Shown: positions 1 through 64,000, counted from the stretch's first letter. The stretch is DNA of 64,000 nucleotides from Candidatus Multivorans sp. (GCA_965247095.1 OZ251997.1:768001-832000); one strand, 5' to 3'. The notes: a model not told the origin generated them from the sequence alone. Program-made: numbers and translations.

Positions 1-200
1 TGCGCTGCATACAGACGGCTGACGGCGCGCGGGCCGATCTCGCGTCCGATCGCCGCCCAGTAGCTCTCTTCGTTCGTCCGGCGGACGACCCGGCGAACGT
101 TCAGCCCCCACGTGCTCTGCCCGGGGTCGAAGCGCAGGGTCGAGAAGGGGATCGCGACCTCGGCCTGCCAGCCCTCTGTCGTTCTCCTGGCCCCAGCCAC
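1..200 (-). pseudogene. 5'-truncated remnant of a CBM9-like/DUF5916-type protein (runs off window start)
   Basis: Manual minus-strand translation gives EGWQAEVAIPFSTLRFDPGQSTWGLNVRRVVRRTNEESYW, resembling the middle of this family; no ATG in frame back to the TAG at 267-269. Confidence 0.55.
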
Positions 201-266
201 CGGGGCTTGGCGGGCGTTGAGGCTGCCTGACGCGCCTGCCGGTGCTCCCGACCACTGCTCCTCTGC

Positions 267-2126
267 CTAGACCGACTTCGTCCGCTCGCCTGCCAGGCTG
301 TACTCCTGGTGCCAGGTCGAGTCGCCGCCGTCGCCCTTGCGGTCAACGACCACGTCGACGAGGAAGGGTTCGCCGGCGCGCGTGGCCTCGATGCCGCGAC
401 GGATCGCGGGGCGGAGGTCGGCCGCCGACTCGACGGTCACGCCGTCGACGCCCTGGCTTCGGGCGAGACCGGCGAAGTCGATGTCGGGATCGCCGAGGTG
501 CATGCCGGTGTAGCGGTTCGCCTCCTTCATCTTGCCGTCGTAGCGGGCGTAGGCGAGGCGGACGGTCTGGTAGTTCCGGTTGTTCGTGACCACGGTGAGC
601 ACGGGCACGCCGTAGCGAGCCTGGGTCCAGAAGCCGGAGGCGCTGTACATCACCGAGCCGTCGCCGATGTTGCAGACGACTTGGCGATCGGGCTGGCCGA
701 GCTTGGCGCCGGTGGCGGCGCCGATGCCCCAGCCGAGCCCGGCGCCGGAGGTGGCGAGCCAGGTCTTCTCGTTGTCGCGGTGGCCGGTGGAGAAGAACTG
801 GTTCGAACCGCTGAGGTTCTCGCTGACGATGATCGCGTTCGGATCGAGCTCGGCTTCGAGCACGTGGCCGAGCTCGTCGGCGTGGATCGGACTGCGGCCG
901 ACGTTCGCCTGGTCGAGCTGGGGCGGCTTGCGCGCGGGATCCGGGCGCGAGGCGCGGATCTTATTGCGCCGCTCCTCCGTGGTCAGCGATTCGACCGCTT
1001 CGATCAGGGCTTCGGCGGCCAGCTTCGTGTTCGCGACGAGGGCGCGGCCGAACGGCCGGTCGCCGCCGATCGCGCCCGTGTTCAGGCCGATCCAGGCGTT
1101 CTGCGAGCCCTCGGCGTCGGGGCCGGCGGCGGCGGTGCCTCCGATGTCGCCGACGCCGATGCGCAGCACGAAGTCGCGGTCGCGGCTGCTGTAGCCGCCG
1201 GCATACAGCGGATGCATGCGCGGGAAGCTGTGGAACGGCCAGTTCACGTCGCCGACGGGTACCTGCAGCAGCTCGGCCAGCTCCAGCACCGCCTGCTGCG
1301 CGCCGGCCTTGCTGACCTCGTCGCCGACGTGGATGATCGGCGCCTCCGCCTCGATCAGCATCCGGGCAACCGCCTCGATGTCCTCGTCCCGGGCCGGAAT
1401 GTCGTCCGGGATGATGAAGGAGGCGCGGTCGTGGATCGCGGCGCTGACTCCCTTGGCCTCCAGGGCGTGGTTGGCCAGTGCGAGGTAGGTCGGGCCGCCG
1501 GGCGCGGTCGTCGCCACCTTGAAGGCGCGGCGGAGCATCACCGGGATCGAGCCGGGGTCGCGGGTCTCCCAGGACATCTTCGTGAACTGACGGTTCACGT
1601 CCTTCTGGTCGAAGCCGGGTCTGGGCGCCAGCAGCAGGTTGTCGTCCTGCATCTCGTTGTCGAGCAGGCCGGCGGTGACGATCAGGGCGGAGCCGTCCCG
1701 GCTCGAGTTGTAGAGCTGGCCGGCGGACTGCGCGGTGCCCGCGATCACGTGAACGTTGACCAGGGCAGGCTCGCCGGAGGCCTTGTGGTAGCCGTCGGCC
1801 ATCGAGATGACGATGCCCTCGTGCAGCCCCATGATGAGCTGCATGCCCGGGCGGTCCAGGAAGGCGTCGAAGAAGCCGACTTCGAACGAGCCGGGGTTCG
1901 TGAACAGGAAGCGGGTGCCGGCAGCGGCCATCTGCTCGACCATCAGCTCGCCGCCGGTACCTTGGGCCCGGCGGCTTCCCGAGTCCGCGTCGGCGTTCGC
2001 CGCGGCTGCCGCCGCGTTGGCGGTGGACTCGGCCACCGTGCCGGTCAGACCGAGCGCGGTCAGGGCCTGAATGAACCCGCGGCGCGAGAGATCGTTGCGG
2101 AGGAAGCGGTAGACCAGTTCGTTCAC
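267..2126 (-). CDS. Thiamine-pyrophosphate-dependent enzyme (benzoylformate decarboxylase/ALS-like) with twin-arginine leader
   Basis: FTNPGSFE, LHEGIVISMADGY and TPP motif GDGSVMY...NN; N-terminal SRRGFI Tat motif; AGGGAGG RBS upstream of GTG. Confidence 0.9.
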   Translation of the reverse strand: MNELVYRFLRNDLSRRGFIQALTALGLTGTVAESTANAAAAAANADADSGSRRAQGTGGELMVEQMAAAGTRFLFTNPGSFEVGFFDAFLDRPGMQLIMGLHEGIVISMADGYHKASGEPALVNVHVIAGTAQSAGQLYNSSRDGSALIVTAGLLDNEMQDDNLLLAPRPGFDQKDVNRQFTKMSWETRDPGSIPVMLRRAFKVATTAPGGPTYLALANHALEAKGVSAAIHDRASFIIPDDIPARDEDIEAVARMLIEAEAPIIHVGDEVSKAGAQQAVLELAELLQVPVGDVNWPFHSFPRMHPLYAGGYSSRDRDFVLRIGVGDIGGTAAAGPDAEGSQNAWIGLNTGAIGGDRPFGRALVANTKLAAEALIEAVESLTTEERRNKIRASRPDPARKPPQLDQANVGRSPIHADELGHVLEAELDPNAIIVSENLSGSNQFFSTGHRDNEKTWLATSGAGLGWGIGAATGAKLGQPDRQVVCNIGDGSVMYSASGFWTQARYGVPVLTVVTNNRNYQTVRLAYARYDGKMKEANRYTGMHLGDPDIDFAGLARSQGVDGVTVESAADLRPAIRRGIEATRAGEPFLVDVVVDRKGDGGDSTWHQEYSLAGERTKSV

Positions 2127-2210
2127 GGTGGGCCTCCCTTGTCGTCAGGATGTGGTTGCGTAAGCGTAGCAGCCGAGCCGGGTGTTCTTGGCGACGCGGA
2201 ACGCATTCGC

Positions 2211-2219
2211 TGCTATGAT
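2211..2219 (+). promoter_or_regulatory. Possible extended -10 promoter for rpmB
   Basis: TGCTATGAT (TGn-TATGAT) about 70 nt upstream of rpmB. Confidence 0.35.
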
Positions 2220-2290
2220 CTCGCGCCCAACGAGACCGCCGCGGCGCCCGAAGCGGGCCTTCAGGACGATGGAGCGGCGATGGAGGCGAC

Positions 2291-2530
2291 ATGCCCAGAA
2301 TCTGCCAGCTCACCGGCAAGAAGCCGCTCAGCGGCCATAACATCTCCCACGCGCACAACGTCACGAACAAGTGGCAGCGGCCGAACATTCAGGCCAAGCG
2401 GCTGTACGTGCCCGAACTCAAGCGGACGATCAAGCTCAAGGTGTCGACGCGCGCCCTACGATCGATCGACAAGAAGGGCCTGGTGCCCTATCTCAAGAGT
2501 CAGGGCCTGACACTGCGCGACATCACGTAG
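2291..2530 (+). CDS. rpmB: 50S ribosomal protein L28
   Basis: MPRICQLTGKKPLSGHNISHAHNVTNKWQRPNIQ...KVSTRALRSIDKKG; GGAGG RBS. Confidence 0.97.
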   Translation: MPRICQLTGKKPLSGHNISHAHNVTNKWQRPNIQAKRLYVPELKRTIKLKVSTRALRSIDKKGLVPYLKSQGLTLRDIT

Positions 2531-2542
2531 GCGGAAGCCGGC

Positions 2543-3994
2543 TCAGGGAGCGGGGTCGGCGGGCGGTTCCTCCGCAGCCGGCGCTGCTTCGCCCTCGTCA
2601 CGGCTGCCCAGATACTCGGGCAGCTTGATCCCGACGTTCTTCGTCAGCTCGTGCAGCGGCGGCAAGGAGCTGATCAGGCCGGAGATGAAGTCCGCTGTAG
2701 CGGTCTTGCCGTTCTCGCCGCGGCCGCTGTCCCACACGGTCACGTTGTCGATCTTGAGGCCCGCGATCGCCTTGACCTGCTCCTCGACCAGTTTTGGCAA
2801 CTGCTCGGTGACCAGCAGGAGCGCCGCGTTGTCGGCGCCGCCGATCGCGTTCACGATGTGGTCGAAGCCTTCGGCCTTCTTCTTGAGCACCGCCTCGATG
2901 CCCGCGGCTTCGGCCTCCATCAGAGCGCGCAGGCCATCGGCCTCGCCCTCCTTCAGTCGCCGGATGCGGTCCGCGTCGGCCTCCGTGAGTGACTGGATGC
3001 CGTCCGCCTCGCCCTTCTTCAGGCGACGGTTGCGTTCCGCCTCGGCCTCGGCCAGCGTGGCCATCTCTTCCTTCTTGATCTCGGCCGGCACGACGACATC
3101 GGCGCGCTGTGTGGCCTGTTCGCGGCTGGCGCGCGCGACTTCGGACTCTTCCTGGGCGGCGTATGCCTCCTGCAGCGCCTGCGCTGCCTTGACCTTCTCG
3201 GCGGCGGACGCGTTGCGCTCGGCCTCGGCCTCTTCCTTTCTTCGACTGGAGCCGGACTGGGCCACCCGCACGGCGGACTCGTTCTCCCCCTCCTGAGCCG
3301 TCGCCAGGGACCGGGCGACCTGGATGCGGCGGTCGCGCTCCGCGGCCGCGGCGCCGACCGCGCCGTCGCGCTCCTTCTCGGCGACCTTGACCTTCGCCTC
3401 GTTGATCGCCCGCGCGGCGGCCTCCTTGCCGAGCGCGTCGATGTAGCCGGACTCGTCCGTGATGTCCTGGATGTTCACGTTGATCAGCCGCAGGCCGACC
3501 TTCTTGAGCTCGACCTCGACGCCGTTCGAGATGTTCTCGATCAGCTTGTCGCGGTCGGCGTTGATCTCCTCGATCGGCATGGTCGCCAGGACGACCCGCA
3601 TCTGGCCGAAGATGATGTCGCGCGCGAGCGCGGAGATGCGATCCATCTGCATGCCCAGCACACGCTCGGCGGCGTTCTCCATCACCCCGGGCTCGGTCGA
3701 GATGCCGACCGTGAACGTCGAGGGGCAGTTGACCCGGATGTTCTGCTTGGAGAGCGCGCCGGTCAGGTTGATGTCCATCGTCATCGGCTCGAGATCGAGG
3801 AATTGGTGCGCCTGCAGCATCGGAATGATGAAGGCGGCGCCGCCGTGGTAGCACTTCGCCGAACCGGTGCCGCCGATCTTGCCGTAGACCACGAGAATGC
3901 GGTCCGACGGGCAGCGGCGGTAGCGGCTCGAGAGCGAGAAGATGAGGATGAGGCCCGCCGCTAAGGCGGACAGGATGAGGATGATCAGGTCCAC
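2543..3994 (-). CDS. Flotillin/SPFH domain membrane protein
   Basis: N-terminal TM, SPFH core (EEINADRDK, GLRLINVNIQDITD), Ala/Glu-rich coiled coil. Confidence 0.92.
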   Translation of the reverse strand: MDLIILILSALAAGLILIFSLSSRYRRCPSDRILVVYGKIGGTGSAKCYHGGAAFIIPMLQAHQFLDLEPMTMDINLTGALSKQNIRVNCPSTFTVGISTEPGVMENAAERVLGMQMDRISALARDIIFGQMRVVLATMPIEEINADRDKLIENISNGVEVELKKVGLRLINVNIQDITDESGYIDALGKEAAARAINEAKVKVAEKERDGAVGAAAAERDRRIQVARSLATAQEGENESAVRVAQSGSSRRKEEAEAERNASAAEKVKAAQALQEAYAAQEESEVARASREQATQRADVVVPAEIKKEEMATLAEAEAERNRRLKKGEADGIQSLTEADADRIRRLKEGEADGLRALMEAEAAGIEAVLKKKAEGFDHIVNAIGGADNAALLLVTEQLPKLVEEQVKAIAGLKIDNVTVWDSGRGENGKTATADFISGLISSLPPLHELTKNVGIKLPEYLGSRDEGEAAPAAEEPPADPAP

Positions 3995-4017
3995 GTGTTG
4001 ATTCTCCTAACGGATTA

Positions 4018-4644
4018 CTATTGTTCGTGCCGGTGTTGCCCGTGGCTGGCGCCGGATGCGGGCGAGACGCCCGCGTTCCCAGGTTCGGCGTCCAGAGGCG
4101 CGACCAGCAGGGTGTTGGGATCGAGGATGTCGACCACGCGGATGCGGGTCAGGGTGGGCAGGTCGGTGTCGTGGCGCGTCATCGCGGCGACCGTCCGCAG
4201 CCTGCCCTGGACCAGCACTTCGACCTGGCCGGGCTTCCTGAGACGGGCGCCGATCGGCGCGTAGACCTTGCCGGCTACGCCGACGGCGTTCTGGTAGTCC
4301 ACCGTGCCGCTGTGGCGCAGGCTCATCATGACGCGCATGATCAGGATCAGGATGCCGGCAAAGAGAAGACCGACGACGGTGCCGCCGATCGACGCGGCCA
4401 CGGTCGAATAGCCGGCCCGCATCAACACGACCCCGGTCCAGCCGAAGCCGGCCAAGAAACCGCTGACCGTCCGCATCGAGAGCAGGGAAGTGCCTTCGCC
4501 GTCGGCGGCGTCGAGCAGATCGTCGAGCCCGAAGACGGTGAGGACGACCTGAATCAGGAGGGCCAGGGCGGAGACGATGCCGAGTGCGTAGAAGACGCGG
4601 TACGCCCCTTCCAGTGAGCCCCACCAGTTGCTGACTGCCTCCAT
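4018..4644 (-). CDS. NfeD-like membrane protein (flotillin partner)
   Basis: TM helices plus OB-fold C-terminus (GKVYAPI...GQVEVLVQGRLRTVAA); adjacent to flotillin; ATG 4644 follows GGAGAGGGAG. Confidence 0.85.
   Translation of the reverse strand: MEAVSNWWGSLEGAYRVFYALGIVSALALLIQVVLTVFGLDDLLDAADGEGTSLLSMRTVSGFLAGFGWTGVVLMRAGYSTVAASIGGTVVGLLFAGILILIMRVMMSLRHSGTVDYQNAVGVAGKVYAPIGARLRKPGQVEVLVQGRLRTVAAMTRHDTDLPTLTRIRVVDILDPNTLLVAPLDAEPGNAGVSPASGASHGQHRHEQ
4054..4083 (-). repeat. REP-like palindrome CCTGGGAACGCGGGCGTCTCGCCCGCATCC inside the nfeD 3' end
   Basis: Closely matches copies at 61761-61788 and 61818-61840; GCGGGC...GCCCGC stem. Confidence 0.7.
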
Positions 4645-4690
4645 CGCTCCCTCTCCTTCTACGTGACTTTGGAGTCGTTTGTTGACGACA

Positions 4691-6040
4691 CTATGCGCTG
4701 TTCCCAGCCCGTTCGATGCCGCGCGCCTCATCGACCCGGAGCAGCAGCAGGCCGCCGACCAGGAAGAACACCAGAACGACCGCGATGCCGGCGCGCTGCC
4801 CGTAGCCGGCGGTGATGAGACCCAGCAGCAACGGGCCCAGAAACGCCGTCGCCTTGCCCGAAAAGGCGAAGAAGCCGAAGAACTCGGACTCGTAGCGCTT
4901 GGGCGCGAAGCGCCCCATCAACGACCGGCTCGCGGACTGGTTGGGACCCATGAACAGGCCCAGCACCAGCGCCGCGGCCCAGAACCAGGTCCGGTTCGGC
5001 GCCGCGACCGCGACCAGGGAGCAGACGAACAGGCCGATCAGGCTCCAGAGCACAGTGGCGCGGCCGCCTACCCGGTCGTCGACGAGGCCGAACAGGAACG
5101 CGCCCAGCCCGGCCGCCACGTTCAGCGCGATCCCGAACACGATCACTTCGCTGGTGTCCATGCCGAAGGTGCCGGCGGCGTAGACGCCGCCGAAGGCGAA
5201 CACGGTGATCAGGCCGTCGTTGTAGATCAGGCGCGCGACCAGGAAGCGGACAATGTCCTTGAAGTCACGGATCCGGGTCAGGGTGCGGCGGAGATCCTGG
5301 AAGACCCTGCGGACGGATGCGACTGCGCTGCCGGCGGACGTACCGGCACGCGGCGGGGCCTCATCGCGCAGCAGGACGAGCGCAGGCAGGCTGAAGAGCA
5401 GGAACCAAACCCCTACCAGCAGGTTCGAGGCGCGGATGTTGAAGCCGTCCTCGGTGCTGAGCGGAAGCCATGGCGCGCCCTCGCCGAGACCGATCAGCCC
5501 AAGCAGCGCGACGACCAGGCAAACCAGGCCGCCGGCGTAGCCGAGCCCCCAGGCGTAGCCCGAGATCCGTCCGATCGTCCGGGGCGTCGACAACTGGGGG
5601 AGGAAGGAGTTGTAGAACACCATGCCGACCTCGAAACCGACGTTCGCGATCACGAACAGCGCGAGTGCCGCCACAACGGCGTTGCCGCTTCCCGGGACGA
5701 CGAAGGTCAGCCAGGCGGTGGCGCCGACCGAGACCAGGGTGGCAACGGTCAGAAAGCGGCGGCGAAGGCCCGAGCGGTCCGCCATCGCCCCCAGCACCGG
5801 TGCGATCAGGGCGATGAGCAGGGAACTGATCGTGATCCCCCGCGACCACAGGGCAGTGCCCCGGTCCGCGTCTTCGGCAAACGTCTGCGAGAAGTAGGTC
5901 GCGTAGACGAAGGTCACCACGAGGGTGGTGAAGGCGGAGTTGGCCCAGTCGTAGACACACCAGGACGCCACCACCCCACGGCGGGCGGCGGGCTTCGATC
6001 CGCTGCCGCGGCTATCTAGAACGGTTCGTCCTCCCACCAC
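4691..6040 (-). CDS. MFS transporter, UMF1/Atg22-like family (start uncertain)
   Basis: WCVYDWANSAF, FYNSFLP, GPNQSASRSLM motifs; about 12 TM segments. Confidence 0.9.
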   Translation of the reverse strand: MVGGRTVLDSRGSGSKPAARRGVVASWCVYDWANSAFTTLVVTFVYATYFSQTFAEDADRGTALWSRGITISSLLIALIAPVLGAMADRSGLRRRFLTVATLVSVGATAWLTFVVPGSGNAVVAALALFVIANVGFEVGMVFYNSFLPQLSTPRTIGRISGYAWGLGYAGGLVCLVVALLGLIGLGEGAPWLPLSTEDGFNIRASNLLVGVWFLLFSLPALVLLRDEAPPRAGTSAGSAVASVRRVFQDLRRTLTRIRDFKDIVRFLVARLIYNDGLITVFAFGGVYAAGTFGMDTSEVIVFGIALNVAAGLGAFLFGLVDDRVGGRATVLWSLIGLFVCSLVAVAAPNRTWFWAAALVLGLFMGPNQSASRSLMGRFAPKRYESEFFGFFAFSGKATAFLGPLLLGLITAGYGQRAGIAVVLVFFLVGGLLLLRVDEARGIERAGNSA

Positions 6041-6873
6041 GGGAAGTAGGGCGGCATGTCGGAGCTGACCTTCATCGGGAACTCGGCCGATCGCTTCTCG
6101 AGGAAGGAGGTGACGCCCTCTCTCGCGTCGTCGCTCCTGCCGCGCGTGTAGATGCCCTTCGACTCGACCCGGTGCGCGGCCATCGGCGATGGGGCGTCAA
6201 GCCCCTTCCACAGCATGTGCCGGGTGAGCGCAACCGACACCGGCGAGGTGTTCGCGGCGATCTCCGAGGCGAGTCCGCGGGCCGCCGGCAGCAGCTCGTC
6301 GGGCGGCAGGACACGGCTGACGAGACCGGCTTCGAGCGCCTCGGCGGCGGGGAACACACGCCCGGTCAGCGCCCACTCGGAGGCTTTGCCCATGCCCACC
6401 AGGCGGGGCAGAAAGTAGCTGCTGCAGGCCTCGGGCACCATGCCTCGGCGGACGAAGACGAAGCCCATTCGCGCCTCGGTCGAGGCCAGCCGGATGTCCA
6501 TCGGCAGGGTCATCGTGATCCCGATGCCGACCGCGGGGCCGTTGATCGCGGCGATGACCGGCTTGCGCGCCTTGTAGATCGCTAGCGCCAGAATGCCGCC
6601 GCCGTCACGGTAGGTGTCGATGCCCGCCTCCGGATGGGAGAACGTGTCGCCGCCGGAGGCCAGATCGGCGCCGGCGCAGAAGCCGCGCCCTTCGCCGGTG
6701 ACGATCACCGCGCGTACCGAATCGTCGCCGTCGGCGCGTTCGAGAGCGTCGATCATCTCCCGCATCATGTGGCCGTTGAAGGCGTTCAGGCGCTCGGGAC
6801 GATTCAGCGTCATCACCAGCACGCCGTCGTCTGTGTCGTAGCGGATCGTTTCGTAAGTGGGTTCCTGGGGCAT
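6016..6873 (-). CDS. Enoyl-CoA hydratase/isomerase (crotonase) family
   Basis: TLNRPERLNAF, FCAGADL, KPVIAAINGPAVGIG; probable start MPQEPTY at 6873. Confidence 0.93.
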   Translation of the reverse strand: MPQEPTYETIRYDTDDGVLVMTLNRPERLNAFNGHMMREMIDALERADGDDSVRAVIVTGEGRGFCAGADLASGGDTFSHPEAGIDTYRDGGGILALAIYKARKPVIAAINGPAVGIGITMTLPMDIRLASTEARMGFVFVRRGMVPEACSSYFLPRLVGMGKASEWALTGRVFPAAEALEAGLVSRVLPPDELLPAARGLASEIAANTSPVSVALTRHMLWKGLDAPSPMAAHRVESKGIYTRGRSDDAREGVTSFLEKRSAEFPMKVSSDMPPYFPWWEDEPF

Positions 6874-6902
6874 CTCGTCGTTCCTGCTGTCTACGTCCGC
6901 CG

Positions 6903-8162
6903 CTAGATGCCGGGCACCGGGAAGCGCAGGCAGAATCTCTCGATGTCCTGCCGCATGGCGTCCAGCCGTTCGTCGTCGCCGTGCCGTCGCAACGCGTCGA
7001 CGATCCACTCGGCGAGCAGCTTCATCTCGACTTCTTCCATGCCCCGCGTGGTCGCCGCGGGACTGCCGAGCCGGATGCCGCTCGGCCTGAGCGGCGGCCG
7101 GGGGTCGTCGGGGATGAGTTGCTTGTTCACCGTGATCGACACCTTGTCGAGGGTCTCTTCGGCGACGCGTCCGTCGATGCCGTAGCTCTTCTCGGTGTCG
7201 AGCACCATCATGTGGTTGTCGGTGCCGCCCGTCACCAGTTCGGCGCCCCGGTTGATCAGTTCCTCGGCCAGCACCTTCGCGTTGGTCAGCACCTGCCGGG
7301 CGTAGACCGCGAACTCGGGCTCGAGCGCCTTGCCGAGGGTGATCGCCAGCGCCGCCACGGCGTTCATGTGGGGTCCGCCCTGGAGGCCCGGGAACACCGC
7401 CTTGTCGATCTTCCGGCGGTGCTCCGCGCGGCAGAGGATCAGGCCGCTGCGGGGCCCGCGCAGGGTCTTGTGGCCGGTCGTCGTCATCACGTCGAAACCG
7501 TGGTCCATCGGGTTGGACATCGCGTTGCCGGCGATCAGACCGCCGATGTGCGATACATCGGCCATCGTGAGCGCGCCGACGTCGTCCGCGATCCGCTTGA
7601 ACTCGCGGTAGTCGTAGTCCCGCGGATAGGACGAGTAGCCGCAGAGGATCATCTTCGGCTGGTGCTCGCGGGCCTGGCCGAGTAGAGCGTCGAAGTCGAT
7701 CGCGCCGGCGTTGTCGGGATCCGTCTTGTAGCGGATGAAGTTGAAGACCCTGCCCATGTGGGACACCGGCGCCCCGTGCGTCAGGTGGCCACCGTGCGAA
7801 AGGTCCATCGCCAGCACCGTGTCGCCGGGGTCGAGGAACGCGAAGTAGGCCGCCTGGTTCATCGGCGAGCCCGAGAGCGCCTGCACGTTCGCGTGCTCGG
7901 CCCTGAACACCCGGCAGGCGCGTTCGATGGCCAGCCGCTCGACCGCGTCGGTGAACTCCTGCCCGCCGTAGTAGCGGCGGCCGGGGTAGCCCTCGGCGTA
8001 CTTGTTGGTCAGCACCGAGCCGTTGGCCGCGAACACCTCGGGGTAGGTGTAGTTCTCCGATGGAATCAGCTCGACGCCGCGTCGTTCGCGGTCTTCCTCG
8101 CCAATAATCGCCGCCCAGACCGCTGGATCGTTGCGCGCCAGCGCCTGTCGGTTGGAATCCAC
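6903..8162 (-). CDS. glyA: Serine hydroxymethyltransferase
   Basis: ELIPSEN, TNKYAEGYPGRRYYGG, GGHLTHG, TTTGHKTLRGPR, FPGLQGGP. Confidence 0.97.
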   Translation of the reverse strand: MDSNRQALARNDPAVWAAIIGEEDRERRGVELIPSENYTYPEVFAANGSVLTNKYAEGYPGRRYYGGQEFTDAVERLAIERACRVFRAEHANVQALSGSPMNQAAYFAFLDPGDTVLAMDLSHGGHLTHGAPVSHMGRVFNFIRYKTDPDNAGAIDFDALLGQAREHQPKMILCGYSSYPRDYDYREFKRIADDVGALTMADVSHIGGLIAGNAMSNPMDHGFDVMTTTGHKTLRGPRSGLILCRAEHRRKIDKAVFPGLQGGPHMNAVAALAITLGKALEPEFAVYARQVLTNAKVLAEELINRGAELVTGGTDNHMMVLDTEKSYGIDGRVAEETLDKVSITVNKQLIPDDPRPPLRPSGIRLGSPAATTRGMEEVEMKLLAEWIVDALRRHGDDERLDAMRQDIERFCLRFPVPGI

Positions 8163-8219
8163 TGCGCTTGTGCTACTTCCCGGCCCGGGCCGGGGCTGAA
8201 CTCCGATCCGCCGTAGCCC

Positions 8220-8846
8220 TTACTGGACGGCCGCCTTGGCGGCCTCGAGCAGGACGGTTTCCGGCAGGCGAACCCTGTAGTCCGGATTCACGTAGTGGAA
8301 AGCGATCCGACCCTCGGTATCGAGCACGAAGACGGCAGGCACGGGCAGCATGTGGTGATCGTCCCCGGCGTAGTCTTCGAGGTCGAGCTTGTAGGACTCC
8401 CTGTAGCTCCGAACGATCTCCTCGTCGCGGAAGGCGATCCCGAACGCCTGCGAGGCCTTCATGCCCCGGTCGGAGAGCAGCCGGTACTTCAGCTCGTTCT
8501 TGTGGACGGTGGCCTGCAGTTGGTCCGCGATATCTGGTGAGATGGCGAACAACTGGTAGCCGAGGTTGATCAGATCCTGCTCGATTTCTTGCAACTGACC
8601 CAGTTGCGTATTGCAGTACGGTCACCAACCGCCGCGGTAGAAGATCAGGATCGTCGGCTTGGCCTTGGCCTCGGCGGCAAGGTCGACGACGCCGCCGTCC
8701 GCGGTGGGAAGTTGGACCTCGGGAACTGCACTGCCGACCAGAAGCGGTCGGATGCCGTCTGCCGACGTGGGAACATCGGCGGCCGAGGCGGAAGTAGCGG
8801 TGGCGCAGAGGAGAGCCGCGCCGGCAAGAATCGTCTGGGTTCTCAT
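8220..8846 (-). CDS. Selenocysteine-containing AhpC/TSA (peroxiredoxin-like) protein with signal peptide; in-frame TGA at 8622-8624
   Basis: ORFs 8622-8888 and 8220-8594 are one frame: FYRGGW-TGA-PYCNTQLGQLQEIE (UxxC in place of CxxC); LPVPAVFVLD...FHYVNPDY C-terminus. Confidence 0.9.
8591..8607 (-). promoter_or_regulatory. Bacterial SECIS hairpin
   Basis: GCAACTG-GGT-CAGTTGC perfect 7-bp stem with G-starting loop, 14 nt after the UGA. Confidence 0.8.
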
Positions 8847-8964
8847 GCGCGGCAGGGTATCACGCGGCCACTGTGCCGGAAGCGCCAATTCGCAGCGGCG
8901 GGCTTGATCCCTGCCGCGGTTGACGCACCGCTACCGGGTCCGCATACTCGCCGCGGTCCGGCCC

Positions 8965-9444
8965 ATGAACCATGACACCTACCGCAGCCTGATCGGCCGC
9001 TTCGCCACCGGCGTGACGGTGGTGACGACGAACGTCGGCGGCCGCCTGCACGGCATGACCGCGAACGCGGTGTGCTCGCTGTCGCTCGACCCGTTGCAGT
9101 TGCTCGTCTGTGTCGACCGAGAGTCGAATTGCTACGTGCAGATGCAGCGAGCGGAGGCCTTCGGCATCAACATCCTCGCCGCCGACCAGGAGGACATCTC
9201 CAACCGGTTCGCTCGCACCACGGAACCCACCGATGGCTCCCTGCTGGGTGTGGACTACCGGCTCGGCAGCCTGGGTGAACCCCTGATCGAGAATGCGCTG
9301 GTCCACCTAGAGTGCCGGATCGCGGAGCGTATCTGTGGCGGCGACCACATCATCGTGATCGGTGACGTGGTGGCCGGCGGGCAGGTGCGGGAGGCCGAAC
9401 CGTTGCTCTTCTACGGCGGCCGCTACGCCAGATTGGGAGATTGA
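8965..9444 (+). CDS. Flavin reductase family protein
   Basis: FATGVTVVTT, GMTANAVCSLSLDP, GGDHIIVIG, PLLFYGGRY. Confidence 0.93.
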   Translation: MNHDTYRSLIGRFATGVTVVTTNVGGRLHGMTANAVCSLSLDPLQLLVCVDRESNCYVQMQRAEAFGINILAADQEDISNRFARTTEPTDGSLLGVDYRLGSLGEPLIENALVHLECRIAERICGGDHIIVIGDVVAGGQVREAEPLLFYGGRYARLGD

Positions 9445-9473
9445 GCTCGTCCAGGCGCCGGCCAGTGCGGTCG

Positions 9474-10628
9474 TCAGGCCACGAGCGGACAGCTCGGGTC
9501 GAATTCCCGGTCGAGGGCGGCCAGGTCGACGATTGCCTCTCTGAGCACCTCGGGGGGCGTTGCGCCCTGCTCGATGCGGCGCAGCCACTGCATCGCCGGG
9601 TTGCCCTGTTCGAGGATCTCCTCGATCGGGCCGAGAAGGGCGCCGAAGCCGTGGCGGTGGGCGGTCTCGCGGGCGCTTTCCAGCATTGATGCGGCCCACT
9701 CCCGGAACGTGATGGTGCTGCCGTCGACCCAGTTTGTGCCCTCCGCTTCGAGGCTCGCGGTGCCCGCGGCGCGTTCGTTGGCGGCGGCGAGCTCTTCCAG
9801 CTCGCGCGACGATCGTCCGCGCAGGGGATCGAGTTCCGGCCGCTCCAGGACCTGCCACACCCGTGCCTCGTAGAGAGCGGTGACTGCCTGCAGGATGTCC
9901 GGATCGCTGATCCGGTCGCAGATCCTGAGCTCCAGGCGATCCAGAACCCTGGGCGTAGCGGGTCCGTTCGGCCGGATGCCGAGCCAGAGGTGACGTCGAT
10001 TCTGCATCGTGCCGATCTCGAGCTGTTCGTTCATCCAGGTGGCGAACGAGGAAGCGTCGGGGAAGAAGGGAACCCGCTCGGGGGTCAGGGGGAAGCGCAG
10101 CCAGCGCGCCGAGTGCTGCCCGGTCGTCTCGCCGGCCCGAAAGGGTGACGCGGCGGTCAGGGCGAGGAACACCGAGGCCTCGAGCCGCAGGACCCGGTAG
10201 GCGCGCAGCAGCTCCTCCGGGTCCTCTATCCCTAGGTTGATGTGCGTCGAAGCGGTGACGACGCGGGTGCCGTAGGTGTCGCGGATGTAGCGGTAGTACG
10301 GGTTCTCGGGATCCGAAATGTAGAACGAGTCGAGATCGGCGAGGGCCAGCGCGCCTCCCGGCACCAGGGTGCAGCCATGCTTCGCCTCCAGGTAGCGCCG
10401 GAGTGCGCACCGCTTCGCCATCAGGCGGTCGGTGAGGACCTGGTAGTTCCGGTACGGAGCGGTCGTGAACTCGACGTTGCGGCCGTCCGGCTCCGTTGTG
10501 TAGCCGTCCAGGGCGGCACTTACGTGCGGTGAGAGCGGCAGCACGTGGCCGTCGCGGGTGCCGGTGTAGACCTCCTCCTCGAGGCCCTTCAGCAACTGAC
10601 GATGCAACGGATGGTGGTCGGCGGTCAT
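9474..10628 (-). CDS. gshA: Glutamate--cysteine ligase, cyanobacterial-type
   Basis: LLKGLEEEVYTG, EPDGRNVEFTT, YGTRVVTASTHINLG, MQNRRHLW..IRPNG, RLELRICD. Confidence 0.82.
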   Translation of the reverse strand: MTADHHPLHRQLLKGLEEEVYTGTRDGHVLPLSPHVSAALDGYTTEPDGRNVEFTTAPYRNYQVLTDRLMAKRCALRRYLEAKHGCTLVPGGALALADLDSFYISDPENPYYRYIRDTYGTRVVTASTHINLGIEDPEELLRAYRVLRLEASVFLALTAASPFRAGETTGQHSARWLRFPLTPERVPFFPDASSFATWMNEQLEIGTMQNRRHLWLGIRPNGPATPRVLDRLELRICDRISDPDILQAVTALYEARVWQVLERPELDPLRGRSSRELEELAAANERAAGTASLEAEGTNWVDGSTITFREWAASMLESARETAHRHGFGALLGPIEEILEQGNPAMQWLRRIEQGATPPEVLREAIVDLAALDREFDPSCPLVA

Positions 10629-10897
10629 GGGGAACTCAGGCGCAGCACGGGCAGCTGCCAATCCGTGAAGCGCTGAGCGACGGAGATGCCGCGGCGCCGG
10701 TTGAGGCGCGACTCTAGCAATTTCGGCGAGGCGCTATCGCCGTTGCTGCGATCGCCCTCATGGAGATACGGGGCAGGACGTGCGTCGGCGCCAGGGGCGT
10801 CGTGGTCGCCGACCGCGACGGCGAGGGCGCCGGAGCGGTGGCGAGTGAGATCGGTGAAGGCGCGATCGAGCAGGAGCGCTTCCTCATCCTCCCGCAC
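10625..10897 (-). CDS. Small hypothetical ORF or gene remnant
   Basis: Stop overlaps the gshA ATG (ATGA) and fills the gap; no recognisable motif. Confidence 0.25.
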   Translation of the reverse strand: MREDEEALLLDRAFTDLTRHRSGALAVAVGDHDAPGADARPAPYLHEGDRSNGDSASPKLLESRLNRRRGISVAQRFTDWQLPVLRLSSP

Positions 10898-10972
10898 CCG
10901 GTATGAGGCGTTTCCGGGAGCGATTCGTCGCCGGATCGTAGGGCCGTCCGCGAGCGCCCCGACAGGAGGCTG

Positions 10973-11371
10973 CTACTGCTCTTCCGCGCCGCCGAGGACG
11001 CGAGCGCCCAGGTGGGCGCTGGGCAGGAAGAGGAGGATGCCGACGACCCAGAACCAGAGCGGGGACGGGATCGTGGCCATGTTGTAGATCCCGGCGATGA
11101 GAAAGAAGGCGCCGACGATGAGGGCCAACCGCCGCTTCGCCTGCCGCGCGATGCGCGCCGCCGTTCCGCCGCCGATAAACGCGCCCGCGGCCCAGGCGGT
11201 GAGGACGAAGGCCATGTTCACGGCCGGGATGTCGCCCGGTTCGATCAACGCCCGGTCGGTCGGCACCCCTTCGGGCACCGGAAGCAGGGTGATCGCCGCG
11301 ATCTGAACCATGCTGATCACGATGCCGCCGACGATCAGGCCGGCGGGAACGGCGAGGACGGTTCTCAGCAT
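10973..11371 (-). CDS. Hypothetical 4-TM membrane protein
   Basis: Hydrophobic ORF; AAGGAG upstream; PSPLWFW motif. Confidence 0.8.
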   Translation of the reverse strand: MLRTVLAVPAGLIVGGIVISMVQIAAITLLPVPEGVPTDRALIEPGDIPAVNMAFVLTAWAAGAFIGGGTAARIARQAKRRLALIVGAFFLIAGIYNMATIPSPLWFWVVGILLFLPSAHLGARVLGGAEEQ

Positions 11372-11488
11372 GTCTTTCGTTGCTCCTTAGCCCGTGAGGG
11401 CCTCCGGCGAGCGGCTGAATTCCGTGACGCTCGGGCGAGCGAGAACTATACTGCCCGGCTCACAACTGAAGTCCAAGGAGTCTTGCCG

Positions 11489-12412
11489 ATGAAGATCGCT
11501 GTTGAGTTCCCGAGTGTGGTCTACCGGGAGGGGCCGGAGGCCGTTGCCCGTCTCGCCGGCGCGATGGACGAGATCGGTTTCGATCAACTGGACATCTTCG
11601 ACCACGTGGTCATGGGCCACGACACCGAGGGTCGGGAGAAGAACCGCTACCCGGCCAAGATGCCGATCATGGAGGCGTTCGCCACCCTCGGGTACATGGC
11701 GGCCTGCACTACCCGGATCGGGCTCGGCACCGAGGTGCTGGTGCTGCCGCAGCGCGACCCGGTCTTGACCGCGAAGCAGGCGTCGACCCTGGACACGCTC
11801 TCCGGCGGCCGCCTCCGTCTGGGTCTCGGGATCGGTTGGCAGGAATCGGAGTACGACGCGATGGGGCAGGACTTCCACAACCGCGGGCGGCGCATGGACG
11901 AGGCGATCGCCGTGCTCCGCGCCTGCTGGGGTCAGGACCCGATCGATTTCGAGGGTGAGTTCTATTGCGTGGAGGCGATGGCGATGGAGCCGAAGCCGCC
12001 GCGCGGGGCGGATCTGCCGATCTGGATCGGCGGCCACAGCGAAGCGGCTTTCCGCCGCGCGGGCCGGTTCGGCGACGGCTGGATGGGTGTCGCCTCGGAG
12101 GAGCTGTTCGAGACCGGAGATCAGGCGATCGCCTCGGTCCGTGACCACGCGGAGAAGGCGGGTCGCGATCCAGAGGCGCTCGGGTTCCAGGCCCAGGTCT
12201 CGCCACCGCCGCGACCGGGGAACGAGGGCGACCGCACCTTCTATACCGAGCCGGACCGCGTCACAGCGGCGGCCGCGAAGCTGGGCGAGTTGGGGTTCGG
12301 CGGCGTGGCTCTCAACCTGACCGGTCTCTTCCTGGCCGGGGCCCGCAGCGTCGATGCGATGATCGACGGCGCGGGCGCCCTGCACGACAAGCTACGGGCC
12401 GAGCTGGGTTAG
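11489..12412 (+). CDS. LLM-class (luciferase-like, probably F420-dependent) oxidoreductase
   Basis: IFDHVVM, RIGLGTEVLVLPQRDP, LSGGRLRLGLGIGW, PIWIGG; AAGGAG RBS before ATG 11489. Confidence 0.92.
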   Translation: MKIAVEFPSVVYREGPEAVARLAGAMDEIGFDQLDIFDHVVMGHDTEGREKNRYPAKMPIMEAFATLGYMAACTTRIGLGTEVLVLPQRDPVLTAKQASTLDTLSGGRLRLGLGIGWQESEYDAMGQDFHNRGRRMDEAIAVLRACWGQDPIDFEGEFYCVEAMAMEPKPPRGADLPIWIGGHSEAAFRRAGRFGDGWMGVASEELFETGDQAIASVRDHAEKAGRDPEALGFQAQVSPPPRPGNEGDRTFYTEPDRVTAAAAKLGELGFGGVALNLTGLFLAGARSVDAMIDGAGALHDKLRAELG

Positions 12413-12429
12413 CCCGACCCGGTCCGCCC

Positions 12430-13020
12430 TCACTCCGAAGCCGACGACTCGGCCTCGGCCTGGTTGCGGCGCCACTGCCGGTAGGCGCCGATCATCAGCC
12501 AGGCGCCGGCTGCGAGCAGGCCCAGGGGCCAGAACTCCCACACGCGGCCGATGTCGTAGCCGAACGTGTGGTCGAGCAGCGCCAGGAAGCCGATGACGAA
12601 CAGGCCGGCGCCGGCCATGAGGCCGAGCTGCCCGTTGGCGGGCGGCTTCGGCGCGTCCTGCAGGCCGAGGTCGGTGCCGTGGCCGAGTTCGATCAGGGTG
12701 GCCTGCCGGTAGGCGTCGATGATGTTGAAGAGCCATACGAAGGCCACCACCATGCCCATCACCCCCTCCTCGGTGGCGAGGTAGATGGAACCGACCGCGA
12801 GCAGGAAGAGCACGATGCCGCGCTGGTAGAGGCCGTTGTAGATGTGGCCAAGCCCGGGGAAGAGGGCGAGGATCACGCTCACGACGTGGCGGGCGGTGAG
12901 GCCTCCCTGGGCGGGCGCCGCCGGCGGCGGTGGCGGCGGAGGGGCCGGTGCCGGGGCCGGCTCGTGGGCGGCAGTGGTGTCCTCGGTCTGCGACGGATCC
13001 TGTTCGTGTTCGGTGTTCAT
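12430..13020 (-). CDS. Membrane protein (LiaF/LiaI-like) of the ECF operon
   Basis: FPGLGHIYNG, FWPLGLL TM motifs; start overlaps upstream stop. Confidence 0.8.
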   Translation of the reverse strand: MNTEHEQDPSQTEDTTAAHEPAPAPAPPPPPPPAAPAQGGLTARHVVSVILALFPGLGHIYNGLYQRGIVLFLLAVGSIYLATEEGVMGMVVAFVWLFNIIDAYRQATLIELGHGTDLGLQDAPKPPANGQLGLMAGAGLFVIGFLALLDHTFGYDIGRVWEFWPLGLLAAGAWLMIGAYRQWRRNQAEAESSASE

Positions 13021-13715
13021 GCGGAACTCCTCTCCTGGTGGGTCTGCGAGCGGTTTCGAGTCGTTGGCGGTGGTTTGCCGTCACTGCCGGAATCGCTGAG
13101 CGGCCACAGGCCGGCCAGCTCACGGAAGGTCTCGGACGACGAGTCGACGGCGCCCTGGAACCAGGTTCTGACGCGGTCGGTGGGCAGATTCAGCGGCTCG
13201 GCGAAGAACCCGGCCGGGCGCCAGAGTCCCTGGAGGGCGCCGAGGCGCCGGCTCACCCCCGCCTGCACCGATGCGCCGACTTCCGCCGCCGGTTCGAGGA
13301 GATGCTCACCGGCCGTTGCGCCCAGGTTCGTCGCGGCCCTGCGGCCGGCGGCGACCGGGTCGCCGAGGACGAGGGTCAGGGCGACCGCGAGCAGGTAGCT
13401 GGCGGCGAGAGCTATGCCGGTTCCGGGCCGGGCGGTGAGGATCGCGTGTCGGCGAGCCGGGCTGCGCGCGGGGATCTCGCGCAACCGCTGCATCAGGGCC
13501 GGTGACGGTTCGAGTTCGGACCACACCAGCGATTCCAGCTCTACGGCGCGCGCCTCGCCGTCGCGGTCGTAGGTAGCGCCGACGGCGATCTCGAGCAGTC
13601 CGGCGCGGAGTTCGTCGGACATCGGGAGGTCGGCGCCGAGTTCGCCGATGCCTGGCGTCCGCTCCGGGCTCGCCGTTCCCGGGCGGGTATCCGTGTGCTG
13701 GTGCTCGCGGCTCAC
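13017..13715 (-). CDS. Putative membrane anti-sigma factor
   Basis: GTG overlaps the ECF stop (GTGA); single TM (IALAASYLLAVALTLVLG); position after ECF sigma. Confidence 0.65.
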   Translation of the reverse strand: MSREHQHTDTRPGTASPERTPGIGELGADLPMSDELRAGLLEIAVGATYDRDGEARAVELESLVWSELEPSPALMQRLREIPARSPARRHAILTARPGTGIALAASYLLAVALTLVLGDPVAAGRRAATNLGATAGEHLLEPAAEVGASVQAGVSRRLGALQGLWRPAGFFAEPLNLPTDRVRTWFQGAVDSSSETFRELAGLWPLSDSGSDGKPPPTTRNRSQTHQERSSA

Positions 13716-14329
13716 CTGTAGACCCCGTTGCGCTTCGGTGTGCGATCGCCCAGCGCGTGGCGCCGGTCGTCGATGCGTCGCATGAGCTCCAGGCGGGCGC
13801 GCCTCAGGCGGGACTTCATCGTTCCCTCGGGCAGGTCGAGGAAGGCGCAGATGTCGGCGTAGCTCAAGCCCTGCAGATCCCGCAGCATGAGGATCTCGGC
13901 GAACGCCTCCGGCATCTCCTCGAGCGTCTGGTAGACCATGCGCAGCCGCTCGCGACGTTCGGCGCGGGCCGCCGTGTCCATGCCGCCGGCCTGGCGCTTC
14001 AACAGCTCCTCCGAGACGACCACGGTCCGCCGCTCGGTGCGGGTCCGGCGGTAGTGGTCCACGCACAGGTTGCGGGACAGCCGGAGCGTCCAGCCGGCGA
14101 GCGGCACGTCGCCCCGGTAACGGCCGAGTTTGCGGTAGAGCTTCAGGAAGATCTCCTGGGTCAGATCCTCGGCTTCGGCGGTGTTGCCGGCGAACTGGAA
14201 GGCGATGTTGTAGATGCGGCGGCCGTAACGGTCGATCAGTTCGGTCCAGGCGTCGGCGTGCCCGGCGGCGGCGCGCCTCGCCAGGAACAGGTCGGGATTC
14301 GGGCTTGAAGTTTGTCGCGGAGTCGTCAT
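13712..14329 (-). CDS. ECF RNA polymerase sigma-70 factor
   Basis: [11 protein letters not shown] region 2, [12 protein letters not shown]...[11 protein letters not shown] region 4. Confidence 0.93.
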
Positions 14330-14455
14330 TGGGGTCTGATCAGGAAGACGTGCGCCGGGCCGGATAAGTTCCGGATCGCGCCACGCGGGTCGCGTCACTC
14401 CGGATGCTGCATAATCCCGGTCCGCCGGGCGCCGGGCGCCTTTGGAGGAACCGCC

Positions 14456-16111
14456 ATGCCGGAACGACGACGCATCCTGGTCACCAGCGGCCTGCCCTAC
14501 GCCAACGGTCCGATCCACCTGGGCCACCTGGTGGAGGCTGTCCAGACGGACATCTGGTGCCGGGTGCAACGGATGCGCGGTCACGAGTGCTACTACGTAT
14601 GCGCCGAGGACGCGCACGGCACTCCGATCATGCTACGCGCCGAGCGGGAGGGAATCACGCCGGAGGAACTGATCGTCCGGCTGGCGGCCGAGCACCTGGA
14701 GGACTACAGAGCGTTCCAGGTCCACTTCGACAATTTCTACACCACCCACTCTCCGGAGAACCGGGAACTGGTGGAGGGCATCTACGGCCGTTTGCGCGAC
14801 CGGGGTTCCATCGACTGCCGGACGGTGCGGCAGTTCTACGACCCCGAACGGGAGATGTTCCTGCCGGACCGCTTCATCAAGGGCACCTGTCCGCGGTGCG
14901 GGGCGAAGGACCAGAACGGCGACAGTTGCGACGAGTGCGGCTCGACCTACACACCGGCGGACCTGATCGACCCGCGTTCGATCGTCACGGGCGCGCTGCC
15001 GGTCGAGCGGGAGTCGGAGCACTTCTTCCTCCGCCTCTCCGACTACCGGGAACTGCTCGAGGAGTGGGTAGGGGACGGCCGCCTGCAGAGCGAGGTCGTC
15101 AACAAGCTCCGCGAGTGGTTCGACGACGGGCTGCGGGACTGGGACATCTCGCGCGACGCGCCGTACTTCGGATTCGAGATCCCGGACGCGCCGAACAAGT
15201 ACTTCTACGTCTGGGTCGACGCGCCGATCGGGTACATGGCGAGCTTCCGCCAGTTTTGCGACCGCCAGGGCCTCGTCTTCGACGACTTCTGGGGTCCGGA
15301 CAGCGACGCCGAGCTGTACCACTTCATCGGCAAGGACATCCTCTACTTCCATTGCCTGTTCTGGCCGGCCATGCTTCACGGCGGCGGCTACCGGACGCCG
15401 TCTTCGGTCTTCGTTCACGGCTTCCTGACCGTCGACGGCGCCAAGATGTCCAAGTCGCGCGGCACCTTCGTGATGGCTCGCACCTACCTGAAGCATCTCG
15501 ATCCGGAGGCGTTCCGCTACTACATCGCCGCGAAGTTCAGCAACGGCCTGACCGACATCGACATCAACCTCGAGGACTTCGTTCTCCGCGTCAACTCCGA
15601 TCTGGTCGGCAAGGTGGTCAACATCGCCAGCCGCTGCGCCGGCTTTCTGCACCGGCAGTTCGACGGCCGGCTGGCGGCGTCGCTGGACGCGCCCGAACTC
15701 GCGGCGGCGGCCGCCTCCCAGGCGGAGGAGATCGCGGGACTCTACGAGGGCCGCGACTACAACCGGGCCCTGCGGCGTGTCATCGCCATGGCGGACCGGG
15801 CGAACCGCTACATCGACGACCGGCGACCCTGGGAACTGGCGCGCGATCCGGAGCGCGCCGCCGAGGTCCAGGCGGTGTGCACCACGGGCATCGAGTTGTT
15901 CCGTCAGTTGATCGTCTATCTCAAGCCCGTCGTGCCGACGATCGCGGCCCGGGCGGAGAGCTTTCTGGGCGTCGATCCGTTGGTCTGGGACGACGTCCAC
16001 ACGCCCTTGGTGGACCACGAGATCCTGCCCTTCAAGCCCCTGATCACCCGGGTGCAGTCGGAGCAGGTGGCCGCGATGATCGCCGCCTCGGGTGAGGGCG
16101 ACGCCGGGTGA
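14456..16111 (+). CDS. metG: Methionine--tRNA ligase (short form, no C-terminal tRNA-binding domain)
   Basis: [12 protein letters not shown], Zn knuckle [24 protein letters not shown]; GGAGG RBS. Confidence 0.97.
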
Positions 16112-16115
16112 GGGC

Positions 16116-17389
<1,274 letters not shown>

Positions 17390-17393
<4 letters not shown>

Positions 17394-18361
17394 AACTGCT
17401 GGTGACCCGACCGATACCGGAGCAGGCGGTGGCGCGGTTGCGCGCCGAACCGGGGGTGGAGACCACCGTGCTCGAAGAGGACACAGCACTGGACCGCGAG
17501 GTGCTGCTTGAAGCGGCCGCGGGCGCGGACGTGATCCTGGCCCTGCTCACCGAGCGCATGGACGCGGAACTCTTCGATCGGTCGCCCAATCTGGGCATGG
17601 TGGCGAACATGGCGGTCGGCTTCGACAACGTCGACATCGACGCGGCGGCAGCGCGCGGAATCTGGGTCACGAACACGCCGGGAGTGCTCGACGGCGCCAC
17701 CGCGGACCTGGCGATGGCGCTGCTGCTGGCGGCCGCACGGCGGCTGCCGGAGGCCGAGCGTTTCCTGCGCGGCGGTCGCTACCGGCGCTGGGGACCGATG
17801 CTCCTGTGCGGCCAGGAGGTCCACGGCCGCACGCTCGGCATCCTCGGTATGGGCCGTATCGGCGAGGCGGTCGCCCGCCGCGCGCAGCTCGGGTTCGGCA
17901 TGGAGATTCTGTACTGGGACGAACGGGGCCGCCCGGACCTGGAGGAGGAACTCGGGGTTCGCAGAATCGATCTCGACACGCTCCTCGGCGCCGCGGACTT
18001 CGTCTCCATCCACCTGCCGCTGACCGAGGGCACGGCCGGGTTGATCGACGCCGAACGGCTCGCGCAGATGAAGCCGACCGCGGTGCTCGTCAACACCGCC
18101 CGCGGGCCGGTCGTCGACGAAGCGGCTCTGGCCGCGGCGCTCCGCTCGGGCGCCATCTGGGCCGCCGGCCTCGACGTGTTCGAACGCGAACCGGAAGTTC
18201 ATCCGGACCTGCTCGAGCTCGACAACGCGGTCCTTCTGCCCCACATCGCGAGCGCCTCGATCCCGACCCGTCTGGCCATGGCCGAACTCGCCGTGGACAA
18301 CGTCCTGGCCCTGCACCGCGGTGGAGAGCCGCCGACGCCGGTCGTCCGCGGGACACGCTAG
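17390..18361 (+). CDS. D-isomer 2-hydroxyacid dehydrogenase (glyoxylate reductase-like)
   Basis: AVGFDNVD, GILGMGRIG, VNTARG, GLDVFEREP, PHIAS. Confidence 0.93.
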
Positions 18362-18364
18362 GGA

Positions 18365-18979
18365 GTGATTCCACTCGCGGCAGCGCTCGCGGCGCCGGTT
18401 CTCGGAGCGATGTTCTACGGGGCGTTGCATCCCCGGCCGGCCGCCACCCGGTTGGTGGACGGGCTGGTGTACCTGGCGGTACCGCTAGTGGTGGCGTTGC
18501 AGGTGCTGCCGCAGTCGTGGGACGCGCGCGAACTGCTGAACCTCGTGGCGCTTGCGGCGGGCGCCGGCCTGTACTTCGTGCTCGAGCGGGTTTCGAGGGC
18601 GCTTGCCGCCCACGCGGACAACGCGGCGATCCTGGTTGCCGTTTCGGGCCTGGTGCTGCATGCGTTCCTCGAGGGTGCGGCCCTGGCCCCCGGGAAGGAT
18701 TCGGACGCCTTCTTCGTCTATGCCGTCGTCCTGCATCGCTTGCCGATCGGACTCGTGATCTGGTGGTTGATCCGGCCGCGGCACGGAAGGACGGCCGCGT
18801 CCATCGGCATCGGGGTCGTTGTCGTCGCGACCCTGGCCGGGGCGATTGGCGGAGGAGTCGTTTCGTTCACTGGAGACGGCAGCCTGGACCTGTACCAGGC
18901 CTTCGTCGCCGGCTCGCTACTGCACGTCGTCTTCCACCAGGGGCGCAGCGATCACCGGCATCACGATCACGGCATCTAG
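18365..18979 (+). CDS. ZIP-like metal transporter/membrane protein
   Basis: LHAFLEG and LHRLPIG motifs, multiple TM, His-rich tail HRHHDHG. Confidence 0.65.
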   Translation: MIPLAAALAAPVLGAMFYGALHPRPAATRLVDGLVYLAVPLVVALQVLPQSWDARELLNLVALAAGAGLYFVLERVSRALAAHADNAAILVAVSGLVLHAFLEGAALAPGKDSDAFFVYAVVLHRLPIGLVIWWLIRPRHGRTAASIGIGVVVVATLAGAIGGGVVSFTGDGSLDLYQAFVAGSLLHVVFHQGRSDHRHHDHGI

Positions 18980-18982
18980 CTC

Positions 18983-19663
18983 CTAGCCGCTGACGCGGAA
19001 CGAGCGGGCGACGCGGAAGCCGGTGTCGTCGGCCGCGAAGCCGGTGTCGTCGGCCGCGAAGTCGGCGGATTCGCGCTTCCGGAGGCGGTAGTGGAGTTCG
19101 CACGCCTCGGTACGGAACGAGCCGCCGCAGAGCGTTCGGCGGCGTTCGTCGCCGTCCGCGCCGGAGGCGACCCATTCCCACACGCTGCCCAACATGCCGT
19201 GGAGACCGAAGCCGTTCGCGCCCCTGCGTTCGGGCGGTTGGACAACCCCGTCCGAGTTGCCGGCGTGCCAGCAACGTCGGTCGATCGATTCCGGCGTGGC
19301 GTTCCATGGGGGAACCTCGTCGGCCGCGGAACCGCCGCGGCAGGCATAGCGCCACTCGACTTCGGTCGGCAGCCGCATGGGTTTGCGCGAGACCTCCGCG
19401 TACCACAGGCAGTAGGCGTCGGCCTGCCGCCAGCTCACTCCCGCGGCGAGGTCGCGATCGCCCGCTGACAGCGGTGATCGCTGGTAGCCGGGATCGAAGG
19501 CCTCGAACTGCTCGTTCGTCACCGGCCACTTGCTGAGGTAGAAGGGGTCGACCGCAACCACCCGGCCGCCCACCCGGATCTCGCCACCCGGGATCAACCA
19601 CAGGATGGTGCGCGGAACGTGGGCGTAGGAGCGGGGCAGCGGTCGGCGCGCGGTGCTGGCCAC
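18983..19663 (-). CDS. FGE/SUMF1-domain protein
   Basis: PVTNEQF, RLPTEVEW, NGFGLHGMLGSVWEW, GFRVAR. Confidence 0.88.
   Translation of the reverse strand: MASTARRPLPRSYAHVPRTILWLIPGGEIRVGGRVVAVDPFYLSKWPVTNEQFEAFDPGYQRSPLSAGDRDLAAGVSWRQADAYCLWYAEVSRKPMRLPTEVEWRYACRGGSAADEVPPWNATPESIDRRCWHAGNSDGVVQPPERRGANGFGLHGMLGSVWEWVASGADGDERRRTLCGGSFRTEACELHYRLRKRESADFAADDTGFAADDTGFRVARSFRVSG
19016..19061. repeat. Perfect 21-bp in-frame tandem duplication
   Basis: GAAGCCGGTGTCGTCGGCCGC x2, encoding FAADDTG twice. Confidence 0.9.
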
Positions 19664-19665
19664 GG

Positions 19666-19772
19666 GCTAGGAGGCTGCGCCGCACAACGACACAAAGTGA
19701 GTTGTGCGGTGCAGCGTCATAGTGAGGTGGGGGCTAAGGGCCAAACACGGAGTCTGCGACGGGTTTGGCGGC
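19666..19772 (+). repeat. Two-hairpin structured element, copy A
   Basis: Long hairpin, then GAGGTGGGGGCTAAGG, then GCCAAAC..GAGTCTGCGA..GTTTGGC; similar to 37713-37818 and 39662-39769. Confidence 0.8.
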
Positions 19773-19783
19773 TCTACCGGAAG

Positions 19784-21151
19784 TCAGGAGGGTCGGCCGA
19801 ACACCTTGGGCGTCGGCATCCGGGCGCGGATTGCGTCGAGTTCCTCGACCGTCACGGTCGAAATGCCGCTCTTCAGGCAGTGGGATTCCACCGAGCGGAC
19901 GACCATGCCGCGAACGAAGGCCGGCACCCGCTTCATCCGCGCTTCCGCCTCGGGCGCCCAGGCGATGCTGGTGGAGGTGTTCTCGCCGTAGCGGGAAAGG
20001 GACGCGAGCCCGGTTCGGTCCCCGAACGCCGCGAGTTGTTCTGGCGAGAAGGAACCGGGGTCGTGGGTGCACAGCGGATCTTCCGCCATCAGGTCGCCGG
20101 TCATGCCGTAGGCGCGGGCGCGGCAGCCACCGCAGACCGACTGCAGCTCGCAGGAACCGCAGCGTCCGCCGAGGTCCTTGCGGCGCCGGATGTCCTGGAA
20201 CAGGTCGGAGTCGTTCCAGACCGCGGACAGCGTCGAGCGCTTCAGGTTGCCGCCGAAGACGGGCAGGTAGGGGCACGGCGTGACATCGCCGTTCGGGCGG
20301 ATCCCCATGTAGTGGGTGCCGGCCGGGCAGCCGCCGGCGCCGCCGTCGAAGGCCTTGAGGAAGGGCGAGTCGGGATCGCCGGACAGCAGTTGACGAACGT
20401 AGTGCGGCGCGCACTTCGCGTTGACCACCATGCGGCCGCGGTAGTTGCGCTGAATCTGTTCCAGGGAGGCGAGGACCTCGTCGTAGTCGGACGGCGAGAG
20501 ATCGGACACGAACTGGCCGCGACCCGTGGGCACCAGGAAGTAGAGGTTCCAGACCCGGGCCTGGAGTTCGGTATAGGCGAACTCGGCGATCTCCTCCAGT
20601 TCCCCGAGGTTGTGTGCCCCGGCGGTGGTCTGGATGATGAAGGGAAGACCGGCTGCGGCCAGGTGCCGGGCGCCGTCGACCGTGTTCTGCCAGGCGCCGC
20701 GGACGCGGCGGAAGCCGTCGTGGACCGCCGGGTCCAGCGCGTCCAGCGACAGGGCGAGACCGCGGACTCCTTCGCCGGCCAGGATGCGGGCCAGGTTCTC
20801 GGTGATCCGGACGCCGTTGCTGCCGACCACGACCCACAGATCGCGCTCGGCGGCGTAGCGGACGATGTCGAGGATGTCGCGCCGCAGCAGCGGCTCGCCG
20901 CCTGTGAGGATGACCAGGGCCTCGGGCGCGAACTCGCAGATGTCGTCGATCACCTTCCGGCACTGGTCGGTGGAGAGTTCCGAGCGGTCGGCGAAGTTGG
21001 CGGTCTCGACCAGCGGCTTGCCGCCGGCGTCGAGGTAGCAGTGCTCGCAGGCCAGGTTGCAGCGGTAGGTCAGATTCCAGGAGATCACGTAGGGGCGGGC
21101 GAACGCCGTCGGCGTGGCGCTGGTCGGCCGTTCGAGGGGTGACAGGGTCAT
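19784..21151 (-). CDS. Radical SAM/SPASM protein (AhbD/NirJ-like) with C-terminal PCP_red-like domain
   Basis: CNLACEHC, LTGGEPLLR, SPASM CPAG..CPY..CGSC..CGGCRARA, tail WAPEAEARMKRVPAFVR. Confidence 0.9.
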   Translation of the reverse strand: MTLSPLERPTSATPTAFARPYVISWNLTYRCNLACEHCYLDAGGKPLVETANFADRSELSTDQCRKVIDDICEFAPEALVILTGGEPLLRRDILDIVRYAAERDLWVVVGSNGVRITENLARILAGEGVRGLALSLDALDPAVHDGFRRVRGAWQNTVDGARHLAAAGLPFIIQTTAGAHNLGELEEIAEFAYTELQARVWNLYFLVPTGRGQFVSDLSPSDYDEVLASLEQIQRNYRGRMVVNAKCAPHYVRQLLSGDPDSPFLKAFDGGAGGCPAGTHYMGIRPNGDVTPCPYLPVFGGNLKRSTLSAVWNDSDLFQDIRRRKDLGGRCGSCELQSVCGGCRARAYGMTGDLMAEDPLCTHDPGSFSPEQLAAFGDRTGLASLSRYGENTSTSIAWAPEAEARMKRVPAFVRGMVVRSVESHCLKSGISTVTVEELDAIRARMPTPKVFGRPS

Positions 21152-21175
21152 GGCGAGAGCCTGGTGCGAACCCGA

Positions 21176-21652
21176 TCAGGCGATGCCGAAGAAGGAGCGG
21201 GCGCGCTCCAGCACGCCCGCGTCGACCTCGTCGTAGCCATGGTCGAGAGCGAACTTCTCGATTCCGGCGACCGCCGAAGTGCGCACGATGTCGGGGATGT
21301 TCGCCAGCCGTTCGCGGGCCTCGGCGGTCCAGGGGATGCCTCCCGATTCACCGTTGCCGGTAACGCTTGGGCTGCCAACTTCGTCTTCGGACTGGGTAGT
21401 CGGCATGCCCATCTCGGCCAGCATGCCGGTAAAGGGACACTTCGAGGATGTCGCCCCGGCCTCCGTGCCGGTCTCGGGGCCGATCCGCACGCCGAGGGCG
21501 CCGACCACCTGGGTCTCGTGGGGATTGGTCATCATCGCCATCTCGGCAGAGCAGGTGGGACAGGCATAGACCAGGGCGACGGAACCGCCATCGGGGCCCA
21601 GGGCGTGCTTCAGCTTCATCTGCTCGTCGCAGGGTACGCAGAGGAATTTCAT
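21176..21652 (-). CDS. Zn-ribbon plus PCP_red-like domain protein
   Basis: CVPC...CPTC, KCPF, WTAEARERLANIPDIVR. Confidence 0.85.
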   Translation of the reverse strand: MKFLCVPCDEQMKLKHALGPDGGSVALVYACPTCSAEMAMMTNPHETQVVGALGVRIGPETGTEAGATSSKCPFTGMLAEMGMPTTQSEDEVGSPSVTGNGESGGIPWTAEARERLANIPDIVRTSAVAGIEKFALDHGYDEVDAGVLERARSFFGIA

Positions 21653-21674
21653 CCTTGGTCTCAGTCGGCGGAAA

Positions 21675-22547
21675 TCAGGTCGTCTTGGCGAGGCAGTTCA
21701 GGATCGAAGCCGCGGCCTCGTCGATCGCGCGGAGGACCGGTCCTGGGGCCAAGTCCGCTTCACCGGCATCGGAGGCCGCAGCCAGTCGCGGGTCGAACGG
21801 TACCTTAGCCAGGCAGGGGAGTCCAAGCGCGGGCGCTTCGCCGGCCGCGCCATCGAACAGGGGGCGGACCCCGTCGCAGGTTCCGCAGTAGTAGCCGCTC
21901 ATGTTTTCGATGTACCCGAGCACCTCGTTCGGCGTCGTGCCGAGCGCCGCCGCCGAGCGCGCAACGACCCCGCGTGCCAGCGCGGCAGGAATCGTGACGA
22001 GCACGAAGCGCGCGGCCGGTCCAAGGACCTCGGCGTACTGCAGGGTACGCTCGGCGCCGGGCGGCAGGTCGACCAGGAGAAAATCGAGACGACCCCAGTC
22101 CACCAGGCCGAGCAACTGCTGGAACAGGTTGAACTCGCGGGTTGCGCGCCAGACGTGGGAGTCGCCCTTCGCGACGCTCTCGAACTCGAGGTGCTCCGAT
22201 TCGGGCACCATGGAGCCCACCGACACCACTCCGAGGCCATGAGGCGTGCGGGGCAGGGCCATGCCCCGATCGCCAGGCAGCAGCGGAACGTGTTCCAGTC
22301 CGGCCAGCCGGGCCTGGCAGGGTCCGTTCAGGTCGGCATCGAGGATCGCGCATTGGAGTCCCGCGCGCCCGAGCGCCAGAGCGAGCTGCATGGTCAGGGT
22401 GCTCTTGCCGACGCCTCCCTTGCCCGAACCGATGGCGACCACATGGTCGATGCCGGCCGTGGCCTCGGCGATGCGCTCCCGCTGCTGGAGAACCTGCCCG
22501 AGAACGTCGGAACCGCCGTCTCCGGCGACGTCGAAGTAGGTCCTCAT
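21675..22547 (-). CDS. Mrp/NBP35 family P-loop ATPase
   Basis: GSGKGGVGKST, LDADLNGP, VDLPPG, IENMSGYYCGTC. Confidence 0.9.
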   Translation of the reverse strand: MRTYFDVAGDGGSDVLGQVLQQRERIAEATAGIDHVVAIGSGKGGVGKSTLTMQLALALGRAGLQCAILDADLNGPCQARLAGLEHVPLLPGDRGMALPRTPHGLGVVSVGSMVPESEHLEFESVAKGDSHVWRATREFNLFQQLLGLVDWGRLDFLLVDLPPGAERTLQYAEVLGPAARFVLVTIPAALARGVVARSAAALGTTPNEVLGYIENMSGYYCGTCDGVRPLFDGAAGEAPALGLPCLAKVPFDPRLAAASDAGEADLAPGPVLRAIDEAAASILNCLAKTT

Positions 22548-23392
22548 GGCCGGCGGACGCGGTCGAGAAGGCCGGTTCGTCTCGCCAAAGAGCTTGCCTC
22601 GGCGCGCAGCCGCCCACGGAGGTCGAGTTCCGGAAAGGCGGCGCGCTGAAAGATGAGCCCATCGTTCACGATCCAGGGGCGGCTGCGACCGAAGGCGTGA
22701 CGATGTCTCTTCATGTAGACGAGTTCGAAACCGTTCTTCGCAAGCAGGCCGACCAGCTCCAGAGGACGGATACCAAACTGCCAGTACCAATGGTTGTCCC
22801 GCTCCAGCCGTCCGTCCTCGTCGCGGTGGTCATGCTTGTCAAACCACGCCTCCAGCCTGGCGCGCGTGTTCCAATGGTCTTCCCAAACGTAGACATTCTT
22901 GTAGTACCAGTCCAGGCCGCGATCGACAAACCGTATGGTCCGTGCAGTCTTCAACCAGTTCTGATTGAAGACAATCAGAACGTCGGTATGCGGCAGCCAG
23001 TTCAGCAGGAACCTGTCCCAGTCCGGCTTGACCTGATGCAGCAGGATGTCGTACATGATGAGGGCATCGACCTCACCTACCGCGTCGAGCGCCTGCTGTG
23101 AGCCGAGCATCGCCTCGACGAGCTCCACTCTGGGATGTTCCTTCGCGCGCTCCTGGGTCAGAGGAGTCAGGTTGCCGTCGACGATCACCGCTCTCCCGAG
23201 CTCGTTTCCGCAGAGTTCGGCGGCGTGGAACGTGTAGGCGCCGTCGACGCCCCAGCAGGCGCCAAGGTCGGCGAAGGACCGGAAGTCGGTGAGCTCGTAG
23301 GCCGTCTCGAGCAGCTCGAGTTTCTCCGGTTTTGGCTGAACCTCGGACTGCGCTCCGACTGGCATTTCTTCGGAGCTGAGGCGGGCGAACAT
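22544..23392 (-). CDS. Putative class I SAM-dependent methyltransferase-like protein
   Basis: SFADLGACWG motif I-like, DALIMYDILLHQ; stop overlaps the Mrp ATG. Confidence 0.6.
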   Translation of the reverse strand: MFARLSSEEMPVGAQSEVQPKPEKLELLETAYELTDFRSFADLGACWGVDGAYTFHAAELCGNELGRAVIVDGNLTPLTQERAKEHPRVELVEAMLGSQQALDAVGEVDALIMYDILLHQVKPDWDRFLLNWLPHTDVLIVFNQNWLKTARTIRFVDRGLDWYYKNVYVWEDHWNTRARLEAWFDKHDHRDEDGRLERDNHWYWQFGIRPLELVGLLAKNGFELVYMKRHRHAFGRSRPWIVNDGLIFQRAAFPELDLRGRLRAEASSLARRTGLLDRVRRP

Positions 23393-23428
23393 GGGGGCAG
23401 CCTAACAGGGGGAGGCGACGCTAGCTGG

Positions 23429-24394
23429 TCACGACCGAGCGGCGTCACTTTCGTATCGAAGGGTCTTCCGCGCCGCCTGGAAGCCGCAGTCTTCGAGCCG
23501 ATCCGCCAGTGGTTCGCGGCGGTGCACCCGCGGCAGGTAGAGCGGTCGTTTGCAATCGTTGGCGGCGAAGGCGAGGAGCGGCCCAAGAAGAGCCGGCACC
23601 GGCCGCTTGCCGCCGATCGCGAGGATCTCGCAGGGTGTGGAGCCGGCGGGCAGGCCGGCGGCCGATCTGGAAACCGGCGGCCGGGCGATGAACGGCAGGG
23701 GGTCGTCGGCGTCCTGGGCGCTTCGATAGAGGAGATAGGCCTCGAAGCCGCGGTCGGTGGCGATGCCGACGCCCAGTGCTCGCTCGCGCAGGTTGCGGAT
23801 CGTCTGGGCGGAGCGCTGCCAGCAACGATTCAGTTCCGAGGCATCGGCGAACTCGGCACTGGCTGTGATCTCCGACGGGGCAACAGTCCCGACCAGGTCG
23901 AGGAAGGGGCCGGCCGCGGGCCTCGCGGACTGCTGGATGTAGTCGATGAGGGTTTCTGCTTCGGCGAAACCGCAGGCCCTGAGGAAACGGTGGGCGGCAA
24001 CGGCCTCCGCCGGGACTTCGACGAGCATGCGGGTCGGCTCGAGGATCGCCATCTTCTGGCTGAGCGAAGTCATCATGTGGCGGGCATGGCCCTGCCGGCG
24101 GTGGTCCGGGTGGACCGCAACGTGGAGCACGAGGCTGGCCGTGGGCTCTCGCTTCGCCGCGATCAGCACGCCGATCGGGTCGCTGCCCGCGAACGCGACC
24201 ATGCAACTGCTGGTCCAGAGGTTGATCTCCCTGGAGAGCCGCTTCATGTGGTCGACTGTGAGCCGCCACGGGACGGCGCCGGGTCCCACGTTGCAGCGGT
24301 GGAACGCCTCGACGATCAGGGGCACGTCGTCAGAGCGGCAGAAGCGGTACGCAGGCACCGGCCTACTCGGTCCGCGGGCCGGCAGGCGCCCCAA
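23429..24394 (-). CDS. GNAT family N-acetyltransferase (start may be GTG 24358)
   Basis: VAVHPDHRRQGHA acetyl-CoA motif, FLRACGF. Confidence 0.82.
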   Translation of the reverse strand: MGRLPARGPSRPVPAYRFCRSDDVPLIVEAFHRCNVGPGAVPWRLTVDHMKRLSREINLWTSSCMVAFAGSDPIGVLIAAKREPTASLVLHVAVHPDHRRQGHARHMMTSLSQKMAILEPTRMLVEVPAEAVAAHRFLRACGFAEAETLIDYIQQSARPAAGPFLDLVGTVAPSEITASAEFADASELNRCWQRSAQTIRNLRERALGVGIATDRGFEAYLLYRSAQDADDPLPFIARPPVSRSAAGLPAGSTPCEILAIGGKRPVPALLGPLLAFAANDCKRPLYLPRVHRREPLADRLEDCGFQAARKTLRYESDAARS

Positions 24395-25733
24395 GCGCGG
24401 CCGGAGCGGGGGGCGCGCCGGTCGGCGCCTGCTCCGGCAGGCGCAGCAGCGCGAGGATCAGCATGGCGGAAACGTACATGGAGATGAAGACGGTGAAGGC
24501 GAGGTCGTAGCTCCCGAAGCGGTCGAAGACGTACCCCGCGAAGGGTACGCCGAGGATCTGGATCGGCAGAAGCATCGGGCTCATCAGACCCATGACCCGG
24601 CCGAACGATCGCCGTCCGAAGCAGGCGCCGATCAGCGTCCCCCAGAGGGGCATCATCCCGCCCATGCCGAGTCCGAAAACCGCCGCGGCGCCGATCAAGG
24701 CCGGGTAACTCTCGGCCCGGAGCAGGGCCGTTGTGCCGGTGGTCTGCAGACCGATCGCCAGCCACAACGCGCCGCGGCTGCTCAAACGATCGCCGATCCA
24801 ACCGAACACGACCTTGCCCAGCACGCCCATCGCGGCGATGGCGGAGAGGCTGAAAGCGGCCCGGATCGGTGCGAAACCCAGGTCCGTGGCGTGGGCGATG
24901 ATGTGGGTGAGAATCGCCGAGTTGGAGCAGAAGTTCATCGACACCACCAGGGCGATGACCCAGAAGTTGCGGTTGGCGAGGGGCTCGACCCAGTCGAGGC
25001 GCCGGCGCCTCGGCGGCGCGCCGGCGAACGTCGGGGCCGGCGCGACCGGTTCGACTCCGGCCGGGCCTTCACCCGGGGCAGGGGTCGGGGTCCATTCCGG
25101 CGCCATGGAGGTCGCGTCTCCGTCGGGGTGCAGGCCGATGTCCTCCGGCCGGTCGACGACCCAGCGGCGCACCGCCGGCAGCACGAACAGCAGGGTCAGC
25201 GCGCCGTAGAGCACGAACGTGCCACGCCAGCCGATCAGCCCGATCAGCCGGGTGGCGACGGGCGCCATGACGACGCCGGACAGGGAGATGCCCATCGTGG
25301 CTATGCCCAGAGCCATGGAGCGCCGGCGAACGAACCAATTGGCGACCAGGGTCGACGCGGTCACGCCTCCGACCAGGGCGGCCCCCAGGGCCAGGAAGGT
25401 GCCGAGGACGAGGTAGAACTGGACCAGGTTCTGGACCGTGGCGGTCAGCAGGAGTCCGGTCGCCAGCAGCCAGACGCCGGCCGTCATCGTCCGCTTGGCG
25501 TGGCCGTGGTCCAGGGCGTGCCCCAGGAAGGGCGCGACCAGGCCGTTGGTGATGCCGAAGACGGCGAGGCCGATGCCGACGCCCGTTCGCCCGCCGCCGA
25601 ACTCGGCTGTCAGGGCGACGAAGAAGACGCCGAAGGAGTAGAAGCCGAAGCCGACCGAGACGAAGAGCGACAGGAAGCAGACGCCGATGATCTTCCAGCC
25701 GTGGAAGACCGCGCTGGCGGGAGGGGGCCGCAA
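24363..25733 (-). CDS. MFS transporter (OFA/MCT-like)
   Basis: FHGWKII, YSFGVFF, NWFVRRRSMALGI, GWIGDR; about 12 TM. Confidence 0.9.
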   Translation of the reverse strand: MRPPPASAVFHGWKIIGVCFLSLFVSVGFGFYSFGVFFVALTAEFGGGRTGVGIGLAVFGITNGLVAPFLGHALDHGHAKRTMTAGVWLLATGLLLTATVQNLVQFYLVLGTFLALGAALVGGVTASTLVANWFVRRRSMALGIATMGISLSGVVMAPVATRLIGLIGWRGTFVLYGALTLLFVLPAVRRWVVDRPEDIGLHPDGDATSMAPEWTPTPAPGEGPAGVEPVAPAPTFAGAPPRRRRLDWVEPLANRNFWVIALVVSMNFCSNSAILTHIIAHATDLGFAPIRAAFSLSAIAAMGVLGKVVFGWIGDRLSSRGALWLAIGLQTTGTTALLRAESYPALIGAAAVFGLGMGGMMPLWGTLIGACFGRRSFGRVMGLMSPMLLPIQILGVPFAGYVFDRFGSYDLAFTVFISMYVSAMLILALLRLPEQAPTGAPPAPAALGAPAGPRTE

Positions 25734-25767
25734 GCTGCTAAGCCAGCAGGTCGTCCAGCCTGAGAAC

Positions 25768-27933
25768 TCAGGCTTCCGGTTCGCCGGCCTTGCGCTTCTC
25801 GTCGAGTGCCGACATCAGGCCGACCTCGTTCAGGTACGTGCCGGCCTTCGCGTCCTTGGCCGCCTCGACCTGTGCCTTGCTCGCGCCGGCTTCGGCGAGA
25901 GCGGAGAAGGGACACCGTCCGGCGGCTGTCGCGGCCTTCGTCTCGGCATCGGCGACCTCGGTCGCCTGGGTCCCTTCGCCCTTGCCGATCTCGTAGGCCG
26001 CGATCATCTGCTCCATCAGTTCGTGGCCCAGTTCGATGCCCTCTTCGACGGTCTTGATCCCGATCCGCGAGATGTGCTTCTCGCGGGCCACCAGCTCGAC
26101 GCGCTCCTGGGTCCGGTCCCGCATGAAGCCGGCGGGCACCCGGAGAATGCGGGAGGTGGCGTCGGCCGTCCACTCGTAGCTCGAGAGCAGCGGCACCCGA
26201 TCGCCGTCGCGGGCGATCAGCTTCCGCTCGTCGGATGCCGCTTCGGTGGCGCCGTTGTCGTTCGTTGCGGCCGCCTGCTCACGGGCCTCGATCGTCACCG
26301 GCTCGCCGGTCTCGTCCTCGATCTGCGCGCGGGCGAACTCGAAGGTGACGGTCGGCAGCTTGCTCATCCGCGCCTTCTTCTCGATCCGGGCCTTGGCGCG
26401 ACGGCGCCGGTACAGGTCCTCGATCGTCTTGAGGGCCAGACGGGCGTCCGCGGTCCACTTCAGCTTGCGGCCGTCGTAGGTCATCTCGACTTCCAGACCG
26501 CCTTCCATCTCGGCGATCCGTTCGAGCATCTCCTCGGTGATCTGCTCGAAGGACTTAGCTCCGCAGACGCCGCAGCGGACCGGATCCGGCTCGGCCGAGG
26601 TCACGCCGCACTTGCGGCAGATGAAGGTGGGCCGGCTGCGCGCGAGCTGCAGGCCGACCTGCTCGGCCAGCGCCTCCGTCTCGCGAGCGGTGTACTTGGG
26701 CATGTAGCGGTCCATCGCCTCGTCCAGCACGTCGCTCGAGATCACGCTGTGGCCCTGCTCGACCGCCAGCCGGTAGAGCGCGGTGCGGGCGATGCCGCGC
26801 ACCTGCTCGGGGACGCGCTTGAAACGCTCCTCGGCCTCGGGCGTCCAGCGGATGCTCTCCTCGGCCTTCACGTCGAGTTCCGGGTACTCGAGACGCGTGG
26901 TCAGCAGGAGGTCGCAGGGGCAGGAGCGGAGAAGGTTCTCGGCGTTGCTGCCGAGGCCGGTCTCGTTCTCGTCGCTGTGGACGCCGATGCGGCCGATGAC
27001 CAACATCCAGGGATCGATCTTGCGGGCGTGGTCGAGGACCTTCTGGAACGCTTTGCCGTCGAGCAGGGTCTTCGTCAACTCGACCCCGACCTCGGTCGCC
27101 ATCGTCTCGGCGACGTCCAGGTGGGACTGGTAGATCTGCGCCAGGCCGGTATCGATGATCTCTTCGTGGAGCTGGTTCTGCTCCTCGAAGCGGAAGACCT
27201 TCGCGGCCCGCTCGGTCAGCACGTTGACCACGCCCTTGAACACCGAGTAGTGCAGGTACGGGTCGTAGACCGAGATCGCCTCGACCTTCTTGCCGAACCG
27301 CTCGGCCAGGTCGATGGCGGTCATCAGAGCGCCGAAGGACTGGGGCGAGCCGTCGACGCCGACCAGGATCGTGTCGCGGCCGTCGGCCTCGGCTTCTGCG
27401 TGGTTGCCGTTGCCGTTGCCGTTGCTCCCCGAAACTCGGGCCGGCAGGCGCTTGATCACCAGCACGTCCTTGTCGGCGCTGCGGGCCACCCGCTCGCAGA
27501 CCGAGCCGATCTGCGTGTCGCGGACGCGGCCGATGCCCATCACGCCGAGCACCGTCAGGTCGTAGCCGGACTCGCGGATGTCGCGCACGATCTCGACGTG
27601 GTGCTTGCCGTCCATCATCTTCGGCTCGAACTCGAGGTCGGCTTCGTCGCAGACGGCCTTCATCGGCTCGAGGTAGCTCTCCGAGATGAGCTCCAGCCCC
27701 ATCGTGATCAGGGAGTCGTGGATCTTCCGCTGGCGGTCGAGTTCCGTCTCCTCGAGGTACTCCTCGGGCAGCGTGTACTCCATCTGCTTGAAGCGGTAGT
27801 CGTGCATGCTCGCCGCGTAGACGTGGCAGCCGACCATCCTGGAGTCGAACTTCCGGCCCAGTTCGACCGCGGAGGCGATTGCCTGGTTGGAGTAGTCCGA
27901 GTTGTCGAGCGGGACGTAGATCGTCTTGTACAT
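25768..27933 (-). CDS. Tandem universal stress protein fused to three PCP_red-like repeats and a Zn-ribbon
   Basis: IYVPLDNS and ILVGVDGS USP starts, IGSVCERV and LGSNAENL; WTPEA, WTADA, WTADA repeats; CRKC..CGVC. Confidence 0.9.
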   Translation of the reverse strand: MYKTIYVPLDNSDYSNQAIASAVELGRKFDSRMVGCHVYAASMHDYRFKQMEYTLPEEYLEETELDRQRKIHDSLITMGLELISESYLEPMKAVCDEADLEFEPKMMDGKHHVEIVRDIRESGYDLTVLGVMGIGRVRDTQIGSVCERVARSADKDVLVIKRLPARVSGSNGNGNGNHAEAEADGRDTILVGVDGSPQSFGALMTAIDLAERFGKKVEAISVYDPYLHYSVFKGVVNVLTERAAKVFRFEEQNQLHEEIIDTGLAQIYQSHLDVAETMATEVGVELTKTLLDGKAFQKVLDHARKIDPWMLVIGRIGVHSDENETGLGSNAENLLRSCPCDLLLTTRLEYPELDVKAEESIRWTPEAEERFKRVPEQVRGIARTALYRLAVEQGHSVISSDVLDEAMDRYMPKYTARETEALAEQVGLQLARSRPTFICRKCGVTSAEPDPVRCGVCGAKSFEQITEEMLERIAEMEGGLEVEMTYDGRKLKWTADARLALKTIEDLYRRRRAKARIEKKARMSKLPTVTFEFARAQIEDETGEPVTIEAREQAAATNDNGATEAASDERKLIARDGDRVPLLSSYEWTADATSRILRVPAGFMRDRTQERVELVAREKHISRIGIKTVEEGIELGHELMEQMIAAYEIGKGEGTQATEVADAETKAATAAGRCPFSALAEAGASKAQVEAAKDAKAGTYLNEVGLMSALDEKRKAGEPEA

Positions 27934-28004
27934 GGGGTTTCTCTTCTTTTGACGGAGTGTCGGTTCCGAGAGAGGAGGCTATCGATGCCTGAATGGGGCT
28001 GCGG

Positions 28005-29816
28005 TCAGACGGCGGGGGCCTCGGTACCCGCGAGGGCGGTCTCCTCGCCGGCCGATGCCTGGTTCGCGCGGCGGCGGACCAGGAACACGACGAGCAATTC
28101 GATCACGAGCACGATGAAGGCGGCGCGCAGCACCGGGATGGTCGCTGCCTGCTTCACGGTGGGTTCGGTGTAGACGTAGAACCAGGACGACACGGCGCGC
28201 TTGTTGCCGCGTTCCCGGTTGAAACCGTCCCAGACGCTGAAGGCGATCGGCGTGTACTGCTGCTCGGCGAAGCTGACGCCGGCGCGTGACGCGCGGCGGC
28301 GCCTATAAGTCACGGTCCACTCGCCCTGGTCGTAGGAGGTCACGGCCTCGACGATATCCGCCTCGGTCGGCTCGACCGCGTCGCTGCCGCGGCCCCGGAA
28401 GGTGTCCGCAACGCCATAGGTCAGGTTGACGAACCAGAGGTCGACCGGGTTCGAGCTGTCGCCGAACAGGAAGTACGGCTTGAGCTGGGGCGTCTTCTCG
28501 GGCGCGAGCGAGGCCGGGAACTGGAGCGCCACCGCATCCGAGAACTCGGCGCCGTCGCCGCCGGTATCGCCGCCACCGCCGAAGAAGTCGTCGTCCGTGC
28601 CGAAGAAGTCGTCGGCGCTGTCGTCGACGGTCTCGACGCCGAAGAACCCGGCATCGTCCTCGGGCGCCACCTCTTCGATGCCGAAGAAGCCTGCGTCGTC
28701 CTCGGGCTCCTCCTCGACGCCGAAGAAGCCGCCGTCTTCGCCTCCGTCACTGTCTCCCGAGTCGATGTCGTTGTCCTCGTCCCACATCGGTACGTCCAGC
28801 GAGGGGTTGTTCCTGCCGGTGTTGTCGGCGCGCAGGTCGTTCCAGCGCACCCGGAAGGCGATCTCGCCGCGGTTGTAGACGGCCTGAGCCTCGATCGAGG
28901 TCACGGACGGATAGAAGTTGCGACCCGGTTCGGTGATCTGGCCGACCAGGGGGAAGCGGGTCATCGGCGCGGTCTCGAACAGGGCGTCGAGCGCTTCCGC
29001 GTCCTGCAGGTCGATCGCCTCCTCGGTCCATGCGGCGGTGATCAGGGTGCCGTAGCCGGGGTCGTCGCCGTCGCCCAGGGAGTACACGTAGTTCACCAGG
29101 TGCTGCCGGTCCTCTTCTTCCAGCGAGTCGGCGTACGACGGCATCGGGGTGCCGTTCAGCCCGGTGGAGAAGGTGCGGTAGATGTCCTCCTTGGTCGCGC
29201 CGCCGCGGAAGGTCCAGCGCTGGGTCAGATCGGCGGCCTTGATCAGGTCGTTCTTGTCGTTGACCAGGGTCGGCGCCGAGTTTCCGTCGCCGCGGCCGAC
29301 CTCGCCGTGACAGGCGGCGCAGCCCTGCTCCTCGTACAGCAGCCGGCCGCGGGCGATGGACTCCTCGGTCGACTCGAGCGGCCGGGGGATGTCGATGGGC
29401 TCGCCGTAGCGGTCGGGATTCTCGAAGTCGGGCGAGAAGGACTTGATGTAGTAGATGACGTTCTGGACCTCCGCGTTCGTCAGGTCCGGCCAGCCCGGCA
29501 TCGACGTGTAGGGGAGGCCGGTCTCGATCACGCGGCGCAGGTCGTCGTCCGTGGGAAGCATCCCGTTCGGCGTGGCGCGGAACTTGTACTTGCCGGACGT
29601 GAAGTCGCGCGGCTTGGGCTTGACGCGCAGGGTGGCGTAACCGTTGCCGTCGCCGGCATCGCCGTGGCACTGGCCGCAGTACGTGTCGTAGACCACCTTG
29701 CCGGCCGCCCGCTGTTCCTCGGCGCCGAGGTCGACCTGGGCGGCCAGGGGCGCGACCAGCAGGACGGCGCCGACCCCTACGGCCGGTACGGACGCGAGAA
29801 TGTGACGCACGGACAT
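28005..29816 (-). CDS. Diheme c cytochrome fused to an EbdC/DOMON-like heme-b domain, C-terminal TM anchor
   Basis: CGQCH and CAACH, KPRDFT and TPMPS motifs, FSDAVALQFP..PYFLFGD..AFSVWDG. Confidence 0.85.
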   Translation of the reverse strand: MSVRHILASVPAVGVGAVLLVAPLAAQVDLGAEEQRAAGKVVYDTYCGQCHGDAGDGNGYATLRVKPKPRDFTSGKYKFRATPNGMLPTDDDLRRVIETGLPYTSMPGWPDLTNAEVQNVIYYIKSFSPDFENPDRYGEPIDIPRPLESTEESIARGRLLYEEQGCAACHGEVGRGDGNSAPTLVNDKNDLIKAADLTQRWTFRGGATKEDIYRTFSTGLNGTPMPSYADSLEEEDRQHLVNYVYSLGDGDDPGYGTLITAAWTEEAIDLQDAEALDALFETAPMTRFPLVGQITEPGRNFYPSVTSIEAQAVYNRGEIAFRVRWNDLRADNTGRNNPSLDVPMWDEDNDIDSGDSDGGEDGGFFGVEEEPEDDAGFFGIEEVAPEDDAGFFGVETVDDSADDFFGTDDDFFGGGGDTGGDGAEFSDAVALQFPASLAPEKTPQLKPYFLFGDSSNPVDLWFVNLTYGVADTFRGRGSDAVEPTEADIVEAVTSYDQGEWTVTYRRRRASRAGVSFAEQQYTPIAFSVWDGFNRERGNKRAVSSWFYVYTEPTVKQAATIPVLRAAFIVLVIELLVVFLVRRRANQASAGEETALAGTEAPAV

Positions 29817-30634
29817 CAGTGCTGCCCCAGAGCGCGCGGCTCGTAGCCGTTGAAGTCGTAGATGAACAGGTTGACGTCCCACATCTCCTCGGTGGTGAGA
29901 AACTTCTCCCACGCCGGCATGGCGCTGTCCCAGGGGGTGCCCGCCGCAGGCAGACCGGGTCCGCCCATGGCGATCCGCCAGTGGACGAAGGAGGACTGCA
30001 GGATCGGCAGCGTGCCGACATCGTTGAAGTTGCTGGGCGCCGGGTTCAGGCCGTGGGCGAACATGCCGTCGCCGCCCATGCCGTCGCCGTGGCACCAGAA
30101 GCAGTTCTCGTAGTAGACGCGACGGCCGTTCTCCAGGTGCTCCTCGTACGCCTCCGGGTCGTCTTCGTGAAGGTGGGTGTACGGGTTGTCGGCGGTCGCC
30201 ATGTCGATCGTCTCGTCGTGGACCGTGATCTCCGTTGGCGGCGCCGGATGCACCTCGCGCCCGAATCCGGGCGCCTCGAGCGGTACGTTCATGTCCGCGT
30301 AGACGTTGTAGGCGGCCAGGGCGGGCAGCGCCACGAGTACCGCGGCCAGAAGCGGCCGGCGCCGTGGTTCAAGGATGAGCCGCTTGATCGGTACTGTGGT
30401 CTCGGACAGGCGCTCGCGGCTCGACGAGGCGTAGCAGACCAGAGCGAGCGTCGCGATCCCCAGGTAGATCGTCGCCACCGACTGCGGGATCGGTACGGCG
30501 AAGCCGAACTTGAAGAAGGCCCAGAGCGCGATCCAACTGAAGAGCAGCCAGGCGAGTGTGTTGGCCCGGCGCCAGGCCAGCACGCCGGCGACCGCGGCCA
30601 GGGCAAGAAGAACCGGTAGGTTGAGTCCCATCAT
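29816..30634 (-). CDS. Membrane-anchored monoheme cytochrome c
   Basis: Several N-terminal TMs, CFWCH, WDSAMPAW. Confidence 0.88.
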   Translation of the reverse strand: MMGLNLPVLLALAAVAGVLAWRRANTLAWLLFSWIALWAFFKFGFAVPIPQSVATIYLGIATLALVCYASSSRERLSETTVPIKRLILEPRRRPLLAAVLVALPALAAYNVYADMNVPLEAPGFGREVHPAPPTEITVHDETIDMATADNPYTHLHEDDPEAYEEHLENGRRVYYENCFWCHGDGMGGDGMFAHGLNPAPSNFNDVGTLPILQSSFVHWRIAMGGPGLPAAGTPWDSAMPAWEKFLTTEEMWDVNLFIYDFNGYEPRALGQH

Positions 30635-30665
30635 GATTGAGTCGGTTCCGTGAAGGTTCGGGGGC

Positions 30666-31151
30666 TCAGTAGCCGAGTTCGGCGTCCAGGGTCACGGACG
30701 GCGTTCCGCCCAGGCTCTGCAGCCAAGCGATCACGGCCTTGATTTCGTCATCGGAGAGATTGATCGGCGGCTCATTCATCGGCTGCATCCCGTCCTCGTA
30801 TCCGGGAACGACGAACTTCCCCGGTTCGTAGAGAGACTGCGCCAGATACTCGACATCGGACAGCCCCTCGATTCGCGTCGCCGCGCGCTGTCCGATACCA
30901 CCCAGATCCGGATAGCGGCTTGGTCCGCTGGAACCGATCTGGTGGCAGGCGGCGAGGCATTGACCCTTGCCGTTGGCCAGCTCGTTGCCGACCTCGATGA
31001 GATCCTCGGTCGTCATGTCGGCGTCGATCAGCACCGGCGGCGGAGGGTGTACTTCCTTCTGGGGCACGATCTGGCCCAGGTACATGTAGAAGGCCGTGGT
31101 GCCCAACACCAGGAGGACCATCTTGAGCGGCATCGGGACGTTCAGCTTCAT
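30666..31151 (-). CDS. Small cytochrome c with atypical CX3CH motif
   Basis: N-terminal TM, GQCLAACHQ, EYLAQSLYEP..MQPM. Confidence 0.82.
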   Translation of the reverse strand: MKLNVPMPLKMVLLVLGTTAFYMYLGQIVPQKEVHPPPPVLIDADMTTEDLIEVGNELANGKGQCLAACHQIGSSGPSRYPDLGGIGQRAATRIEGLSDVEYLAQSLYEPGKFVVPGYEDGMQPMNEPPINLSDDEIKAVIAWLQSLGGTPSVTLDAELGY

Positions 31152-33085
31152 GCCGTCCGCCCCTCCTTGAGCCGGCCGTCGGCTTCAGTGGCGGTCTTCG
31201 GCTGCCAGGGCTTCTTGCCGGCGAGGCTGCTGAGCCAGAAGACGACGCCGAGCAGGCCGAAGAAGATGAGAACGGTGACGGAGACAACCCGGGTGGCGAA
31301 GCCCAGGCTCGGAGTGTATGCCTCCGGAGAGGTGTCGAGGACCACGCCGTACACGTGCCACTCCTGTCGCAGGCCGGAGCGGACGTAGCCCATCAGGCCC
31401 ATCAGCCAGGTGAAGCTCAGCGCGATGAAGATCAGCGCGTACTGCGAGATCGCGGGCATCTTGCCCCATTGCGTCTCGCCGGGCCGCCTGGCGTTCCGGT
31501 ACAGAGGCAGGTCGATGATGGTGATCACGGCCATCGCCGCGAGCACCGAGTAGACCTGGGGTATTGCGAATCGGACTCGCATCGCGGCGTCGACGGTCTG
31601 GTGGTAGCCGTAGACGCCGAAGAAGATGACCAGCGCGGCGGTAGCGGCGAAGACCACCACCTGGGCGCGGCTCAGGAGCTGCCTCCGCGGGTGAATCGAC
31701 TGCTTGCCGGTTCGCCGGTAGAGCAGGAAGCTCATGTAGGTCGACAGGATGAGGATGTTGACCGCCGTGTTCTTGGCCGACATCTGACCCAGATAGGAGA
31801 GCTGCGGGTGGCTGCTGCCGCCCATCGCGGCGATCTCGGAAACGGACGAGATCGCATAGCGAGGCGTTGCCCAGACGGCGAAACAGAGGGCGATCGCGAT
31901 CAGCAGCCACTTGATGAACTTCTGAAAGTGGGCTGTGCCCTCGATCCGACCCATCCCCAGCCACAGGTAGTAGTTCGCGCCCAGGAACAGGTTGCCGATC
32001 AGAGCCGCCTGGAGGACGAAGAGCCAGGAGAAGGTGCCGCCCATCATCTGGATACCCAGGGTCTGGCTGTAGCGGTAGATCTCGAGTGCCAGGTAGTAGC
32101 CGGCGAAGGGCAGGGGCAGGAACGCGATGATGGCGACGAAGTTGCCGATGTAGCCCATCCAGTCGAAGTGGGCCCGCTCCTCGTCTGTCTTCGCCTGGAG
32201 GTAACGGAAGGCGGCGTACGCGGCGGCGATCGAGCCGCCGAACGCGACGTTGGCGATGATCCGGTGGATGTTGATCGGCATCCAGGTGTAGTTGAAGAAG
32301 GCGTCTCGGAGGCTTAGCAGGGCACCGCTTTCCGAGACGGCGGAGACGAAGTCCGGGATGCCGTCGCCGTCCACGTCCTCCCGCTTGCCGGGCGACATCA
32401 TGAAGGTCAGCCAGGCGTTGGCGATGAACATGATCGCGGTGCCGACCACGTTCAGCATGAAACCGAGGAACAGGTGCATCTTCGGCCCGAACTTGCCCCA
32501 GCCGTAGTAGTAGCTGTAGAGGAACAGCGCCTCCAGGAAGAACAGCAGGACGTACGGCAGGAACGTCGGCGAGAAGATGTGCATCAGGTAGTTCGTGAAC
32601 TTCGGGTAGAGGATGATCAGCCCGAAGGTCAGGAACGCGCCGAAGGTGGCGGTCATCGAGAACGAGACGCTGAGCAGCTTCGTGAACTCGTACGCCAGCT
32701 TGTCGTAGCGCTCCTCCTTGGTGACGTAGCCGACGAACTCGATGATGAAGGCGAACAGCGGCACCGCCAGCACGAAGGCGGCGAACAGCAGGTGGAGCTG
32801 CGCCAGCACCCAGACCGTGACCCGGCTGCCGACGAACGGAACCTCGCGGTACTCGGCCTCCACGTAGGGCGTGGCCTTCGCCTCCGCTTCGTCTGCGGCC
32901 TGCTCGTCGGCGATGCCCTGCTGACGCGGGGCCGGTTCCGCCTCGCCCAGCGCTTCCGCGGCGGCCACCTGGCGCTCCGGCTGGCGGTACTCGTTGTCCA
33001 CCAGAAAGCCGCCCAGGCGGACAGTGACGATCACCGCCACGAAGGCGAGAACGCCGATGCCGAAGAGGATCTTGTTTCTGCTCAC
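31148..33085 (-). CDS. Cytochrome bd-like oxidase subunit I (CydA-like, no typical Q-loop seen)
   Basis: QLHLLF and NIHRIIAN heme-ligand His positions, FFLEA, MGYVRSGLRQEWHVYG; many TMs. Confidence 0.85.
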   Translation of the reverse strand: MSRNKILFGIGVLAFVAVIVTVRLGGFLVDNEYRQPERQVAAAEALGEAEPAPRQQGIADEQAADEAEAKATPYVEAEYREVPFVGSRVTVWVLAQLHLLFAAFVLAVPLFAFIIEFVGYVTKEERYDKLAYEFTKLLSVSFSMTATFGAFLTFGLIILYPKFTNYLMHIFSPTFLPYVLLFFLEALFLYSYYYGWGKFGPKMHLFLGFMLNVVGTAIMFIANAWLTFMMSPGKREDVDGDGIPDFVSAVSESGALLSLRDAFFNYTWMPINIHRIIANVAFGGSIAAAYAAFRYLQAKTDEERAHFDWMGYIGNFVAIIAFLPLPFAGYYLALEIYRYSQTLGIQMMGGTFSWLFVLQAALIGNLFLGANYYLWLGMGRIEGTAHFQKFIKWLLIAIALCFAVWATPRYAISSVSEIAAMGGSSHPQLSYLGQMSAKNTAVNILILSTYMSFLLYRRTGKQSIHPRRQLLSRAQVVVFAATAALVIFFGVYGYHQTVDAAMRVRFAIPQVYSVLAAMAVITIIDLPLYRNARRPGETQWGKMPAISQYALIFIALSFTWLMGLMGYVRSGLRQEWHVYGVVLDTSPEAYTPSLGFATRVVSVTVLIFFGLLGVVFWLSSLAGKKPWQPKTATEADGRLKEGRTA

Positions 33086-33106
33086 TGGCTCTCCGCTGCC
33101 GGGGCG

Positions 33107-33721
33107 CTACTGGCGGGCGTCCCGCTCCGTCTGCAGCGTCCGGCGTTCTTGCTGCAACTCGCGGACGTAGGCGACGACCGCCCAACGATCCTCGGTCTTG
33201 AGCGGGTAGCGGTAGCCCGCCATCAGCCCGGAGCCGTTTGTGATGACGTCGTAGAGGCGGCCGTCGTTGTAGCCGGCGACCCGCTCATCGTGAAGCGACG
33301 CTGTGGGCGTGCCGGCCCGTTCGAACAGGATGCCCTGGCCCGTGCCGCGCTCGTCGTGGCACGGCTGGCAGTAGATCGTGTACCGGCTTCTGCCCCGCGC
33401 CAGGACCTCGTCGGTGACCGGGAGGGGCGAACCGTCCAGAAAATAGCCATCGTCGTCGCGGCCGAAGAGCAGGCGATGGTCGATGTCGAGCTGGCCGCGG
33501 GCCACGGTGCCGGCGACCGGCTGGCGCATCGCCATCCCGTCGTAGAAGAAGCCGCTCGCCTCCTGGGGGTCGTAGCGCTCCTGGTAGTCCATGTTCGGGT
33601 TCAGGTGGATGGGCGGGTAGGGCGACGGCATGCCCCGGCAGCCGAGCAGAAGCAGGGGCGCGGCCAGGACCGCGGACGCGAGCCACCGGTTGCGGCGCCG
33701 GGTTCGAACCGTCTGGCGCAT
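33107..33721 (-). CDS. actE: ACIII ActE-like monoheme lipoprotein cytochrome c
   Basis: LLLGC lipobox, NMDYQ, RQPVAGTVARG, CQPCH, DRWAVVAYVRELQ. Confidence 0.88.
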   Translation of the reverse strand: MRQTVRTRRRNRWLASAVLAAPLLLLGCRGMPSPYPPIHLNPNMDYQERYDPQEASGFFYDGMAMRQPVAGTVARGQLDIDHRLLFGRDDDGYFLDGSPLPVTDEVLARGRSRYTIYCQPCHDERGTGQGILFERAGTPTASLHDERVAGYNDGRLYDVITNGSGLMAGYRYPLKTEDRWAVVAYVRELQQERRTLQTERDARQ

Positions 33722-36700
33722 CAGTGTGCGTCCTCGGTAGCGCCGTGCCCATTGCTTTCGGCGCCGTGGTCATCGGCGGCGGGCGGGGCGGGCACGATGC
33801 TGCGGTTCGGATGGCGGATCTTCGCCAGGTAGGTTGTCCGCGGCTTCGTGTGCAGATCGTCGAGCAGGTTGTAGTTGCGAGGGCTCGTCTTCGCCTCTAC
33901 GACCTGGCTTGTCGCATCCGTGATGTCGCCGAAGCGAATCGCCTCGGCGGGACAGGCCTGCTGGCAGGCGGTGACGACATCGCCGTCGGCCAGAGGCCGG
34001 CCGTCCTGCTTGGCGTCGATCTTGGCGCGGCTGATCCGCTGCACGCAGTAGGTGCACTTCTCCATGACCCCGCGAGAACGCACCGTGACGTCCGGGTTCT
34101 TGCCCAGGTGCATCACCTCGGGGGTGTCCTTGGTGAAGTTGAAGTAGTTGAAACGCCGGACCTTGTACGGGCAGTTGTTCGAGCAGTAGCGCGTGCCGAT
34201 GCAGCGGTTGTAGACCATCGCGTTGATGCCTTCGTCATCGTGGACGGTGGCGGAGACGGGGCAGACCTGTTCGCAGGGTGCGTTCTCGCACTGCATGCAG
34301 GGCACGGGCTGGAAGTTCGTCTGCGGGTCGTGGGGCAGATCGTCGACGAGGCCGTCCGATTCACCCTCGGAGGAGAAGTAGCGGTCGATGCGCAGCCAGT
34401 GCATCTCTCGGCCTTCCATCACCTGTTCCTTGCCGACGATCGGAATGTTGTTCTCGCTCTGACAGGCGATGACGCAGGCGTTGCAGCCCACACAGGCGTT
34501 CAGATCGATCGTCATGCCCCACTGGGGCGAGTCCTTGTAGGTCCACTCGTCCCACATCGAGTTCTCGTGAGGCTTCTCGCTGTGGGCGGTGGCGAAGTCG
34601 GGGTGCTCCTCGAAGTAGTCGAGGGCGGCTTCCCTGACGATCGGCCGACCTTCCATCGAGTGATGGTCCTGGGTCTGCGCCAGGGCGTATGAACCGCCGC
34701 TGGCCTTGAGCGCGCAACGGCCGACGTGGAGGGCGTCCGAGGTGCGCAGCAGATAGGCGTTCCTGCCCGGATTGTGATCCTCGTCGTTGGCGCTGCTGGC
34801 GATCCGGCCGTCGAAGTCCCGACCGTAGCCGAGATCGATCGTCACGGTGTGGTCGGCCTGGCCGGGCACCTGCCACACCGGCAGCTCAAGTTCGCGCTCG
34901 CCGCACGCGACGGTGACCAGGTCCTCGTTCTCCAGGCCGAGGGCCGTTGCGGTGGCCGGGCTGATCAGGGCCGCGTTGTCCCAGGTCAGCTTCGTGATCG
35001 GGTCGGGGAGCTCCTGGAGCCAGCCGTTGTTCGCGAAGCGCCCGTCGAAGACCGCCGCGGAGCAGCGGAAGACGACCTCGAGTTCCTCGCCCTCGACGAC
35101 CGGGTTGGCGGAGTCGCCGGCGGCACGGACCGCGGCGGCGCAGTCTTCGGGCGTGACGGTGGCCAGCTCGGCGGCGGGCGCGGCGCTGCCGTCCTGCACG
35201 CCGTCATGGAGCACCCGGCGCCAGGCGACCTCGAACTCGGAGAGTGCGACGGGAAACGGCAGTGACATGGGATCGACGGGCGGAGCGTCCGCCGCCTCGC
35301 TGTCGTCTGCCGCCGCATCCGTGTCTTCCTGCACCGGCGCCAGGGCCTCGGCGCCGTCGTCGAGCGGCAGCCCGAGCAGTTCGGACCAGGTCTCGCGGAC
35401 CAGGTCGCGGCCCTCCCGCGCCTCGCCGAGAGCGGCCAGCGCCAGCACCTCGACGATGCTCCTGGCGCCGTAGAGAGGCTCGATCAGGGGCTGCACCACG
35501 CTGGCTGTGCCGTCGGTGGCGCGGGCATCCCCCCAGCTCTCGAGGTAGTGGGCGAGAGGAATGTGCCAGCGCGCAAAGGGGCTCGTTTCGTCGCGGTGGG
35601 TACCGAGATGAATGACCGCGCCGGCGCTGTTCAGGTTCTCGACCGCGGCGGCGAAGTCGAGGTCGGCGGGAGCGCTGTAGACCGGGTTCGCTTCCAGGAT
35701 GAGAAGGCGGTCGACGGCGCCTTCGTTCATGGCCGCCACCAGGGCGGCCAGGTCGGCGTCGCTCGAACTGCCGCTGTCCGGCGTCTGGTGGTAGGTCACC
35801 GTGGCGCCGACGTTGCCGAGCGCCGAGTTCAGTGCGTAGACCGCCGCGTGGACTTCCGCCGGCTGGCGATCGCCCGCGACGATCAGGCCGGCGCCGCGAT
35901 GATCGACCAGATCCTGCGCGACCGCCCGCAGCCAGGCGTCGTCGATGTCCGCGGAGGGAGCACCGCCGTCGAGCGGCAGCTCCAGGCCGTGTGCGGCGAG
36001 AGCGTGTCCCAGCTTGGCCACGAAGGCGGCGACCCGGCCACTCTGTACGCGCAGCCGGTGGTCCGCGTTGGCGGACGTGACCGAGTGAACGCCGTCGACG
36101 GCGTAGTGCCGGAGCATCTCCGAGGCGCCGTTGTCACCCGTACGCCGGGCCTTGGCGTAGCCGCGCAGATTGCGGACGCTGTCGCCCTCCGTACTCAGGA
36201 GGTCGGAGTCCAGGGAGAGCAGAACCTGAGTTCGATCCAGGTTGTAGACAGCGTGGTAGCGATCGTCGGCCACCGATTCGAGACCGCGGTCGGCGTTCTC
36301 GTCGCTCACCGGTTGCCAGGTGACCCAGCGCGCCTGGGGATAGCGTTCGAGCAGAGCCGACTTGAGCCGGAGCAGGGTCGGCGACGAGGACGGCTCGGCG
36401 AGGACCGCCAGCCCGGCGCCGTCGGCGGCGGGAGCGAGGTCGCCCTCGGTCCAGGCGGCGACGAAGTCGTCCCAGGACGACGCCTGGTCGCCGAATCGCA
36501 CCGTCTTGGAGCGGTCCGGGTCGTACAGGTCGAGGATGGAGGACTGCGCCCAGACTCCAGACGCACCGCCGGAAGACGGATGGAGTTCGTTCCCCTCGAC
36601 CTTGGTCGGCCTGCCCTCGTGGCTCTCCATGACCAGCCCGAGGACCCGGTTGCCGAACGGCATCGTGGTGGCGTAGGCGAGCGGAATGCCGGGAACCATG

Positions 36701-36969
36701 CCTTCAGGCGCGTCGACGTAGGGAACGATGTGTTCAACCGGGCGGCGGATCACGTCGCAGCCGGTCAAGCCGGCCAGGGAGGCGGTGGAGCCCAGCATCG
36801 CCAGCACGGTTCGCCGGCTGACGCCGTCCTGGAGCAGTTCCGCCGGCGCCTCGGAAGCGCCCTCGGGGAACTCCCGGTGCAGGAAGTCGGTCGCCCGGGC
36901 ATCGCCCTGCACCTGTTCCAGGCTGCGCCAGTAGGTCTTTGCCGGCTGGTGGCCGTTGCCTGCGCTCAT
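33721..36969 (-). CDS. actB: ACIII ActB (molybdopterin-oxidoreductase-like plus Fe-S domains)
   Basis: YWRSL, SRRTVL Tat motif, [57 protein letters not shown]. Confidence 0.93.
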
Positions 36970-37613
36970 CGATGGCACCCCGTGCAGTCCTCTGGCGGCG
37001 CGAGGCCGCGTTCCGCGATCGCCTGTTCGGCGAAGGCGTCGTGATCGCCGGTGGGCGTCCAATCCATGTCGGTAACCGCGTCGAGCGGCCGCAGATTCGG
37101 ACCCGGGTTGCGATGGCAGTCGAGGCACCAGCTCATGCTCAGGGGCGCCACCTGGGTCACGACCTCCATCTCATGGACGGGACCGTGGCAGGACTTGCAG
37201 CCGACGCCGGCGCCGACATGGACGCTGTGATTGAAGAACGCGTAGTCGGGCAGGTTGTGGACGCGCACCCAGCGCATGGGCCGACCCTGCGCCGCGCTCT
37301 TGCGGATCGGCGCCAGGAGTTCGCTCTCGCGCGCCGCGACGTGGTGGCAATTCATGCAGACCTGGGTCGGAGGGATGTTCGACACGGCGGACTCCTCGAC
37401 CGAGGCGTGGCAGTACCGGCAGTCGAGGCCGAGCTCGCCGACATGGAGCTTGTGGCTGTAGGGTACCGGCTGCACTGGCCTGTAGCCGACATCGGTGTAT
37501 TCGGGCGAACCGTAGTACCAGACGGCGCCCACCGCCGCGGCGCCCGCGATCGGTAGAGCGGCCGCCACGTACAGCGGCGCCTTGAGAGTCCACTTAGGGA
37601 AGATCTGAGCCAA
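36966..37613 (-). CDS. actA: ACIII ActA pentaheme cytochrome c
   Basis: QIFP start, one TM, five CxxCH (CRYCH, CMNCH, CKSCH, CLDCH, CTGCH). Confidence 0.93.
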   Translation of the reverse strand: MAQIFPKWTLKAPLYVAAALPIAGAAAVGAVWYYGSPEYTDVGYRPVQPVPYSHKLHVGELGLDCRYCHASVEESAVSNIPPTQVCMNCHHVAARESELLAPIRKSAAQGRPMRWVRVHNLPDYAFFNHSVHVGAGVGCKSCHGPVHEMEVVTQVAPLSMSWCLDCHRNPGPNLRPLDAVTDMDWTPTGDHDAFAEQAIAERGLAPPEDCTGCHR

Positions 37614-37712
37614 AGTCCGTACCCGGAATACAGCGAATGCAGGGTAGGAAGCCCCCTGCCCGATCCTTGAACGCGCGGAGTGTACAGCGTGCTACCGAGG
37701 TGGTCAAAGGCC

Positions 37713-37818
37713 GCCGCAAAACCTGTCGCAGGCTCCATGTTTTGCCCCAGCCCCGCCTCGCTAGGATCTCGCGCCGCGGAACTCGCCTCGCTACGTTCTT
37801 CGGCGCGAGGTCCTAGCG
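37713..37818 (-). repeat. Two-hairpin structured element, copy C (between actA and sco)
   Basis: CGCTAGGA..TCCTAGCG hairpin, GAGGCGGGGCTGGG, GCAAAAC..GAGCCTGCGA..GTTTTGC. Confidence 0.8.
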
Positions 37819-37836
37819 CCGAGATAGTGTCGGGGC

Positions 37837-38493
37837 GTGTCCGAAGGCGGTATCCAAGGCGCCCCTGGCGCCGCCCAGAAGCCGCGCCGCGGCTTCCTGA
37901 ACCCCTGGTTTCTGGCTGCTCTCGCGGGCCTCGTCCTGATCCCTGCGCTGCGGCCGCTGCTGCGCATCGAGCCCGATCCGCCGCCGGTTCTGCGGCAGTT
38001 GCCCGAGTGGCGGCTGGTGGACCAGGACGGCGAGGACTTCGGCAGCGCCGATCTTGCGGGCGATGTCTACGTCGCTTCCTTCGTGTTCACCCGCTGCGCG
38101 ACGGTCTGTCCGCGGTTGACGGCGGAGGTCAGCCGGTTGCAGCGCCGCTACCGGGAGGAGGGCGTCGACGGCGTGCGGCTGGTCAGCTTCTCGGTCGATC
38201 CCGAACACGACACCCCGGAGCGACTGCGGGACTACGCCGGGCGCCGCAGCCTCGACCTGGAGCGCTGGCGCCTGGTGACCGGGGGCGAGCAGGAGGTGCG
38301 CTCGATCGTGGTCTCTGGATTTGCCCTGCCCATGGGTGAGCGGATCGATCTCGCCGGCGGCCTGGTCGACGTGGCGCATGCGGCGCGGCTGGTGCTCGTG
38401 GACCGCGACGGTGGCGTCCGCGGGTACTACGGCTCGGACGCGGTCGGCCTGGACGAGATCTTCCACCGCACGCGGCAGATCCTGGCGGAGTAG
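37837..38493 (+). CDS. SCO1/SenC copper chaperone
   Basis: FTRCATVCP (CxxxC), SVDPEHDTPE, conserved His in VAHAARLVLVD. Confidence 0.92.
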   Translation: MSEGGIQGAPGAAQKPRRGFLNPWFLAALAGLVLIPALRPLLRIEPDPPPVLRQLPEWRLVDQDGEDFGSADLAGDVYVASFVFTRCATVCPRLTAEVSRLQRRYREEGVDGVRLVSFSVDPEHDTPERLRDYAGRRSLDLERWRLVTGGEQEVRSIVVSGFALPMGERIDLAGGLVDVAHAARLVLVDRDGGVRGYYGSDAVGLDEIFHRTRQILAE

Positions 38494-38524
38494 GGGATCG
38501 CGCCACCCGGGTTTCCAGCGGCGG

Positions 38525-39628
38525 TCAGGCTCCGGTTCGGGGCTCCATTCCCTCGATCCACTCCCGGATCAGCGCTACCGCTTCGACATCGACGAGTCCG
38601 CGGCCGAGCTCGGGCATCATGATGCCGGGGTGGGTCGATTCGAGCCGGTAGACAAGGATCGATTCGTCCGGGCTGCCTGGCACGACGCCGTAGAGGCGGT
38701 CGCCGGTGCCCTGGCCGGCCGCGACCGGATGCTTGTAGATGCCGAGTCGGGTCCGGTCGTCATGCTCCGCGCGCAGATCGAGCCCCGACGTGCGTCCGCT
38801 GCCCTTGAGGTTGTGGCAGTGGGCGCAGTTGATGTCGAGCCAGGTGCGGGCGCGTTGGTCGACGGTGCCGGTCGAGGGCTCGTTCCAGACCGGCGCCCGG
38901 GCCGCCTCGGCCGGTGACGGGGCGCCCTCGAGGAAGCCGAGACGCTGCCAGCGGGCGAGCTGATTCTCGGCGCGGCCGGGACCGCCGCCGTCGGTGGCAT
39001 AGACGAACTCCCGGTTCAACTGGCCGGCACGCGGGCCGATCGGCAGCAGGTGCTCGCCGTCCGTGCGGTGACAGGTCTTGCACTGGTTCGTGTTGGGCAC
39101 CCGATAGGTGTGTTCGACTGTCTCGCCGCTGCTATCGACCCAGGAGACGTCGAGGGGACCGCCGACGATCGCCAGTTCCGCCTCGGTCTGTTCCTCGTTC
39201 CAGATGTAGGGCAGCCCGACCCAGCCGCCTTCTTCGTGAATGAGGAGCCGGGTCTCGATCAGCCGCACGCCGGCCGCGTTCTCGCGGAAGTCGGCGGGAT
39301 ATGCGAACGTCTTCACGATGACCGTGCCGACGGGGAACTCGAACGGTCCCGCTGCGCGGTAATGCGCCGGCTGAAGGGCGCCGTCCGGGGCGGTAGGGAG
39401 CCGGACGAAGCGGAACTTCAGCGCGTAGTCGGAGAAGAGAGGCGTGTTCAGGTCGTACGGTTCGACCCCAGGGGCAGGCGTCTGGGTCGAACCGTCGCCC
39501 GCGAAGAGCTCCCAGGCCGACAGCGTCTGCGGATAGCGGTCGAATGGGCCGCCCCCGGCCGGAGAATCACCGCTCGAACAGCCGGAGGCCGCCAGGAGGG
39601 CGACCGCCGGGACGAGCAGCGCCTTCAT
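38525..39628 (-). CDS. SO2930-like diheme c lipoprotein
   Basis: AASGC lipobox, PLFSDYALKFRF, IETRLL, CKTCH, NCAHCH, MMPELGR. Confidence 0.88.
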   Translation of the reverse strand: MKALLVPAVALLAASGCSSGDSPAGGGPFDRYPQTLSAWELFAGDGSTQTPAPGVEPYDLNTPLFSDYALKFRFVRLPTAPDGALQPAHYRAAGPFEFPVGTVIVKTFAYPADFRENAAGVRLIETRLLIHEEGGWVGLPYIWNEEQTEAELAIVGGPLDVSWVDSSGETVEHTYRVPNTNQCKTCHRTDGEHLLPIGPRAGQLNREFVYATDGGGPGRAENQLARWQRLGFLEGAPSPAEAARAPVWNEPSTGTVDQRARTWLDINCAHCHNLKGSGRTSGLDLRAEHDDRTRLGIYKHPVAAGQGTGDRLYGVVPGSPDESILVYRLESTHPGIMMPELGRGLVDVEAVALIREWIEGMEPRTGA

Positions 39629-40989
39629 CAGGGACTGCCGGCGCCCGTCGAGACGCCGAGCGCCGCCAAACGCCTCGCAGGCTCGGAGTTTGGCCCCAGC
39701 CCCCACCTCCCTGGCACTCGGCGCGTCTCCACTTCACTTGTGTGCGTTTCCGCCGCGCCGACTCCCAGGTTGACCGGCTGCGGAACCGCCGGCAGCGCCC
39801 CCTGGTGGGGGCCGAGATCGGTGGTCACGTTCGGCTGACCGCCGGCCAACACGGATCCGAGATCGAGGTTCACGAAGTCCGCGTCTCCGTTGTTCTCGAT
39901 GTACAGGCGGAGTTCGTCCGGCACCGCGCCGTCGACCAGCTTGTCCGGGTTCACAACACCGTCCCACACGATGTCCGGGAAGGCGCCTCCGGCGAGGGCG
40001 ACGAACGCGTCCGCGAAGGCGCCGTTCGGGCTCTCGCCGCCGCCGACGAACTCGTTGTTGTGGATGTAGACGCCTTCGGTGTACGGGTCGTAGCCGGGGT
40101 CGTTGTAGGTGCGCCCGGTGGAGAGGTACGAGATCACCGCCAGGTTCGAGTTCTGGTTGTTGTGGATCCGGTTTCCGAACAGTTCGACATTGTCGCTGGC
40201 CATGACGATGACCCCCGAGCCGGCCGGAATCGTGGAGACGATCGCTCCCTCCTTGCCGAAGTTGGGCAGGTTGTTGTCGGCGATCTCGTTGTCGTAGACG
40301 CGCGCGTCGCGGCCGTCCTTGACCGGAAGCTCGGGCAGGGAGAAGACGAGCAGGCCGCCGGTGTTGCCGTGGGCCCGGTTTTCGTAGACGTCCGCGCCGG
40401 TGGTGTTCTCGATCTCGATGCCGGCCACGTTCTCCCAGACCTCGTTGCGCCGGACGACGACGTTGGCGGACTGGCCGACGTAGATGCCGGCGTCCGAGGC
40501 GCCGCGTACACGGCTGTCCTCGATCAGGACGTTCGTCACCTGAACGGGGTAGAGACCGTAGGCGCCGTTGTTCGTGTCCGGTCCGTTCGTCCACTCGACC
40601 CGCACGCTGCGGAAGGCGGCGCCGGTGGTGCCCTCGACCTTGATGCCGTCGCCGCGCGTGTTCTCGACCGCGAGGTTCTCGACCGTGAAGTCGTCGGCCG
40701 TCACCAGGACCCCCTCGCCGCCGGTGCCCGGCGCCTGGCCGGCGAAGTCCAGGATGGTCTCGTCCATTCCCTGGCCGCGCAGCGTCACGCCCTCGACGTC
40801 GAGGGACAGGGTGGCGTCGAGCACGAAACGGCCGGCGCCGAGCTCGATGACCGCACCTGGCTCCGCGACGAGCAGCGCCTCCTGCAACGTCTTGTGGTCG
40901 TTGGCGCCAGGGCGGAGAGGTCCGTCCTGTTCGGCGCAGGCGACCAGAGCGAGCGCGGCGGCGGCCACGCAGAGATACTGTTTCTTCAT
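39628..40989 (-). CDS. Parallel beta-helix repeat lipoprotein
   Basis: LVAC lipobox, GAYGLYPV, GASDAGIYVGQS, NVAGIEIEN; coupled to the diheme gene. Confidence 0.9.
   Translation of the reverse strand: MKKQYLCVAAAALALVACAEQDGPLRPGANDHKTLQEALLVAEPGAVIELGAGRFVLDATLSLDVEGVTLRGQGMDETILDFAGQAPGTGGEGVLVTADDFTVENLAVENTRGDGIKVEGTTGAAFRSVRVEWTNGPDTNNGAYGLYPVQVTNVLIEDSRVRGASDAGIYVGQSANVVVRRNEVWENVAGIEIENTTGADVYENRAHGNTGGLLVFSLPELPVKDGRDARVYDNEIADNNLPNFGKEGAIVSTIPAGSGVIVMASDNVELFGNRIHNNQNSNLAVISYLSTGRTYNDPGYDPYTEGVYIHNNEFVGGGESPNGAFADAFVALAGGAFPDIVWDGVVNPDKLVDGAVPDELRLYIENNGDADFVNLDLGSVLAGGQPNVTTDLGPHQGALPAVPQPVNLGVGAAETHTSEVETRRVPGRWGLGPNSEPARRLAALGVSTGAGSP
39662..39769 (-). repeat. Two-hairpin structured element, copy B (in frame in the beta-helix gene 3' end)
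   Basis: CCTGG..TCGGCGCG/CGCGCCGA..CCAGG hairpin, GAGGTGGGGGCTGGG, GCCAAAC..GAGCCTGCGA..GTTTGGC. Confidence 0.8.
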
Positions 40990-41108
40990 GGGTTGGGAGG
41001 GTCTCCGGTTGGTCGTTGGCGGTCGTCGAAGAGGTCGAAGCAACCGCGTCAGAGCGGCGCGGGCGCCGGTTGTCCGGCGCTGCGCGCTGGCTCGATCATG
41101 CCATCATA

Positions 41109-41150
41109 GTCCTGTCTCCGGGTCTGCAAGGCTGGTTTCGGAGACAGGAC
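41109..41150. repeat. Perfect 12-bp inverted repeat in a divergent intergenic region
   Basis: GTCCTGTCTCCG - 18 nt - CGGAGACAGGAC. Confidence 0.75.
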
Positions 41151-41182
41151 CTAGTGTCCTAACCCCAGCAACAGGAGAAGTC

Positions 41183-41731
41183 ATGCAGGAAGAGTCGCTG
41201 AGGCCGAGGACCGGCGCCGGCAGCGCGGCGGCCGGACGGAACGCTCGATCGGTCGTTCTGTGGGTGACCGCGTGCGCCGTCATCTGCATGGCGGGGATCG
41301 CCGGTGCTCAGGACGACGCGCCCGTTCCCGAGCCGGTGCCGATCGGCACGATGAGCGAGCTTATGGTCAAGCTCATGTACCCGGCTTCCGACGCGATCAT
41401 CTACGTGGAGAGCCGGGCGCCGACCAACGAGGTCGAGTGGAACGAACTGCAGGCGCAGGCGCTGCTCCTGGCCGAGTCGGCCAACCTGATCATGATGCCG
41501 AGCCGCGTGGTCGGCGACCGCGACCAGTGGATGCGGGACGCCCGGTTGATGTTCGATGCCGGAGCGGCCGCTTACGAGGCGGCCCTCGACCAGGATCTGG
41601 ACGCGCTGATCGCCCTGAACGAGCAGGTCTACATGTCCTGCGTGGTGTGCCACCGGCGCACCCGGCCCGCCTACGGGCGGAACTACAAGCGCTTCGACGA
41701 GCAGGCGACCGAAGAACCGCGGGTTCCCTAG
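41183..41731 (+). CDS. Cytochrome c'-like (class II) exported protein
   Basis: Signal-like N-terminus, helical body, C-terminal CVVCH; AGGAG RBS. Confidence 0.78.
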   Translation: MQEESLRPRTGAGSAAAGRNARSVVLWVTACAVICMAGIAGAQDDAPVPEPVPIGTMSELMVKLMYPASDAIIYVESRAPTNEVEWNELQAQALLLAESANLIMMPSRVVGDRDQWMRDARLMFDAGAAAYEAALDQDLDALIALNEQVYMSCVVCHRRTRPAYGRNYKRFDEQATEEPRVP

Positions 41732-41815
41732 TCCGCTGCCCTACGGACCGCCGGCCCCGGACGGCCTGGAAACCGCTGCTACGATGGCTCGTTCATTTTC
41801 TGGAGACCCGATGTG

Positions 41816-42748
41816 ATGTTGATCGAAGTTCCGAGCCGTTCGGTGTGGTTCGCCGCGTTGCTGCTCGCTGCCGCGATCGTTCCGGCCACGGCCGGCGCCG
41901 ACGACTCGAACGCGGACGTGTGGGACCGTGTCGAGCACCACACGACAAAGAGCGGCGAGATCGACATCCACTACGTCACTCTGGGCGAGGGCAAGCCGGT
42001 TCTGTTCCTTCACGGCTTCCCGGACCTCTGGTACTCCTGGCGGCATCAGATGGCGGCGCTTGCGGGCGAGTTCCGCACCGCGGCGATGGATCTGCGCGGC
42101 TACAACCGGAGCGGTCAGCCGAAGCGGGTCGAGGACTACCTGATGCCGTTGATCCTGGGTGACGTGGCGGCCGTGATCGAGGCTCTCGGCGCGCCGGTGA
42201 CCCTGGTCGGCCACGACTGGGGCGGGGCCATCGCCTGGCGTTACGCCATGGCGAATCCGGAGCAGATCGAGCGCCTGGTCATCCTCAACCTGACCCATCC
42301 CCGGGGCTACGGGAACGTGATCGCGAACGCCACCGAGGCGCAGCGCCGGAACACGGAGTACGCCCGCGGCTTCGCGACTTCGAAGCCGGACGGCAGCCCG
42401 GTGCCGGAGGGTCTTCTGGGCCGCTACGAGAGCGAGGGCGAGAAGGTGGCCGGCCACTATCGGGAGGCCTTCTCGCGCTCCTACTGGGACGGCATGCTGA
42501 ACTACTACCGGGCCAACTACGGCCAGGTCGCGGGCGGTGGAGAGATGCCGAACCTGCAGATGCCCGTGCTCCAGCTCCACGGCCTGAAGGACACGGCGGT
42601 GGACAAGGACGGATTGAAGAACACCTGGGATTGGATCGACCGCGACTACACGCTGGTCACGGTGCCGTCGGTGGGCCACTGGGTCCAGTTGGAAGCGGCG
42701 GATCTGGTCTCGAACACGATGCGCGCCTGGCTGCTGGCCAGGGAGTGA
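41816..42748 (+). CDS. Alpha/beta hydrolase (epoxide hydrolase-like) with signal peptide
   Basis: LHGFPD, DLRGYN, GHDWGG, GHWVQ. Confidence 0.92.
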   Translation: MLIEVPSRSVWFAALLLAAAIVPATAGADDSNADVWDRVEHHTTKSGEIDIHYVTLGEGKPVLFLHGFPDLWYSWRHQMAALAGEFRTAAMDLRGYNRSGQPKRVEDYLMPLILGDVAAVIEALGAPVTLVGHDWGGAIAWRYAMANPEQIERLVILNLTHPRGYGNVIANATEAQRRNTEYARGFATSKPDGSPVPEGLLGRYESEGEKVAGHYREAFSRSYWDGMLNYYRANYGQVAGGGEMPNLQMPVLQLHGLKDTAVDKDGLKNTWDWIDRDYTLVTVPSVGHWVQLEAADLVSNTMRAWLLARE

Positions 42749-42774
42749 GCACACCAGGAAGGACAGGTCGAAGG

Positions 42775-43641
42775 ATGCACATGACCCGGTTACTGCGGCA
42801 ACCGTTGTTCCCTGTCGCGGCTACGCTGGCTGCGGTCTGTTTGATCCCGGCGTGCGCGCCTTCAGACGCCCCCGCGGATGACGCGGCGGGCGAGCAGGCG
42901 ATGGAGAGCGAGCCTGCCCGCGAGTACTACGAGATTCGCCGCTACCGCCTGGCCGACGAAGGCAGCCGGCAGACCGTCCTCGCCTACCTGGAGAACGCCC
43001 TGGCGCCTGCGCTCAACCGCGCCGGAATCGACCGGGTCGGCGTGTTCGGCGTCGAACCGCCGTCGGCAGAGGAAGAGTCCGTCGATCCCGTGGACGCACT
43101 GTCGTTGTGGGCGATCATCGCCTTTCCGAGCGTCGAGGACTTCGTGGGCATGAAGTCCACGCTGGAAGCCGACGCGGGCTACCTGGAGGCTGCGGCGCCG
43201 ATGTACGCCACGCCGACTCGGGCGCCGATCTACGAACGGGTCGAGAGCTGGTTCCTGCGCGCGTTCAAGGGCATGCCGGCGATGGAGCTGCCGCCCCAGA
43301 CCGCGGCAGGCGAAGACCGGATCTTCGAGCTCCGCCTGTACGAGAGCCACAACGAGGACACGGCGCGCCGCAAGGTCCACATGTTCGACAACGGCGAGAT
43401 CGACATCATGCGTGACGTCGACATGGCGCCCCTCCTGTACGGCGAACTCCTGATCGGCGCCAATGTGCCGGCCCTCGTCTACATCCTGTCGGCGCCGGAC
43501 ATGGAATCGCACCGGGAGCACTGGCAGGCGTTCCTCGCCCACCCGGAGTGGGTGAGGATGCGCGACATGGAGATGTACGAGGGGACCGTCTCGGGGATCG
43601 AGAACGTCTTCCTCCGGCCGACCGCCTTCTCCCAGATCTGA
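42775..43641 (+). CDS. NIPSNAP family lipoprotein
   Basis: IPAC lipobox, YYEIRRY and IFELRLYES repeats, FLRPTAFSQI. Confidence 0.85.
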   Translation: MHMTRLLRQPLFPVAATLAAVCLIPACAPSDAPADDAAGEQAMESEPAREYYEIRRYRLADEGSRQTVLAYLENALAPALNRAGIDRVGVFGVEPPSAEEESVDPVDALSLWAIIAFPSVEDFVGMKSTLEADAGYLEAAAPMYATPTRAPIYERVESWFLRAFKGMPAMELPPQTAAGEDRIFELRLYESHNEDTARRKVHMFDNGEIDIMRDVDMAPLLYGELLIGANVPALVYILSAPDMESHREHWQAFLAHPEWVRMRDMEMYEGTVSGIENVFLRPTAFSQI

Positions 43642-43749
43642 AACGTCGGCGGCACCGGTCCGGGCGGCGCCGCGCGGAGCGGCGCCAGCTTGCATGGAAC
43701 AAGCCATGTTCCTGTGCGTCAGCGCGGCGCGGACGCCGCGACTCGACTC

Positions 43750-44334
43750 CTAGTCGGTCCCGTCCTGGGCAGCGGCCTCCGCTGCGCTGCCGGGCCAGCG
43801 CACCCAGTAGCCGTCGGCCCAGACCAGATCCTGGTCGAAGTCGGTGCCCGGGAAGGCGCGGATCTCGTAGCTGGAATCCGGTTGCGCGGTGGTCGAGCCG
43901 TCGCGGCCGCCGCTCCAGATGCCAAGGACCTGGGTGCTAAGCAGCTTGTCCGAACCCGCGAAACCGTACCGGTAGGGGTGGTTCCAGCCGTCGCGTTCGG
44001 GCACGTTTTGCATGTAGAAGAAGGTGTTCGACGGCCTGAGCAGGGCGGCCAGGTCGGCATGAGCGAAATCGGGGTAGGTGAACTCGCTCCAAGTGAAGGT
44101 GGCGGTCGTGCTCGAGCCGGCTGCGGCGGCACTGACCTGGTCGGTGAGCCACTGCATCCAGGCGGTGCCGACGCTCTTCATGTCGGCCTGGGTCCGGGTC
44201 TGGTTCGCGTTCTGAAGTCCGGTCATGAGGTTCGGCACCAGCAACGCGGAGATGATGCCGATGATCGCCACGACGATCAGCAGTTCGATCAGTGTGAATC
44301 CGCCTTCGCGGGAAGGGGAGCGCGCTCCAGTCAT
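43750..44334 (-). CDS. Prepilin-type (GspG/PulG-like) pseudopilin
   Basis: GFTLIELLIVVAIIGII cleavage/methylation motif, DGWNHPYRY, SGGRDG. Confidence 0.9.
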   Translation of the reverse strand: MTGARSPSREGGFTLIELLIVVAIIGIISALLVPNLMTGLQNANQTRTQADMKSVGTAWMQWLTDQVSAAAAGSSTTATFTWSEFTYPDFAHADLAALLRPSNTFFYMQNVPERDGWNHPYRYGFAGSDKLLSTQVLGIWSGGRDGSTTAQPDSSYEIRAFPGTDFDQDLVWADGYWVRWPGSAAEAAAQDGTD

Positions 44335-44401
44335 TCTTCGTGCTCCTTGGCTGTGTTCGTTGGTTCGGCCGCGCGGGACCAGGGCATGTCGCCGGCGGCC
44401 T

Positions 44402-44440
44402 ACAGGATGATACGGGGCGGGCGCCCGGAACGTCCAAGTG
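44402..44440 (-). promoter_or_regulatory. Sigma70-like promoter, copy 1 (upstream of the pseudopilin gene)
   Basis: TGGACG-18 nt-TATCAT; near-identical to 47954-47992. Confidence 0.55.
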
Positions 44441-44441
44441 A

Positions 44442-47400
44442 CTAGGGCCGGCAACCTTCCGGGAAGGCCGTGCTGTCGGTGATCGCGGCCGCCGGTGTGC
44501 CCGGTTCGTTGCGGTACTCCCTTACCGCACCAGTCGCCGTGTCGGTCACCTGGATCGTGTAGCCGAGGTCGGTCGTCGAGGCGCCGAAGACCCATACGTG
44601 GCCGTTCAGGGCGCAGCCGTCGAGCACCTTGATCAGGACCTCCCAGTTTTCCGGGTCGAAGAACCCGAACAGCCCGGAGTCGTTGGTGCCGGCGTGGACG
44701 ACGCTGCCGCTGCCGGCCACGCCGTCGGCCCGCCACCAGTCCACCGTGACCGAGTAGCGCGAATCCAGCAGGCAGCGTGTGCTGGCGTCCGCAACGCACG
44801 TCCCGGCAGGCGCCGCGGCCTCGACCAGGAAGGTCAGCGACGCGGTCGATTCGACGGCGCCGTCGCCGACCCGCAGAGTGACTTCGTAGAAGCCGGGCTT
44901 GGCCCAGGCGTGGCGGGCGGTCCTGGTCCGCGCCGCCGAGTCGTCGCCGAAGTCCCAGGTGCGGAGGCGCACCCTGCCGGAACTCGTGTCTTCGAACGAC
45001 ACGGGGTCGCCGGTGAGAGCACCGCACAGGCCGTCTTCGCAGACGGCGTCCACCATGAAACTCGCCTTCGGCGGCCCAAGTTCCGGTTCGAGTTCCGGTT
45101 CGGGATCCGGCGGCGGCGGCGGTTGCGGCGGCGGGTCAACCTGCTCGTCATCGTCGGCAATCGTCCCCGTCGCTGTCAAGGTGGTCTCGCCGCCCGCCAG
45201 GGCTGCGTTCGTCGCGTTGTGAAAGCGGACCACGAACGTCTCGATGTCGGCCTCGGCGATGTCGTCGTTGACGATCGGGACGCGAATCGTCTGCGGGGTC
45301 GCACTGTTCGACGGGAAGGTCAGCGTGCCGCTCCGCGGCGTGTAGTCTTGCCATGCCGTGGCCGTCCCGTCCGCCGTGTCATAGTCCACGGTCACTTCCT
45401 CGCTGATCGCCGCTCCCAGCTCGACCTCGAACAGCATCTCCACGTCGGTCTCAGCCGCCTGCTCGCTCTTCACCATGAGCATTGCCGGCAGATTCAGCGG
45501 GATCTCCAGGTCCGCCTCGGGTTCGCGATACGCCCTGAACGTCAGGTAGCGATCCGAGCCCGACCAGGCACTGACGCGCAACAACTCGGCGCCGGAAGAG
45601 TCCACCTCGCTGAGGGCAATGGAGCGTTCCTGCACGCTCAGGCCGGGATCCTCGTAGAGCAGGTAGCCCCAGGTGAACAGCCAATTCCCGTTCTCCAATA
45701 TGTCTACGGAGCCGGTGAACGGGGCATAGCCGTACCTGCGGTCCAGAAGAAACTCGCGGCGAAACACGGCCGTGCCGGAGGCTGGGTCGATGTCGTACTC
45801 CACCACTCTGGAAAATGCCGGGAGGTCGCTTCGCTTCGGCGAGTCGGTGGACTCGTCGAGTTCCGCGGACAGGCAGTTCACGCCGTTGTCGAACAGCACC
45901 ACCGTGCCCGCATCGGTCTCCGTTGCATGGTGCTGCCGGCAGAATTCATTCCTGCCGTTCTCGTCGCCGCTGATCGACAGGAAGGCGCGGTCGTCGGGGA
46001 ACGTGCCGGCCAGGTCGGTACCGCCGAGTTGCCAGACCAGGTCGGTTCCGTCAACTGTCATCGACTTGGCAGACCGGTTGATCCTCGCGACCTGGGCGCA
46101 ACCCCTGGATGAGATGACGACATCTCCTTCGATCAAGGTGAGGGAGTTGATGTGCGCGGAAATGCCCTGGCCTAGGCCCAAGCCCAAGTCGTACCCCAGA
46201 CAGTCAGGATCGATCGTCAGATGGTCCCATGAACTCCAACTCCACACCGTGGTTCCGGTCGGGGAGACCTCTTCGATGATGTTCTCGAAGGTATCGGGCA
46301 CATTGCCGTCCCCCAAGTCCCGGGACACGGTCCTGCGGGAGGAGAACAGGAAGGTGCCGTCCGATGTGATCAGAAAATCATGCGCGTTGGTTTCGTGCTG
46401 CGGGCGCGTCGTTTCCACGCTCTTGATGTCCTCGAAGGACCTATCGAGCAGGACGTGCCTGCCGTTAAACGACCCGAGGTAGTGCGTGACCGAGTACTGC
46501 ACTTGCCGGCCGTCGACCACAAGATCGGTGCTGTGGCGGCGGAAGTTCATCGGAGTCGCGGTCGCGAGGAAGGAGTCTCTGACGAATCTGGGCACGCCGT
46601 TGTTGTCCATGATGGCCATGAAGGCCGGAACGCGAGGGAATGACTGCCGCTGAGGAGTGAAGAGAATCAGTCCATCCGACACGCCAGCCTGCTTCCTGGT
46701 GATCTTGATGTTGGGAAAGGCCGGCGGGATGCAGTGGACGACATAGAGCACCGATTCATCGCCGCTACTGAGTCCGATAGCGACATCATGGTCGCTGTTG
46801 ACCAAGACGTTCTTGTCCAGGCTCATGCCCGGTACCGGGATGTGGTTCAGTGTCAGTTCGTGCGAGCCGTCTCGCGCGGTTGCCGTCACATGGAGGCTGG
46901 CGTCGTTCGGACAACGAATGGCGTAGTGATGCACCCGGGGATTGAAGACCGGGTACATCGTCTCGGCGCCGTGCGTGACGGCGAGGGCGCTCAGCTCCAG
47001 ATTCGCCGGGTCCGGTGCGTCGTCGTCAGTGACAGTCACCTCGGCGGTGGTAAGGCTGCCTGAGTTTACTCCCGTCGGCAACGTGCTGCCAAAGGACAAC
47101 GTGAAGGTCTCGTCCGCGCTTTCGACCACCGAATCGTCAAGCGTGACGAAGTTGATGGGCTGCTGCGTCTCGCCCGCATCGAACGTGACGCTGCCGGGTA
47201 TCGAATAGTCGCTCGCGGCAGCAGGGGACGCTTCGATTGGAATCGTCACGGTGCGTTGGGGGTCGACGTCCAGCGTTACCATCACGTCCACGGTCCAGCC
47301 CTCGGCGACGGTGTAGGTCGCCGCACCGAACGAGACCGCCACCGTTGGATCGACTACGGAGCGGGCGTCGCCGAAGTACGCCGGTGAGGTTTGAGCCGAG

Positions 47401-47462
47401 ACGCTTTACCCGACCATGGCCAGCACCGCTCCCAGCAGTACGCGCCCTGCACGAGACCGCAT
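44442..47462 (-). pseudogene. Arylsulfotransferase-like multidomain protein (Calx-beta-like, ASST, Calx-beta, PKD, conserved C-terminal domain); in-frame TAA in its signal peptide
   Basis: NAHDF, WSSWDH, AHINSL, RQHHA, LFDNG ASST motifs; leader MRSRAGRVLLGAVLAMVG*SVSAQ with TAA at 47406-47408; 44442-47342 is still open. Confidence 0.7.
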
Positions 47463-47489
47463 CGCTGCGTTCACCGTCACGGCCATGGC

Positions 47490-47790
47490 CGTCGTTTCCG
47501 TAGTCGGGCGCTTCGAGGAAGGCGAGGTTGTCCGCCTCGCTGAGCTGAAACAGGGTGCCGTCGTCTTCGGCAGGATCCCTGATGCTCCAGGTCAGTGGAT
47601 CGTTTTCGCCGTCTGTCGCGGTGAGCGTGGCGACGGCAGTGCCGCCTTCGTCCAGGGTGAAACTCGAAGCGCTGGCGATCGTCGGCGCATTGTTCTGGGC
47701 AGCCGAGGGAGTGACCGGCGAGGCCGCGATGGCCAGGAGAGCCGTGATGACAGCGCCGGGGAGACGACGGACATACTTGACCAAGCGCAT
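47490..47790 (-). pseudogene. Signal peptide plus cadherin-like domain fragment
   Basis: MRLVK...SAAQ-NNAPTI..TLTATDGENDPLTWSI..APDY, then frame lost. Confidence 0.65.
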
Positions 47791-47892
47791 CCCGTCCCTG
47801 CAAACTGCACACGATTCCGAGGGGGTAATCGCCATGCGGCGTTAGGGGCCGGAACGATCACTTTTGCCATGCAGGAATGGTCGAACATGATC

Positions 47893-47939
47893 GGCGAACT
47901 CCCGAGGAAGTAGCCATCGTCGTCGCGGCCGAGCAGCAG
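47893..47939 (-). repeat. actE-like fragment in an intergenic region
   Basis: 39/47 ungapped identity (22-bp exact core) to 33426-33472; encodes LLLGRDDDGYFLGSSP vs ActE LLFGRDDDGYFLDGSP. Confidence 0.75.
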
Positions 47940-47953
47940 CTTCGTCGGGCCTC

Positions 47954-47992
47954 ACAGGATCATACGGGGCAGGCGCCCTGAAAGTCCAAGTG
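47954..47992 (-). promoter_or_regulatory. Sigma70-like promoter, copy 2
   Basis: TGGACT-18 nt-TATGAT; near-identical to 44402-44440. Confidence 0.55.
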
Positions 47993-48016
47993 GCGGGCCC
48001 GCCGCGGGGCGAACGG

Positions 48017-48800
48017 TCACCGCCTGCAGCCGCCGGGGAAGGCCGCGCCGTCGGTGATCGCGGGCGCCGGCAGCCCCGGCTCGTTCCGGTACTCCTGCAC
48101 CGTGCCCTCGCCGAACTCCCATCGCCGCGATGCGGCGGGACCCGTACTGGTATCCGCGAAGTCCACCTGCTCGCCGGTCAGGGCCCGGCAAAGCTCCCGG
48201 TCGCACTCGACGCCGTCACCTGAGCCGTTCGGCCCTCCGGTGCCTCGTAGCGCGAGGAACCGAACGCAACCTCCACTTCCGGATCCTCGTCCGGCGGCGG
48301 TGGCGACGGACCAATCCTTGTTGCTCTTGCCCAGCAGCCAGATCGGTTCACCTGTGCCGGGTGCGTAGTCGTCCGGGAAGAAGTGCTCCGTACAATCGTC
48401 GATGGCAAGGTGGTCCCACGAGTTCCAGGTCAGAAGCGCCGTTCCCTCCGCGGTTCTCTCCTGAATCGCCAAGTCACGCGGCGACTCCATCGTCGAGTAT
48501 AGCTCTCCGTTCGCATCCTGTAACCCACTCAGATCACCGGTGGCGGGCTCGTAGGCCATGAGGATGTAGTTTCCGTCTTCCTTGATCAGAAAGTCGTGGG
48601 CGCCTGTCCGGGTCGGCGGCGGGACAGTGCGCACGTCTGCCTGAACGACTTGGAGCATCTCGTTCAGGATGTTCCAGCGCCGGAACCGATGGAGACATCG
48701 GCGCCGTTGACGGCAATGACGACAGCCTCGGGTTCGCCCTCAGCCTGAGGTTCGAGTGGCGCCGCCCTCGCACCTCATAGCGTAGTAGCGTTGGCACTGG
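48017..48800 (-). pseudogene. Heavily deleted paralog of the arylsulfotransferase gene
   Basis: Fragments YYAMRC, GAHDFLI, WNSWDH, CRALTGEQV, EYRNEPG..AITD..AFP are collinear with 44442-47342. Confidence 0.8.
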
Positions 48801-48836
48801 CTCCGGGATCGGACGCGCCCGGCCGGCAAGGCTCTG

Positions 48837-50268
48837 GTGAACTTCGACTCCTACGACTTCGATCCAGCGATCTTCGACGAGATGTTCGTCGCGCCGGGTA
48901 AACCGCGCGAACACTGCCGAGCCGTCTACGAGGCCCTCAGGAGCGCGCCCCGGGAGGAGCTTGAGACGATTCAGGAGCGGGTGACCCGTTCCTTTTCGCA
49001 AGGGGATCACCTTCACGGTCTATGGCGACGAGGAGGCCGAGGAGCGGATCATTCCGATCGATTGCGTCCCGCGCCTGGTGACGCTCGCGGAGTGGCGTGA
49101 ACTGGAAGCCGGCCTGGTGCAGCGCATCGCCGCGCTCAACCTCTTCCTGGGCGACGTCTACGGAGAGTGCCGGATTGTCCGCGACGGTGTGATTCCCATC
49201 GATTTGATCCTCGGTTGCCCGCAGTACCGGCTCGAGATGCGGGGTGTCTGCGTGCCGAACAACACCTGGGTGGCCGTCTGCGGAACGGACCTCGTGCGCA
49301 CCCACGAGGGCTTCATGGTGCTTGAGGACAACCTGCGCGTGCCCTCGGGCGTCTCGTACATGATCGCCAACCGCAAGGCGGTCAAGGCCGGGATGCGGCG
49401 CCTGTATCGGACCTGCCGGGTGCAGGAGGTCGAGAACTACGGCAGCCTGCTGCGCCGGACGCTGAGCGAGCTGGCCCCGGACGGCCGTCTGGAGCCCAGT
49501 CTGGCCCTGCTCACGCCGGGAACCTACAACTCCGCGTTCTACGAGCACATGTTCCTGGCCCAGGAGATCGGCGCGGAGCTGGTCGAGGGACAGGACCTTC
49601 TGGTCAACGACGGCTTCGTCTACATGCGCACCACGGCCGGTCTGCGGCGGGTCGACATGATCTACCGCCGCGTCGACGACGATTTTTTTTGGACCCCTCG
49701 TCTTCCGTAGCGACTCTCTCCTCGGTGTGCCGGGGCTGCTGAACGCGTTCAAACGGGGGAACGTGACCCTGGCCAACGCGCCCGGCACGGGCGTCGCCGA
49801 CGACAAGGCGTCTACGCCCATGTGCCCGACATGGTGCGCTACTACCTGGGCGAAGAGCCGCTGCTCCAGAACGTCGACACGCGCCTGTGCCGGCGCCCCG
49901 AAGACCTCGAGTACACGTTGGACAACCTCGAACCTCTGGTCGTCAAGCGGGTCGGAGGGTCGGGTGGCTACGGCATGCTGGTCGGTCCCCACTCGACGCC
50001 GGAGGAGCGCGACGCGTTCAAGGAGTTGCTCCGAGCCAACCCGGCTGACTACCTTGCGCAGCCGACGTTGCCGTTGTCGCGGTCGCCCTGTCTGGTCGAG
50101 GGCCGCGCGGCGCCGCGCCATGTCGACCTGCGCCCCTTCGTGCTGACGGGGGCGGAGACCCGGATCGTCCCGGGCGCCTTCTGCCGTGTGGCGCTGCGCC
50201 GCGGGAGCCTGGTCGTGAACTCGAGCCAGGGCGGCGGCGGCAAGGACCTGTGGGTGGTCGATCTCTAG
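48837..50268 (+). pseudogene. Circularly permuted type 2 ATP-grasp ligase, frameshifted
   Basis: [62 protein letters not shown] spread over frames; shifts near 49000, 49690, 49810. Confidence 0.88.
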
Positions 50269-51212
50269 TGCTCTCCCGCAGTGCCCAGGGCGTGTACTGG
50301 ATGGGGCGTTACCTGGCGCGCGCCCAGTACCTGAGCCATCTCCTGGAACTGCACGTGCAGGCGTTGGTCGACCGGTCGGTCGAGGAGATTCACTTCGGCT
50401 GGAGGCGGATCTACCGGGCCATGAAGCGGTTGCCGCCAGCGAGCGAAGCATGGCTGCCGGAGGCCGAGGAGTTCGCCCTGGCGGACGATCTGACCTTCGA
50501 ACGGTCGAATCCCGATTCGGTCCGGAGCAGCCTGGAGCGGGGGCGCGAGAACGCCCGCCAGATGCGCCACTGCATCAGCGCCGAGATGTGGACCTGCCTG
50601 AACCTGGCCTATCTGCGCATCCGCGACGTGGAAGCCGTGGACATCTGGAGGACTCCGGAGACCTTCTACGCCCAAACCTGTAACGAGGTCCACAACTTCG
50701 TCGGCATCGCCGATGCGACGATGTACCGGGGCGATGCCTGGCGGTTCATGCGTCTCGGGCGCGCGATCGAGTGGGTCCAGCTTGCGGTGTCGCTGATCCT
50801 CGCTCAGGCGGAGCTCAGCCGGCGCATGAAGCGGCGCACTCTGGGCTGGGCCAGCATGCTGCGCATGCACCACGCCTCCGAGGCCTACAGCCGCCTGTAC
50901 GGGATCGAGATCCGGCCGGGCCGCGTTCTGGATCTGCTGGTTGGCGATCCCTTGCTGCCCGCTACGCTGCTCAGCTCGCTGCGCGCGGCGGCGGCGGAGC
51001 TGGACGCTCTCGAGACGGGGCCGGATGTCGAGGCCGATGCGGCGGCGAGGCGGTTGGTGGGCCACGCCGTCGTGCTGATCCTCTACGACTGGCCCGAGGC
51101 CCGGGACCGGGACCGACTGCTGCAGCGAGTGGACCGGTGCACGCGCGATCTTCACGAAACGGTGCTGGATGCGTTCGTCGACTATGGGATTCAGGACTCC
51201 CCGATGCCGTGA
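50268..51212 (+). CDS. Alpha-E domain protein
   Basis: LSRSAQGVYWMGRYLARA, RENARQMRHCISAEMW, FMRLGRAIE. Confidence 0.85.
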   Translation: MLSRSAQGVYWMGRYLARAQYLSHLLELHVQALVDRSVEEIHFGWRRIYRAMKRLPPASEAWLPEAEEFALADDLTFERSNPDSVRSSLERGRENARQMRHCISAEMWTCLNLAYLRIRDVEAVDIWRTPETFYAQTCNEVHNFVGIADATMYRGDAWRFMRLGRAIEWVQLAVSLILAQAELSRRMKRRTLGWASMLRMHHASEAYSRLYGIEIRPGRVLDLLVGDPLLPATLLSSLRAAAAELDALETGPDVEADAAARRLVGHAVVLILYDWPEARDRDRLLQRVDRCTRDLHETVLDAFVDYGIQDSPMP

Positions 51213-51214
51213 CG

Positions 51215-51790
51215 ATGAAGCGGACGATGCACTACGACGTCGAGCACCGGACGCGGTACGGGTACGTGAAGAATGCGCGCGGTTGGGTGTTGATGCTGTG
51301 TCTCCAGCCGGTCTCGTGGCCCGGACAGAGATTGCTGGAGTTCGAGATCGACACGGCGCCCGCGGCGCCGTTGAGTCCGGAGCGAGACTGTTTCGGCAAC
51401 CGGCGTCACGTGCTGAACGTCCACCGGCGACACCGCGAGTTGAAGGTCACGTCGCGGCTTATGGCGGAAGTCGATCCGCAACCTCGACCCGTGGCGGTCG
51501 GCGGTTGAGAGGACGTTCGATCCTGGCGCCGGGGCCCGGAGGCTACCTGCATGCCACCGACAGCCCTGGCGAGCAGACGGTGGCGACCGGCAGTCACGCC
51601 TGGGTCGAATGCAGGTTGCCCGGGGCGGGTTGGGTCGGCTTCGACCCGACCAACGCGACGTTCAGCGACGAGCGCCACATCCGCGTGGCCACAGGACGGG
51701 ACTACGCTGACGTGTCGCCGACGAGGGGGGTGTTTCAAGGCAGCGGGGATGCGGAGATCAAGGTCGATGTGATAGTGAACGCTGTCGGTC
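51215..51790 (+). pseudogene. Transglutaminase-like protein with internal deletion
   Basis: N-domain (VEHRTRYGY, DCFGN) stops at 51508; C-fragment GYL..SHAWVE..GWVGFDPTN..GRDYADVSP; catalytic-Cys segment absent. Confidence 0.85.
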
Positions 51791-51840
51791 CTGCGGGACA
51801 GGACGAAACGGTGAGCGGAAGAAACAGGAGGCTAGAGAGG

Positions 51841-52179
51841 ATGAACGTCCAGGCTGAGAATCTCGACGGGGTTCTTGTGGCGAAAGTCGAGGGTCGCGTC
51901 GACAGTTCGAACTCTCAGGACTTCGAGCGCCAGTTGCAGGCGGCCATCGTCGACGACATCGGGGCCGTTGTGATGGACCTCGGTCAGCTCGCGTATATCA
52001 GCAGTGCCGGTTTGAGGGTCGTCCTTCTGGTGGCCAAGACCCTGGGGCAGCGCAACGTGAGCATCTCTCTCTGCTCGCTCTCCGACCCTGTTCAGTCGGT
52101 CTTCGAGATCAGCGGTTTCAACCGCATCATCCAGATCCACGACACCCAGGCCGACGCCTTAGCCGCTGCTGGAAAGTAG
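51841..52179 (+). CDS. STAS anti-anti-sigma factor (RsbV/SpoIIAA-like)
   Basis: GRVDSS, YISSAGLRVVL phospho-Ser motif, VFEISGF. Confidence 0.92.
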   Translation: MNVQAENLDGVLVAKVEGRVDSSNSQDFERQLQAAIVDDIGAVVMDLGQLAYISSAGLRVVLLVAKTLGQRNVSISLCSLSDPVQSVFEISGFNRIIQIHDTQADALAAAGK

Positions 52180-52198
52180 GTCGGCCCGGCGTCGCCGC

Positions 52199-53395
52199 AT
52201 GTCCGACAGATCGAGTGCCCGCGCCGCACGTTCGGCCAATCCCGACTACATGATCCTGGTCGTCGACGACGAGCCGGACCTGGAGCGTCTCGTCAGGCAG
52301 CGCATGCGCCGGCACATCCGCTCGGGTCGGTACGGCTTCGAGTTCGCCGGCAACGGTCTCGAGGCGCTCGAGAAACTTGCCGAGAACAGGGACATCGACA
52401 TCGTCCTCTCGGACATCAATATGCCGAAGATGGACGGTCTGAGCCTGCTGCAGCAGATCCCGAAGGTCGACCCGGACATCCGTTCCGTCATCGTGTCGGC
52501 ATACGGCGATATGGAGAACATCCGCACGGCGATGAACCGGGGCGCGTTCGATTTCGTCACCAAGCCGATCGACTTCACGGATCTGGAGGTCACGATCGAG
52601 CGGACACTCAAGCACCTGGACGAGTGGCGCGCCGCCCGGGCGTCGCGGGACAAGCTGGTGGCGCTCCAGAACGAGCTGGACGTGGCGAACAAGATCCAGC
52701 AATCGATCCTGCCGGACAAGTTCCCCCACGTCGACGGTTGCGAGGTATACGGCTGCATGCAGGCGGCCCGCAACGTCGGCGGCGACTTCTTCGACGTGAT
52801 CAGGCTCGGCGAGGGCCGCCTCGGGCTCGCAGTCGCCGACGTCTCGGACAAGGGCGTTCCCGCGGCTCTGTTCATGATGTCGAGCCGCACCCTGCTCAAG
52901 GGCGCGGCGGTCGGCGTCGGCGCTCCGGGCCTGGTTCTCGGTGAAGTGAACGATCTGCTGAACGAAGCGAACGACGCAGCGATGTTCGTGACCGTCTTCT
53001 ACGGCGTGTACGACCCCTCGACCAGGGTGCTGACGTTCTCCAACGGAGGCCACAACCCTCCTCTCGTGGTTCACGGCGACGGCAGCTCCGAGGAGCTCGA
53101 ACTGACCGGCGGTATTGCCCTGGGGGCGATCCCGGAATGCGAGTACGGCCAGGCCAGCGTTCAACTCAGGCCGGGCGACATGGTCGTTTTCTTCACCGAC
53201 GGTGTGACCGAGGCGATCAATATCCTGAACGAGGAGTTCGGCCTGAAAGCCGTACAGGGGTTGTTCAAGGACGGCAAGACCCGGAGTGCCCGGGAGGCCG
53301 CGGAGATGATCCTGCAGGCGGTGCGCGACTTCGCCGGCGAGGCACCGCAGTTCGACGACCTGACCTGCCTGACCCTGCGGGTTGCTGACGAATGA
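52199..53395 (+). CDS. Response regulator receiver fused to SpoIIE/PP2C phosphatase
   Basis: LVVDDE, SDINMPKMDG, VGGDFFD, ADVSDKG, FTDGVTEA, DDLT. Confidence 0.93.
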   Translation: MSDRSSARAARSANPDYMILVVDDEPDLERLVRQRMRRHIRSGRYGFEFAGNGLEALEKLAENRDIDIVLSDINMPKMDGLSLLQQIPKVDPDIRSVIVSAYGDMENIRTAMNRGAFDFVTKPIDFTDLEVTIERTLKHLDEWRAARASRDKLVALQNELDVANKIQQSILPDKFPHVDGCEVYGCMQAARNVGGDFFDVIRLGEGRLGLAVADVSDKGVPAALFMMSSRTLLKGAAVGVGAPGLVLGEVNDLLNEANDAAMFVTVFYGVYDPSTRVLTFSNGGHNPPLVVHGDGSSEELELTGGIALGAIPECEYGQASVQLRPGDMVVFFTDGVTEAINILNEEFGLKAVQGLFKDGKTRSAREAAEMILQAVRDFAGEAPQFDDLTCLTLRVADE

Positions 53396-53399
53396 GCGC

Positions 53400-53494
53400 T
53401 AATCCGCATATCTCACCTGGGTCCTGCTGCACCGGGGATCCGCTCGCGGCGCCTCCACGCCCTCGCTACCGAGGTTGCTGAGATATGCGGACTA
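53400..53494. repeat. MITE-like inverted-repeat element overlapping the anti-sigma start codon
   Basis: TCCGCATATCTCA (53403-53415) and TGAGATATGCGGA (53479-53491), TA-flanked. Confidence 0.7.
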
Positions 53495-53904
53495 CCCGCA
53501 CACTGCGTGTTCCGAACCGGATCGAGGAGCTTCCGGCCGTCTCGGAGGCTGTGGAAGCGCTTGGCCAGGAGGAAGACTGGGCCCCGGATGTGTCGTACGC
53601 CATCGTCCTGGCGCTCGAGGAGGTGGCGACGAATGTCGTTCGTCACGGTGGTGGCGAGGAAGGGACCAGCGAGATCGAGATCGAGGTCATCTCGACGGAC
53701 GAGGAAGTCCGGGTCGAGGTTCGCGACAGCGGCAAGCCGTTCGACCCGTTCCACGACGCTCCCGAGCCGGATATCGACGCGGCGCTCGAGGACCGGACGA
53801 TCGGCGGTCTCGGTGTCCACTTCATGCGTGTGCTGATGGATGTGGCGTCCTACCGGCGTGAGGACGGCCGTAACCACGTGACGATGGTCAAGCGCCGGGG
53901 TTGA
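53485..53904 (+). CDS. RsbW-like anti-sigma factor/Ser kinase (HATPase)
   Basis: LALEEVATNVVRHG, RDSGKPFDP, GGLGVHF. Confidence 0.9.
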   Translation: MRTTRTLRVPNRIEELPAVSEAVEALGQEEDWAPDVSYAIVLALEEVATNVVRHGGGEEGTSEIEIEVISTDEEVRVEVRDSGKPFDPFHDAPEPDIDAALEDRTIGGLGVHFMRVLMDVASYRREDGRNHVTMVKRRG

Positions 53905-53919
53905 GTCCTGCGGCGACCG

Positions 53920-55110
53920 ATGCGCGTCCGTGCACAGGTGGCCCTGACTGCAGCGGCCTGCGCCGCGACGGTCGTTCTCGGCTCGGCCCCGGTCGGGGCA
54001 CAGCCGGAAGAGGTTCCGGGCGTATCTTCTGAGCGCGTCCTGTTCGGTCAGTCGGCCGCCTTCAGCGGCCCCGCCGCCGAGCTGGGCAGGGGAATGCGGC
54101 TCGGCATCGAGGCGGCGTTCAAGGAGGCGAACGATTCCGGTGGTGTGCACGGCCGCATGCTGGAACTGCTGTCGCGTGACGACCGCTACGAGCCGGAGGA
54201 CGCGATCGAGAACACGCGCCGGCTGATCGAGGAGGATGCGGTGTTCGCGCTCGTCGGCGGCGTCGGCACGCCGACCTCCCGCTCCGCGGTGCCGGTGGCG
54301 AGGGATGCAGGAGTGCCCTACGTCGCTCCCTTCACCGGAGCGGGCTTCCTGCGCGATGAGCCGCACGTGATCAACCTCCGTGCTTCCTACGCCCAGGAAA
54401 CGGAGGAGATGGTCGAACGCCTGACCAGGGACCTCGGCATCACGCGCATCGCGGTCGTGATTCAGAACGATTCCTTCGGTCGCGCCGGCCTCGCCGGCGT
54501 CCGGGCCGCGTTCGAGAAGCGTGGCATGGAGGCGGTCTCGATCGGCGTCTATCCCCGCAATACAACAGCCGTCAAAACGGCGCTGGTCGACATCGAAGTG
54601 GGTCAGCCGGAGGCGGTGATCATGGTGGGCGCCTACCAACCGGTCGCCAGCCTGATCGCCTGGGCTCGGCATATCGGCCTCGACCCCGTGTTCATGACGT
54701 TGTCCTTCGTCGGCAGCAACGCTCTGGCGGAGGAGCTGGGCCCCGCCGGCGCCGGCGTCTATGTCACCCAGGTCGTGCCGTTCCCGACCGCTGGCAGCCC
54801 GAGAATCGCCGCCGCCTACCGGCGCGCGCTACGGGCTCATTCCGCCGGGGCGGAACCCGGCTTCGTCTCCTTTGAGGGCTACCTGGCGGGACGCCTCGTG
54901 GTCGAGACGCTCGAGCGCTGTGGGCCGGAAATCGACCGCGATCGCTTTGTGCAGGCTCTGCGTGACGCGGGCTACATCGACCTCGACGGCTTTCGGCTCG
55001 CGTTCGGCGAGCAGGACAACCAGGGATCGGATGCCGTCTTTCTGACCGTGATCGACGAACAGGGGCGATATCGACCTGCGACTCGTCTCGGGGCTCAGGC
55101 GAAGCAATGA
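53920..55110 (+). CDS. Type I periplasmic binding protein (branched-chain amino acid ABC SBP-like)
   Basis: Signal peptide, GQSAAFSGPAAELG, DDRYEP, GGVGTPTS, NLRASY. Confidence 0.9.
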   Translation: MRVRAQVALTAAACAATVVLGSAPVGAQPEEVPGVSSERVLFGQSAAFSGPAAELGRGMRLGIEAAFKEANDSGGVHGRMLELLSRDDRYEPEDAIENTRRLIEEDAVFALVGGVGTPTSRSAVPVARDAGVPYVAPFTGAGFLRDEPHVINLRASYAQETEEMVERLTRDLGITRIAVVIQNDSFGRAGLAGVRAAFEKRGMEAVSIGVYPRNTTAVKTALVDIEVGQPEAVIMVGAYQPVASLIAWARHIGLDPVFMTLSFVGSNALAEELGPAGAGVYVTQVVPFPTAGSPRIAAAYRRALRAHSAGAEPGFVSFEGYLAGRLVVETLERCGPEIDRDRFVQALRDAGYIDLDGFRLAFGEQDNQGSDAVFLTVIDEQGRYRPATRLGAQAKQ

Positions 55111-57272
55111 TCGCCTGGTTTAGCAGGCTGGCTGAGGGCCGGTTCAGGATCGCTACCCAGCTTTACGTTGGCATCGGTGGCGCGGCCGTGCTGACTCTGG
55201 CGGCCAGTCTGGTGGCCCTGTTCGCTTTCGCTCAGGTGGGCGATTCGCAAAGCCGGGTCAACGAAGGCACCGTGCCCGAACTCGCGGCCGCGTTCGGCGT
55301 CGCCCGCGGCAGCGGAACGCTGGTCGCCGCGGGTCCGCGATTGACGGCCTCGGCGACGCAGGGGGAACTGGACCGTGCCGCGGTCGAGATCGCGCCCGCC
55401 CGGCGGGCCTTCGAGGACGAGCTCGAGCTGCTCATGAGCCAGGAAGCAGGCGGGGATGATTCGCTCCGCGACGAGACCAGGTTCGTAAGCATCCAGGCGC
55501 GTGGCGGGGAGTTGATCGGGAACATCGAGGCCATTCAGCAGTCGGTCTCCGAGGGCTTCGAGCTGGGCAACGCGAGCGAAGCGCTGCGTTCCGAACTCTC
55601 GCTGCTCAGGGACGAGATCGCGGCGCTCCTGGTCCCCGCTCTCGACAACCAGCTCTTCTATGCGATGACCGGCTACCGATCCTTCCGCGAGCCGCCCGCG
55701 CCCCGTGACGTCCACTTCTCCGAGCCCGAGATCGACCGTTATCGCGTGCTCGTTGGCTTGCAGCAGGACATCACGATCGTCGATCAGCTTCTGGCCAGCC
55801 TCGCGGTACTCGCGGATCGGGCGAAGATCGAGCCCGTCGAGGAGCAGTACGAGTCGGCCGCGACGAGCATTGAGCGCGCCCTCAGCGCGGTGGACGAGAC
55901 GGAGACCTCGGATCGGCTGAAGGAGCTTTTCGGGCAGATGCTGGCGAGGAGCCGAGCCGCCTTCGACCTGAGAAGGGAGGAGGTCGGCGTGATGGATCGG
56001 CAGCAGGAACTTCTGCTGGAGAACCAGGACCTCGCCCTGGGTCTGGGCCAGGACGTGAAGGACCTCGTCGAGGATTCCCGTTCTCGCGCTGGCGTGGCGA
56101 CCCTCGCTTCGTCGCAGGCGATCCAGACCGGTCGCGCCCTGCTGCTGGCGCTCAACATCGTCAGCATCGCCGGCGCCGTGTTCATCGCCTGGCTGTTCGT
56201 CGGCCGTCTGCTCGTGCGCCGCTTCCAGGCTCTCTCCAGCAGCATGCGCGAGATGGCCGACGGCAACCTGGAAGCGGAGATCGGTATTGGCGGCAACGAC
56301 GAGGTCGCGGACATGGCGGCGGCCCTGGAGGTCTTCCGCCGGCACGCGCTGGAGGTGCAGCGGTTGAACCTGGTCGAGAAGCTGGCCGGTGAGCTGAAGG
56401 AGAAGAACGACGAGCTGGAGGTTGTGCTGGCCGACCTGCAGAAGGCGCAGGATCAGATCGTGATGCGCGAGAAGCTCGCCGCGTTGGGCGAGTTGACGGC
56501 CGGCGTCGCCCACGAAATCAAGAATCCCCTGAACTTCGTCAAGAACTTCTCGGAGGTCTCCGCGGAACTGCTCGAGGAGGTCGAGGAGATCATGAAGGAG
56601 AACGGGGACGGCAGCCTGACCGAAGACCAGCGGGAGGAGATCGCGGAGATCTTCGAGGACCTGAGCGGCAACCTGAAGCTGATCCTGGGGCACGGCGAGC
56701 GGGCGAACCGGATCGTCACCGACATGTTGAAGATGGGCCGCGGCGCCGCACAGCGAGAACTTGCCGATATCAACCGCCTGGTCGACGAGCATGTGGCCCT
56801 TGCGTACCACAGCGCGCGGGCGACGGACCCGAACTTCAACGTCACGATCGAGAAGGACTACGACCCGGACCTGGGGAACCTGGAGGTCGTGTCGCAGGAT
56901 GTGGGCCGGGTGTTCCTCAACCTGGTCAGCAACGCCTGCTACGCCACCGACGAGAGGCGGCGCTCGGCCGACGAGTCGTATGAACCCACCCTCACGGTGA
57001 CGACGAGAAAGATGGACGACGGCGTCGAGGTGCGGATCCGCGACAACGGCAGCGGAATTCCCCCGGATGTCGTGGACAAGATCTTCAATCCCTTCTTCAC
57101 CACCAAGCCGACCGACCAGGGGACGGGTCTGGGCCTCGCGCTTTCGGCCGACATCGTCCGCGAGCACGGCGGCACGATCCGGGTGTTCACGGCGCCCGGC
57201 GAGTTCACGGAGATGATCGTGGAGCTGTCCGCGGCCCCGCCGGACTTCGACGCGCTGCTGCCCCCTTCGTAG
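55107..57272 (+). CDS. Membrane sensor histidine kinase (TorS-like sensor, HAMP, HisKA, HATPase)
   Basis: Two TMs, DEVADMA HAMP, AGVAHEIKNPLN, DNGSGI, FFTTKP..GTGLGL. Confidence 0.93.
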   Translation: MIAWFSRLAEGRFRIATQLYVGIGGAAVLTLAASLVALFAFAQVGDSQSRVNEGTVPELAAAFGVARGSGTLVAAGPRLTASATQGELDRAAVEIAPARRAFEDELELLMSQEAGGDDSLRDETRFVSIQARGGELIGNIEAIQQSVSEGFELGNASEALRSELSLLRDEIAALLVPALDNQLFYAMTGYRSFREPPAPRDVHFSEPEIDRYRVLVGLQQDITIVDQLLASLAVLADRAKIEPVEEQYESAATSIERALSAVDETETSDRLKELFGQMLARSRAAFDLRREEVGVMDRQQELLLENQDLALGLGQDVKDLVEDSRSRAGVATLASSQAIQTGRALLLALNIVSIAGAVFIAWLFVGRLLVRRFQALSSSMREMADGNLEAEIGIGGNDEVADMAAALEVFRRHALEVQRLNLVEKLAGELKEKNDELEVVLADLQKAQDQIVMREKLAALGELTAGVAHEIKNPLNFVKNFSEVSAELLEEVEEIMKENGDGSLTEDQREEIAEIFEDLSGNLKLILGHGERANRIVTDMLKMGRGAAQRELADINRLVDEHVALAYHSARATDPNFNVTIEKDYDPDLGNLEVVSQDVGRVFLNLVSNACYATDERRRSADESYEPTLTVTTRKMDDGVEVRIRDNGSGIPPDVVDKIFNPFFTTKPTDQGTGLGLALSADIVREHGGTIRVFTAPGEFTEMIVELSAAPPDFDALLPPS

Positions 57273-57369
57273 GGCCGGGTCTTAGCCGCTGCGACGGGAT
57301 AGCATCGCCGACGGTCCACGCCACCGCCCGTCGGCGGACGATTTTGGCGGACGGGGGGCTTGAAGCCGC

Positions 57370-58119
57370 ATGTACGCCGCTATCCCGACACAGGCACCAA
57401 CCGAATCGATGCACCCCGGTTCGGTCTTCGGTATGCGCGGCGTGACCAAGGTATACGTGATGGGCGAGGTCGAGGTGCATGCCTTGCGCGGGGTCGACCT
57501 GGACCTGCACGAGGGTGAGTTCACGGTCCTGCTCGGGCCGTCCGGTAGCGGCAAGTCAACGCTGCTGAACATTCTGGGCGGCCTGGATGCCGCGACAGCC
57601 GGTCGGGTGACCTACCGCGGCGGGGACCTGAGCAAGGCCGGAGAACGCGCGCTCACCCGCTACCGGCGCCGTCATGTCGGCTTCGTGTTCCAGTTCTACA
57701 ACCTGATCCCGTCGCTGACCGCGCGCGAGAACGTGGCGCTCGTGACCGAGATTGCGGCCGACCCATTGACCCCGGAGGACGCCCTGGCCCTGGTCGGCCT
57801 GGGACATCGGCTCGACCATTTCCCCTCCCAGATGTCCGGCGGCGAGCAGCAGCGGGTGGCGATCGCTCGCGCGATCGCCAAGCGTCCGGACGTCCTCCTG
57901 TGCGACGAGCCCACCGGCGCCCTCGACATCAGTACCGGCATCGCGGTCCTCGAGGCGATCGAGAAGGTGAACGTCGACCTGGGAACGACGACGGCGGTGA
58001 TCACGCACAACGCGGCGATCTCGGCGATGGCGGACCGGGTCATCTCACTTGCCGACGGTCGGATCGCGAACGACGTTCACAACTCCACCAAGCTGCCGGC
58101 GGCGGCGATCGTGTGGTAG
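57370..58119 (+). CDS. ABC ATP-binding protein (MacB/LolD-like; start uncertain)
   Basis: [41 protein letters not shown]. Confidence 0.93.
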
Positions 58120-58150
58120 GGCGGAGCAGGGTGTATTCCGAAGCCGGCCC

Positions 58151-60520
58151 ATGAAAGCACTTGACCGCAAGCTGCTGCGCGACCTGTGGAACGTGCGTTC
58201 CCAGGTGCTGGCGATCGCGCTGGTTGTGGCCTCGGGCATCGCTCTGCTGGTCATGTCGCTCGGCGTATTCGGCTCGCTGACCACGACCCGGGCGGCGTAC
58301 TACGCCCGCTACGCCTTCGCGGACGTGTTTGCCGGCGCCAAGCGGGCGCCGAACTGGGTCGAGCAGCGGATCGAGGCGATCCCCGGGGTGGAGAAGGTGC
58401 AGACGCGGGTGGTCGTGGGCGTCACGCTGGATGTGCCCGGCGTCGCCGAACCGATCAACGGACGGTTGATCTCCATGCCCGAGCGGGGTCGTCCGGTTCT
58501 CAATGACGTCGTCCTGCGCCGCGGCCGTTGGCTCGATCCGGACCGGGCGGAGGAGGCCCTGGTCAGCGAGCGCTTCGCCGAGGCCCACAGCCTCGAGCTG
58601 GGCGATCGGGTCGCGGCGGTGATCAACGGCCGCCGGCAGCCGCTCGAGGTCGTCGGCATCGCGCTCAGCCCGGAGTTCATCTACAACATCGGTCCCGGCG
58701 AGTTCTTCCCCGATCCGAAGCACTTCGGCCTGTTGTGGATGTCCCGGCGGCATCTGGCGACCGCGTTCGAGATGGAGGGCGGGTTCAACGATGTCGCGCT
58801 GGCGCTGACCAGCTCGTCGCCGAGTGCCGAGCGGGCGGCGATCACCGAACTCGACCGCATTCTCGACACCTACGGCGGTCTGGGCGCGATCCCGCGGTCG
58901 GAACAGCTCTCGCACTGGTATCTGCAGAACGAGTTGACCCAACTGCAGAACATGGCGGTCATCGTGCCGCTGATCTTCCTGGGCGTGGCCGCCTTCCTGC
59001 TCAACGTGGTCCTCCGGCGGACGGTCGCCGTGCAGCGGGAGCAGATCGCGGCGCTCAAGGCGCTCGGCTACTCGAACGGCCGTCTCGGGCTGCACTACGT
59101 GCAGTGGGCCATGGCTGTCGTGTCGGTCGGGTCGATTGTCGGGATCGTGGCCGGCCTGTTGCTCGCGAACGGCATGCTGGGCTTCTACATGGAGTACTTC
59201 CGGTTCCCGTTCCTGGTCTACGAGGTGTCGGCGCCGAGCATCCTGATCGCCATCGCGGTCAGTTTCGCTTCGGCCGCGGTCGGCGCGATCGGCGCCGTAC
59301 GCAGCGTCGCCTCGCTGCCGCCCGCCGAAGCGATGCGCCCGGCGGCGCCGGAGAGCTTCAGGGTATCGCTGTTCGAGCGGCTGGGCGCCAAGAGGTGGCT
59401 CTCACAACCGGCTCGCATGGTGCTCCGCAACCTGTCGCGCCGGCCGCTGCGCGCGGCTCTGTCCATCGTCGGCATCGCCTCCGCCGGCGCGATCATGGTG
59501 GTCGGCAGCGCGATGATGGACTCGATCGACGAACTGCTCGAGGTGCAGTTCAACATCATCCAGCGCCAGGACCTGTCGGTGAGCTTCTTCGAGCCGGTCG
59601 AACGGAGCGCGGTGCACGAGCTTGCGGCTCTCTCCGGCGTGATGCAGGTGGAGCCGACCAGCGGAGTCGCGGCCCGGCTGCGCAACGGCCACCTGCAGAA
59701 GCAGACCGCGATCCAGGCTCTCGCCCCCGACGCCAGATTGCGGCGCGTGGTCGATGTCGACTACCGCGCCATTCAGCTCGACCGGCCGGGCCTGGTCCTG
59801 TCCACGCTGCTTGCCGACCAGTTGCGGGTCGAGCCGGGCGACACGCTCGTGGTCGAGGTCATGGAGGCGGCCCGGCCCGTGCGCGAAGTCGTACTGACCG
59901 ACACCGTGGACGATCTGCTCGGAGTCGCCGCCTACATGGAACAGGAGTCGCTGCGGCGGCTGGTGCGGCGCGACGACACGATCAACGGCGCGATGCTGAA
60001 GATCGACGGCCTGGCAGAGGAACGGCTGTTCGCGCTGCTCAAGGCGATGCCGGCAGTGGCCGGCGTGACCCTGCGGAGCGCCGCGCTCGAGAACATCCAG
60101 ACCTACATGGTCGACAACATGTCGATGGTCATGGGAGTCAACCTGCTCTTCGCGGTGATCATCGCCTTCGGCGTGATCTACAACACCGCCCGCATCTCCC
60201 TGTCCGAGACCAGCCGCGAACTCGCCAGCCTGCGGGTGATCGGCTTCACCCGCGCCGAGATCTCCTCGATCCTGCTGGGCGAGCTCGCCATCCTGACGCT
60301 GGCGTCGATTCCGCTCGGGCTGATCCTGGGATACGCCACGATCACCGGCGCGATGAGCGCGTTTGAGAGCGAGCTGTTCCGACTGCCCGTGGTGGTCGAG
60401 GCGAGGACGTTTCTGATTTCGGCAGCGACAGTTCTCGGGTCGATGGCCATCTCGGCCTGGACGGTCCGGCGTAAGCTCCACGACCTTGATCTGGTCGCGG
60501 TGTTGAAGACCCGCGAGTAA
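58151..60520 (+). CDS. FtsX/MacB-like ABC permease
   Basis: MKALDRKLLRDL, QREQIAALKALGY, RELASLRVIGF duplicated architecture. Confidence 0.92.
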   Translation: MKALDRKLLRDLWNVRSQVLAIALVVASGIALLVMSLGVFGSLTTTRAAYYARYAFADVFAGAKRAPNWVEQRIEAIPGVEKVQTRVVVGVTLDVPGVAEPINGRLISMPERGRPVLNDVVLRRGRWLDPDRAEEALVSERFAEAHSLELGDRVAAVINGRRQPLEVVGIALSPEFIYNIGPGEFFPDPKHFGLLWMSRRHLATAFEMEGGFNDVALALTSSSPSAERAAITELDRILDTYGGLGAIPRSEQLSHWYLQNELTQLQNMAVIVPLIFLGVAAFLLNVVLRRTVAVQREQIAALKALGYSNGRLGLHYVQWAMAVVSVGSIVGIVAGLLLANGMLGFYMEYFRFPFLVYEVSAPSILIAIAVSFASAAVGAIGAVRSVASLPPAEAMRPAAPESFRVSLFERLGAKRWLSQPARMVLRNLSRRPLRAALSIVGIASAGAIMVVGSAMMDSIDELLEVQFNIIQRQDLSVSFFEPVERSAVHELAALSGVMQVEPTSGVAARLRNGHLQKQTAIQALAPDARLRRVVDVDYRAIQLDRPGLVLSTLLADQLRVEPGDTLVVEVMEAARPVREVVLTDTVDDLLGVAAYMEQESLRRLVRRDDTINGAMLKIDGLAEERLFALLKAMPAVAGVTLRSAALENIQTYMVDNMSMVMGVNLLFAVIIAFGVIYNTARISLSETSRELASLRVIGFTRAEISSILLGELAILTLASIPLGLILGYATITGAMSAFESELFRLPVVVEARTFLISAATVLGSMAISAWTVRRKLHDLDLVAVLKTRE

Positions 60521-60544
60521 GACGAACCTGAGGACGATGAAGCG

Positions 60545-61744
60545 ATGAAGACACGGCGCTGGGCGCTCTGGATCGTGGGGGCGATTGTGGTTGCCGCCGC
60601 GGTGTTCCTTGGCACGCGGCCGCAGCCGGTGCCGGCGCAGGTGTCCCAGGTGACCCGCGGGCCGATCGAGGTGACGATCGACGAGGAGGGCGAGACCAGG
60701 GTCCGGGACCGCTTCGTCGTCTCGGCGCCGCTTGGCGGCCGGGTGCTGCGGATCGAGCTGGAGCCGGGAGATTCGGTGGTTGCGGGCGAGACGGTACTGG
60801 CCGTGTTCCTGCCCTCGACGCCGGTGATGCTGGACGCCCGCAGCCGGGCCGAAGCGCAGGCCGCGGTGGAGACCGCGCTCGCGACCGTGGGCGAGGCCGA
60901 GGCGCACTACGAACGAGCCGCGGCGGAACTGGCCTTCTCACGTGCTGAAGTCGAGCGCTACCGGCGGCTGACGCGGGACGGGATCATCTCTGTGGCGCAG
61001 ATGGAGACCGCCCAACTCGACCAGGACACCCGCCAGGAGGCGCTGGAGGCGGCCGAGTACGCGGTGCGCACGGCGCTCAGCCAACTGCAGGCGGCCCGCG
61101 TGCGGCTGCTGCACTCCAGCGGGCAGAGCGCTGCCGCCGACGGCGAGACGATCGAGATCACATCGCCGGTTTCCGGCGTCGTGCTGCGTCGTCTGCGCGA
61201 GAGCGAGTCCATCGTGCCGGCCGGCGAGGCCCTGATCGAGGTCGGCGACCCGGAACAGATCGAGGTGGTCACCGACTACCTGTCGAAGGACGCGGTGCGC
61301 ATCCGGCCGGGCCAGCAGGTCCTCATCGATCGCTGGGGCGGCGACCGTCCGCTGCAGGGGCGGGTGCGGCGGGTGGAGCCCTCGGGCTTCACGAAGATCT
61401 CGGCGCTCGGCGTCGAGGAGCAGCGCGTCAACGTGGTGATGGACATCACCGATCCGCCGGAAGTCTGGGCCGGGCTCGGCGATGGGTTCCGCGTCGAGAC
61501 CCGGGTCGTTGTCTGGGAGAGCGAGGACGAGTTGAAGACCCCGACCGGCGCCCTGTTCCGGCGCGGCAACGACTGGGCGGTGTTCGTGGTCGAGAACGGC
61601 ACGGCGGCGCTCAAGCCGATCGAGGTCGGCGAGCGCAATCCGCGGGAGGCTCAGGTGCTGTCAGGCCTGGCCCCGGGCCAGCAGGTCGTCGTCTATCCGA
61701 GTGACAGTCTGAGCGACGGCTCGCCGGTCGCGGCCGAACTCTGA
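60545..61744 (+). CDS. HlyD/RND periplasmic adaptor subunit
   Basis: EEGETRVRDRFVVSAP, ITSPVSGVVL, KISALGVEEQRV. Confidence 0.92.
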   Translation: MKTRRWALWIVGAIVVAAAVFLGTRPQPVPAQVSQVTRGPIEVTIDEEGETRVRDRFVVSAPLGGRVLRIELEPGDSVVAGETVLAVFLPSTPVMLDARSRAEAQAAVETALATVGEAEAHYERAAAELAFSRAEVERYRRLTRDGIISVAQMETAQLDQDTRQEALEAAEYAVRTALSQLQAARVRLLHSSGQSAAADGETIEITSPVSGVVLRRLRESESIVPAGEALIEVGDPEQIEVVTDYLSKDAVRIRPGQQVLIDRWGGDRPLQGRVRRVEPSGFTKISALGVEEQRVNVVMDITDPPEVWAGLGDGFRVETRVVVWESEDELKTPTGALFRRGNDWAVFVVENGTAALKPIEVGERNPREAQVLSGLAPGQQVVVYPSDSLSDGSPVAAEL

Positions 61745-61760
61745 CGCCGGCGCCTCCGTG

Positions 61761-61840
61761 CCTGGGAACGCGGGCATCCTTGCCCGCACTCTGCCGCGCA
61801 GGGAACGACGGACGTCCGGATGCGGGCAGGATGCCCGCGT
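61761..61840. repeat. Inverted pair of REP-like palindromes between convergent genes
   Basis: CCTGGGAACGCGGGCATCCTTGCCCGCA and GGATGCGGGCAGGATGCCCGCGT; same family as 4054-4083. Confidence 0.75.
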
Positions 61841-61917
61841 GTCATCCATGCGCCCGATGACGAGCGCATGGAGTGGTTCACGGGTGGCGCGGATCGCGCC
61901 ACCCGGGTTCCCAGGTC

Positions 61918-62859
61918 CTACTCGGCGAGCTGGAACGGCGTCGACCACTCCATCGAGCCCCAACGGATCACCAGCCTGCCGCCGTCGTCGGTCGCCTCCA
62001 GCGAGCCCTCGGTTGTGGCCACGGGTTCGGCCAGCGTACGGACTTCGAGCGGCGCCTCGGCGACATCGTGTTCGGCCATGTGCATCGTGCCCCAGACGTC
62101 GGCGAGGTGGTTGAAGACCAGCTTCCAGCCGTCGCCCTCGCGCTTCAGCCACAGGCTGTAGACGCCGGGGTAGGTCGGGCCGTGGTTGTGGGCGGCTACT
62201 TCAACGTCCTCGAATGCGAGATCGGCGTCGGTCCAGAACTTGAACGGCTTGCCGTAGATCGGCCCCAGAACCGTGCCGTCGGCCAGGGACTCGAGCTTGT
62301 CGTAGTCGTGCCCCGGCGCGGGCAACCGGTCGAAGCGCAGCCGGATCGCCTGGCCCGCGATCTCGATCGTCGAGGAGGACAGGTCTTCGCGTTGGCCGAC
62401 CGGCTGCCTCCGGACGACGATCCCGGCGGCGTCAGCGGCCTCCTTCGTCATGCCCTTGATCGTCGCTTCAAAGAAGGCGGTGCGCAGTTCGCCCGCCAGG
62501 CCGTCCCCGTCGCGGGTGAGTTCCAGCTCGACCGGCACGATCTGACCACTGAATTCGAGATCCCACTTGAGCATGAGGCCGGTCTCGGTGCGAGCGATGT
62601 TGTCGACGATGTCGTCGGCGAGCCGGGCCAGATAGAAGTCGGCAGTGGCCTTGCCGTCGTCGTCCGAGAACGTGATCAGGCTGTTCAGCGAGCCTCGATC
62701 GGTGAGCGCTTCCAGCACCCACTCGCCGAGGAAGGGTTCGATCTCGGCGGTGTCGAGGCGCGGCGCCTCCGCGGGTGGTGCGTCCTGAGCCAGCGCGGCG
62801 CCGGCCAGGGTCAGGGCCGCGGTGAGAGCTGGGGCGACGAAGTACCGTGTGGGTTTCAT
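61918..62859 (-). CDS. Exported protein with DUF2911-like C-terminal domain
   Basis: Signal peptide ALAQ, GVYSLW..WKLVFN..WGT..LVIRWG. Confidence 0.7.
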   Translation of the reverse strand: MKPTRYFVAPALTAALTLAGAALAQDAPPAEAPRLDTAEIEPFLGEWVLEALTDRGSLNSLITFSDDDGKATADFYLARLADDIVDNIARTETGLMLKWDLEFSGQIVPVELELTRDGDGLAGELRTAFFEATIKGMTKEAADAAGIVVRRQPVGQREDLSSSTIEIAGQAIRLRFDRLPAPGHDYDKLESLADGTVLGPIYGKPFKFWTDADLAFEDVEVAAHNHGPTYPGVYSLWLKREGDGWKLVFNHLADVWGTMHMAEHDVAEAPLEVRTLAEPVATTEGSLEATDDGGRLVIRWGSMEWSTPFQLAE

Positions 62860-62895
62860 CTTGAAGAGTCTCCGTTGGTCTCGGGAGGCCTGTGC

Positions 62896-64000
62896 TCAGA
62901 AGTAGTCCGGCATCGAGGGCGGCGGGCCGGCGAAGATCCGGTCGGCCACGTTCAGGGAGGCGGTCGATCCCTCGATCAGGTCGAGGTCGGCCAGGCGCCG
63001 GGCGCTCAGGTGGCCGGTGTACATGGAGGCAAGTGCCCGGATATCCAGGCGCAGGGTGTTGCGCCCGGCCTTCCGGGTCGTGCGGCTGACCTTGCCGGCG
63101 CCGCGGTCGACCGCGAGCACCCAGCGACCCCGGTTGCCGGCGACCACGCCGTCGGTGACATCGAAGTCGAGGCGGGCGCTCGTGCCCGGCGGATAGCCAC
63201 GCTCGCCGAGTGCCGCCTGGACGTCGACGATCCGCAGCATCCAGGTCTCGGCCACGGAGATCTCGGTGCCGACCTCGGGCACCTGGAGCAGCATGTGGTC
63301 GTCCAGAGCGCCGTACCAGGTCACGTCCTGGGCCAGGGTGCGGCAGTCCGAGAAGAGCGCCAGAATCCTGCGCGCCGCGGCGCCGTTTCTGGCCTGCAGA
63401 TCGCGGACCTTGATGGCGTACAGGTAACGCCCCACCGCGCCCTGGGTGTAGACGACGTAGCCGTCGACGCCGCCGTCGCTGCCCGGCACGACGTAGCCGT
63501 GGATGTCCTCGCCGCCGAGGTCGCAGTAGACGCGCTCCCAGATGAAGTGGTTGCGGTCGAGCCAGCCGGGCCGGTTCCTGGCAATACCGCGATACAGCCG
63601 GTCGAGGGCCTTCGCGTCGCCCTCGGGATCAAGGCGACGCAGCGCCCCGTCGGCGACGATGCGGCCAAGTTTGTCGAGCGGCAGCCGGAAGCGGTACCGG
63701 TGGCCGGCCGCGGCATAGCCGGCGCGCCCGTAGAGCGTGAAGGTGGTGGGGTAGAGGGTGGAAACGGCGACGCCCTCCCCGTGGAGTTCGTTCAGGGTCG
63801 ATCCCATCAGAGCCTTGGCGGCGCCCTGGCCGCGGGCGGTCGGGTCGACCGCGACGCCGGCGATGCCGATGTTCCGAACCGATCGGCCGCCCAGGAACTG
63901 GCCCATCTGGTATTGGACCAGACCGCCGACCACCTTGCCGCCGCTGCGCACCAGGCGCACATGGTCGCGTGTGGCGCGCAACCACGCCACGCAGGAGTCG
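62896..64000 (-). CDS. Eis-family GNAT acetyltransferase (start probably outside window)
   Basis: GVAVDPTARGQGAA, STLYPT..LYGRAGY, WMLRIVDVQAAL..RGY, SCP2-like tail. Confidence 0.9.
   Translation of the reverse strand, partial: DSCVAWLRATRDHVRLVRSGGKVVGGLVQYQMGQFLGGRSVRNIGIAGVAVDPTARGQGAAKALMGSTLNELHGEGVAVSTLYPTTFTLYGRAGYAAAGHRYRFRLPLDKLGRIVADGALRRLDPEGDAKALDRLYRGIARNRPGWLDRNHFIWERVYCDLGGEDIHGYVVPGSDGGVDGYVVYTQGAVGRYLYAIKVRDLQARNGAAARRILALFSDCRTLAQDVTWYGALDDHMLLQVPEVGTEISVAETWMLRIVDVQAALGERGYPPGTSARLDFDVTDGVVAGNRGRWVLAVDRGAGKVSRTTRKAGRNTLRLDIRALASMYTGHLSARRLADLDLIEGSTASLNVADRIFAGPPPSMPDYF

Follow-up and report, generated by a model that had tools for sequence, protein, structure and literature searches.

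The window analysed here is a 64-kb stretch (64,000 nucleotides) of the genome of Candidatus Multivorans sp., which is assembled as a complete, single contig of 4.6 Mb and is 98.96% complete. The host is a Thermoanaerobaculia acidobacterium. Positions 28005..37613 hold a row of seven genes, all on the minus strand, in the order actA, actB, actE, a CydA-like gene, c1, c2 and c3. The first of them, actA (36966..37613), encodes a pentaheme cytochrome c of the ACIII peripheral arm with an N-terminal membrane helix. It is followed by actB (33721..36969), whose product carries a TAT-type leader and fuses a molybdopterin-like part (B1) to a four-cluster Fe-S part (B2), and by actE (33107..33721), for a monoheme cytochrome c that is a probable lipoprotein and the putative electron exit of ACIII. 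The fourth gene (31148..33085) encodes a CydA-like membrane haem protein of 645 aa that resembles the OR-N1/N2 'bd-like' proteins. The last three genes are c1 (30666..31151), a membrane-anchored monoheme cytochrome c recognized by PF00034 and carrying a CX3CH motif; c2 (29816..30634), which has four membrane helices and a monoheme cytochrome c domain at its C-terminus; and c3 (28005..29816), a diheme cytochrome c fused to an EB_dh domain and ending in a membrane helix. A first-pass annotation of this DNA had listed the same seven genes, with c2 as a membrane monoheme and c3 as a diheme/EbdC-like protein, and this gene list was borne out.

The genes are tightly packed. There is an overlap of 4 nt between actA and actB and of 1 nt between actB and actE, and with junctions this tight actC and actD cannot fit in between; the CydA-like gene begins 21 nt after actE and overlaps c1 by 4 nt, while c1 and c2 are 31 nt apart and c2 overlaps c3 by 1 nt. 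The translational coupling of actA, actB and actE and the short spacing to the CydA-like gene had been read correctly in the first-pass annotation. Within the 64-kb window, NrfD, CydB and COX1 gave zero matches, an absence that is valid for the window alone. A sigma-70-like promoter match lies upstream of actA (37679..37707, minus strand) and is the sole one in 23000-38600; since 0.8 such matches are expected from shuffles, it is a mere consensus match, and the promoter and terminator scan gave no signal above chance.

Several accessory genes flank the row. At 71 nt after c3 lies a gene with two Usp and two PCP_red (BchB C-terminal-like) domains (25768..27933, minus strand), which is also found downstream in 54 of 60 related loci. 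Further along is a gene (19784..21151, minus strand) for a Radical SAM/SPASM protein of the tetrapyrrole-modifying type represented by AhbD/NirJ, which ends in a PCP_red domain; it scores 291 bits with TIGR04545 and 280 bits with TIGR04055, both below their cut-offs of 500. Of 56 loci, 27 carry such a gene no more than 10.5 kb downstream. On the other side, a SCO1/SenC copper chaperone (37837..38493, plus strand; PF02630 at 90 bits) is divergent from actA, and many related loci likewise have a SCO1 match ahead of actA.

ActA, ActB and ActE match the peripheral arm of ACIII

The three Act proteins were compared with the solved ACIII entries 6F0K, 6BTM, 6LOD and 8K9E, of which we take 6F0K to be the complex of Rhodothermus marinus and 6BTM that of Flavobacterium johnsoniae. 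ActA contains five CXXCH motifs and one transmembrane segment, and its best solved match is 6f0k_A (E 3.3e-67), covering the whole length; five CXXCH motifs are present in all 50 homologues checked. ActB matches 6f0k_B with an E value of 1.7e-269 (900 bits), contains QrcC-like and QrcB-like parts together with Fer4 domains, and scores 42 bits with TIGR04519 (TAT variant; cut-off 20.6). ActE matches 6f0k_E (E 2.1e-51) and has one CXXCH motif, as do 54 of 54 homologues; a lipobox-like LLLLGC is visible in its translation. Thus the sequence matches identify ActA as an anchored pentaheme protein, ActB as a TAT-exported fusion and ActE as a monoheme lipoprotein, all as expected for ACIII. No ActC, ActD or ActF gene shares the operon with ActA and ActB at this locus.

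The membrane arm lies about 650 kb away

A whole-genome profile search recovered the missing subunits outside the window. A single actC-actD-actF cluster was found about 650 kb from actABE, joined to aa3-type cox genes; the order at C1:1.45 Mb is actC, actD, actF, a gene of 241 aa, COX1, COX3, COX4 and COX2. ActC matches 6f0k_C (E 6e-201) and ActF matches 6f0k_F (E 1.5e-93), while ActD is recognized by Pfam (PF11821, 211 bits); the best solved matches of the ACIII subunits in this genome are thus chains of 6F0K. The cluster has no actA, actB or actE of its own, with no ActB match there. NrfD matches occur in three places in the genome, all outside the window, and the remaining ActB-like genes belong to a Qrc-like set that is self-contained, including NrfD and ActD-like genes. 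The only COX1 in the whole genome, and hence the only heme-copper oxidase, is the one at the actCDF cluster.

With actC, actD and actF beside cox, the genome, unlike the operon, therefore holds the whole ACIII subunit list. Judged by these matches, the ACIII of this genome is complete yet split into an actABE operon and an actCDF-cox operon. The first-pass annotation was right that the window lacks cydB, actC, actF and any heme-copper oxidase, but actC, actF and COX1 are present elsewhere, and its description of an ACIII soluble arm without ActC/D/F fails genome-wide.

The same six subunits are found as in canonical ACIII (ActABCDEF), but here their genes are split over two sites, actE lies beside actA and actB rather than between actD and actF, and the ABE half shares a transcription unit with a bd-like module. 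The link of the membrane arm to aa3-type cox genes is shared with the ACIII-caa3 superoperons described in the available text of PMC8407424.

The four-gene module is invariant, and ActABE is not always with it

A search for related loci was built on a 12-row alignment of the CydA-like protein (a 26-row alignment had no conserved stretch). In the resulting synteny survey, the CydA-like gene is followed by c1 at every one of 75 loci, and the same is true of c2 at all 72 loci and of c3 at all 67 counted for them. Of 62 loci, 49 have ActB upstream and 13 lack it. In eight of the loci lacking ActB the upstream genes are either unrelated or cox genes, the latter in three Rhodothermales loci (L086, L072 and L074) where the module directly follows cox. 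The invariant unit is thus the CydA-like gene with c1, c2 and c3, and it is autonomous from ActABE. The module is present in at least 595 species genomes, with 60-70% identity across phyla, and its carriers include many heterotrophic Acidobacteriota, Rhodothermales and Bacteroidota; in an even sample of the phylum, the CydA-like gene was found in only 3 of 100 other Acidobacteriota genomes, too few for statistics on co-occurrence. The linkage of ActABE to the CydA-like gene is kept across Acidobacteriota classes, and also in MAGs that bear the labels delta proteobacterium and Gemmatimonadaceae. We found no published description of this arrangement in the literature.

The complementarity of the two ACIII halves was checked in 11 genomes, six with the ActABE-CydA-like arrangement and five with a module lacking ActABE. 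In all six of the former, this one included, ActABE is complemented by a separate ActC. In the five others of these, the ActB at the module has no adjacent ActC. Their best ActC orthologues are 72-92% identical, and the DNA around these is free of ActB over distances of 18 kb to 1.14 Mb. In the five genomes whose module lacks ActABE, a single ActB abuts a single ActC (5/5), giving a contiguous ACIII. In the ActC tree the orphan ActCs group in a single clade, with a UFBoot value of only 81, and the sister group of this clade (98) comprises the contiguous Rhodothermales/Bacteroidetes ActCs.

These data bear directly on the hybrid complex of the first-pass annotation, in which ActA, ActB and ActE bind to the CydA-like protein as their membrane anchor in place of ActC/ActF, and quinol is not oxidized by an NrfD protein. 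The 21-nt distance from actE, the coupled row and the presence of ActB upstream in most loci all speak for it. However, the genome has exactly one orphan ActCDF and one orphan ActABE, with all six subunits best matched to 6F0K, and this pairing is repeated in the five other genomes tested. Moreover, the module occurs without ActB, with a contiguous ACIII elsewhere in five such genomes, and an ActCDF-cox cluster lacking ActB would, from general knowledge of ACIII structures, have no acceptor for the quinol electrons. Since ACIII is complete, though split, a substitute anchor is not needed, and we consider the hybrid complex very improbable.

Another reading is that a normal ACIII (ActABE plus ActCDF) also stably binds the CydA-like/c1-c3 module, on the model of the ACIII-aa3 oxidase supercomplex of 6BTM; the way the act genes are divided would then reflect assembly lines. 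The split is indeed conserved, and in all six genomes each half goes with one oxidase. In two loci (L081 and L083) cox-p241-actF-actD-actC is divergent from actA-actB-actE-CydA-like, and the position of the module directly after cox in the three Rhodothermales loci points the same way. So does the Nitrospirales row, in which, in the available text of PMC12342949, actABCDE (actAB1B2CDE) is directly followed by an OR-N5 CydAA' oxidase. That row likewise joins ACIII genes and an OR-N family oxidase, but it has ActC and ActD, no ActF and a split ActB, whereas here C, D and F are elsewhere; its oxidase is a 10-helix CydAA' pair, whereas here a lone protein of about 14 helices is found. That ActABE and the CydA-like gene are so consistently co-transcribed counts against the two-module reading given below, as it points to a functional connection beyond adjacency, and possibly a physical one. 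On the other hand, the module also sits among unrelated genes, and a fixed supercomplex is therefore not obligatory; we regard such a supercomplex as unlikely.

The CydA-like protein fits the OR-N1/N2 'bd-like' family

The CydA-like protein matches CydA solely in its N-terminal five-helix part. The PF01654 score is 91 bits, with only model positions 2-240 of 418 covered, and the alignment to solved CydA chains is limited to the first ~190-230 residues of these, reaching up to about residue 300. The part of PF01654 containing the quinol Q-loop is unmatched, and there is no CXXCH haem c motif in the subunit. Hydropathy, both of the single sequence and averaged over the alignment (a crude method), gives about 14 hydrophobic segments; an acidic linker and an additional helix at the N-terminus are further features of the protein. 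Neither an internal duplication nor any likeness to the membrane part of c2 was found by hhalign (probabilities <5% in both cases). In the ESM Atlas the closest clusters belong to PF01654, and their commonest phyla are Pseudomonadota, Nitrospirota and Nitrospinota.

Residues H98, E185 and H274 align with the conserved His/Glu/His of solved CydA chains (equivalents of His19, Glu107 and His186). The position aligned with H274, His186 in E. coli numbering, is that of a haem ligand; no residue was assigned as the counterpart of Met393. H98 and H274 are invariant across the 12-row alignment, as is the Glu107 equivalent. Tyr178 occupies the position of the first proton-channel Glu. The E. coli numbering of His19 is that given in the available part of the preprint 10.1101/2021.01.16.426971.

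When compared with canonical cytochrome bd CydAB (6RKO, 7OSE and 5DOQ), the N-terminal helices and the His/Glu/His residues align and PF01654 is passed, but the Q-loop and the C-terminal helices of the model are unmatched, the first channel Glu is a Tyr, and the partners are cytochromes c instead of CydB. A search of the 98.96% complete genome for CydB (PF02322) found nothing, the control search being positive in 9 of 14 named control genomes, and the CydA-like gene itself is present in one copy only. An ordinary quinol-oxidizing CydA was considered and rejected on the partial alignment, the unmatched Q-loop and the lack of CydB. The first-pass annotation had named the finds that would speak against its own proposal, an actCDF operon and a cognate cydB elsewhere in the genome, with the CydA clustering among ordinary quinol-oxidizing bd enzymes; an actCDF cluster is present and a cydB is not.

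The features described for the OR-N1/N2 'bd-like' family of Nitrospirota are those by which this protein, from its sequence, fits that family. In the available text of the preprint by Murali, Gennis & Hemp (10.1101/2021.01.16.426971), OR-N1 and OR-N2 are 14-helix forms without a quinol site, and OR-N2 often lacks a second cydA; the terminal oxidase complex TO_1 of Ca. Manganitrophus (PMC9040806) is counted with these putative bd-like oxygen reductases of Nitrospirota and Nitrospinota. Shared features are the roughly 14 membrane segments with the first helices alone CydA-like, the lack of a quinol loop, of CydB and of a haem c motif in the subunit, and neighbours comprising c-type cytochromes and a periplasmic cytochrome-b-like (EB_dh) protein. 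In contrast to the known hosts, the organism here is an acidobacterium with no nitrite or manganese lithotrophy genes in view, and it has one CydA-like gene instead of an N1 and N2 pair, co-transcribed with ActABE. The tie to uncharacterized Nitrospira-type clusters that the first-pass annotation had named agrees with this preprint and with the available text of PMC12342949 and PMC10839748.

Cytochromes c1 to c3 and a predicted partner

The haem motif of c1 is CLAACH, a CX3CH motif. Among its homologues, CX3CH is found in 7 of 63 and CXXCH at the same place in 56 of 63, and the CX3CH motif that the first-pass annotation had correctly seen is, on this count, a lineage quirk rather than a general feature. 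c2 has four transmembrane segments and one CXXCH motif. In c3, PF00034 is matched twice and two CXXCH motifs are present, as in 34 of 34 homologues; the EB_dh domain is recognized by PF09459 (52.7 bits, cut-off 33.3), and TIGR03477 gives 76 bits, below its cut-off of 170. This domain is type II DMSO-reductase gamma-like, with a possible haem b, and c3 also has an acidic repeat insert.

Complex prediction of the CydA-like protein with c2 gave a score of 0.71 (runs 0.72, 0.01 and 0.71), the best of three controls scoring 0.01; the score mark used is attained by 116 of 157 solved complexes and by 2 of 215 mismatched pairs. The partner pLDDT is at least 74 and the run-to-run agreement at least 3% of contacts, with c2 residues 45-73 and 120-123 predicted to contact residues 357-429 of the CydA-like protein. 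Thus c2 is predicted to be its direct partner. We know of no solved complex resembling this pair.

A probable reading: two modules in one transcription unit

Taken together, the most probable reading, to which we assign a probability of about 70%, is that a split canonical ACIII is co-transcribed with an autonomous, probably cytochrome-c-fed O2 reductase, as two modules in one transcription unit. The arrangement of ActABE and the CydA-like gene is real and conserved, but it does not make a new hybrid enzyme. ActA, ActB and ActE would be the peripheral electron wire of a canonical ACIII and would assemble with the distant ActC-ActD-ActF into an ordinary quinol:cytochrome c oxidoreductase. The quinol site of ACIII lies in ActC, an NrfD-type protein. 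The CydA-like protein, c1, c2 and c3 would make up a membrane complex of their own, of the OR-N1/N2 'bd-like' type. In it the CydA-like protein keeps the histidines holding the low-spin and active-site haems of cytochrome bd, and four haem c sites and a possible haem b domain lie around it. Electrons would run from menaquinol through ActC, the ActB Fe-S clusters and the ActA haems to ActE, and then via c1/c2/c3 and the CydA-like haems to O2, making a second branch beside that from ACIII to aa3; both the transfer of electrons from ActE/ActA into the module and the use of O2 as acceptor are inferred. A cytochrome-c-fed reductase, as proposed by the first-pass annotation, thus remains the best reading for the CydA-like protein and its cytochromes, while ActABE belong to the split ACIII.

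The module may instead not reduce O2, but serve another acceptor (NO, or reactive oxygen or nitrogen species) or transfer electrons between cytochrome c and the quinone pool. According to the available text of PMC10839748 and PMC12342949, O2 reduction has never been demonstrated for OR-N enzymes, yet Nitrospirota and Nitrospinota without other oxidases depend on OR-N genes. A different acceptor would be consistent with Y178 in place of the first channel Glu, with an NnrS gene and SCO1 ahead of the module in one locus (L062), and with the EB_dh domain, otherwise known from subunits of periplasmic Mo-enzymes. Against it stand the invariant His19-equivalent active-site ligand and Glu107 equivalent, and the clustering of the module with aerobic respiratory genes (cox, ACIII and SCO1) in many loci. 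We therefore find an acceptor other than O2 possible but rather doubtful.

On a bolder reading, the conserved division of the act genes might reflect a modular respiratory machine, in which ActA/B/E is a swappable wire that is assembled along with the bd-like module and docks it physically onto ActCDF. The outcome would be an ACIII/bd-like supercomplex parallel to ACIII/aa3, with a modified haem supplied by the AhbD/NirJ-like radical SAM and PCP_red proteins that accompany the module; this is speculative, and we would not expect it to hold.

An operon for the wire and another for the membrane arm with aa3 carry an annotation risk, as pipelines or readers may call ACIII incomplete or invent hybrids. 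Nitrite- and manganese-oxidizing Nitrospirota are believed to rely mainly on OR-N 'bd-like' enzymes as their oxidases, and none of these enzymes has been purified yet. The genetic tie of the module to a canonical ACIII names its likely electron donor, and its wide spread gives a larger choice of organisms for a first biochemical study.

The act genes lie in two distant loci

Family and motif scans placed seven genes in one row on the minus strand, from 37613 down to 28005: actA (215 aa, five CXXCH motifs and a single N-terminal helix), actB (1082 aa from the ATG at 36969, combining a molybdopterin-like part with Fe-S domains behind a TAT-variant leader), actE (204 aa with a single CXXCH, its positively charged N-terminus followed by LLLLGC), a CydA-like gene (645 aa) and the cytochrome genes c1 (161 aa, with a single helix and the motif CLAACH), c2 (272 aa, with one CXXCH and four helices) and c3 (603 aa, with two CXXCH, a C-terminal helix and an EB_dh domain that exceeds the Pfam cut-off). 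The genes overlap by 4 nt at actA/actB, 1 nt at actB/actE, 4 nt at CydA-like/c1 and 1 nt at c2/c3, with gaps of 21 nt before the CydA-like gene and 31 nt between c1 and c2. The scans and junction measurements thus bear out the gene row described in the first-pass annotation. The best solved match of the window subunits is the alternative complex III (ACIII) structure 6F0K, with E values of 3e-67 for ActA, 1.7e-269 for ActB and 2e-51 for ActE. NrfD, CydB and COX1 had no match within the 64-kb window.

The genome is a single contig of 4.62 Mb, rated 98.96% complete, and its closest relatives are metagenome-assembled genomes (MAGs) labelled Candidatus Multivorans or Thermoanaerobaculia (Acidobacteriota). 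It holds one CydA-like gene and one COX1. About 650 kb from actB lies a second row consisting of actC, actD, actF, a 241-aa gene, COX1, COX3, COX4, a 170-aa gene and COX2, in which ActC is of the NrfD type (6f0k_C, E 6e-201), ActD matches PF11821 at 211 bits and ActF matches 6f0k_F at E 1.5e-93. ActA, ActB and ActE are not beside this row, and a genome search with ActB gave no match there. Since the ActA/B/E part (the 'wire') has no C/D/F neighbours and the C/D/F part (the membrane arm) has no A/B/E neighbours, the genome carries exactly one orphan of each. The first-pass annotation had named an actCDF operon and a cognate cydB elsewhere as evidence against its reading; the operon is present, and CydB is absent from this nearly complete genome.

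At 2.34 Mb, the remaining ActB-like genes belong to another ACIII/Qrc-like set that is complete in itself (G000:C1:2338000-2345000; locus L011, 8778-14544). It encodes a multiheme cytochrome c, a MopB protein that retains an Fe4S4 domain, an Fe-S protein with 58% identity to the B2 part of ActB, an NrfD and a short ActD-like protein. The third NrfD of the genome is fused to an Fe-S protein and adjoins a Phs/Psr-like molybdoenzyme.

Architecture of the CydA-like protein

The CydA-like protein passes the CydA Pfam model, yet covers only model positions up to 240 of 418, and a profile built from 12 relatives matched solved CydA chains over the N-terminal helices only. H274 aligns with the fifth-helix histidine of CydA, which we take to be His186, and E185 with the second channel glutamate; the position of the first channel glutamate is taken by the invariant Y178. 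Alignment-averaged hydropathy gives 14 hydrophobic segments, namely an extra N-terminal helix, an acidic linker and 13 further segments. No CXXCH was found in a motif scan of the protein, and no internal duplication was detectable. H98 aligns with the first-helix histidine of solved CydA chains, which is His19 in the E. coli numbering used by Murali, Gennis and Hemp (bioRxiv 10.1101/2021.01.16.426971).

The same preprint describes an OR-N family that has only the first four helices in common with CydA, lacks the quinol site and has operons carrying alternative electron donors; OR-N1 and OR-N2 have 14 helices, and OR-N2 often occurs without a second cydA. These enzymes are termed putative cytochrome c-oxidising O2 reductases, pending experimental confirmation, in PMC10839748 and PMC12342949. 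In Ca. Manganitrophus, bd-like proteins are joined with complex III-like or ACIII-like parts in TO_3 and TO_4, as described in PMC9040806. The nearest ESM Atlas clusters, which serve as a lead only, are of the CydA family and commonest in Pseudomonadota, Nitrospirota and Nitrospinota. We call the protein 'OR-N2-like' by architecture, not by phylogeny.

The CydA-like module is the invariant unit

Scanning one genome per species gave at least 595 confirmed relatives among at least 604 matched stretches. Synteny was counted in the best 80 of these loci, a set biased to close kin, wherever enough flank was available. Among them, the CydA-like gene is followed by c1 in 75/75, c2 in 72/72 and c3 in 67/67 loci, by a Usp/PCP_red protein in 54/60 and by a radical SAM protein in 27/56, and it is preceded by ActE in 54/70, ActB in 49/62 and ActA in 47/58. 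The CydA-like gene with c1, c2 and c3 is thus an invariant unit. When the phylum was sampled evenly, the CydA-like gene was found in three of 100 other genomes, one of them (G049) unpublished.

The 13 loci that lack ActB come from genomes with the labels Rhodothermales, Bacteroidetes, Fibrobacteria, Spirochaetaceae and Bdellovibrionales, together with some Acidobacteriota. Of their upstream ORFs, 30 of 60 were scanned, from eight loci, with short ORFs and those of L051 and L088 excluded. The genes found were unrelated housekeeping genes, SCO1 with NnrS (L062) or, in L079, another copy of the module running divergently; in L086, L072 and L074, cox genes are followed directly by the module. L079, from a MAG labelled Spirochaetaceae, thus carries two adjoining, divergent copies of the whole module, with a gene resembling that of the 241-aa protein in front of each. 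Judging from these gene neighbourhoods, the module appears to work without ActABE in several lineages, and its occurrence there argues against the CydA-like protein existing as an anchor for ActB. The first-pass annotation had proposed a hybrid enzyme without ActC, a reading invited by the tight row and the lack of an NrfD match in the window; it finds no support now that actCDF is located elsewhere in the genome and the module is seen to stand without ActABE, and we regard it as very improbable.

The division of ACIII is conserved

In five more genomes with ActABE before the CydA-like gene (G101–G105, corresponding to L042, L016, L068, L049 and L032), ActB lies next to the CydA-like gene without an adjoining ActC in 5/5, and the best ActC orthologue, 72–92% identical to that of the window's genome, has no ActB nearby in 5/5. 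The two act halves are separated by 18 kb to 1.14 Mb. Complete contiguous ACIII paralogues, whose ActC is 44–62% identical, additionally occur in four of these five genomes. With the window's own genome included, wire and arm are complementary in 6/6 genomes with ActABE beside the CydA-like gene. In five genomes that have the module but no ActABE in front of it (G106–G110; L080, L076, L069, L060 and L086), the sole ActB directly adjoins the sole ActC in 5/5. In L081 and L083, labelled delta proteobacterium, both halves stand back to back on opposite strands, with cox, the 241-aa gene, actF, actD, actC and SCO1 on one and actA, actB, actE, the CydA-like gene, c1, c2 and c3 on the other.

A tree of 16 ActC sequences (5 orphans, 9 contiguous copies and 2 Qrc-like outgroups) groups the orphans in one clade (ultrafast bootstrap 81), with contiguous ActCs from Rhodothermales and Bacteroidetes MAGs as sister (98) and the contiguous acidobacterial paralogues apart (91). 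The division of ACIII is conserved and no accident of this genome. These tests favour a split ACIII, and the 6/6 complementarity and the ActC tree both speak against taking ActABE for spare copies. In the long-read MAG records L027, L032, L035, L040, L042, L071 and G101, ActB, ActC, c3 or Usp/PCP_red is fragmented across frames, which looks like assembly frame errors and not pseudogenes; such records were kept out of the alignments and of the tree, the broken ActC of G101 included.

Neighbouring genes and transcripts

A possible cofactor-maturation set accompanies the bd-like module, all on the minus strand: a radical SAM/SPASM protein of the AhbD/NirJ-like type that ends in a PCP_red domain (19784-21151; 291 and 280 bits, below cut-offs of 500) and, from family scans, a small PCP_red protein (21176-21652), an Mrp/ApbC-type Fe-S carrier (21675-22790) and a Usp-Usp-PCP_red-PCP_red protein (25768-27933). 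Because PCP_red corresponds to the end of BchB that caps the tetrapyrrole, the set may modify or insert haem for the module.

An SCO1/SenC copper chaperone gene (37837-38493, plus strand) is divergent from actA, and SCO1 is beside the cluster in many loci. Beyond it on the minus strand, and confined to close relatives, is a pair of genes both scoring above cut-offs, a TIGR03806 'SO2930 family' diheme cytochrome (38525-39706) and a TIGR03805 parallel beta-helix, NosD-like protein (39628-41043). The 241-aa protein between actF and COX1 (L010 8662-9387, minus strand; G000:C1:1448662-1449387) has a weak CarboxypepD_reg-like domain and no family above cut-off; it occurs beside COX1 or the bd-like module in other phyla (L024, L025, L051, L079, L081, L083 and L086).

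Metatranscriptome contigs from two libraries of one study lie on actA, actB and the Usp/PCP_red gene, on the junction of actB with actE (33463-33877) and on two parts of the CydA-like gene (31981-32237 and 32463-32777). These contigs come from a relative and deviate from the window in about 1.5–10% of letters; as libraries of this kind can include DNA, they give a weak hint that the row is expressed.

Haem motifs and a predicted contact with c2

One CXXCH is found in 75/75 homologues of c2 and two in 34/34 of c3; the c1 motif is CXXCH in 56/63 and CX3CH in 7/63. Complex prediction for the CydA-like protein with c2, using an alignment for each, scored 0.71 (runs 0.72, 0.01 and 0.71), against a best of 0.01 among three controls; the 0.71 mark is reached by 116/157 solved complexes versus 2/215 mismatched pairs. 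The partner pLDDT is at least 74 and the runs share at least 3% of contacts. In the predicted interface, c2 residues 45-73 and 120-123 contact the CydA-like protein at residues 357-429, a stretch containing the invariant Y372, Y373, C401, W405, T407, P408 and E417. The model supports binding between the two proteins and does not show it.

Within the EB_dh part of c3 (28005-29816, minus strand), residues ~349-421 form an acidic low-complexity insert with two to five copies of a short D-x-[F/W]-G-[D/E]-like motif (FFG, FWG, PWG, VWG, PFG). The motif pattern is present in 34/34 homologues compared, the remaining insert is not conserved, and the motif may serve in docking.

Discussion

The wire and the bd-like module are each of a known kind, and the novelty is in the gene organisation, which is real and conserved. 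A full-text literature search, outside the supplements of Murali et al., found no paper on ActABE co-transcribed with an OR-N2-like module, nor on an act cluster split into ABE and CDF-cox.

The co-transcription of wire and bd-like module resembles the ACIII-caa3 superoperons of Acidobacteria and the actABCDE-OR-N5 arrangement of Nitrospirales, as given in PMC8407424 and PMC12342949, respectively. A supercomplex might lie behind this conserved co-transcription; we consider this unlikely.

In ACIII, the route from the Fe-S clusters of ActB through the ActA haems to ActE is established. Here, menaquinol would be oxidised at ActC and its electrons would follow that route to ActE, from which one branch would lead to the aa3 oxidase, whose genes share a row with the membrane arm, and another could run through c1, c2 and c3 into the CydA-like haems and from these to O2. 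The other proposal of the first-pass annotation, a putative cytochrome-c-fed bd-like reductase, stands.
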